A stretch of DNA of 56,526 bases, counting the filler, from Dugesia japonica (Eukaryota), in assembly GCA_001938525.1 (NCBI GenBank). It is 4 parts of 4 records of this genome, joined end to end, with 100 filler letters (N's around TTAATTAATTAA, not from the genome) between each part and the next. Parts side by side here need not be neighbours in the genome. Positions count along the whole stretch, not along the records: positions 1 to 24,201 come from MQRL01647637.1; 3 more parts are not named here. One strand, given 5' to 3'. This document shows positions 1 through 56,526 of the stretch, piece after piece. Positions within the stretch are counted from its first letter, which is position 1, and each line of letters starts with the position of its first letter. A program made the translations under genes and the position numbers. A model generated the notes under the pieces. That model was not told where the DNA came from. It searched no databases and saw only the letters and a list, made by a program, of their open reading frames with translations.

Positions 1-1239
1 ATTACTTTTTAGTTATAATAATTTAATGTAATAATTTAGCTATAAACTATTGGATTAATCAAATCAAACAATATTAAGGAATTTATTATCATTTAATTAT
101 AATAATTATTATTATTATGATTATATTAATTATTCATAATTATCATTATAATAATTTAAATAAAAATAGTTATTTAATTTGATAAGTATTATATATAAAC
201 AAGAGCTTATTGAAAACAATATTCTCAATGCCTAGAAATTAATAGTTTACAAATAGATTTAAAACCAGATGAACAATATATTTTAAAATAATCTTTACAA
301 AATTAGAAACATTAGAATAAGACTGAGTACAATTATTTTATCTTGATCAATAAATATTTCGTGGTTTTAGTATTTTGTGAGTATATTACCAAATGGCAAC
401 ACAATGAATTTAAAGGTTATTACTGTAAAATAAGTCGTTTAAAATAACTTAACTCAGCTAAAAAAAATAGTCAAATATTTATTTAATTTCCTAATTCAAT
501 TTATTCAAATCTTATTTTAATTACAATTTTTGGCAATATTTAAAATTTATTTATCTATATCTATTTTTAACAAATATTCACTAGTTTACTGTAAAGTAAG
601 ATTAATTGCAGGTAAATTTTCTGAGATTTTGACTTTGAATTTTGCAGAGCTTAGAATAAATAAGATATTTAAATAGATAAAATAATTTTTTAAATAAAAA
701 GAATAAAATATTAAATAAGATTTTTTTTATATTTAAATATTAATCTAGTTAAAATGTAATCTCAAATTATTGAGTTTGTTTAATTTATTTGAGAAAAAAA
801 TTATGTTCCTTAATTTTGTATTTCAATAAATATTTTAGAATCAAAAACTCTTGTACATTCAACTATGAGTTTCTTAAACTCATCTAACATTCACATCTAA
901 CTTTTACATACTATATTAGCTACGTTTGCTTATTCTGGAAATTGACACTAACACATCCTTGGTGACATTAGCCTTTTCTCTTGATATCTATAAGGTAGAA
1001 ATTTCAAATAATTAAATGACGACCTTATAAATTATTAATTAAATCGCCTTACAATCTGAAAGAAAATTTTTAATGATCAAATAATTAACTTCATTAATTT
1101 TATGAGTTCGTTAACCCACAAAATTACGTACTTTAACTTTAAAACATACTTCACATACATATATCACGTTAATACATATGCAAATTATCAAGCAAACAAC
1201 TGATGTATATAATTATATAATTGATTTCTAGATTAATTT

Positions 1240-1353
1240 AGTTAAATCAAGAATCTTAATTTCCATAACAAGTTTATTTCAAAAGTTCAAAGTATAAATG
1301 AGTCTTAAAAAACAATATTTAAAAAAATATTCGGTATTTTAAAATATTTAACT
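1240..1353 (-). repeat. 3' LTR of gypsy element (114 bp)
   Basis: Aligns with 5535-5647. Preceded on the minus strand by the polypurine tract GAGGAAGAGA (1354-1363). Confidence 0.9.
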
Positions 1354-1359
1354 TCTCTT

Positions 1360-4300
1360 CCTCATTTTAGAATCAGCATATCTTTAACCCCTTGATTCTT
1401 CAAAATCTGGAATCTTGTGAAATTTCTAACCGAACTTGGTGAGGTGTAAGAAATTCAGTAATTTTATATGGACCTTCATAGAGTAAATCATCCTTCTTCT
1501 GTTTCTAAGGATCTTTTCTTACTAACATGTCTTCACCCACTTCGAATTTGCAACCAACACGGTTTTTTCCTTTATTTATCTTTGTCTGCGATGCTCGTTT
1601 AATATTATCGTAAGCTTTATTTATAGTTTCATTCTCTCTGAAGTTGTGTTCTTTATTTGTGTGAATATTTATCTATAAATGATTTCCATTGGTGAGAATC
1701 CCGTTGACTTTAATACAGTACAATTGAATGCAAACTCTACTTTAGGAAGAATCTCATCCCAATATTGTTCCTCCTCTCCTGCTTTTATTGAAGTCATTAT
1801 CAGGTCTCGAACTGTTCTGATTGCTTGTTCAGCTAATCCATTAGATTTATGTTTATATGGAGACGTAAAGATCTATGAAATATTAAACTTACTAGCTAGA
1901 TTTTGTAATAATATTCCTTTAAATATATTACCACGGTCTGACTATATTTTTTGTGGTTTTCCAAATATATAAAGCCAGTGGTTTAGTAAAGTGCTTTTAC
2001 AGCAGTTTCATTTTGATTGTTTGTTGCAGTAAGACTAATCATTGTACTAAATTGATCGATGCTAACAATCATATATCTTTTATTTGATCAACCAATATTC
2101 ATATATGCTATATCCATAACAGTTTGTTCCATAAGATTACTTATTTTGCGCGAAATAAATTTATCTTAAACCTTTTCACTACTTATTTTCCTTTGCATGC
2201 AAAATTGACCTTTTCGTATGATATTTTGAATATCTCTTATCATATTTGGTCAGAAAAAATAATCTGATACATATTTTATAGTTTTCTTCATTCCAATATG
2301 ACATAAATCTTTGTGTACTTTATTAAAAAATTCGTTATTTCATTTGGTGGTACTGGAATCTTACAAACTCCATCACGTTCAATGCTTATCAAATCATCTT
2401 CTACAAATAAATGACTCAAGTACTTTCTGTACATTGATTCGTTTAGATCTTTAAGAATCTCTTTGTCTTCTCCAGAGAGGTACTTTTTCACTTTAATAAA
2501 CAATTCATTTCTATTAAATCTGTTAATATAGCTATTCACATTGCCTACAGAATCATCTAAAACACTCAAATATTTTATTTTAAACATCTTGACTTTAGCG
2601 TCTACATGTTCGGTTTGACATTGAGGACAATAACTTGAAAGAATACGAGACATACCATCTGCTTTTGCGTGCTGCTCACCTTTCCTATATTTAAGCTCAA
2701 AATCATATTCTGCATATTCGGTTACCCAGGTTTGAAATTGTGGCGTAATTGGTTTATGTGAACGCCTTGTGATTAGATCGTGCTACAAACCTTTCCCCAT
2801 ATAAATAATGACGAAAATGTCTAATAAATTCATATAACACCAACAATTCTTTACGTGTTACGCAATAACCTTTTTCATGAGTATTTAATAGTTTTGAGCC
2901 GTATGAAATTATCACTTCACAACCGTTTTGAATTTGGCTGAATACTGCACTGATCCCACTAAAGCTAGAATCAGTATCCAATATGAATTGGTGGCTTGAA
3001 TCCAGAAAACCTAATATTGACGCAGTACATAAAGTTTGTTTAATCTCATCTAAGCTTGTTTTGCACTCTTCAATCATTGGATTTCTCGCTTATGGCTTTT
3101 TGTTGCAGCATATAATGGTTTGCAAGTAACGAAAAATTCCTAGCAAACTTCTTTTAATAGTTTGCCATGCCTAAAAAGGAATGCAATTGTTCATTGCGTT
3201 TTGGTATTTCTGCTTTTGCAATTTCTAAGACTTTCTCTGAATTAGGTCTTTGCTAACTGTATGACCCAAAAATAACAGTTCACTTTCATAAAATTCACAT
3301 TTATTTGGATTGATTTTGAGATTTTAATTCTGAATTCTTTGAAATACATTTTCAAGTATTTTATCATGTTCTGATCGACGTTTTGCAAATATTAAAATAT
3401 CTTCAATATATACAACTACACCTTTAAATAAAATTCTATTAAAATTGAGTACATCAATTTCTGAAATGTAGCTGGAGCAGTTGATAACCCAAATGGCATA
3501 AGATTGTAGCAATATTTTCCCTTCTTTGTTGAAAATGCCGTTTTAATCTTACCTTCTTTGTTTAATTCTACTTGATAATATGCTTGTCCCACATTCAACG
3601 TTGGAAATATTGTACAATTACAAAGGTGATCAAACAAAGGTTTTTGGATCTGGCATTGGGAATGAAAGGTTTTTGTAGAATTATTCAACATTCTAAAGTC
3701 TTGGCACATTCTGATCGCGCCATTTTTTTAACCAACAATTACCATCAGAAAATTCCAATCACTTCTGCATTTTTGATAATATCACTGTCTATCAGTTGCT
3801 CAAACAATTCATCAATCTTCTGTTCAAGATGTATTGGTTGACTTCGAGGATGTTGTAGGTTAGGGTCACCGACTGTTGGAATGAAATGTTGTACAACATG
3901 TGTTTTCCAAGATCAAAAGTATCTCCCATAAATATATTTGAAAACTTTAGACGCATTTCTTTAACATCATTATCTTTTGGTTTAAATGCTGCTAAGGCTG
4001 CTTTAAAACGACCATTATCAGTGAATTTGCTGTTAATGTTATCTGCGTCCAATACATTAAGCATTTTTAATTGAATATTAAATGCATTAAACAAATCAAT
4101 TCCACTAACAAATTCTGGATTTATGCCATCAACAATCACAATATAAACAATTTTCTTTACATTTAGAAATTCTGTTTCAACTTTTCCAGTTCCTGAAGAA
4201 TTCACTGCTTTTTTTGAAAATGCACCACTTAATTTAATATTGCATTTATTCAATGGAAAAGATCCGCACTCTCTCCGTAACTTTGTTTGCATCACAAGTA

Positions 4301-4360
4301 TTGAAAATCTTGTATCCGACAACATTTCAACCATTGTACTTCTATGTTTGACCATCCTCC
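1360..4360 (-). pseudogene. gypsy pol pseudogene (PR-RT-RNaseH-IN), multiple stops and frameshifts
   Basis: ORF fragments 3792-4355, 3416-3709, 3324-3512, 2754-3077 and 2288-2653. Integrase motifs (GLAEQAIRTVRDL, LYEGPYKI) lie in 1450-2200. Confidence 0.9.
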
Positions 4361-4439
4361 AAATTATTCCATCATTCTTCTAATACATATCACAATTCCG
4401 ATTTTCAGTTTGTATTATATTGACTCCACCGACGAAATT

Positions 4440-5460
4440 GAAACAATGGGGTCTCTGTCGTTAAGCTAACATCATGATTGATCATCTTTAAATCTTTATT
4501 TCTTTCATCTACATTGCCGTCTTCTTCTGAAATGCATTTCACACAATTATTGTTATGATAAATCTTTTTTCCAAGTAATCAGCAGTTTCTAAAACTGTGA
4601 CCCGTTTTACCAAAAATTAGGCAACATGATTTCAGAGGGCAGTTATTACGTATGTGACCCATCAAACCACAGCAAAAATATGAGCCTTTTTTAATTGTTT
4701 AGTGAAGGAAGTTTTTTTGATCTATTGTAGAATTTCCTTGAAAAAAACCTCATGGAAACTGTTGATATATTTCTAAATTGACCTTCTCTACTGTTTTTGG
4801 AATCATTAAATTCTTCAGCAATTGGAACTTCCTTTTCAATTTCATTACTTTTAGGTTTATAATAGCTAGAACCTTTTAAATCAGTTTTCTTAATTCTGGG
4901 ATTGTAACTTGCAGCTGCCACTTCTCAGTAAGTCAACTTATTTATATGTGATCAACTAAAATTTTATTCGTTCTTCTTAAAAGTTTCAGACAACTTTCTC
5001 ATTTCAACCGGCCTTATTTCTGGTTTAAGAGCAAATCATTTTCTTAGCTCTTCGGAACCATCTCTTTTCTTGATTATTTGCTGAGGAATTTCCTCCACAG
5101 TCATTGCTAATTCAAATATTTCTTTGACTGATCTCAAAACTCTTAATTCAACGTTTTCGAAACGTTCATTTTCTTTTTGTCGAATTCCACTACATTCTTC
5201 AATAATTCGGAGAAATGACTTTTTTTTATAAATTTTCCTTTAAAACATTCGCTAGCCATTTTATGGTTAACATTCTGCCTGCTTTTAAATGCTTGCCATA
5301 AATCTTTTGCATCACCGTCTAATAAAAAAAATCAAAGTTGATAATAAATCAAAACTGTTTGATTCTGCAAAAACTGAAATTTCATTCAACCATTTTGCTG
5401 GGTCTTTGTCATAATTCCCAGAGAATTTCGTGTTTCTAGAGGTTAATAATTCCCTAGACT
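4440..5460 (-). pseudogene. gypsy gag pseudogene with a degenerate CCHC knuckle
   Basis: Minus strand ~4640-4682 reads YFCCGLMGHIRNNC. It lies between the PBS and the protease. Confidence 0.7.
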
Positions 5461-5520
5461 CTTTAGATAAAGCTTCTTTGATTCTTTTTGCTTTGGTTTC
5501 CTGGTTCGGAGAAATTGTGT

Positions 5521-5535
5521 TCAGCTGGATCGCCA
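5521..5535 (-). promoter_or_regulatory. Primer-binding site (TGGCGATCCAGC; likely tRNA-Arg), overlapping the LTR by 1 nt
   Basis: Plus strand gctggatcgcca resembles an invertebrate tRNA-Arg 3' end (..GGATCGCCA). Its last A is the first base of the LTR AGTT. Confidence 0.75.
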
Positions 5536-5647
5536 GTTAAATCAAAAGTCTTAATTTCCATAACAAGTTTATTTAATAAGTTCAAATTATAACTGAATCT
5601 TAAAAAACAATATTTAAACAAATATTCAGTTTTTTATTTTTTCAACT
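5535..5647 (-). repeat. 5' LTR of gypsy element (113 bp)
   Basis: Aligns with 1240-1353 and abuts the PBS. Confidence 0.9.
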
Positions 5648-7089
5648 AATTTAATAATTACATTAACAGTATTTATTTGCAAGAGTCTCTTAATTCTATT
5701 ACTACAGTGAATTGCCTTTACTATCACCCCAACATTTGTTGGTCATAATCTTTATTCCATTTTCGATCATTTACAGACCAATAAAAATTATCCCAAAGCC
5801 CTCTTACATGCAAAACCAGACGCATTTTTTCTATCAATCAACGTGAAACCTCCATATCTGAGTATTTTTTATGCTAACATTTACCTGTCATACGGATTTC
5901 TGTTCGTCGATAAAGTTTCACTCATTTTTGAAGACTGCAAGAGACAGTAATATTATCGTCAAAATTTTCAGTTTCATCCTGCAATTAAGCTCTAGTTTCT
6001 GAAATTTAAAGTTTTACATTCTATTCAACATGTTTTATCGAACTGAGCTCATACAAGGACATTCATGTGAGTTTTGTGAAGTTATTTGTGATGTTTCTCT
6101 ATTAGGGCTTTAGCTTGCTGCCTTATTTTAATATAATTTGTGAAAATTTTAATTACTTTCCTTTTAATGCTTTGAATATCCTTTTTATAACTTTTCTTAA
6201 ACCTAATACTTTTATAATTCATCACTATTATACTTTAAACTTTTGTTTATAGTTCATAAATTTCTATCGAAATACCAGAAAATCCTTTAATTTTCAAGAT
6301 GGCAAAATATATTGAATGTCTCAAGGATATCAACTAGCAGGACTTCAATCGTAACAATACGATTAATAACTTTGGGTGTTTGATAACCCAAACTAACCAA
6401 CGATTAAGTGCATCTGGTAATTTGGATTAAGGATCTATAAGTGGACTTTGAGTTTCCTTTTGACGATATAATGCTCATTACTCCATGCTAATAAGTTTGC
6501 AGAAGGCTTCTAAGAGAGGTTGAAAAGACTCATGTGCTTTCCACTAAAACATAAAAACCCAAGATCGAGATAGTAGACTCTTTCTTGAACTTGAAATGCA
6601 TAAGGTTATATCTAACCAAACATGACCCAGGCTCAGACGACACTTGCTTATTGATGCATTAACAAGCTTTAAGCCACTTAACTTCAAGATCAAAACGAAA
6701 TCGTAAGCATCTAACCTAGTATGAGCGTTGAATACATGAATCAAAGCTTTTAATATTTAGATTATACCACATCTTTATTCCAATCCTTATAGGTTATCAT
6801 ATTTAAATTGAATAAATTTTAATTAATGTAAAATTAATTTTTTTAAAACTAGACTTTAATAATTTGCTCAACAATTTAAATAATGAAAAAATTAAATAAT
6901 TATAATTTATTTAAATCCTTTTCAACAAGTTCTAAATTCGTTATATATCTCATTTATTTATGAATATGTAGATATTTAAAGTACATCAAAAAACTAGTAA
7001 TTTGACGAGGTTCATGTTAATAAATCAATTAAAAAATAATTGATTAAATTAATAAAAAATTCTCAGAAAAAATTATATCAATACAGAGA

Positions 7090-8874
7090 TTAATTAGCAT
7101 TTTCACTGAAAGTTATTAATTCGACTTTTTTAGCTACATTCAATGTTCGATTAGTATCAAGAAGATTCTCTGGCTGACTGCAAACAGTAGCTATAAAAAT
7201 ACACTTTGCATTACCCATTAAAGATGGTTTAAGGAGATGTGTTAATTTGGAATCTCTATAAGGTATTACAGGAAGTTTTTTATACAAAGCATCTAATACT
7301 CGACTTAAAATAGTAATTGATTTATTAATATATTTTGATTCTGCTTGCTCTTTATCTGTTAATCCATCAATTTGTTCTGATCCCGCTAAATCACAAAGCA
7401 TTAAAACACCTCTATTACTAGTTTCACAAAGATTCTTCGTAGTACCACAAATCCTAACCATTACTAGAAAATGAGACCTTGAACTATTAACATTTTTCGA
7501 AGTTCCAGATGGTGTTCTTTGTTTCATACTTTTACTTATGTAATATTCTAACTCTTTCATGTTACTAATTTCCGCTTCAGAAACATTTTTAATTTGAACA
7601 GAATGACCGTTGTCTTGAATAAACACTTTGGATTTCGGAATAACAGTTTTATTATCTCCAATACTATTTAATAAATCGTAAATGCTTTCGTTATAAACTT
7701 CTAAAATACTTAAATAAAATTTATAAATCGTTGTTGAGGTATCTTCCGAAATTTTCAACAACTCTTTCATTGACAATAGAATCACACCAGGATCATCATT
7801 TTTTCCAAGCATTGTGTGTGTTTTACCACTTCCTGATTGGCCATATGTCAAAACACACACATTATATCCAGTAAAACAAAACTTTAAAATTGGACTAATC
7901 TCATTGAAAATATCTTGTTGAGAAGCATTCGCACAATAAACTTTATTTAAACTATAACCAATTCCTTTATCAAAATGTCTAAATGGTGGTAGAAAAATGG
8001 TACTACTCGTCGGTACACTTAAACAGTTATCAATGTCGGGTTTAATTCTGCAAATTACTTTGATATTATTCGTTCCATTTTTCGATTTTTCATTTACTTT
8101 TACTAATGGACACGGTAGTGGTGGCACTTGACCTATAGATGTGTTAAGATCTTTCAATTTATTAATTAAACTATTGTTTCTATCATTTCCTATGCTTTTC
8201 GATTTTTGTGAAATAATAAAATCGTTTAATTTTCTAGGAATACTTTGTAAAATATCAAAAAGAACTTTAATTTTTTTATCTTTTTCCACATTTTCCAATT
8301 GTAAATTTTTTATTTTTGATGCCAAATCGGAATTAAGTTTCTGTAATTCTTCAGCATTTGGTGATGATTGATTAGACTTGGCTTCTTCTTTTGATTTTAA
8401 ATTTCGAATCGTTTGATTTTCTATATGTAATTTATCAATTTCATTTTTTAACCGATTAGTTATTTGTAGAAGATTTTTATTTTCTTCAATCAAATTAAGG
8501 ATTTTTTCACTGCGATCATTTGAACTTAAATCTCCTTTATGTACATGAAGAAAGTCTTTAGTGATTATTTCTGGCTCAACACTTTCGTATGATTCTATAT
8601 CAATTTCTTTGTCTTCAATTGGAAATATTTGTTGAACATAAGTTCCTTCAAATTGATCGTCTTCACTAAATTCCATTTCTTCTTCTTCTAAAATATTTAC
8701 ATCCATTATATCCACAGATGTTTCTTTGCCGCATGTATGCATAATAGGTTTACCTTTTTTAATGATGTCATATAGATCTTTTCGGCCATTTGATGTATTA
8801 ACAAAATTGTATTTTGCATTTGATTTGTCCAATTTACGAAATTTGAATTGTTTGGCTTTTGATATCGAATTCAT
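7090..8874 (-). CDS. C-terminal motor kinesin (kinesin-14 / KIFC-like), 594 aa, single exon as visible
   Basis: Coiled-coil middle region followed by a motor domain: NIKVICRIKP, P-loop YGQSGSGKTHTM, LEVYNE, switch I NSSRSH, switch II DLAGSE, IPYRDSKLTHLL. The ORF is uninterrupted; the true 5' end is uncertain. Confidence 0.92.
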   Translation of the reverse strand: MNSISKAKQFKFRKLDKSNAKYNFVNTSNGRKDLYDIIKKGKPIMHTCGKETSVDIMDVNILEEEEMEFSEDDQFEGTYVQQIFPIEDKEIDIESYESVEPEIITKDFLHVHKGDLSSNDRSEKILNLIEENKNLLQITNRLKNEIDKLHIENQTIRNLKSKEEAKSNQSSPNAEELQKLNSDLASKIKNLQLENVEKDKKIKVLFDILQSIPRKLNDFIISQKSKSIGNDRNNSLINKLKDLNTSIGQVPPLPCPLVKVNEKSKNGTNNIKVICRIKPDIDNCLSVPTSSTIFLPPFRHFDKGIGYSLNKVYCANASQQDIFNEISPILKFCFTGYNVCVLTYGQSGSGKTHTMLGKNDDPGVILLSMKELLKISEDTSTTIYKFYLSILEVYNESIYDLLNSIGDNKTVIPKSKVFIQDNGHSVQIKNVSEAEISNMKELEYYISKSMKQRTPSGTSKNVNSSRSHFLVMVRICGTTKNLCETSNRGVLMLCDLAGSEQIDGLTDKEQAESKYINKSITILSRVLDALYKKLPVIPYRDSKLTHLLKPSLMGNAKCIFIATVCSQPENLLDTNRTLNVAKKVELITFSENAN

Positions 8875-9414
8875 TGGATAATATAAATTCCATTAATATG
8901 ATGCTAATATTCCATTGAAAGTCATTTATTTTTAATTGATTTTTTATATTATCAATATCCAAATGATATGAACGGCGAATTATTTTTGGAAAAGTATTTA
9001 AAATGTTTTTCAATTTAGGAAGTTTATATTCATTTTCCAACTGTCGGAATTTAATTATTTTTTTTTAAAAAAATAATAATTTTCACAACATTAAAGTAAA
9101 ACAGAAGCAGAGTTTTAGTAATAGTGTTTCATTTATTAATTAATATTGAATAACTTTGGTACGAAATTAGTTTTACGATTTACAAAACATTTTCACATGT
9201 TTTTCAAATGATTCAAAATTCAATTGGAATAAAATGTATTTGACTGAATAATTATTAGTGATTTTTAATGCTATTTCTTAAATTACTTTCAATTACGATT
9301 AATGTGATAAATGTTATTGATTCATTCTACTATGAAAACATTTTAAAAATACAAAAAATGATTGGAAGTATTAACTCTATTTTATTCATAATAGTTGGAC
9401 TTGATTTTAGTGTA

Positions 9415-10729
9415 TAGAAAATACGCAAAGAAATATCCGATCACCTAAAATTTCATAGAATTTTTTAAATTTAGGATGGTTGATTTCATCCCATTATCCA
9501 AATATGAGTTCCGTTCATATATTTTCTGTTTAATGAATAATCTGTTTGTTTATCTGATTCAATTCTTAAGTCGAGTAATTAAAATAAGTAATCATTTTTA
9601 TAGTTTTATAATGTAAATTAAAAAAGTTTAGATAGGGCAGTTAGATGAAATTATATCAATAATAAAGTTAAATAATTTTCAAAAAGGACAGATTGTGGCA
9701 TATGCAGATTGTAGATAATCTGGGAGACAAACTGCATAGAAAATTGGGAGAGTTCAATCGACAGTCACTAAATTTCATCAAGATTACAAGTCGACTTCGA
9801 ACTATGAACGTAAAGTTGGTAGTGGAAGAAAAAGAAAAACACCCAAATACCGATGATTGAAATATTGTGTCTGTGATAATAAATGCTCTTACCATTTGAC
9901 CGAAACAAATCAAAAGGGATTTAAAATCTGAATATTTCTCCACAAACTATTTGCAACAGATTACACAAAACTGGATATTATTTGCATTTTCAAGTTAGAA
10001 AACCTTTTTTGTCTATTATTAATCAACAAAACGATTGACATGGTCAAAAGAGCATCTAAGTCGGAGTATGGAAGAATTTAAAAAGTTAATATGGTCAATT
10101 GAATCCTATAAATGTTACGGTTTCAGCACTCAAAAAGCTTTTGGAGACTTCAAAATAAGTGTAATTCTAAATCATGCATGACAGAAACAGTCAAACAAAA
10201 TGAAAAAATAATGCTCTGGAAATTCTTTGCCTCTCATTGTGTTGGAAGTCTTTGTACGTTAAAAGTAACAATGGACAAATAACAATATCGTCAAATATTA
10301 ATTAAACAAATGCTACATTCAGCAAAACAATTGTTCCCAAATGGTAATTACATTTTCTAGCATGACAACAATCCGAAACTCAAAGCGAAACTTTTTCAAA
10401 AATATTTGGAGAGGGAAATTATTAAAACTTTGTACTGACCATCTCAAAGTCTAGATTTGAATTCTATTGAAAGCATATGGATTTTTCTGAATAAGCAAAT
10501 GACAGACANAAATCCACAAAGNAAAAATGTATTATTTTAAATTTTAGAAATTGTGTGGAAAAACTTACCAACAACTTTTCTCACGAACCTTGTTAAAAGC
10601 ATGCCACACAGATACCAAGCGGTTATAAACAATAACGGAATGCCAACAAAATATTAAAATTTATTTTTAATAGATTGTTTCAAGATTTTTGTATTATTTT
10701 GGAAGTGATCGGATTTTTTGCGTATTGTA
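9415..10729 (+). mobile_element. Decayed Tc1-family transposon
   Basis: Imperfect TIRs (..AATACGCAAAGAAATATCCGATCAC at ~9420-9444; GTGATCGGATTTTTTGCGTATTG at 10705-10727) flanked by TA. Broken transposase motifs SGRKRK, F*HDNNPK, *PSQSLDLNSIESIW, SMPHRYQAVI..G.PTKY*. Confidence 0.9.
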
Positions 10730-10889
10730 TACAAAATACAAATAAATGTAGAATTTTTTAGTTTTTTTAGATACTGTATTAACTTCTAAATAGTTGATAT
10801 GAATTATTATATGGGATGAAAATGCATATTTTGAAAAACGAAAATAAAACATTACATAATACACAATCTAGAAAATCTTTCAACCACTC

Positions 10890-11398
10890 GATGTTCCTTA
10901 TCTATTTTTGTTATCGTGCATTATTTTAAAGATCTTCAATGGTCCTTCGTATCTATCATCACCTTTATTTATAATACATTTAATTATAACATCATCTTTT
11001 ACATTAAAAATCGTTTGGTTTTCACTTTAACTGTTTTTACTCTGTTTCTTGTAGAATTGTTTTTTAAATCTCCTCTCTTTTCTTCGTAATGTTTGAATCA
11101 TCTTGTGTCATCCAAGTTTTCTGAATCCGTCTACCAAAAATTCTTTACACCTGGCTAAAATCCGTTGTTTTTTAGATCATTGTGCTTAAAGTGAAAAATT
11201 ACTCTCGAATTAATTCTGTTCAAGTTTTATGGTTTCTTTCTTTCAAAGTTGCACAAATGTAATCCCGTATCGTCCGAAACTGTCGTTTGATAATGTTATT
11301 AGTGACATGGACTAGAATAATTTAGTCAGATGTATTTGATAATTTCCTTTCAGCGGTTCACATCAATCTGTAAAAATCGATTGAAAAGAAAATTCAGC
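10890..11398 (-). pseudogene. Remnant of another gypsy-type integrase, interrupted by the Polinton
   Basis: Minus strand reads IKRQFRTIRDYICATL (~11250-11295) and DDRYEGP (GPY/F-like, ~10940-10960). Confidence 0.55.
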
Positions 11399-11766
11399 AG
11401 TAGTGTAATAAGAGCGCACTGTCTCACTTGCTTTTTTCGCTAGGAGCGCACTGCCTCACATACTTCTTTTTAATTGGTTTTTTTTGTTTAAATGAGTTGA
11501 AATTATTAATTTTGTTTAAATTAAGTGAAAAATTTAAGTAAGTAAAAAAATGATTCTTTGTTTAAATTAATCGAAATAAATGATTATTTGTTTAAATTTA
11601 ATGAAATTATTTATTTTTTAGTATCTTTATGAAAAAGTTATTGAAAAGCTTAGGTTTGTTTAAATTTTAAAAAAATTATTGAATGTGATTTTCCCCGACA
11701 ATATTAACATAAAATATTCCCCGGACAATATTAATATTAATGTTCCTCGGTAATATTAACATTAAT
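11399..11766 (+). repeat. Left TIR of Polinton copy 1
   Basis: Reverse complement of 23776-24124, with internal subrepeats GAGCGCACTGyCTCAC x2, TTGTTTAAAT x5 and AATATTAAyAT x3. Confidence 0.92.
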
Positions 11767-11874
11767 ACATATAAATTTAAAATAAACAAAATTTGATTTA
11801 AATTAATAATCGTTTGTTTTACTGCTTTAATTTGAAACACACATGAAGTTTTATTACACACACATACTTACTAC

Positions 11875-11882
11875 TATATAAA
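11875..11882 (+). promoter_or_regulatory. Candidate TATA box (TATATAAA) of the spliced Polinton orphan gene
   Basis: Canonical sequence 35 nt upstream of the ATG at 11918. The AT-rich background lowers specificity. Confidence 0.5.
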
Positions 11883-11917
11883 GCAAGTCTTTTAATAATA
11901 TTTGCATTATTTTAAAA

Positions 11918-12315
11918 ATGAAATTCATTACGCATACAAAAGATAATTCGTCATCTTGTGAGACCAAATGTGGTAAGCCACAGAATTACTACAAATATGA
12001 AATTAACTTTTTTAAGAAGACTATGATTTATACTCTTCAGGTAATATTATTTTCGTTTACTTTATTAATATTTTGATTTAGAAACCTGTTAAAGTTCAGA
12101 AATGTACATATAGTTTGCTCATTTCTGAAATAAACTTAGATGATCAATCAACGTTGAATGAATTGTTTTCGAGAATCAACAAATTATTAGAAATAATAGA
12201 TACATCATTCATCAACTTGAAGGAAGAGATCCCCTATGAAAATTCGAGTAAATCAATGATTAAAGCAGAAATACTAGGATATAAAAGATTGTTAAACAAT
12301 ATGGCACCGATATGA
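11918..12315 (+). CDS. Predicted two-exon Polinton orphan protein (118 aa)
   Basis: Exon 11918-12040 (MKFITHTKDNSSSCETKCGKP..TLQ), 41-nt intron GTAATA..TTTAG at 12041-12081, and exon 12082-12315 in frame with the listed 66-aa ORF. Confidence 0.6.
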
Positions 12316-12630
12316 AAAGTTAAAAGTATTAAAAAGATAGAATAGATTTGTTATGTTAATAAATATTTTAATCTTTTTTAGGTATCGTATATATACCGCA
12401 TTCATCATGTTCTAAAAATCCATCATCGTCACTGAATATCCATATCTTTGTATTCAATAGTGTAACTCATAATTATAAATTTGATTTATGATCATTTTGT
12501 TTATAAATTTCTATAATTTAAATTTGAATGAGTCATCTTCTTTGTTCATATTTTGCACTGTTCATGCTTCATACATGCAATGTGCATGCTTCATGCATGT
12601 ATTGGTCATGTCTTTTGCATTAATTTAGTT

Positions 12631-13074
12631 TTACATAATTAAATTATTTAAATCAGATATCACAACATCGACTTGAGGTTGATAATCTAAGGTTTTGATT
12701 CCTACAAAGACTACTTTTCCAGATGAAAATACATTTACTCAGACTGGATTAAATTTTTTAAGTCGTAACCCAGGAAATAATTCAGGTTCATACATGGATT
12801 TAGTTCTTCCTGCTAAATCATATAAATTGATTGAATATCCAAAATTGATAATGACTGTAATCGACTGTAGTTGAATATCTTCGATATCATATTGTAAATG
12901 TTTTCTTTTCAAGGGTTTCTTACATTGTATGATTCTACATCTTCTGGATTTGAAGAATACTAAAGTATATTTTCCATTTTTGTCGACAACTTGTGATGGC
13001 CTGCCAACTGAAAAATTCATTTATCTTGTAACCTCTTGTGAAACTTTGCCTTTGTAATTAATATTTGCAATCAT
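12631..13074 (-). pseudogene. Polinton-encoded compact TATA-binding-protein-like gene (147 codons, 2 in-frame stops)
   Basis: MIANINYKG..TLVFFKSRRCRIIQCK..IQLQSITVIINFGYSINLYDLA..YEPELFPGLRLKKFNPV*VNVFSSGKVVFVGIK. Carries the TBP hallmarks YEPELFPGL and F.SGKVV..G plus a first-repeat equivalent. Confidence 0.85.
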
Positions 13075-13156
13075 AATTATGTCAATAAATTTTGAAAAAG
13101 TGAATATATTAATATACATAAACAATAACTTAATTGATACAATAAAACCAACAATA

Positions 13157-13767
13157 ATGGAATTAAGAAATGATGCTGTTTATCGAATTGTCGGCCCAAG
13201 TATAAGTGAAAAACCCTATTTGTGTGTAGATTATTCAAATCTAACTTCAACAAAATATATTAGCATAGAGGAGCTGATGAGGAACATGGATTAACTCAAT
13301 CCAAATTATGTGATATAAAAATAAAAATTATAAACGGTTTTGATGAGAATTGGAGTAAGAGATTAACTAAAGGTGATGTGATTGTTGTTGATGATTTATA
13401 CCATGAGGCAAACAAGAAAAAGAACTTTAACAATTTATTCACCAAAATATCAAGACATTATATTGTGACTATAATATTTATTACTCAGAATCTATTCCAC
13501 CAAGGAGGTGGACATAGAAATCGTAATTTAAATGTACAATACTTAGTTCTATTTAAAAATCCAAAAGATCAAACAGTTGTTGATTTTCTTGCAAGACAAG
13601 CATATCCGAACAATAGGCAATTTCTTTTGGGTTCATTCAAAGATGCAACAGTAAATTCACATGGATATCTTTTTATGGACTTTACACATCAATATCCAAA
13701 TGAAGTAAGAGTGAGAACTGACATTTTCAATCCAAACGGTGTTACCGTATATAAGAATAATATATAA
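13157..13767 (+). pseudogene. Polinton A32/FtsK-like DNA packaging ATPase (frameshifted)
   Basis: Degenerate Walker A IVGPSISEK, Walker B VIVVDDL, SRH..IIFITQNLF, LNVQYLVLFKNP, HGYLFMDF, RVRTDIF. Confidence 0.92.
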
Positions 13768-13829
13768 TAGTATATATAATAGTATAAACAATAGTATATA
13801 ATAATAACAATAAACGTATTTACTTATTT

Positions 13830-14075
13830 TATTTACAAATCGCAAAATTTACTAAAGTTATAGTTCATCAACTCAAGAATAAAATGATTAAACAAGATAA
13901 CAATTCAAAAGATAACAAAACAATAAAGAAGACAACAAAGAAGTCGACAAAGATTGTTATTAAAAAGAAGTCAACAAAGAAGAAACAATCAAAAAACAGT
14001 TGAACAAGTTCAAAAAATTATCAAAAAGCTTTCGAAAGAAACTAACAGATGTAAATAGAAAATGGATAAAGTTAT
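13830..14075 (+). pseudogene. Lys-rich basic protein (putative DNA-condensing core protein)
   Basis: KKTTKKSTK..KKKSTKKKQ. Syntenic with the intact ORF 36473-36730 in copy 2. Confidence 0.55.
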
Positions 14076-14111
14076 AAACAAATACCTAAGTGTTATATTT
14101 AATAAAAAATT

Positions 14112-14431
14112 ATGAAATTTCAACAAAGTCTTCCGTATTTTAATATATTACTCAAGACTCCAAAAGAGTCTAGAGCAAGAATGTTGCAATCATTTGCACC
14201 ATTTGTTGTTGATGGTTTACTAGAGATTATTGTAAACATAGTTCGTGGTAATGTAGTTATAAGCAAAGTTAAAAAGCAAGTATTGGAAAAACATAAAAGG
14301 TCATTGCTTACACTTGCATATACCAAAAATAAAAAATTATAAAGAAAATATTATAAAAACAACATGGTGGCTTTATTGCTGCATTAATACCTATTGCATT
14401 GGCTGCAATAAATCTAACAAATTTTGCATAA
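14112..14431 (+). pseudogene. Conserved Polinton small virion protein ending in QHGGF plus a hydrophobic helix
   Basis: LLEIIVNIVRGNV..K..L.KHK..L..L followed by QHGGFIAALIPIALAAI. Homologue at 36740-37061. Confidence 0.75.
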
Positions 14432-14459
14432 ACAAAATATACAAAATTTGATATAAACA

Positions 14460-14570
14460 ATGGGAAATTTAGAATCATTACCAAGAATTAATCTAAGATT
14501 TGCATCAAATTGTTGTAATGGACAAAACCGAGATTATATGGACAGAACCGATAAGTCCAGAAGGATTTAA
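14460..14570 (+). CDS. 36-aa micro-ORF with N-myristoylation-like start (MGNLES..CC)
   Basis: MGNLESLPRINLRFASNCCNG..; conserved with MGGLQSLPNFDLKFASDCYNG at 37100-37189. Confidence 0.55.
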   Translation: MGNLESLPRINLRFASNCCNGQNRDYMDRTDKSRRI

Positions 14571-15025
14571 AGGAGGAGTTATAATCATACAAGTCATAAT
14601 GGATTAAATGAAGCAGGACCTGTAGATGTATATTTGAAAATTCAATGAAATTATGGCTATTGAAACAAAAACCGAAAGTAATTAAAAAACCAAAATATAA
14701 AGTTGGTGATCATGTTAGAATCTCAAAGATATTAGCTTCACCATTCATCAAGAATTTTGATAGTATTTGGAGAAATGAAGTGTTTCAAATATCGAAAATC
14801 AAAACTTAACAGATTACAATCATGTATGTGATTAATGATTATCAAGATAATATCATTCAAGGATAATTCTATGAACAAAAATTATAAGTAATTCCACCAC
14901 AAACATTATTTAGAATAGAAAGGATTATAAAATCAAATGGACCAGGATATGATAAACAATTATATGCAAAATGGCATGGATACAAAAATTCTACTTGCAT
15001 ATCAGCATCTCAAATAGTAAATTCA
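14530..15025 (+). pseudogene. Polinton retroviral-type integrase remnant: catalytic core deleted, C-terminal SH3-like and chromodomain parts left
   Basis: YNHTSHNG, KYKVGDHVRISK, W.NEVFQI, IIQG*FYEQ, FRIERII..LYAKWHGY. Confidence 0.85.
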
Positions 15026-15041
15026 ACAAAGAAGAAGAAAA

Positions 15042-16062
15042 ATGAGCAAAACGAATAATTTCTATACACTATTACCCAGTAATAGTTACCCACTTATTCA
15101 TCCGGATAACAATGCTAGTAATTTCAAAATCCAATTTATATGGACGGTCAATGGGAAGTGGCTTTGATGGATTTAACTTTTGTATACTCAGCCTTTCCGT
15201 TTTATAGTAAATCCAATAGTGAATACGTAACAGGAAAAGACGAATGGAAGGAAATACTTGTTACAATTGATAATAAGGAAAAAAGATTGAGTTTCAGTGA
15301 GGATGATGTTATTCAAATATATGAAAAAAAACTTACATATCAAATTACTACATCATGAAAATGAATTGAAATTTGAAAATCTTGAAGATGCAAACCGATT
15401 TGGTTTTGGCAATTTAAATAACGGTATTGAAATTGCAGACACGTTTATTTTCTTTCAGACGTTTAAAAATGATGATTTGATAGAAACCATAAAAATAAAT
15501 TTTTTTTATTCAATAGAAACTGTCAATGTCATACAGTTTAAAGATGATTTGTACATAATGGAAATAGAGTGGTTGAATAAATAATTTGCGGAAAAGTTTT
15601 TTGATATATTTAAAACTCTTTATCTGAAAAAGGATGAACCATTTAGATTTTTGCTGTTAGATAATGTTAAAAGTGTAACATTTGATGTAATTCTAACAAA
15701 AACATTTGGATTAGTCAAACAAAAAGATTTCCGGGGTGATATAATTGATAGTCAAGGAGCTATTGAATTCACGGCTCCTAAGAAACCAAAATTGCTGAAC
15801 TACTATCAAATGTTCATCTATAGTAGCATTATTGAACCTGTTATTGTTGGTGATGTTAGTGTTCTTCTGTTAAAATCCATATGTTGGAAAAGTATGAAAA
15901 TTATCAAGTCTTCCAAATAATTGTTGAAAATCCAATGTATTTTCCAATATCCACATCGTATATAAACAATATTGAAATCAATATACGAGATGATAACGGA
16001 AATTTAATCAATTTTGCTAAAGACTCAAAAACTTTTTTAACACTACATTTGCGAAAAAAATG
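15042..16062 (+). pseudogene. Polinton minor capsid protein (penton, PX)
   Basis: FYTLLPSNS..P.NNASNFK, GQWEVAL, MFIYSSIIEPVIVGD..LL, MYFPI..IEINIRDDNGNLINF..TLHLRK, spread over several frameshifted ORFs. Confidence 0.9.
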
Positions 16063-16432
16063 TCTAATCCGGATATTATCTCATTGTATAGTACTAGTCA
16101 AGCCGGGGGAGAATTACCATATTTTGTAGGAAAACAGTATGGCTCCGGATGGTTGCAAACAATTGGTCGATTTGCTTTGCCTATTCTTAGATGTATTGGA
16201 GCTATTAGTATGAAAACGGCTAAGGATGTGATATCAAATAAATTAAAACTTTTGTCTTTATTTAAAACAAATGCAATGTCTGAATTCACCAATTTGTAGA
16301 CTCTGGTGAACTTTCAAAAATGATACCAAAAAAGGATACAAATCATAAAGGTGCTGGAATTAATTGTGAGAAATCGATCATATCAGGTAGAAACAAACGA
16401 ATGAAAGGCTATGGAACTATATTTGAAAAATC
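16060..16432 (+). pseudogene. Polinton small virion protein with QAGG/QYGSG motifs and an amphipathic helix (pVI/pVII-like)
   Basis: YSTSQAGGELPYFVGKQYGSGWLQTIGRFALPIL, with a basic C-terminus NKRMKGYGTIFEK. Homologue at 38649-39092. Confidence 0.75.
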
Positions 16433-17625
16433 ATTTGTGGAAAAACGTAACTATACATTTTTGATGGTCCATCTTCACAAGGTGTTATTGAATATGAATC
16501 ATTTGAAGATGTGTTTCCAATGAATTCAATTTATGAAATGAGAAATGATGTAGAATTTTTTATAAATGGTTTGCAAACTGATTATCTAGATTTGAATGAT
16601 ACTTTATTGTATGTACAAGTAAAAGTTGTTGATAAATTTGGAAAAGATTTGGGTAAAAAGTCTGATGTAGTTCCGAGAAACTTTGTGTTTTATACTCTGT
16701 TTAAAGATGTTATCCTTTCATTCAACAATATCAAAATCAAAGGTGGCAACGAAACTCATATTCAAAAGGCTATGATTGAAACTGTTTTGAATTATAATTG
16801 AGATAGTAAGAACATTTGTCTTGCAGCAATCGGTTATGGAGATAAAGAAGACAGACACAATTCAATTAAATTATCAAAGTCGTTGTCACTATGCGGTTCT
16901 TGGCAACTAGATTTCATGTATCAGCTAAAATATCTTATTCCTGGTATTAATGTTCACATTCGAATGAAAAGAGCAGCTAATAGAATTGGTTTGGAAACGT
17001 CAACTGAGGAACCTAAATTTGCATTGCTTGATGCAAAATTAATGGTTAGAAGAGTTCGAGTTGAATCATCAGTGCTAACATGTCATCAAATTGGATTAAA
17101 GAAACAAAATGCAGTGTATCCAATTGTGGCTTATGCAATCAGCAAAGATAGTACTACGTTTTATAAGGATCAAATCTTTTGAGATCATCAATTGTCCAAC
17201 TTTTTGTTGGTAATATTTCAAAGCAGAGAAATATAAAACAGTCACTTTAAAACATCAAGCTCAAATTTCGATCATTTTAATGTCATATCTATAACTTTAT
17301 CTAAAAACAGTAATCATATACTCAAGACTTTGAAAATGATAATTATAGCACATCATACATGCAATCAATAGTTAGAAATATGGGATATTTAAACAAGAAT
17401 ATGAATTGTGAAATAACACTTGAGGAAGTTAAAAATGAATATCCATTCTTTATCTTTGTATTTGCTCCAGGTTTTGATATTAATCAGAGTCAATCGCCCC
17501 AACATGGAAATATGAGATTGGATATCAAGTTTGGAAGTGCACTGAATATGCCTGCATATGCAATAATTTATGGAGTATTTGAAAATAAAATCCAGATTAC
17601 ATCAGACAGAGCTATACTAATGTAA
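16430..17625 (+). pseudogene. Polinton major capsid protein (hexon, PY; double jelly-roll)
   Basis: L.IFD.PS.Q..I, VEFFI.G..DYLDLNDTLLYV, YLIPGINVHIRMKR, AKLMVRRV, GNMRLDIKF..AL..IIYGVFENKIQIT.DR. Confidence 0.9.
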
Positions 17626-17689
17626 ATAATCTCAATATCATGAAAATATTTATCCATAATGAAAAACAATTTGAATATTGCTATGATAT

Positions 17690-18043
17690 TACTTTAATAG
17701 TTCAATTCAGATAAATCAAATTGCTACAAAATGGCTTGGATCAGAGTTTCTTGGTGCGTATCCATTGGATAAGTTTCCATTTATTCCAGTTAATGAAACC
17801 ATAATCGTCAATACGCAATCATCAAATCTTAATGAAGGACATTGGTTAGCAGTGTACAATAAACCAGAAAATATACTGGTATTCGATCCATTTGGATTTT
17901 ATTATCCGCCAATGTTGATCTCCCATCTATCAAGATTATCAAAACCAATTATGTACAACAGAATTCAATATCAACAATGTTTAACAACAACTTGTGGTCA
18001 TCATTGCTTATTATGGTTGAAATTTCAACATTGTAATGTGTGA
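17690..18043 (+). CDS. Adenain/Ulp1-clan cysteine maturation protease
   Basis: FLGAYPLD, IVNT..S..EGHWLAVY, VFDPFG, YNRIQYQ..TTCGHHCL. Catalytic H/D/C and oxyanion Q are intact; the start codon is uncertain. Confidence 0.92.
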   Translation, partial: YFNSSIQINQIATKWLGSEFLGAYPLDKFPFIPVNETIIVNTQSSNLNEGHWLAVYNKPENILVFDPFGFYYPPMLISHLSRLSKPIMYNRIQYQQCLTTTCGHHCLLWLKFQHCNV

Positions 18044-18234
18044 TAGAATTAAATAAATGTATTTGAAAATATGTCTGTTATTTACTTTGTTACTTACTTG
18101 GTTGATTTATTGTTTTATATCGCCCTGAACAATATTAAAATATTATTTCAATAATTTAGTTTAAAGAAAGTTTTTAAATTATAAAGGAAAAGTATGTGTT
18201 TATTTCTAATATCTAATCTTATTTTATTTTAGAT

Positions 18235-18559
18235 ATGAATAATACTAATTTTAACAAAATTAACGAAGCAAATAAGAAGAGGAAATTTACTCAAGTAATA
18301 GTTTATAATTTATTTATACTTATTAATTTAAATTTAGGTTAAGGAATTGTCTGAAAATATTGTGCCTAATGGATATTTCATGGCTAACGGATTAAAGAAC
18401 ATGACTAATAAAATTTTTATGACAAATGGATTTACTTATGCAACTAACAGATCTATGTCTAATAGAATGCAATCAGGTATGACTTTAATTTTATAAGTTT
18501 TAATTTACTAAATATTTATTTGATTTAAAGTTGATAATATTTATATGTATTTAATTTAA
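18235..18559 (+). CDS. Predicted three-exon Polinton orphan ORF (~75 aa), or leader exons of the pPolB transcript
   Basis: Exon 18235-18294 (MNNTNFNKINEANKKRKFTQ), intron 18295-18337, in-frame exon 18338-18476, donor CAG/GTATGA and acceptor at 18530. An extra 5'-UTR intron-like GTATGT..TTTTAG lies at 18192-18232. Confidence 0.5.
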
Positions 18560-18959
18560 GTAATTTAGACTTTATTTTATAATAAATTTTATGCTTTAAG
18601 TAAATTATTTCATTTATATTAAAATTTAAGCCTGTTGATTATAATTTCATTACATTTTTTAATTGTAATGATTTTATTTTCAATGTTAAATTAATTATCA
18701 TTATAATTTTATCGTAATGATTTTAAACGCAAGATAATATTATCAATACTTTTCTTTTAAATGTAATAATCAGTTAACTTCATTACAATTTTTTTTGTTT
18801 GAATGATTTTATTTATATTTTTAATTTAATCATTATAACTTTTATTGTAATGATTAAAACTTAACATAACATTAACAAATTAAACTTTAAATTTATTGAA
18901 TTAACTAAATGTATGTTGAATATATTTATAAGTTACAAGTAATTTATAGATTTTAATTA

Positions 18960-19346
18960 ATTACTATGACTTTATTTATTGATTTAATTTGATGTATACA
19001 ACCTTAGTGATTTAATTAACAACCATGATTTACTTATTGATTGATTTTAATGCATACAAGTTTATTTAATAATTTAAATTAATGATTTATTTATTCATTA
19101 TAATTATTGGTTATGATTTATTTATTGACTTATTAAAAACTATGATTTATTTTTTGATTTTAATTAATAACTATGATTTATGTAATAATTTAACTAATGA
19201 CCTTAACATTTTAATGGCCTTTTAATTGATCTAAACTTTTTAAAAGAACTTTTAACGACCTTGAGCGTTTAAGTGATCTTACCCTTTTAAATGACCTTGA
19301 ACTTTTAATTGATCTTAACATTTTAAATAACCTTAACCTTTTATAG
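18960..19346 (+). repeat. Degenerate tandem arrays: ATGATTTATTTATTGA-like units, then ~17-18-bp TGACCTTrA-like units
   Basis: Visible repeats between the protease and pPolB. Exact TGACCTTGA at 19292-19300. Confidence 0.7.
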
Positions 19347-19411
19347 ATAAAATTTTACAAATCTCTATAAACAATAAAAGAATAACTTTATTTATTTAAG
19401 AAACTTGCAAA

Positions 19412-22400
19412 ATGTATACAAACTATTGTGGAATTTCAAATCATTACGAAGACGGTCACGATATAATGGATAATTATTATAGTCTTATTTATTGTGGGGA
19501 AAAAATATTATGTTTGTCCATCATCCACTACATTAGGGATAAATACATACATAGAGTTTTATATGGCACATATACATCACTTGTCTCAATTCTTTGAAAA
19601 GAAGAGAATAGTACTGAAGAAAATTCTCGAAGGACCTCCATGTAAAAAGTTTAAAGCAGAATTGGAAATTATAGTCATTGAGTATGATATTATTATCAAG
19701 AATGAACAAGTTGAACCAAAAGTTATAGTCATTGATGATGCTATTATTATCAAGAACGAATCAGTCAAACCAGAGGTTAAAGTCATTGAAGATGATATTA
19801 TTATCAAGAATAAACCAGTCAAACCAGAGGTTATAGTTATTGAAGATGATATTGAGAAAGAAATGGACTGGAATAATATCAAAATAATCGAAGAACTAAA
19901 TGAAGAGGACTTTGTTGATGAAGATGATGATGTAGAAGAAGTGTTCCAAAAATATATGAAAGAAGAAGTACAAATAGATGGATCCATCGACGAATCAGTT
20001 ATTGAAACAGACTTGTACAAATGTCACCAGATCTTGAAATTAGATGTTTCAAGATTTAACATGAAAGAGAAAATTTTACCAGATTCTTTGGTTTAAAAAC
20101 TGAATAAAATTATCAAAGAAATGAAGATTATAAAAATCCAGTTTGGAATTCATGTAAAATTTATAAAGGATCATGAAATAAAAAGTATTTATTTATCTTA
20201 TAGTGATGTACTACCTAGGGATACATTTTTTGAAGATGGGATTAGGATATTGAATGAGAAGATTGTTGTAAGAAGCGAGTTAAGAAGTAGCTGGACACTT
20301 CGTAGGATATTAGAAATAAACTTTAAATTGACTAAAATTAGCAAAATAAGTATATTGTAAGGTCACAGTCATATTCCGACACCTGAAAATCTTAAAGCAA
20401 AGAAAGCAATTTTTAACGTAAAAAACAATGATGATAAATGTTTCATATATAATGTTCTCGCTATTCTAAAACAAGATTTAATAGAAAAAAAGAATGGGAA
20501 TCGTTCAACCTAATATAATAGGTTTATGTCAGATCTTGTTTTCAGTGAAAATGACATGCCCACAAAATTGGTGAATATTCCTAAATTTGAAAAACAAAAC
20601 CCCGGATTGAGTAAAAAATATACTATCAAGGAATACGAGCTCAAATAAAGTTGATGAAAATCAAGCTGTCATGAAACATCCAAACCTTTATATAATTCAC
20701 AGATCAAAAGGTGATGGTGGACAGAAATTAAATTTATTATTACTTAAAGATGATGATAAATTTCATTATACTGCNNNNNNNNNNNNNNNNNNNNNNATAG
20801 GCTTATGAATAGAGATATTAAAATGAATGGTGTTCGAATTCAATCAATATGGTGTCCTAAATGTCTGAATCGTTTCAGATACAGCAAAGCTTTTGAGACC
20901 CATGAACCAATTTGTGAGAGGATACAAACAGGAACCACACTTTATACAATGCCTCATAAAAAGAAATTAATGTTTAAAGATTATTCAAAAACTGTAACTC
21001 CACCATATGTCATTTACACTGATTTCGAATCAGTGTAAGAGAAAGATCTTGAACATTATCAGAAGCATTTGCCTAAATCAGCAGGACTTTTGCTAGTAAA
21101 TAATTTCACTAACGAATATCAATATCATACATTTACCGGAACAGACTGTGTTTACAATTTCTTGAAAATGATTGAATAAATTACCAAGAACATTGTATAC
21201 CATTACTAAGAAGAAAATAGCAAGAAAAAGTTGAAAATCACACCGGATGAAGAAATTAAATTCAAAGAAACGACTTTTTGTCATTTATGCAAGAAAAATA
21301 TAGTAAATCCGGTTAGAGACCATGATCATTTCACCGGTAAATATGTTGGTGCTGCATGTTCAAAATGCAATATTATTAGAAAAATCAGATATGATTTACC
21401 AATAATCTTTCATAATCTTAGAGGTTATGACTTGCACCATATATTGAAATACGGACTCAGTCAATTTGCATATTGGAATATCTCGTGCATACCGACTACT
21501 TGCGAGAAATTCTTATGCTTGATTGCACACTATAAAAACTTAAACATAAGGTTTATCGATTCATATCAGTTTATTAATAGTTCATTGGATGCAGTTGTTA
21601 AAACAATTCAATCAACTCCATTACCATCCAAGAAGTTTAATGACACAGAATTATCAAATCAAAGGGAATTTTCCCATATAATTTTGCTACTAGCCTGACA
21701 GTGTTGAAAGAAACTGAATGTATGCCACCAATATGGAATGGTGTTAATGAAGAATGTTATCAAAAGGCTCTGAAAATGTGGACTATTACTGGATGCAAGA
21801 ATTTATTGGATTACATAATGATTTATCTAAAACTAGATGTATTTCTGCTGGCTGACTTTTTTCAACAATTTCGAACAAATTCGCTAGCACACAACAGACT
21901 GGAGCCGTTAACATTCTTTGGAATTCCAGGCATGAGCTTGGCATCAGCAATGATGACCCTTAAGGATCTAATCGGATTGCTTACCGACAATGATATGTTC
22001 ACATTTTTCAAGGAATGAATCAAAAGTGGACTTACATTTGTCAATAAACATTATGTGAAATCAGACGAAAACACTGAGCTTTTGTACATCGATATAAATA
22101 ACTTATATGGATGGGCATTAAGCCAGAAATTGCCATATTTGGATTTTCAATGAATACATACAAGATTAGAGCAAATATTAGACGAATGCAGAACATCGAA
22201 TCTAGAATGATTACCATATGGTTACACAGTAGAAGGTGACATTGAAATACCGGACGAGTTACACGATTTTTTAAGTGATTTACCTGTTGGATCCGAACAT
22301 CAGAGCTCACCAGGAAGTAAGGTAAAGAAGCTGTTATTAACACATAATACCAAACTGAATTATGCTGTACATTGGCGATTGTTACAACTGTACATGCAAC

Positions 22401-23310
22401 TAGGTGTTAGGATCGCTAAAATACATAAAGCTGTAAAAAGTTCACACAAGATTATATTTTCAAGAAATATATAGATGAAAATACTGAACTAAAATCTAAA
22501 AGTACATCAGATCTAGATAAGAATTATTATAAGCTTTTAAACAACAGCTTGTACGAAAGGACAGTAGAAAATCTAAAGAAAAGGATGAATCCCAGACTGT
22601 GTAATTCAGCAAAATAGCTTATTACATACGCTTCGAAGCCAAGCTTTAGGAAAACAATTAAAATAGATCAGGATTTAATTGCGGTATTGTTGAATATGGA
22701 TAGAGTTTTTCTCATTCGTCCTAGCTATANTGGTCAAACAGTATTGGACTTGAGTAAGTTAAGAATGTATCAGCTCATATACATCCAGCTTTAGAAATAT
22801 AGGACAGATGAAAAATTTATCATAAATATAGTGACAAGAGATACTGACAGTTTTTTCTCGGAAGTGAAAGGTATTGTATTGGAAAGATTGTTAAAACTGA
22901 TGGTTCAGGATGAATTGTTGGACACTTCAAATTATGATGCAGAACATTCCCTTTACAACAACAACCTAAATTCAGCAGTAGGGAAATTCAAAGACGAAAG
23001 CAAGGGTAAGAGATTCAAGGAATGGGTTTTTCTGAGACCGAAATGTTATGGTCTCCTTAGCGAAAAGACCAGCATGAAGGCTAAAGGGATAACATTAAAA
23101 GATACCGACTTAACACACCACTCGTATCTAGATTGTTACAATAACAATCAATCGGTCTCAGTAGAATAATTTAGGATAGTCATAATAAACCACCAATCGT
23201 TTAGTTTTAACAGACCAAAAATAGCATTAACCAACAATGACGATAAGAGAGTATGGACACACGAAAAATCGAATGTTCCATACCGACATTGTAGTTTGAC
23301 CGTAATAAAT
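19412..23310 (+). pseudogene. Protein-primed B-family DNA polymerase (pPolB) with N-terminal extension
   Basis: IPTPENLKAKKAIFNVKNNDDKCF, CPKC..H..C, ExoI YTDFES, EndoVII-like CHLC..VRDHDHFTGKYVGAACSKCN, ExoII FHNLRGYDLH, ExoIII YLKLDV, PolA YIDINNLYG, PolB KLLNNSLY, PolC DTDS, KFKDE, LRPKCY, KAKG, DDKR. Confidence 0.95.
19686..19856 (+). repeat. 54-bp coding tandem repeat (~3 units; IIIKNExVKPEVIVIEDD)
   Basis: Units start at 19686, 19740 and 19794, with a partial unit at 19848. Confidence 0.9.
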
Positions 23311-23775
23311 AAGACTTTGGATCAGCAATAGAATGTATAGGTAATGAATTTATTTGAACTTATTAAAAATTATTTTATTATTTAGCAATCAAACGAAAAA
23401 TCCAAACAAATCTATGCATTCCAACTAGCTTTTATTGAGCGGACTTATATTGAACTGGCATTATTAACTGTTTGTTATAATACATAATAAATTTTCTCAA
23501 ATGTGATTAGTGTCTTGATTTATTTTTTATTTGTTAATATTGTGAGCGATTAATGCTATTGTTAATATTACCTTAGAACAATTAATATTAATAGACCTAT
23601 AAACATCTAATTTCTGGAGCATTGAATAGTTTGTTCAGGGAGCATCTAATGTCGGTTACAACCAAGAGTTCATACCCATAGACATCTCATAGTTTGTACT
23701 CTGTAACAACTATTGTTTCCAACCAACAACTCATAGTATAAACACTGAAACATCCATTTATATAAAACTTGAGTA

Positions 23776-24124
23776 ATTAATGTTAATATTGCCCGAGGAA
23801 CATTAATATTAATATTGCCCGTGGAAATTTAATGTTAATGTTTCCCGGGGAGGAATATTTTATGTTAATATTGTCTGGGAAAATCACATTCAATAAATTT
23901 TTTTTAATTTAAACACACATAAGCTTTTCAATAACTTTTGATAAAGATACTCAAAATTAAAAATTTCTTTAATTTAAACAAATAATCATTTATTTCGATT
24001 AACTTAAACAAAATAAATAATTTCAACTCATTTAAACAAAAAAATCATTAAAAAAGAAGTATGTGAGACTGTGCGCTCCTATGAAAAAAAAGCAAGTGAG
24101 GCAGTGCGGACTTATCTACCTACT
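23776..24124 (-). repeat. Right TIR of Polinton copy 1
   Basis: Reverse complement of 11399-11766; ends ...CTACCTACT. Confidence 0.92.
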
Positions 24125-24245
24125 TTCAGAGAATGGCGTAAGTAAGCACGAAATTCGAAAAATCTACATAAGAAAAGAAAATGAAGAATTCGAACCCAAG
24201 ANNNNNNNNNNNNNNNNNNNNNNNNNNNNNNNNNNNNNNNNNNNN

Positions 24246-24257
24246 TTAATTAATTAA
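24246..24257. other. Artificial contig linker TTAATTAATTAA inside an N run
   Basis: Identical six-frame-stop 12-mer in the middle of N runs here and at 34671 and 43819. Confidence 0.9.
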
Positions 24258-24301
24258 NNNNNNNNNNNNNNNNNNNNNNNNNNNNNNNNNNNNNNNNNNN
24301 N

Positions 24302-25980
24302 GGGTTGGCGTAAACTCTGCGAGTGACGAATACTCCATACAATCTCTGGTTCATGCATTTAAAATGCTTGTATGTCCCGATGATATTGTACAAGATGTAG
24401 CCAGCCATGATTTGATTCATGCTGCCACTAAACACCTAAATCGCTTCCAGTTGTGCTCAATTGATGAAGCTCTACACTGGCTCTCCACTGATACTCCAAA
24501 TTTAAAACTCAAATGCTGGTGGTCTAAGGTCCATGACACAATCACTTATCTCTACAAAAAGCTCCATATGCAAGTCAGATTCAAGCGTAACGAACTAGGA
24601 GTCTGTGTGCAAGTAATTGATTGCGTCGATGAAGGAAACTATCTGATTTCCTTCAAGGACCNNNNNNNNNNNNNNNNNNNNNNNNNNNNNNNNNNNNNNN
24701 NNNNNNNNNNNNNNNNNNNNNNNNNNNNNNNNNNNNNNNNNNNNNNNNNNNNNNNNNNNNNNNNNNNNNNNNNNNNNNNNNNNNNNNNNNNNNNNNNNNN
24801 NNNNNNNNNNNNNNNNNNNNNNNNNNNNNNNNNNNNNNNNNNNNNNNNNNNNNNNNNNNNNNNACCTGTTATGCAACATACAAAATATTTGAACTCATTG
24901 TCAAATATTAATTATGCAACATACAGTTTTAATAATCTTTGATAATAAATATAGAATATCCTCACAGCCTTGACAAAAACTGGAGCGCTCTCCACAGCTA
25001 TCGGACCATCCTCACTATCCACCAAACCGCTATACGATGGCTCTATTAAACCCAATCAATAGCGTTTCATACACCGAGCAAGAACCGGTACACTTCCAGT
25101 AGGTTGCAACCATTGTATACCATTCAAATCCTGCCGGAAGTAAAAACTCAAGCACATATCTTATGTTATTGCCCATTTCCTCAGCTTTTAAAACAGGGAG
25201 ACACAGTGATGTTCTTGATCTACTTGCCAGGTTTATTAGAGCTAACACTTGCTTTAAAGTCATCGTCGATCAGACCTGTGCCCTTGTTTACAAGATTGAG
25301 CGCGTTGACTTGGAACTTATAAATAGAGAGGGCAAACGAATTATATTACTGAATGTAAAAACTCCCTATGATACATCCAGTAATCTTAAATTAACGAGGG
25401 ACTTAAACATAACGAAATACACACCACTCAAGGAGGAAATCCAGGAAAACTTACCCAAATGGAAAGTCTTCCTTGAAACGATCTCAATCGGGTGTTTGCG
25501 ATCGTGGTACGTTGAAAATGAGCCTATGCTCAAACAAGTTAGGTTCCGCGCTAACACAATCAAATAATTCGCTCTTGTCTCAATCAGAAAGTGCATACCC
25601 TTGTCGAGCAACCATTGGAAATTCCACAAAGGACAAGCTGGCAACCTGGAGATTGAAGAAATCGAAGACTCCAGAGCCAAAATATCTGACGTGGATGAAA
25701 CAAAATAGGGTTCCAAATAAATCCTGCCATTTTCTTGCGTCATCTTCTTTTTCTTCTATTTTTATTTATTTTAAATACAGCTTCAAGCTGGCCAAACCAG
25801 GACATGATTAAGCCTGGGGAGGATTTCTAACCTGAAATATGGTTTTGTATATCGCAGCGTATCAATATGTGTAGTCCTTGTCAACTTATTCTACACTTTG
25901 TTTTTCCTTTATAACGTTTTGTCTATATAATTTGACAATTTGTAACCATGTTTATTTTATTTAAAGTAAAATTCTCTATC
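24302..25980 (+). mobile_element. 3' part of a decayed R2-group (NeSL/Utopia-like) non-LTR retrotransposon
   Basis: RFIHRARTG, SCRK..TQAHILCYC (CCHC), GRHSDVLD, RVDL..IILLNVKTPYD..KY (restriction-like endonuclease), IGCLRSW..NE, followed by a ~300-nt 3' UTR. Confidence 0.8.
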
Positions 25981-26796
25981 GGATAGACTAGTTTATAATT
26001 ACATTCCAGTTACACTTTTTAAAATTCATAATTCCCTCCCGGACTCCAAAAATAAAGTACATTTTTTTCTATTTAACTTTTTATCTATAAGGTTTGGTGA
26101 TTTTAGATTTACAGATTTGCCATCAGTGAAAGATTCCATATCTAATAGATACCTCTTTGACCAATTTTGAGATACTTTTAGAATTTTCGAAAAAAGTTAC
26201 CAAATCCGGGAGGATAACTGAATATCTTCTTAAGGAAGCATTTTTGCCGCGACGATATTTTAACTTTAAATAATGAGTAAAATACTTTAAATGAGTAAAA
26301 TAATACCAAATTTGAAATCATATGAGTTATGTACGCAGAGAAAATTGAGCACCAAAATTCAAAATTTGAGATTTTTCAACACAAAACCCTATTTATTTCA
26401 TCGGGTATTAACTTTGGCGATTTTAGGTTTATATATTCGTAATCAACAAAGAATTTTCTATCTAATAGACATAGTTACTTTATGTAAAGATGAGAAATAG
26501 TTTTTGCGAAAAATTTTTATTTGTGAAAAAAAATCTCCATCGAATTTTGCATCGAATGATGTAAAAATCTCGACAAAAAACTTTTTCAAAAATTTTCGAA
26601 ATTTCGGAGGTTCTAGATTCACTTAAAAAATTTGATTTAAAAAATTTTTAAATTTTCATATTATTTAAAAAATTGAGTTATTCATCCGAATTTCCATAAA
26701 AAATCCTATAAAAAACTTTTCCCAACTAATACATGTAAAAAATATTGCCGCTTAAAAAGCCTGAAAAATTTTTCCAATTAAATACACAGTAAAAAT

Positions 26797-26972
26797 AAAA
26801 AATACTGGATCACTTATGTAATAATCTCGCGACGAGATTAATTACATTATGTAACGTACACAAATGTGTGCCGCCGCCTATTTACATTAGAAAAATACTG
26901 GATCACTAAAGTAATAATCCGATTACGTCAATGGCGGGGGAGGGTGATCCAGTGCGCTACTATCCTACTACT
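26797..26972 (-). repeat. Terminus of a second Polinton-like family (AGTAGTAG end)
   Basis: Ends CTACTACT. The reverse complement AGTAGTAGGATAGTAGCGCACTG resembles the copy-1 TIR tip. Shares CGCCGCCTATTTACATTAGAAAAATAC and TAATCCGATTACGT with 34727-34858. Inner boundary unknown. Confidence 0.6.
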
Positions 26973-27900
26973 ACGGATGAATGGAACGACATTGAAAAAG
27001 TTTATGAGGATTGTCAAAATAATATAAAGGATATATGTCCTAGGAGAAATACTAGTCCAAGCGATGGACAAAATTCAAATTATAATGGATATAACAATAG
27101 ATGATTAATCCCTAGAAGGGGTTACAACGGATACAATAATAACCGAGATTTTAATCGAAATAGTAATTTTAGAGACGAACAGAGTTCAGAAAGACGATAT
27201 AATGATAATAGATGTGATAAAAGAATAAATAATCAAATCTTTTACAGAAATGTTAATAATTGAAATGATATTCGAAATTTCGGCAATAGAGATAATAATG
27301 GAAATTTTAATAAATCTAGAAATCGAAGTAGTAGCGATGAAAGATATAATATTTCAGCCTCAGGCTAATAGTTTTATTGATGATCCAACGGTTTAGAAAC
27401 AAATAACAGAAGTAAAAAAGAAATTTGAGATAACTAGAAAACAAAATCCGTCAATTGATAGAATACAAGACAATAGTTTGAGACAGATCGCTCAAGATCA
27501 AATGGAAGAAGACGATAGTTCACTGAGTTATGAAAGATTGGTAATAAAAGATTTGATACGACTGACACTTACTAGTCATTACGATTGTAGTAAAGTAAAA
27601 CCCATAACAAAAGGAATATTTGAGAATGTACAACTAATAAAAGGTGAAGTCAGCAAATTAATCAATGCAGATTCAAATGTTAATGACTCAAAAGTCATAA
27701 ATGCAATGATGAGCGATGGCAATAATAAAAGCAAAGTAATGACTGCTATATTATATCTAATATTAAGATCAGAAGAATTTCTAATGAAAAGTCCAAAAGG
27801 ATTATTATCAGAAACAGAAAAAATGATAAATTACCATCTAAAAATGAAATTATTCCTAGGATAAAACAACAAGGGAGGTGGGAAGCAATATATCCTAATT
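26973..27900 (+). pseudogene. N/R-rich gag C-terminal-like region plus an unknown ~150-aa domain
   Basis: YNGYNNR..NRDFNRNSNFRD..RNRSSSDERY low-complexity stretch, then ORF 27478-27864. The gag assignment rests on position and composition only. Confidence 0.5.
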
Positions 27901-28029
27901 TGAATAGAGATAATAATAATACAAAAAAATCATTTAAAAATGACAACAATCAATCTGATATATCAAATAAACAAGAAAATGAGATAAGAAGATTGATTAA
28001 TCAGCCATCTTCAAAGCGTAACAGCTCTA

Positions 28030-30515
28030 CTTTAAATATAATTATAATGATAATCACACTTTTGTTGGATATGACAAAAAGAACAAATGCAATATTAGCA
28101 AATGACTGCAATGCTCCGAAATGGGGGAGAAAATATTCTTTACTAGATTTTGAAAATTGTCCTGAAGCTCATCCAGATAAATTGAAAATTTTCAAACCAG
28201 TAGTAATGCATCTATATCAAGAATCAGACTTCATGTATGCAGAAGCAAAAGAATTTAAGGTTAAATACTCAGAGACTGCTTGATATTGTGGACACACACA
28301 CAAAGATTGCCTTTAATACCTTTATGGGCATCAGAAGCCGTCACAGTTTGGCAATGGAATGTGAAGAAGCTTTCAAAACTCAAAAATTAAAAATACGCAT
28401 ATTAGACGCAAGAGTCAGAGCAAGAGTGAGACAAAAAATAGATGTTGTGGGTTGGTCAACTGCATCAGAATGGTTTCGTGGAGGGCAATAACGAATATGG
28501 GAGAATTAAAAGATAATATAGTAGTAAAACGGATATATTATGAGGAACTAAAGAAATCCAGAGCAACATTTGATGCAGCAACAGGTAAAATGATGACATA
28601 CCCATTTTTTGATGCTCAGGATACTAGCTGTGATACGAGAGAATCGACTATCACTTATATAGTTGATCATCAACAATTCGGTCTAACAAAACTCAAAANN
28701 NNNNNNNNNNNNNNNNNNNNNNNNNNNNNNNNNNNNNNNNNNNNNNNNTATGGGCATCAGAAGCCGTCACAGTTTGGCAATGGAATGTGAAGAAGCTTTC
28801 AAAACTCAAAAATTAAAAATACACATATTAGACGCAAGAGTCAGAGCAAGAGTGAGACAAAAAATAGATTTTGTGGGTTGGTCAACTGCATCAAAATGGT
28901 TTCGTGGAGGGCAATAACGAATATGGGAGAATTAAAAGATAATATAGTAGTAAAACGGATATATTGTGAGGAACTAAAGAAATCCAGAGCAACATTTGAT
29001 GCAGCAACAGGTAAAATGATGACATACCTATTTTTTGATGCTCAGGATACTAGCTGTGATACGAGAGAATCGACTATCACTTATATAGTTGATCATCAAA
29101 AATTCGGTCTAACAAAACTCAAAAACATAAAGATGAATGTAATTGAATGAAATCAATTTTCAGACGGACAAGCAAAAGATATTAGAGATGTCAAAAGACC
29201 AGTTCTTGAATTACAAGAAAGAACAACTCCGACTGTGTATATAACCAATTCTACTGACGAAGCTATAAGATTTGTTGATAAAAGCAAAATTAAAAAAATG
29301 CGCAACAGATGTTCGACAGACTAATTATAAAAGTCTGTATCTTAGTTCATAGGATATAAAAGAAGCTAAATCTCAAGTCAATAAATTTGATATTAAACTA
29401 GCAATTTATTTTAATAATAAAAAGGACTATTTCTATCATCACCAGTTAATGCAAATGGACGAGCTCTATCAAGAAACTATAATAAATGATGGCAAAATTA
29501 ATAGAGAAATATTGAGAACAAAAATGGCGATGGCAGTGACAAATCCTGATTTAATGACACCGCTGTTATTTGAAGAGAAAGGAACGTTTGGTAGAATTGT
29601 TTGTGAAGCTTTATTGACTTTCAGCTGCAAACCAGTAAGTGTTACATTAACTGACAGCAAAAAATGCACAAATGAATTACCAGTCATAAATAAAGGAGTG
29701 CCAGCCTATTTGCTGTCGGTTACAAGAATATTGACAGATAAAAATTATAAACCGAAAGAGATTGGAAAATGTAGTAACATGCTGGATCATCTATACAAAG
29801 TTAACGATGATTTATGGATTACCATGTCAGATAGAAAATCTGCTCATAAACCATTAGTGTTAGAAATGGCATCAGAAGATAGAAAAAGGGAATTCCAGCA
29901 TTTTAATGATATGGAAAACAATGAGATTTACTCAAAAGAAGACATAGAAAAAGCAATCAAACATGTCTCATTTCCTATCGTCAAGGATAGAATATTATCT
30001 ATAATGATAGATAAAATTGCAAAAAGTAGCGAAGTCGACGAATTAAATTTTGAATCACTCTTAAACAATGATCATTTTAACCGAGCTATGCAAGGGTTTG
30101 TTGACAAATTCCTGAGAGGGATGCAATGGTTTGGTAATATATTCTCGTGTATCATTGGATTTTACTATTTATTCATTCTAATAAAATAGTTGGTCATCAG
30201 ATATTGTCATTGAAACAAATTCATGCAGTTTTTGAACTTACGTGGAAACTTGCTGCATGTTTTTGTTCATTTATAGCCAAACATATGATAGTAGAAAAAC
30301 ACAATAGAAAAATTATCAATCTAGAAAGACGTGTGGCTGGAGAATTGTCTGCTCCTTTAAATCGATTAGAAGATAATTTGGATGAAACAGATATCAAACA
30401 AAATGATAGTCAATACAGAGGAAATTCATGCAACATACAATCGTCAAACAATCAGAAGATTCAAAGTCTAAATGAACCTAATAATACAAGATTTGGAGCG
30501 TATCGATCAAAATAA
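28030..30515 (+). pseudogene. Chuvirus-like (class III, gB-type) fusion glycoprotein / env pseudogene
   Basis: Signal-like IIIMIITLLL..TNA/ILANDC..YSLLDFENC, HLYQ, YCG, LYQETI..EILRTKMAMAVTNPD..GRIVCEALLTFSCKPVSV..CTNELPV..TRIL..C..Y..W, IYSKEDI..HVSFP, TM WFGNIFSCIIGFYYLFILIK and a second hydrophobic segment. This pattern matches the chuviral glycoprotein as recalled. Confidence 0.8.
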
Positions 30516-33500
30516 TGCTCAAATCAATCAAAAAGAACTTATTGCAAAATATCTTATGGTTACAGACACTGAAGAAGAAGATTTCAGTAGACCGTTTATT
30601 TCAATTAACATAAACAATCAAATAATAACAGCACTAATGGATACTGGCGCTCAAGCGTCTATTATTCGAGCAATATTTCTAAAAAAAGATCAATTAACTG
30701 AATTATATAATAAAACAACATCCATAACTGAAAATTTATTATCAGCATCAAATCATAAAATACAAGTAATGGGTCAAAGAAAATTAACGGTAGGAATTGA
30801 TACCGATAGCATAACTCACACTTTCAGAATAATAGATAAAGATAAATATGAATGGATGTATTAGGAATGGATGTTATGAGAATATTGAAAGGTTATACCT
30901 TTGATCTGTATAACAACCAACTAATAAAAGGAGATACACCAATAAAAAACAAACCACCATATAATATGGTATATACAATGGATGTAATAGAACTCGAATA
31001 CAGAAGTGAAAATATTGTTTCAATGCATGTTGGCATTAATAGTACCGATACCTATATATTCGAGCCAAGTGAGATATTGATGAGTAAATACAATGTAACC
31101 ATGATAACAGAATTTGTGATACCCAAGAAAGAAATCATACTCATATGAATCGCCAACTACGATAACATAAAGTATTAAATTCTATAAAAGTACAAAATTT
31201 GAAAAGTTATTTTCTGAAACAAGAGATTACGAATTATTTCAAGTGAAGAATAAATCGATAGAATACAACAAACCCTCAAAAAATTATCACATTCATGAAA
31301 TAGACATTCTTTCTAAAAATATGGCAAAACTCATTAAACGACATCAGATAAAATATTACGAAAAAACAAAAATCATAAATGATCATTTGAAAATAAGACA
31401 AAGGTGCCAGCTACAAGCATTAATTAACAACTATGACGATGTGTTATCAAAACATGAATTTGACATGGGTAAGGCAGATATAATACAACATATGATTGAT
31501 ACAAAAACAACAAAACTGATAAAACAAAGACCAATTGTGGTCCTATTCAAAAATAAGAGAAGAAGTTAGAACACAAATAAAGGAGCTAAAAGACAACAAA
31601 GTAATTAAACAGAGTTTTTTACAATGGGCGTCGCCAGTAATACCTGTCAAGAAAAAAATGGAGATATCTGGATGTGTGTAGATTATCGAATGTTAAACGA
31701 AATTACGAAAAAAGATACGCATCCATTTCCAAAAGCTCATGAGCAATTTAATAAATTAATGGGTGCATTATGGTTTTCCACTCTGGACGCCAACAAAGCC
31801 TTCCATTTAACAAAAATACAAAAGTGTGATGAAGAGAAAACTGCATTTGTAACAGAAGATGGTCTGTAAGAATTTCAAAGACTAAATAATGCTCCTGCAA
31901 CATTTCAAAGATTAATGAATACCGTACTAATTGATTAAAAAAATATTACTGTCTACATGGATGATATTCAGATAGCTTCAACCACATTTGAAAAGAATGT
32001 CCTTATTAGACTTAAAAAGGCTAACATAAAATTGAAACCAAAAAATTGCAAATGGGCAGAGAAAGAAGTATTATTTCTCGGACATTTTGTGTCAGCAGAA
32101 GGCATATCACCAAATCCAGCTAAAACAGAAGCGGCAAAATCTTACCCAAGACTAACAACTGTTCAAGGAGCACAAGCCTTTTTGGGATTTGTTGGATATT
32201 ATAGAAGATTCATTGAAAACTTTGCTTAAATAGTGGTTTCTTTAATTGATCTTTCAAAAGGAATAAAAACAAAAGGCGAAGGAAAAAATGTAATAATCAC
32301 AGAAATATTAAATAAAAATTCATCAAACCCTCAAAAAAGATGGGAACAAAAACAAATTGCTTTTGAAATATTATTAAGTAAATTAACAACAGCACCATAT
32401 TTTGAGATATTCTGATTTCAGTAAACCTTTTGTTATAATGATAAATGCAAGTGAGTTTGCGGTTGGTGCAGTGTTAGAACAAGAAGAGAAAAATGGAAAA
32501 GACTACGTTATTGAATATGCTAGTAAAATACTGAAAGGAGCAGAAACACAATATTCAACTATCAAAAAGGAATGCTATGCCATAGTATATGCATTAAAGC
32601 AGTTTAGACATCTATGGAACAGAAGTGATTGTGCAAACTGTCACAGACCACTAGAAAATTTGTGGAAAAACAGAGACACATCCAGCAGAATAATAAAATG
32701 GGCCATGAAAATAAAAGATATGAGTATCAGAATTATATATAAATCAGGTAGAGCAGACAAAAATGCAGATGCATTATCAAGAATACCAGTACCAGAAATG
32801 AACGCTAAAGAAATACTGGCAATGTCAATAGAAAGAGATACACCAAAAGCGTTCATGGAGAAGCAGCAAAATGATCATAATATTAGAAAAAATTAAAGAG
32901 CAAATAAAAAAGGGAGAAAATGCAAAATATGAAATTTATAAGGGTCTTGTAGTATATACAAATCTAAGCAATCAAAGACTTTTAATAAATCCAGATACCC
33001 TAAAGCAGAAATTATTACTACAATATCATGATGGTGCTCTTAAAGGGCATTTATTAAATAGAAAAATAGCTTCAAGAATATTATCAAAATACTATTGGAA
33101 AGACATCAAAAAAGATGTCAACAAATGGTGTCAAACACATTCAGTATGTGCCACTAGAAAAAACAAGAATAAAGATAAAAGCTCCATTGAAACCTATGCC
33201 AGTGCCAAGTGCACCCATGGATATATGCACAATCGATTTCTTTGGTAAAATGCCTCTTACCATAAAAGGTAATAGGCAAATATTGGTATTTAGTGATTAC
33301 TTCACTAAGTAAACGGAAGCGTTCCCAACAAGAGATGAGACATCAGAATACTTCGCCAGACTACTAGTCGAAAAAATCATCTTTAAATTTGGAACACCTC
33401 AAAAACTGTTGTCAGATCGGAGAAGGAACTTTTTAAATGAAACACTCATACGGGTGACAGAGATGTTCAATATTCAAAAAATCAATACTACTGCGTATCA

Positions 33501-34088
33501 TCCACAAATAGATGTATTAGTAGAAAGATTCAACAGCACATTATGTAATCGATTATCTGTGTTTGTAAATAAGAAGCAAGACGATTAGGACTTATACATC
33601 AAACCAGTTCTTCATATTCATAATAAAACAGCAAACGAAAGTACAGAATATTCTCCCTTCTATCTTATGTTTCTTAGACAAAATACAATGTAAATATATG
33701 TTAAATTTGAGCCCTCTGTATCTAAATGCATGGAGACTCCAGATTATATTTCAAAAATGCAGAACGATTGCAGGAAGTATATCACCATGCGAGATTGAGT
33801 ATTAAATTTAAACAAGAGCAGTACAAAGATTACTATGATAAAGATGCAAAAATTTACACGTTTAAAGTTGGTGATAAAATTCGCATAAGATCACCTCTAA
33901 ACAAAAAGGGATTAACAAACAAATTAGACAGACTATATAAAGGTTCTTATGAAATTGTCAAGATATCAGAACCAAATTTGCATTACATAAAATATAAAAA
34001 TGATGATCCTTCAATTACACATATGAACAGATGTAAATCTGCGGAAAAAGAATTAGAACCACAAAGAAAACACAAATACAATCTTTGA
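30472..34088 (+). pseudogene. gypsy pol pseudogene (PR-RT-RNaseH-IN)
   Basis: LMDTGAQASII; WASPV, MCVDYRMLN, YMDDI, FLGFVGYYRRFI; INASEFAVGAVL, YASKIL, ECYAIVYAL; HDG..GH..C..C, IDFFG, LSDRR, YHPQ..ERFN, YKGSYEI. Confidence 0.95.
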
Positions 34089-34670
34089 TCAGGTTCTCAA
34101 AACCCAATTATGGCCATCACAATTTTCTCTTTATTCAGTGTTGTTCTGGTTACGAAACAAAAGCTCTCTGGATATCAGCATATGATAAATCAACAATCAA
34201 AGCAATAGTAGGACCATCATATATGTATTTTCAAACGAAAACAGAAAGAATTGCAGCAGAACAAAAACAGAATAAATTTGTTCGTAGAAATAAAATATCT
34301 CCTCCTCAACTACCTTATTCTCTTTCACACATCGTTCAATCAATTGATGAACAAACGTACAACACTTGCATTTTTGGTATTGAGTGCGTAGATCCAGACA
34401 ATGATGAGGATTTCTTTAAGATAAATAACATACAAAATGAATTTTCTAAGGTTTAAAATAAGTTTTAATATTATATATGAAAAGGGTATAAATTAAGTTC
34501 CCAGTAATATCTGGGTTGGTTTCTCGATAGAACATCCTAAAATTATTTATAAGCATTTTTTTTGTTGAGGTAATTACTGTTACCCTTCAGGTTATATATT
34601 GAATAATTATTTGTTTTAAATATATTNNNNNNNNNNNNNNNNNNNNNNNNNNNNNNNNNNNNNNNNNNNN

Positions 34671-34682
34671 TTAATTAATTAA
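34671..34682. other. Artificial contig linker TTAATTAATTAA
   Basis: Same as 24246. Confidence 0.9.
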
Positions 34683-34726
34683 NNNNNNNNNNNNNNNNNN
34701 NNNNNNNNNNNNNNNNNNNNNNNNNN

Positions 34727-34858
34727 TAATTTGTGTGCAAAATTTGTTCGCCGCCTATTTACATTAGAAAAATACAACCTCAGTTATGTATTAATCCGAT
34801 TACGTAGGGGGGAGCTTGCTGAATGTGTGCATGCTATGACCGCCACTATCTATCTACT
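34727..34858 (-). repeat. Second terminus of the other Polinton-like family, inserted into Polinton copy 2
   Basis: Ends CTATCTACT, shares blocks with 26797-26972, and truncates the ORF 34850-35032. Confidence 0.6.
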
Positions 34859-35126
34859 CTCCAGTTCAATCAGATGCATATCCATTGTCATCATCAAATT
34901 GAACATTGCACATCCATTACAATCCGGTGAACAAAAATCAGCTCTCATGAACTGATTTACAAAAACAGCGGGAAGCATTGGTTTCCGTTCTTTGTCAAGC
35001 ATTCCCCGTTCTTTTAATATATCTGTTAGCATTCCTTAATTAAAAGCTTTAAAAATGAAATTACAAATTAATAAAAGTCAAACCTGTTTTGATAAAATCT
35101 TCTTCAAAATCTTTCATTGATGTCAT
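34859..35126 (-). pseudogene. Predicted two-exon orphan gene of Polinton copy 2, 3'-truncated
   Basis: Exon 35126-35084 (MTSMKDFEEDFIKT), 49-nt intron GTTTGA..TTAAG at 35083-35035, in-frame exon GMLTDILKERG..FCSPDCNGC..IELE. TATATAT lies ~50 nt upstream. Confidence 0.55.
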
Positions 35127-35295
35127 TTTTTAGTTATTTTAATGAAATTTAAAAGAAAATAATAATGAAATGCAATATATATGCATAATAGAAACCACAA
35201 CATAATATATTAATTATTTGAAATTTAAATATTTAGATTTAAATTAATATTATTTGTACTTGAATTGTACTTGAATTGCATCTGTGTTGCGAATT

Positions 35296-35739
35296 TACTA
35301 AATTTTTTCAAGCAAATTAAACAAATCTGATTGTTATTTACATATCCTTGAAGATACAAATTTTTAAGTCCCAGTATCACTAGTTTTCTTGTTGAGAACA
35401 CATTAACACATAAAAATCATATTTTACAAGTCTTAGAGCTGGAAATAACTCTAGTTCGAAACAACAGTTGACTATTCTTGCTAATTTATACAATTTTATT
35501 GAAACTCCCATATTTACGACAACGGATAGCGATTGCAATTTTACATGTTTTATATAATCATGCAGTTCCAATGGTTTNNNNNNNNNNNNNNNNNTTATTC
35601 TACATTTTCCTGATCTGAAGAATAGAATTGTATATTTGTCACTTTTGACTTGAAATTGACATGGTTTGCCTGTAGGAAAGCTCATTTTCTTTGTTACTTC
35701 TTGTGAAACTTCACCACGGTAATTAATATTAGTTATCAT
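35296..35739 (-). pseudogene. TBP-like gene of Polinton copy 2
   Basis: MITNINYRGEVSQEVT..YTILFFRSGKCRI..VKLQSLSVVVNMGVSIKLYKLA..FELELFPALRL.., frameshift, then VFSTRKLVILGLK. 3' end approximate. Confidence 0.82.
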
Positions 35740-35846
35740 AATTAATGAAGTAATTAGGAACAATGAGGATTTGATAGAGTTAATTTAATTTATCCGTGAA
35801 AACAAATATAAACAATGCACTAAATTATGAATAAAGAAAAAACAAG

Positions 35847-36447
35847 ATGGAGATTAAGAAATGATGCAGTCTATCAAATTGTAGGACCTAGTGGGAAAAC
35901 TTTGTTTGTATGTCAGTTATTGAAATCAAAGTTATTCAAGTAAAAATTAGAAAACATATACTAGCATAGGTGTGCAGATGAGGAGCATTGGCTGACTAAA
36001 TCTAAATTTTGTAATATTAAAATAAAAATGATCAATGGTTTTGATAAAAATTAAAACAAAAGATTAAGACCAAGTAATGTTATTGTTGTTGATGATCTGT
36101 ATCAGGAGGTGAACAAAGAAAAAGATTTCAATAATTTATTAACAAAGATATTGAGATATACTAATGTGACTTTGATATTTATTACTCAAAATCTATTTCA
36201 TCATAGAACTCGTAATTTAAACGTGAAATAAATGGTTCTATTAAAAATTTCTAGATATCGGACTGTTGTTGATTTTATATCAAGACAAGCATATCCAAAT
36301 AATAGAAAATTTCTTATTGAATCATTTCAAATTTCAACAGAAAAACTACATGAATATCTATTTCTTGACTTAACACAACAATGTCCAGATGATTATAGAG
36401 TAAGAACAGATATAATCATTCCAAATGGCATCACAATATATAAATAG
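35847..36447 (+). pseudogene. Packaging ATPase, copy 2
   Basis: MELRNDAVYQIVGPSGKT, VIVVDDL, FITQNLF, RQAYPNN, RVRTDI. Confidence 0.9.
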
Positions 36448-36472
36448 GTAATTTTTCATAATATTTTAAAGA

Positions 36473-36730
36473 ATGACAAAATTAAAGAAATTTGTAGTTT
36501 ATCAAGTAACTGATGGTGTTGTTAAACGTCAAAAAATATCTTTTGATAAGAAAAATTATGGAAAACAGAAGAAACAACCGCATAAGAAACAACATGTAAA
36601 TAAAAAGCAACAAGTAAATAAAAGGAATATGTTTAAAAAACCTGCAAAACGAAGGGGAAAGAAACTGAGAATGATGAACAGAAAAAAGGATTATAAACAA
36701 ATTATAAATAAATGGTATGTATTATTTTAA
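36473..36730 (+). CDS. Lys-rich basic protein (85 aa; putative DNA-condensing core protein)
   Basis: Intact, very K/R-rich ORF directly after the ATPase in both copies. Confidence 0.65.
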   Translation: MTKLKKFVVYQVTDGVVKRQKISFDKKNYGKQKKQPHKKQHVNKKQQVNKRNMFKKPAKRRGKKLRMMNRKKDYKQIINKWYVLF

Positions 36731-36739
36731 TCAATAAAA

Positions 36740-37061
36740 ATGAAATTACAAAGAAGTATTCCTGTTTATTTTGCAGCTTTGATTAAATCCTCAAAACCTT
36801 TTAGAATGAGAATTTTACAATCATTCCCATCATATGTTATGGATGATTTATTTGAAATTATTATAAATATTGTTCGTGGTAATGTAGATTTGAGTGCAGC
36901 TAAAAAGAAAACATTGAAAAACATAAAAAAAACTTTATTAACGCTTGTAAACACAAAATTAGGAAATCAATAAGACGAGTAATGAACAATCAAAGTGGTG
37001 ATTTTATAGCAGGATTGCTACCAATTGCATGAGCTGCATTAAGCTTAACTTATTTCAAATA
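36740..37061 (+). pseudogene. GGF-type small virion protein, copy 2
   Basis: LFEIIINIVRGNV..QSGDFIAGLLPIA. Confidence 0.75.
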
Positions 37062-37099
37062 AACAATGATTGAATTTAATATTACAACTCAAATGAACA

Positions 37100-37189
37100 A
37101 TGGGTGGATTGCAATCATTACCTAATTTTGACTTGAAATTTGCATCAGATTGTTATAATGGTGACAGAAATGAAATCAATTTAGATTGA
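37100..37189 (+). CDS. 29-aa micro-ORF MGGLQSLPNFDLKFASDCYNG..
   Basis: Homologous and syntenic to 14460-14570; overlaps the integrase start. Confidence 0.55.
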   Translation: MGGLQSLPNFDLKFASDCYNGDRNEINLD

Positions 37190-37525
37190 TCCAGAAAACC
37201 CGGCAAGTTTTCATGGCCTAATAAATTAATGAAAGCAGCTCAAAAATCCTAAAGACAGACAAAAAAGTGGTTAGCTGGACATCTAGCATATAGCTTGAAC
37301 AAGTCAATGTTGAAAATGTTTCCAACAAAAGCATATAAAGCATTTGGTATTGATGATTTATGTTAAATGTATCTAATTAAAATGGTTCCATATTCAAAAA
37401 TTAATAAAGTTTACAAGTTTTACTTTTGTTATTTATCGTTGTATTCAATAGATCTGCAAGAATTTCCCGGTTTAAAGGAAATAGAATGAATAAACAATAC
37501 TATGTAAAATGCTATGGATAAAACA
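37170..37525 (+). pseudogene. Polinton integrase remnant, copy 2 (N-terminus kept, core deleted)
   Basis: DPENPASF, KWLAGHLAYSLNK..FPTKAY..GIDDL, then a jump to chromodomain-like KQYYVKCYG. Confidence 0.75.
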
Positions 37526-37571
37526 AAGTGAGGTATAAGTATCACAAATTGTCAACAAAGACAATTATTCT

Positions 37572-38648
37572 GATGAAATCAAATAATTNNNNNNNNNNNN
37601 NNNNNNNNNNNNNNNNNNNNNNNNNNNNNNNNNNNNNNNNNNNNNNNNNNNNNNNNNNNNNNNNNNNNNNNNNNNNNNNNNNNNNNNNNNNNNNNNNNNN
37701 NNNNNNNNNNNNNNNNNNNNNNNNNNNNNNNNNNNNNNNNATTTACAGTCAATCAAGGATTAAATATGAATTATTTAAGCCAATTGAGAAAGAACTAATA
37801 CTTGATGTTAACAACAAAAAAAGGGTGCTTTTAACAGTTAATTCTCAAGATAAATATAAAAATAATACAGAAACAGATACAATATTCAAGAAAAATAAGA
37901 TAACCTTTAGTAGTGATATTAAATTCCACAGTTTATCATTCGATACTTTTGAAAACTTGGTAAGATTTACATTTTGTAGAGGGTAATAGAAATTATAATA
38001 GTATAACTTTCGATGATCATAAATTATTTTCGATTCGCTTTCATGACTTTAAAAACGATGATTTTGTTGAAAAAATAAAAGTTAAATACTATTATGTAAC
38101 TGTAACTAAACACTCTTTTCAATTTGAAACAGATTTGTATATAGAGNATTTAAATCAACTACATGAATACTTGAAGAAAAACCTTTCAATATTATTTAAA
38201 ACCTTTTAATTAAATAAAGATGAACTATTTGAATTTACATTATCGAGTAGAACTAAAAGAGTTAGATTCGATAAAATCTTAACAAAATCACTAGTATTAA
38301 ATGAATCGCAATATACTCTTATACAAAATAATGATGAACTAATACAATATAAAAGTAATAAGAAACCAAGAATATTAAGGGGTTATAATGAAATGTTTAT
38401 CTATTGAAGTATTGTTGAACCTATAATTGTTGGAGATCTTAATGTTCCATTATTAAAAGCAATATAGATAGAACAGCATAAAAACGATGAAGTAGTGCAA
38501 ATAATTGTTGATCATCCAATGTATTTACCTATATTTTCATCATATATAAACAATATAGAAATAATTATACGCGATGATAATGGAAAACTAGTCAACGTTG
38601 CTGAAGACTCAAAAATACATTTAATGTTACATTTTAGAAAAATTAATA
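37572..38648 (+). pseudogene. Penton/minor capsid, copy 2
   Basis: MFIY*SIVEPIIVGDLNVPLLK..HPMYLPI..IEIIIRDDNG..LHFRK. Confidence 0.85.
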
Positions 38649-39092
38649 ATGAACCCTGATATTGTATCATTGTACAGTACTAGTCAAGCAGGTGCAGAAT
38701 TATCTTACTTTCTTGAAAAAAAGTATGGATCTGGGTAGTTCCGAACAATAGGGAGATTTGCTTTGTCAATTCTTAGACTTATTGGTTCTTTTGGTATGAA
38801 AACAGCTCAAGATGTACTAGCTAATGNTGGAAAAATACTACCCACATTGAAATCAAATGCATTAGCTAAATTTGGAAATGTAGTTTCTTCCTTACCTAGC
38901 GGAGTAACCAGCATGATTATAAAAGTAGCAAACATATAACCGCAAAGTATAATTAATAAAATACCATCAGAAATAACTAATATGCTAACAAATCAAGTAG
39001 AAACACCACAAAATAGTAGAAAACGTAGGAAATCTCATGGTTCACGTATAAACAAACGAATGATAGGACATGGAACAATATTTGAAAAATGA
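38649..39092 (+). pseudogene. QAG/YGSG small virion protein, copy 2
   Basis: MNPDIVSLYSTSQAGAELSYF..YGSG*FRTIGRFAL..NKRMIGHGTIFEK. Confidence 0.8.
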
Positions 39093-39480
39093 TTTGCGGT
39101 AAAACTGAATTATGCATTTTTGATAGACCATCTCCTCAAGCTGTAATTTTAAATGGTATTTTTGAAGATGTCTATTCTAAGAATTCAATTTCTGAATCAC
39201 AAAGTGATGTAGAGTTTTTTTAAACGGATCTCAAACAGAATTTTTAGTAATCCTAGTAACTATATGTNGCATACACTTTTTAAGGATGTAATTTTTTCGT
39301 TTAATAATTTCAAAATTGAAGGTGGAAATCGATGTTTTATTCACAAAGCATTGATTAAAATTTAAAACATTATAATGGCGATAATAAAAATATCTGTCTT
39401 ACAGCAATGGGATATGGATCAGAAGCAGATAAAAAAAGTCTATTGCAAAATCAAAACAATTATTTCTATGTGGTTCTTTG
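39089..39480 (+). pseudogene. 5' fragment of major capsid (hexon), copy 2
   Basis: MICGKTELCIFDRPSPQAVI..TLFKDVIFSFNNFKIEGGN. Confidence 0.8.
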
Positions 39481-40796
39481 CAATATCTTTGTAATCTTTA
39501 TTTTATAAAAAGTTCCAATGTAATGAGTCTTTTTTATAAGAATTTCCTCTGTAATAAATTATTTTTTTTAAAACATTCCAATGTAATGAATCTTTTTTTT
39601 TNNNNNNNNNNNNNNNNNNNNNNNNNNNNNNNNNNNNNNNNNNNNNNNNNNNNNNNNNNNNNNNNNNNNNNNNNNNNNNNNNNNNNNNNNNNNNNNNNNN
39701 NNNNNNNNNNNNNNNNNNNNNNNNNNNNNNNNNNNNNNNNNNNNNNNNNNNNNNNNNNNNNNNAATAGGGTTGCAACACACACATTCACACAAAAATGTG
39801 TCCCTTTAAATTTTGAAAACTATTCAAAAAACGAAAATATATTAAAAATATTAATATTTCAATAGGGATGCAACTCAGATGCAACGCATGAGCAACATAC
39901 ATAATCTAAATCACATGACAAATAATTTTTAATCATATGTCTATTAATTTTTAATCTCATAAAATCATTAAAAGTCATAAATTGCTTAGTAAATTTTTTT
40001 TAACTTCTAATATTATTAATATTGTAATAGGAATTCAACATACAAAAAAATCATGTGTCTGCAAATTTTTAAAACTACTCCTACCACTAAAATATAACAA
40101 TAACCCATAGTAACTATGTAAAATGTAAGTTAACTAATAATAATTTAATTTTAAAAAATTTATATTCATATTACCATAATTATAATAATTAGAATTATGA
40201 TAATNNNNNNNNNNNNNNNNNNNNNNNNNNNNNNNNNNNNNNNNNNNNNNNNNNTAATAATTTAATTTTAAAAAATTTATATTCATATTACCATAATTAT
40301 AATAATTAGAATTATGATAATATGAAATCAAACAATCAATAAATATATTGATTGCTTAATTTCATAATACAGTCTAAAAAAATCAATAATGGATTATAAT
40401 AAATTACTAAAAACCTGATAATAATTTGAAGAAATCCTATTGGCTNNNNNNNNNNNNNNNNNNNNNNNNNNNNNNNNNNNNNNNNNNNNNNNNNNNNNNN
40501 NNNNNNNNNAACCTGATGAATATAATATGTTAAGGACAAGGGGTAAGAAAATATTTGTGTGCACACACATGCACAAAAAAGCTAACATTCATTATTTTTC
40601 AATTTAGTAAGGGACCACCTCATTTCAGTAATACCGTTTTTTTGTAATAAAAAATTAATTGAATTTAGATCGATTTCGAAACTATTTCAAGCTCTAGCTC
40701 GGAAGCCACAATTCCGGCCAAAATCAATAAAACAAGAGCAAAGTAATATTGTAAATTTATCAATGAAATATTTATAAAATTATTAGGATTTCCTCT

Positions 40797-41635
40797 GTGG
40801 ATAAAAAGTGCATTATCAGCGCTTATGAAAATGGAGACGATATGAAGACTATAGAGAGGCTCCTCAATTTTAATAAAGGAACCATAAAAAATATATTGTA
40901 CCGGTACAATAAAACTGGATCAATTTCGTTAGGTAAAATTGGAGATTATAAGAAGAAATTGATAAATAAAGAATTGAGGGATGCACTCTTGGCAGAAATT
41001 GACAAGCATCCCGACATAACATTAGAAGAAATGAAAATGTTATTATCAGAAAAAAATTGCAATGTTTCTTGTGGAACAATCTCAAATTTCTTGAAAAATG
41101 AATTTGACACTTTCAAGAAACTAAAATATTCAAATGTTGAGAAGAATTTGGATAGAGTTAAGAAACTCCGGAGAGAATACGTAACAAATATGCTATGCAA
41201 CTCTGTCCGTGCCAAGCAGTGCGTCTACATAGACGAANNNNNNNNNNNNNNNNNNNNNNNNNNNNNNNNNNNNNNNNNNNNNNNNNNNNNNNNNNNNNNN
41301 NNNNNNNNNNNNNNNNNNNNNNNNNNNNNNNNNNNNNNNNNNNNNNNNNNNNNNNNNNNNNNNNNNNTGAAGTTCGTGAGGGTTCTGTCACCCAGCCGAT
41401 ATACCAGAAATTTATCTGCGATTTAAGTATTATTCTGAAAGTAGAGCTACATTATCTTATCCACTATAATGCTTCAATTCACAACTCTGTCCTTACTACT
41501 GCAGATTGCCACAAAATCTGGAACCTCCCTCCCTACAGCCCAATGGCTTCTGAAAAAGAAGTTAATTTAAGCCATTATTATCATCATGTGAAAACCTTTT
41601 ATCCTAGTTGTTTTATGTTGGAAAATATATATTAG
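40797..41635 (+). pseudogene. IS630-Tc1-mariner superfamily (IS630-like) transposase remnant
   Basis: Two HTH-like segments (IISAYENG..TIKNILYRY..G; HPDITLEEM..VSCGTIS..L), VYIDE, HYNASIH (degenerate DNASIH), LPPYSP. Confidence 0.82.
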
Positions 41636-42070
41636 TATGAGATTTTCTTTTTTATCAAATTTTCTTCTTCAAATTAATCAAAATAGCTACAAAAAACAAT
41701 AAAAATACATAGAAAAATATTAACTAGGGCCTTACTTAATTGCTTTGTTCATTTATTTAAATGATTTAACTGTACCATAATTCTTATTATAGTAATTATA
41801 GTAATATGAAATTAAAATTTTCATTTTTTAATTTCTAATTCATTTAGCAATAAAAATTAAACAATCAATATATGTATCGATTGTTTAACTCATCTGTGTT
41901 TGTGCGCTCACATCTACCTACTATTGTTATTATTATTATTCTTAATTAATATTTTTTTATTATAATTATTTATATAATTAATTTTATGATTAATATTATT
42001 ATGATTATTATTTTTATTATTATAATTATTGTAATTATTATTATTATAATTTACTCTCTATATGTAATAA

Positions 42071-42481
42071 ACAATTATTCAATGTTTTAAATAAACAGTT
42101 TGAAAGGGTTATTTGTTACTATAAATACAATTAATATTAATGTAATGGGTAGGTATGTAGGTTATGAGACATAGGTAGAATTTGTGATGAGCTTCGCTCA
42201 AACACTGTGAAAAAATTAACAGGATATTTTATATTACGCAGTTATGACGTAGCTATACTTGTACCATATATAAAAATCTTAAAATGCTTGGTGACTGGTT
42301 TACGCGAAGCTGTCAGAGTTATTTTACGTTAATTACAGTAACTTCAAATTTCAGACGTCTACAATTATTCAATGTTTTAAATAAAAAGTTTATGGGTTAT
42401 TTGTTACTATGAATAGAATTAATATTAATGCATTTGGTTGAAAGGTAGGTTTTGAGTAATAAGTATAATTTGTGATGAGCT
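42071..42481 (+). repeat. ~120-bp imperfect direct repeat (42071-42192 / 42360-42481)
   Basis: ACAATTATTCAATGTTTTAAATAAA..GGGTTATTTGTTACTAT..AATTTGTGATGAGCT occurs twice. Confidence 0.8.
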
Positions 42482-42884
42482 GCAATAGTGCGTAATGATA
42501 AAAAAGAATACGTGGGTTGGGTAATATAACCTATTGGTACTTTTTCTATCTTCTTTGTAAGTGTTTATNNNNNNNNNNNNNNNNNNNNNNNNNNNNNNNN
42601 NNNNNNNNNNNNNNNNNNNNNNNNNNNNAAGTACTGCAACGTAGTATATTGTTGCATTTACAAAGTTATTAGTCATGAAAATAACAAAGACATGTTTTTG
42701 ATTATAACAAAGGTCAATTAACAGCTTTAAACTTTTATGATTGTAACAAAAATTAATTAACTATTTTTAAATTTAATAAAAATAAATAAAATAAAATATA
42801 TTCAAATAATACATTTATTTACTTACAACATATACATTTTTAACTACATTGTTGATTATTCTTTTAAATAAATGTTAATTTTCA

Positions 42885-43774
42885 GCTAGAATGTTGATTT
42901 TTAAGCCACAATAGACAATGTTGACCGCAGGATGTTGTAAATGGATTTTGAAATCTAATTTTGTTATATTTAATTGGTTGGATATTTTTGAGAGATGTGA
43001 GACCAACATATGCGGATAATAAAATCCAAGCGGAACAAAACCTGAAATAATTGAAGGCTTATGATAAATTGCTATCCAATGTTTTCCACCAAGATTTGAT
43101 GCATCAGCATTGACGATTAAGGCTTTATTAACTGAAAAGTATGATAGTCTGTCTAATGGATATACGATTTCAACAATTCTTATACAATTTGATTAATCTG
43201 AAAAGAACTAATAAAGTATAAAATACTGAAATTAAATTGAAAACTTACTTCATAATTGTGATTATTTGATTATATTAGATATTGTTTACACTAGTACGGT
43301 TCCATTAGGATTTATTTAAATTTCGCTTTCAAATACTCCATATTTTATAACATAAGCTGGTGTAGTCAAAGCTTTTTGTTCGTTTTCCTTTTTTCATCTG
43401 ATCAACTACAAATTTTTAAAATTTCGCCATTTTACAATATAATAATTACTTAGTTTGTTTATAAACAGTAACGCCATCAGAATTGAAAATATTAGTTCTC
43501 ATCCTCAGTTCATCTAAAAATTGCTGTGTAAAGTAGAGAAAAATATAACCAAGCGGATATATTGTTGCATCTTTAAATGATTCAATAAAAAATTTTCTAT
43601 TATTAGGATAGGCCTGTCTTGCTAGAAAATCAACAACTGTTTGATCTCTTAGATTTTTAAATAGAAGCAAATATTGTACATTAAAATTACATGTTCTATA
43701 ACTTCCGCCTTGATGGAATAAATTTTGAGTAATGAATATAACAGTCACATTACAATGTCTGCTTATTTTTGTAA
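42885..43774 (-). mobile_element. Polinton copy 3 fragment: ATPase 3' part, start of basic protein, deletion, hexon tail, protease
   Basis: ORF 43446-43748 is the ATPase. MAKFKKFVV at ~43430; ALTTPAYVIKYGVFESEI at ~43320-43373; LIVNADASNLGGKHWIAIY..SCGQHCLLWL at 42890-43170. Confidence 0.88.
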
Positions 43775-43818
43775 NNNNNNNNNNNNNNNNNNNNNNNNNN
43801 NNNNNNNNNNNNNNNNNN

Positions 43819-43830
43819 TTAATTAATTAA
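43819..43830. other. Artificial contig linker TTAATTAATTAA
   Basis: Same as 24246. Confidence 0.9.
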
Positions 43831-43874
43831 NNNNNNNNNNNNNNNNNNNNNNNNNNNNNNNNNNNNNNNNNNNN

Positions 43875-43912
<38 letters not shown>

Positions 43913-44244
43913 TTGGGTTTTCACGAGTTTAAATGATGTTATTTCTGTTATAGTAGGGTCATTAAGTGAAAGCCACAAGCATTTTAGCGTCGTGTGTCTT
44001 TTACACGCTCTCAGTTTGGTTCCGATGACTTCCTGTCATGGGAGTGTTGTAACCGTTCCTTTGGTTATGGTCCAGCGGACCAAAGTATAAGTCCGACTGA
44101 ATTTTCGTAGACAAATGTCTCATTTAAAGTAAAATTCTTTTAATAAATTCATTGATGTTACAGTTTTAGTCTAATTTACAATTTAAATTATTTTCGTTAA
44201 TGTTATTTCGAGCATTAATTTTCCATGAATCTTATGGTTTAATC

Positions 44245-46215
44245 CACGGGTTTCCAAACTTGATGTTACTATGCCTCCCTTAAAAATATTTAATCATTTC
44301 GCGCCTCCCATCCCCCCTCCATTTCATAGATAATAAAAACAAAACATTTTACTGCTAAAAAATTTATTAATTCAAACTAATGGAAAACCAAACAAAATAA
44401 TAACGATATTTTATTATTGTTTTTTATTGAGATGGATGTGCACATGTGTCTATTAGCACATAGTTTATCAAATCTTGGTAGTAGTTGTAGCTCTTTTTCT
44501 ACAACTAAACAAGCTCGATATTTTGATTTCATTGCAGCTAAGGCAGAATAAATATGATGTTGCAAACAACAGCAGCACTTTCAAAGCTATGTTTGACAAA
44601 GTATTATATTCTGTATTAAGATTCAACCAAAATTGAACTAGAGATACAGTCTGAAATTTTTGTTTCAATGTAGTATCACAAGATAATTCAATCTATTTTT
44701 CATTTTCAATACTTTTCAATCCAAATTCATCATCTTCTTCGTCGATAAATGGATTATGTATCCACGCAAAACTTTGTAAAATAAAGACCTTCAAAATAAT
44801 TCGAAAATTTAATTAACAAACCATCCAAGTGTTCAATAAATAGATTTTTGTTTGCTTCTATGTTATCTCGGACGCATAAATTGAAAAGTGAAAACATGTC
44901 AATCTTATTTTTTTGCAAATTAGATTTCCATAGCTCCAATTTCTTTCTAAATGCAGTCACTTTGTCTTTTTGTAAAAGCAAATGCATTTGTGGTCCTTGC
45001 ATTGATTTATTAAAAACACTCAATTTTCCAAATATGTAAGTTAAACAATAAAATGATCATCCCTAAACATATTTCCGTCTTCATTATGATTTTCATCGAA
45101 AAGAATTGCAATTTCTTCTGAGTTCACGTACCCTTTGAATCACTTTTGCACGAGATAGCCAGCGCACTTCACAATAGTACAGAAGTGAGATGTAATTAGT
45201 TTCCATATCTTCACACAGCTTTGCGAACCACCTAAATTTTCATGGGCTGTTTTTTATGTAATTTATAACTTTTTTTACTTTTGTAAAAATGTTGTTGAGT
45301 TCCTTATTTATATTTTTTGATAGGATAGCTGCTCTGTGCAGCATGCAGTGCGTCCAGTGAGCTTCAGGTGTTTTCCTTTTAACTAGTATTTAAAGACCAG
45401 TTTTGTGTCCCGACATTGATTTTACACTGTCAGTATAGAGCCCAATACAATTATTTCATATTATGTCGTTCTCATTAAAAAATTCTTTCTATCATATTAA
45501 AATTTTCATTGGATGTAGCTCTGCAAGGAATTGGTATGCAAAATAATACATCTTCAATTATATTAGTCTCTTCAACATATCGAACATATACAATTAAATA
45601 TGCGTCTTTATCTACATCAGTCGCTTCATCTACTTGTATGGCGAATTTTGAAGTACGCATTCGAGAAACTAATTGGTCGCAAAGATCTTCGGATATATCA
45701 TCAATTCTTCTGTCAATTGGATTGTCAGCAAGCGGCATTTGTTGCAGCAGTTTTGCATATGATTCGCCAAAGATGTTTTTGACCATATCAATAGCTGCTG
45801 ACAAAACTAAGGTTTCTATTTTTGTGTATTGTTTTTTACACTTCGCAATTATGTAAGACACTAAGTATGATGCTAGTAATGACTTTTATGGAATATAAGC
45901 TCTTTTTTTGAAAGTCTTCTTTTGTTTAGCTAAATAATCCAATTTTCTTTGAAAAAATTCTTGGGGCTTACCAACGTATTCAGAATGCATAGTTTCAAGG
46001 TACAGTTTTAATTTTCCGGGTCTCATACTGTCAGCAGCCAAAAGTTTTGAACAAAACAAACATATTGATTTTTCCACATTAATAATACTTGTAAATCCGA
46101 ACGATAAATAGGATACATCGTATTTTCTTGTCTTGGAAGTTCTTTCTTCCTGTTCCGCGTTGCTTATATTCCCACTACTTGTGCCAACAGCATAATATTT
46201 ATTATTAGTGGATTT
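44245..46215 (-). mobile_element. Decayed hAT (Buster/Charlie, ZBED5/8-like) transposon, 5' end lost
   Basis: RKYD.SYL.FGF, CLFC..L..DSMRPGKLK..H (BED finger), FAIQVDEATD, WTHCMLHR, EVRWLSR, hATC FW..ALKVLLLFATSYL. TIR CACGGGTTTCCAAACT at 44245 is preceded by GTTTAATC (nnnTAnnn). Confidence 0.92.
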
Positions 46216-46219
46216 AGAC

Positions 46220-56526: not shown

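What the first reader, a model, noticed from the sequence alone, without database searches (positions are those of the whole stretch)
12631..13156. Polinton encodes its own compact TATA-binding protein, head-to-head with the virion operon
Seen: a 147-codon minus-strand gene with the TBP signatures YEPELFPGL and VFSSGKVV.VG and a shortened first repeat (LVFFKS..CRI). It is divergent from the ATPase-capsid-protease cluster across only ~80 bp, and the arrangement recurs at 35296-35846. Known: TBP homologues are typical of cells and large nucleocytoviruses; the canonical Polinton gene set (pPolB, INT, ATPase, PRO, MCP, mCP) has no basal transcription factor. Inference: a small integrating DNA virus with a captured, streamlined TBP that could redirect host Pol II to viral promoters, or act as a decoy against host TBP.
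Basis: partly seen in the sequence, partly recalled or inferred. Interest (0 to 1): 0.88.

Follow-up and report, generated by a model that had tools for sequence, protein, structure and literature searches.

The report
Polinton's own rewired TATA-binding protein
Two decayed copies of a virus-like jumping element each carry a broken gene for a shrunken TATA-binding protein; intact relatives keep a rewritten DNA-facing surface and a shared DNA motif before their capsid genes, so the protein likely switches those genes on by borrowing the host's transcription machinery.

Summary
The TBP is real: Pfam TBP above cut-off, full saddle fold (Z 12.5, rmsd 2.6 Å). It lies in a 12.7-kb Polinton with terminal inverted repeats.

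Intact relatives form a large Polinton TBP clade under purifying selection (dN/dS 0.06-0.37). It keeps three of four DNA-kinking phenylalanines and the TFIIB-binding glutamates. It shortens two N-lobe helical regions and fixes new, mostly polar residues on the DNA face.

A non-canonical motif, YATAAAC, precedes 48 of 55 core virion/integrase genes in relatives and 10 of 12 here, but not the TBP gene. The head-to-head layout is local: 0 of 21 relatives show it. No TFIIB was found nearby.

Best reading (0.65): a viral late-gene TBP that reads YATAAAC and recruits host TFIIB and Pol II. Binding is untested. A TBP label already appears in a figure legend on related viruses (Starrett 2021), and this scan noted the family before in at least 3 other genomes.

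The parts
11399..24124 (+). Polinton/adintovirus-type element 1 (12,726 bp), decayed; AGT termini; 6-bp flanks TTCAGC / TTCAGA (5 of 6 match, likely target-site duplication)
11399..11766 (.). left terminal inverted repeat (76% to the right one over 374 columns)
12070..12324 (+). remnant of a conserved TBP-neighbour gene; an intact relative folds like T7 gp2.5-type single-stranded DNA-binding proteins (likely SSB)
   Evidence: profile hit E 1.4e-8; fold of a relative Z 7.5, rmsd 3.0, 105 aligned, middling Z
12631..13074 (-). compact TBP gene, copy 1, 147 codons; pseudogene with stops at codons 18 and 112
13075..13156 (.). 82-bp divergent spacer between TBP and ATPase
13117..13124 (+). CATAAACA, the YATAAAC motif; its ATAAAC starts 39 nt before the ATPase ATG; candidate late-promoter TATA variant
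13157..13767 (+). A32/FtsK-type packaging ATPase remnant (2 stops)
14112..14345 (+). small conserved Polinton gene after the ATPase (1 stop); ATAAAC 38 nt upstream
14636..15040 (+). C-terminal part of the rve integrase (3 stops); the catalytic core of the relatives finds no match in this element
15057..16060 (+). minor capsid (penton) remnant, named by position and similarity to relatives, no Pfam hit; 5 stops and a frameshift
16066..16296 (+). small conserved gene before the major capsid gene
16436..17622 (+). major capsid protein remnant (4 stops, frameshift); a distant relative has a weak Capsid_N hit
17744..18019 (+). adenovirus-type cysteine protease (Peptidase_C5, E 0.006, below cut-off)
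20097..23298 (+). protein-primed PolB remnant with endonuclease VII-like domain (19 stops, 2 frameshifts)
23802..24124 (.). right terminal inverted repeat
35341..35739 (-). compact TBP gene, copy 2; N gap 35578-35594 and frameshift near 35414
35807..35814 (+). TATAAACA motif; its ATAAAC starts 40 nt before the second ATPase ATG
35848..39483 (+). second element's ATPase, small gene, integrase, penton, small gene and start of major capsid gene, all decayed

Best explanation
These are two dead copies of a gene that intact Polinton relatives keep under purifying selection, and the protein is likely a viral late-gene TATA-binding protein. Steps: (1) Shown: full TBP saddle, shortened in the N-lobe. 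(2) Shown: the family keeps F116, F190, F207, P191, N69 and the TFIIB-contact glutamates E186/E188 (yeast numbering), and fixes new residues on the DNA face (V71N, F99P, A101Q, V122R, T124M, N159S, V161T, I194R, L205N). (3) Shown: virion and integrase genes, but not the TBP gene, sit behind a strand-specific YATAAAC motif, most often 31-41 nt before the ATG. (4) Inferred: the TBP gene is made early from a host-type promoter, and its product binds YATAAAC, with the rewritten N-lobe reading the changed 3' half. (5) Inferred: it recruits host TFIIB and Pol II through the kept stirrup, since no TFIIB or RNA polymerase was found in the elements. Loss of the basic H2 patch would let it escape Mot1/NC2/TAF1/TFIIA-type control. 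The result would be a one-protein early-to-late switch. The copies in this window cannot make the full protein.
For: Fold: pLDDT 93 with X at the breaks. Foldseek has 44 matches at E<=0.001, and every listed row among them is a TBP structure. VIA Z 12.5, rmsd 2.7, 144 aligned to yeast TBP, model 1-147 = yeast 66-239. Residues in 48 family members de-duplicated at <80% identity from 62: E188 48, F190 48, F207 48, F116 47, N69 47, E186 45, L189 45; V122R 48, I194R 48, L205N 48, F99P 47, T124M 47, V71N 45, A101Q 44, N159S 44, V161T 44. Most of these positions are listed as DNA-facing in PMC12529657 Table 1, where herpes ORF24 also turns V122, T124, V161 and L205 polar. The C-lobe glutamate pair is the TFIIB contact (PMC7221094). 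H1 region 27 to 16 aa and H2 region 31 to 18 aa in the compact forms. Motif within 120 nt upstream after de-duplication: ATPase 16/17 (shuffles 1.7), MCP 8/9, INT 8/11, protease 4/5, in total 48/55 core genes, each group 0 of 100 shuffles; TBP gene 4/41 (3.1 expected). The seventh base is C in 78 of 95 sites before these genes and in 0 of 19 before TBP genes. Strand bias follows the virion genes, e.g. 16:0, 10:0, and 2:9 where they lie on the minus strand. In the window 10 of 12 gene starts have it. TBP genes carry canonical TATAWAWR (18/41, 5.0 expected) and an Inr-like TCANT (24/41, 6.2 expected). dN/dS 0.06-0.37 in 15 of 19 pairs (2 saturated, 2 near-identical dropped); window copies 0.27. 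Loci chosen by ATPase: L065 has TBP and the motif; L066 and L067 show no TBP and no motif before 10 of 10 non-PolB genes. No TFIIB Pfam hit in three scans of 50, 33 and 86 locus ORFs, partly overlapping, nor in two unassigned window stretches.
Against: No binding, start-site or expression data. A structure of cellular TBP on a C(-25) TATA variant exists (1qn3, listed; that this equals TATAAAC rests on recalled numbering), so host TBP can bind such a site. All motif-bearing loci but one were chosen for having TBP. The TBP-less control is two incomplete contigs from one assembly, with a different PolB type, so co-occurrence is barely tested. The shuffles ignore kinship and codon constraint where the motif lies in an upstream gene. 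A strict TATA-to-Inr spacing of 28-34 nt is met in only 6 of 41 TBP upstream regions, and the window's copy 1 has no canonical TATA. One of four kinking phenylalanines and R196 are not kept. Over the whole window ATAAAC is no commoner than chance (82 vs 76), and it is absent before element 1's MCP and protease. Most loci are fragments, so a divergent TFIIB could be missed.
Confidence: 0.65

Rival explanations
1. Host TBP reads the YATAAAC promoters; the viral TBP is a decoy or dominant negative that ties up host TFIIB/Brf or blocks host promoters.
For: The TFIIB stirrup is nearly invariant. Cellular TBP has been crystallised on a C(-25) variant (1qn3). One kinking Phe is lost.
Against: A pure decoy would not need nine fixed new residues on the DNA face. 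The motif fixes a C where host TATA boxes prefer A/T and starts with C in 22 of 65 sites. Two TBP-less fragments lack the motif.
Confidence: 0.14
2. The TBP reads the motif but works through another adapter: a viral TFIIB-like protein too divergent for Pfam, or host Brf1/Brf2 with Pol III.
For: Most viral TBPs come with a viral TFIIB, and Brf1/2 use the same glutamate (PMC7221094). Earlier scan notes report TBP+TFIIB pairs in other Polintons (unchecked). Motif sites lack a downstream Inr (2 of 64).
Against: No TFIIB hit in the ORFs scanned, which include those of the four longest loci. The one conserved neighbour I folded looks like an SSB. AT-rich genes hold many T-runs, which end Pol III transcripts (own knowledge).
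Confidence: 0.13
3. The protein has a non-transcriptional DNA role (replication or packaging), and the motif is something else, such as a weak poly(A) signal.
For: The gene often sits beside an SSB-like gene. TATAAA and CATAAA resemble poly(A) variants (own knowledge), and the motif often lies at the end of the upstream gene.
Against: The base before ATAAAC is never A (0 of 65), so it is not AATAAA. The motif also precedes the ATPase in the window, where no same-strand gene ends upstream. The TFIIB contact is kept.
Confidence: 0.05
4. A neutral, recently captured host TBP retrocopy that is decaying.
For: Both window copies are broken.
Against: The rest of the element is equally broken. The family is one side of a branch apart from 19 eukaryotic and 7 archaeal TBPs (SH-aLRT 96, quick tree). 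Purifying selection; 33 relatives of 100-171 aa, mostly about 150.
Confidence: 0.01

Closest known systems
Cellular TBP (Pfam PF00352; yeast 1ytb, human 1cdw, archaeal 1mp9)
   Same: Two-lobed saddle over the whole length; F116, F190, F207, P191, N69, K120, K211; EPEL stirrup.
   Different: About 147 vs 180 aa; N-lobe H1 and H2 regions cut; F99 to Pro; eight further DNA-face positions fixed as new, mostly polar, residues; basic H2 patch absent.
Beta/gamma-herpesvirus vTBP (KSHV ORF24; PMC12529657, abstract and first part of Results read)
   Same: Polymerase-less nuclear DNA virus; TBP fold with a polar DNA face (V122, T124, V161, L205 changed in both); reads a non-canonical TATA variant on late genes. 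This is what it most likely works like.
   Different: ORF24 is a 752-aa multi-domain protein in a complex of six viral activators, keeps all four Phe, lacks the TFIIB glutamates and binds Pol II directly. The Polinton protein is a bare 150-aa saddle that keeps them.
NCLDV and mirusvirus TBPs (PMC7221094 passages and section 11; PMC10132985 passages; BFVD hits)
   Same: Virus-encoded TBP that has lost eukaryotic N-lobe regulator sites.
   Different: Those viruses mostly encode their own TFIIB, and mirusviruses their own RNA polymerase; their stirrup glutamate is about 40% conserved. Here it is 45-48 of 48, with no TFIIB or polymerase found.
'TBP' gene of a MELD virus with adintovirus-like PolB (Starrett et al. 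2021, PMC8502044, Fig. 5 legend)
   Same: A TBP-like gene in a mid-size Polinton-related virus is already labelled.
   Different: In the text I searched it is only a legend label. The figure is not held, so I cannot tell which virus or whether it is this clade. No residue analysis, promoter motif or spread is described in the passages read.
Polintons / Mavericks / adintoviruses
   Same: TIRs, AGT termini, 6-bp flanks, pPolB, rve integrase, A32 ATPase, protease, two capsid genes.
   Different: Carries TBP and a likely gp2.5-type SSB. The only Polinton transcription factor I found named in the papers searched, apart from that legend, is VLTF3 (PMC11131425 and PMC8502044, passages).

Membership tests
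TBP family (PF00352) | Pfam TBP score above gathering cut-off | tested here: met
   44.7 bits vs 22.9 for copy 1; the copy 2 piece is 22.3, just under
TBP family (PF00352) | two-lobed saddle fold | tested here: met
   VIA Z 12.5, rmsd 2.7, 144 of 147 aligned to 1ytb
Canonical cellular TBP | four intercalating phenylalanines (F99, F116, F190, F207) | tested here: not met
   three kept; F99 is Pro in 47 of 48
Canonical cellular TBP | hydrophobic/Asn-Thr DNA face (V71, V122, T124, N159, V161, L205) | tested here: not met
   replaced by N, R, M, S, T, N in 44-48 of 48
Canonical cellular TBP | C-lobe TFIIB-contact glutamates E186/E188 | tested here: met
   45 and 48 of 48
Canonical cellular TBP | basic N-lobe H2 patch for TFIIA/TAF1/Mot1/NC2/Brf1 | tested here: not met
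   K138 and K145 columns are gaps in 49 and 53 of 64 rows; region 31 to 18 aa
Canonical cellular TBP | binds and bends TATA DNA, supports initiation | not testable with these tools
   needs binding and reporter assays
Polinton/Maverick | terminal inverted repeats, AG...CT termini, 6-bp target-site duplication | tested here: met
   11399-11766 / 23802-24124; flanks match 5 of 6
Polinton/Maverick | pPolB, rve integrase, ATPase, protease, major and minor capsid genes | tested here: met
   all present as remnants; integrase core not matched in element 1; capsid names rest on relatives and position
Polinton/Maverick | intact, active element | tested here: not met
   stops or frameshifts in TBP, ATPase, INT, mCP, MCP, PolB
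NCLDV-type orthogonal TBP-TFIIB pair | virus-encoded TFIIB | tested here: inconclusive
   no Pfam TFIIB hit in locus ORFs or two window stretches; loci mostly partial, Pfam only
Herpesvirus vTBP (ORF24/UL87/BcRF1) | large multi-domain protein lacking the TFIIB glutamates | tested here: not met
   about 150 aa, glutamates kept; only weak fold hits, E about 0.02
TRF2/TLF or animal TBP paralogue | nests with animal TBP paralogues in a tree | not tested

The most novel reading that the evidence does not exclude
A broad clade of animal-type Polintons runs the smallest viral late-transcription system yet seen: one 150-aa TBP whose DNA face was re-specified for YATAAAC, which plugs into host TFIIB and Pol II and ignores host TBP regulators. 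This would show that these elements transcribe their virion genes in the nucleus without a helper virus, and would give a natural altered-specificity TBP-promoter pair.
Probability: 0.5. Interest if true: 0.8.

Novelty: new variant of a known kind. Interest (0 to 1): 0.6.

Why it matters
How Polintons/Mavericks express their capsid genes, and whether they need a helper virus, is open as far as I know (own knowledge). A dedicated TBP plus a 7-base motif makes this directly testable with one small protein and one oligo. It would parallel, apparently independently, the herpesvirus late-promoter trick, but through host TFIIB. It would also be a natural example of a TBP with changed specificity. 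The locus itself is a fossil: its value is as a pointer to the family.

Tried and rejected
No whole genome is held for this window, so other copies in the host could not be counted.

Searches for Polinton relatives in viral contigs with ATPase and capsid queries found none. Genome contigs gave three fragments. A TFIIB family search of the records behind five loci was not possible.

Sequencing runs: no RNA holder listed, and no run held half of the words. No reads were laid, so expression and start sites are open.

I first took L060 (179-aa TBP) as a motif-less contrast. One search showed ATAAAC before four of its genes and a 2:9 strand bias, so it is not a contrast.

The conserved neighbour was tested as a possible TBP partner; it folds like an SSB. 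The careful tree did not finish; only the quick tree is used, and L047, L062 and a broken fish row were left out. I did not assign the element to Starrett's Alpha or Beta class.

Literature: searches. Word look-ups for TBP/TATA gave 0 hits in the main texts of PMC11161782, 10.64898/2026.06.19.733378, 10.1101/2023.08.22.554363, 10.1101/2025.02.07.637071 and PMC11131425. The Starrett supplement is cut at 4 million characters and its slide files cannot be read; the held part has no TBP. Unseen supplements, Repbase entries and subscription papers may annotate this gene. The TATA-variant structure paper could not be found.

Full report
Observation. Read with X at the breaks it matches Pfam TBP at 44.7 bits against a cut-off of 22.9, and its best solved relatives by sequence are TBPs. 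The second copy near 35341-35739 has an N gap and a frameshift. Both are divergent from an ATPase gene, across 82 and 108 bp. The copies are 67.5% identical in DNA and lie on either side of what look like assembly linkers.

The element. Copy 1 lies in a 12,726-bp element, 11399-24124, with inverted repeats of about 370 bp, AGT termini and 6-bp flanks that match at 5 of 6 positions. Proteins of intact relatives map onto it in order: SSB-like gene, TBP, ATPase, small gene, integrase, penton, small gene, major capsid, protease, PolB. Most carry stops or frameshifts, and the integrase core finds no match. It is a decayed Polinton, and the TBP decayed with it.

The family. A protein search gave 34 hits among 55 candidates, 20 of them full-length 144-158-aa proteins at 43-64% identity. 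A profile found 54 clusters at E<=1e-30 among 50%-identity representatives. Of 60 metagenome loci, 30 have a Polinton core gene within the contig; most of the rest are short. Among 21 loci with both TBP and ATPase, 17 are co-oriented, 3 divergent but far apart and 1 convergent. The tight head-to-head layout is therefore peculiar to the window's lineage. In a quick tree of 88 rows, the 52 Polinton-type TBPs form one side of a branch (SH-aLRT 96), apart from 19 eukaryotic, 7 archaeal and 10 other TBPs. They were gathered by likeness, branches are long and no animal TBP or TLF was included, so the donor is unresolved. dN/dS is 0.06-0.37 in 15 usable pairs of 19, and 0.27 between the window copies, against 0.19 for their ATPases.

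Structure and residues. AlphaFold2 gives a confident model that aligns over 144 residues to yeast TBP 66-239 (Z 12.5, rmsd 2.7). In 48 de-duplicated members the C-lobe EPELF stirrup and F116, F190, F207, N69 and P191 are kept. V71N, F99P, A101Q, V122R, T124M, N159S, V161T, I194R and L205N are fixed in 44-48 of 48 (numbering from a yeast-type TBP row anchored). PMC12529657 Table 1 lists most of these as DNA-facing and shows herpes ORF24 turning V122, T124, V161 and L205 polar. PMC7221094 names the two C-lobe glutamates as the TFIIB contact and a basic N-lobe patch as the regulator site, and reports that viral TBPs usually diverge at the former and bring their own TFIIB. Here the glutamates are kept and the H2 region is cut from 31 to 18 residues. 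No TFIIB was found by Pfam in the neighbouring ORFs. The one conserved neighbour I folded is SSB-like.

Promoter-like motif. ATAAAC occurs within 120 nt upstream of 48 of 55 de-duplicated core virion and integrase genes, for example ATPase 16 of 17 against 1.7 in dinucleotide shuffles. It occurs before only 4 of 41 TBP genes, the chance level. It is preceded by T or C in 62 of 65 sites and never by A, and most often lies 31-41 nt before the ATG. It follows the strand of the virion genes. In the window it precedes 10 of 12 gene starts (two integrase starts estimated), including both ATPases, and shows 7:0 strand bias in element 1's virion block against 9:11 outside the elements. Window-wide it is not enriched. 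TBP genes instead tend to have canonical TATA and Inr-like signals, though the strict pair is met in only 6 of 41. Of three fragments picked by ATPase, the one with a TBP has the motif, and the two without a visible TBP lack it before 10 of 10 non-PolB genes. This control is small, incomplete and from one assembly.

Mechanism. Shown: fold, residue pattern, selection, motif and its gene bias. Inferred: early expression of TBP from a host-type promoter; binding of YATAAAC; recruitment of host TFIIB and Pol II; escape from host TBP regulators. By my own knowledge the N-lobe of TBP contacts the 3' half of the TATA box, which is where both the protein (F99P, V122R, V71N) and the motif (C at position 7) depart from the host pattern. 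In the window's lineage the motif lies 44 nt from the TBP start on the other strand, so binding might also damp the TBP gene itself; that is speculation. I give this reading 0.65. The rivals are a decoy with host TBP reading the motif (0.14), another adapter (0.13), a non-transcriptional role (0.05) and neutral capture (0.01).

What is known. Viral TBPs are known from giant viruses, mirusviruses and herpesviruses. Starrett et al. 2021 label a TBP in a figure of viruses with adintovirus-like PolB; I saw the legend, section 3.4, passages and part of the supplement, not the figure. Five further Polinton papers have no TBP or TATA in their main text. Searches showed no study of this family or motif, but unseen supplements and Repbase may name the gene. 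This scan noted Polinton TBPs 16 times in at least 3 other genomes, some with a shared TATA-like motif. These notes are unchecked and not independent support. My note planned the motif search before I saw them; the TFIIB check was prompted by them and by PMC7221094.

Verdict. Observation partly confirmed: a real TBP, but a pseudogene here. It is a new variant of a known kind: it works, most likely, like a herpes-type late TBP, but is a member of neither that family nor the canonical cellular one. Interest 0.6.

Noticed in passing
window 24202-24301, 34627-34726, 43775-43874: Identical N44-TTAATTAATTAA-N44 joins, probably artificial assembly linkers; the window is several contigs strung together.
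   Followed up: partly
window 42903-43772, minus strand: A third Polinton fragment with ATPase (C-terminal half) and protease remnants, cut by a linker; no TBP seen.
   Followed up: partly
window 7090-8874, minus strand: Intact single-frame 594-aa ORF with a C-terminal kinesin motor (Pfam E 5.6e-76); possibly an intron-less host gene or retrocopy.
   Followed up: no
window 27500-34100: Ty3/gypsy-type retroelement pieces (protease, RNase H, integrase zinc finger) with an env-like ORF at 29449-30189 matching Monjiviricetes fusion glycoprotein (E 7e-40), lying before the protease.
   Followed up: no
window 40842-41426; 2288-3077; 47993-48454: Tc1/mariner-type transposase HTH remnant; further retroelement RNase H and gag zinc-knuckle pieces.
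   Followed up: no
window 19563-20096: Open 177-aa acidic ORF with three 18-aa repeats (54 nt) directly before PolB; no Pfam hit; possibly the N-terminal part of the PolB gene.
   Followed up: no
L014:665-1015 and relatives; window about 12070-12324: Conserved 110-190-aa gene beside the TBP, predicted OB-fold like T7 gp2.5 and ASFV CP312R; nearest Atlas clusters are mostly Nucleocytoviricota.
   Followed up: yes
L044, L051, L060, L065 vs L005-L043: The family has long forms (165-180 aa, H1 and H2 largely kept) in PLA2-bearing elements and compact forms in others, all with the same rewritten DNA face; the specificity change seems to predate the shrinking.
   Followed up: partly
L065, L066, L067: Polinton fragments sit inside bacterial metagenome-assembled genomes, most likely binning contamination.
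   Followed up: no
L048, L049, L051, L055, L060; L010:4008-4319; L024:1918-3330: Accessory genes in TBP-bearing elements: KilA-N/DUF3627, RING fingers, a dual-specificity phosphatase, leucine-rich-repeat proteins.
   Followed up: no
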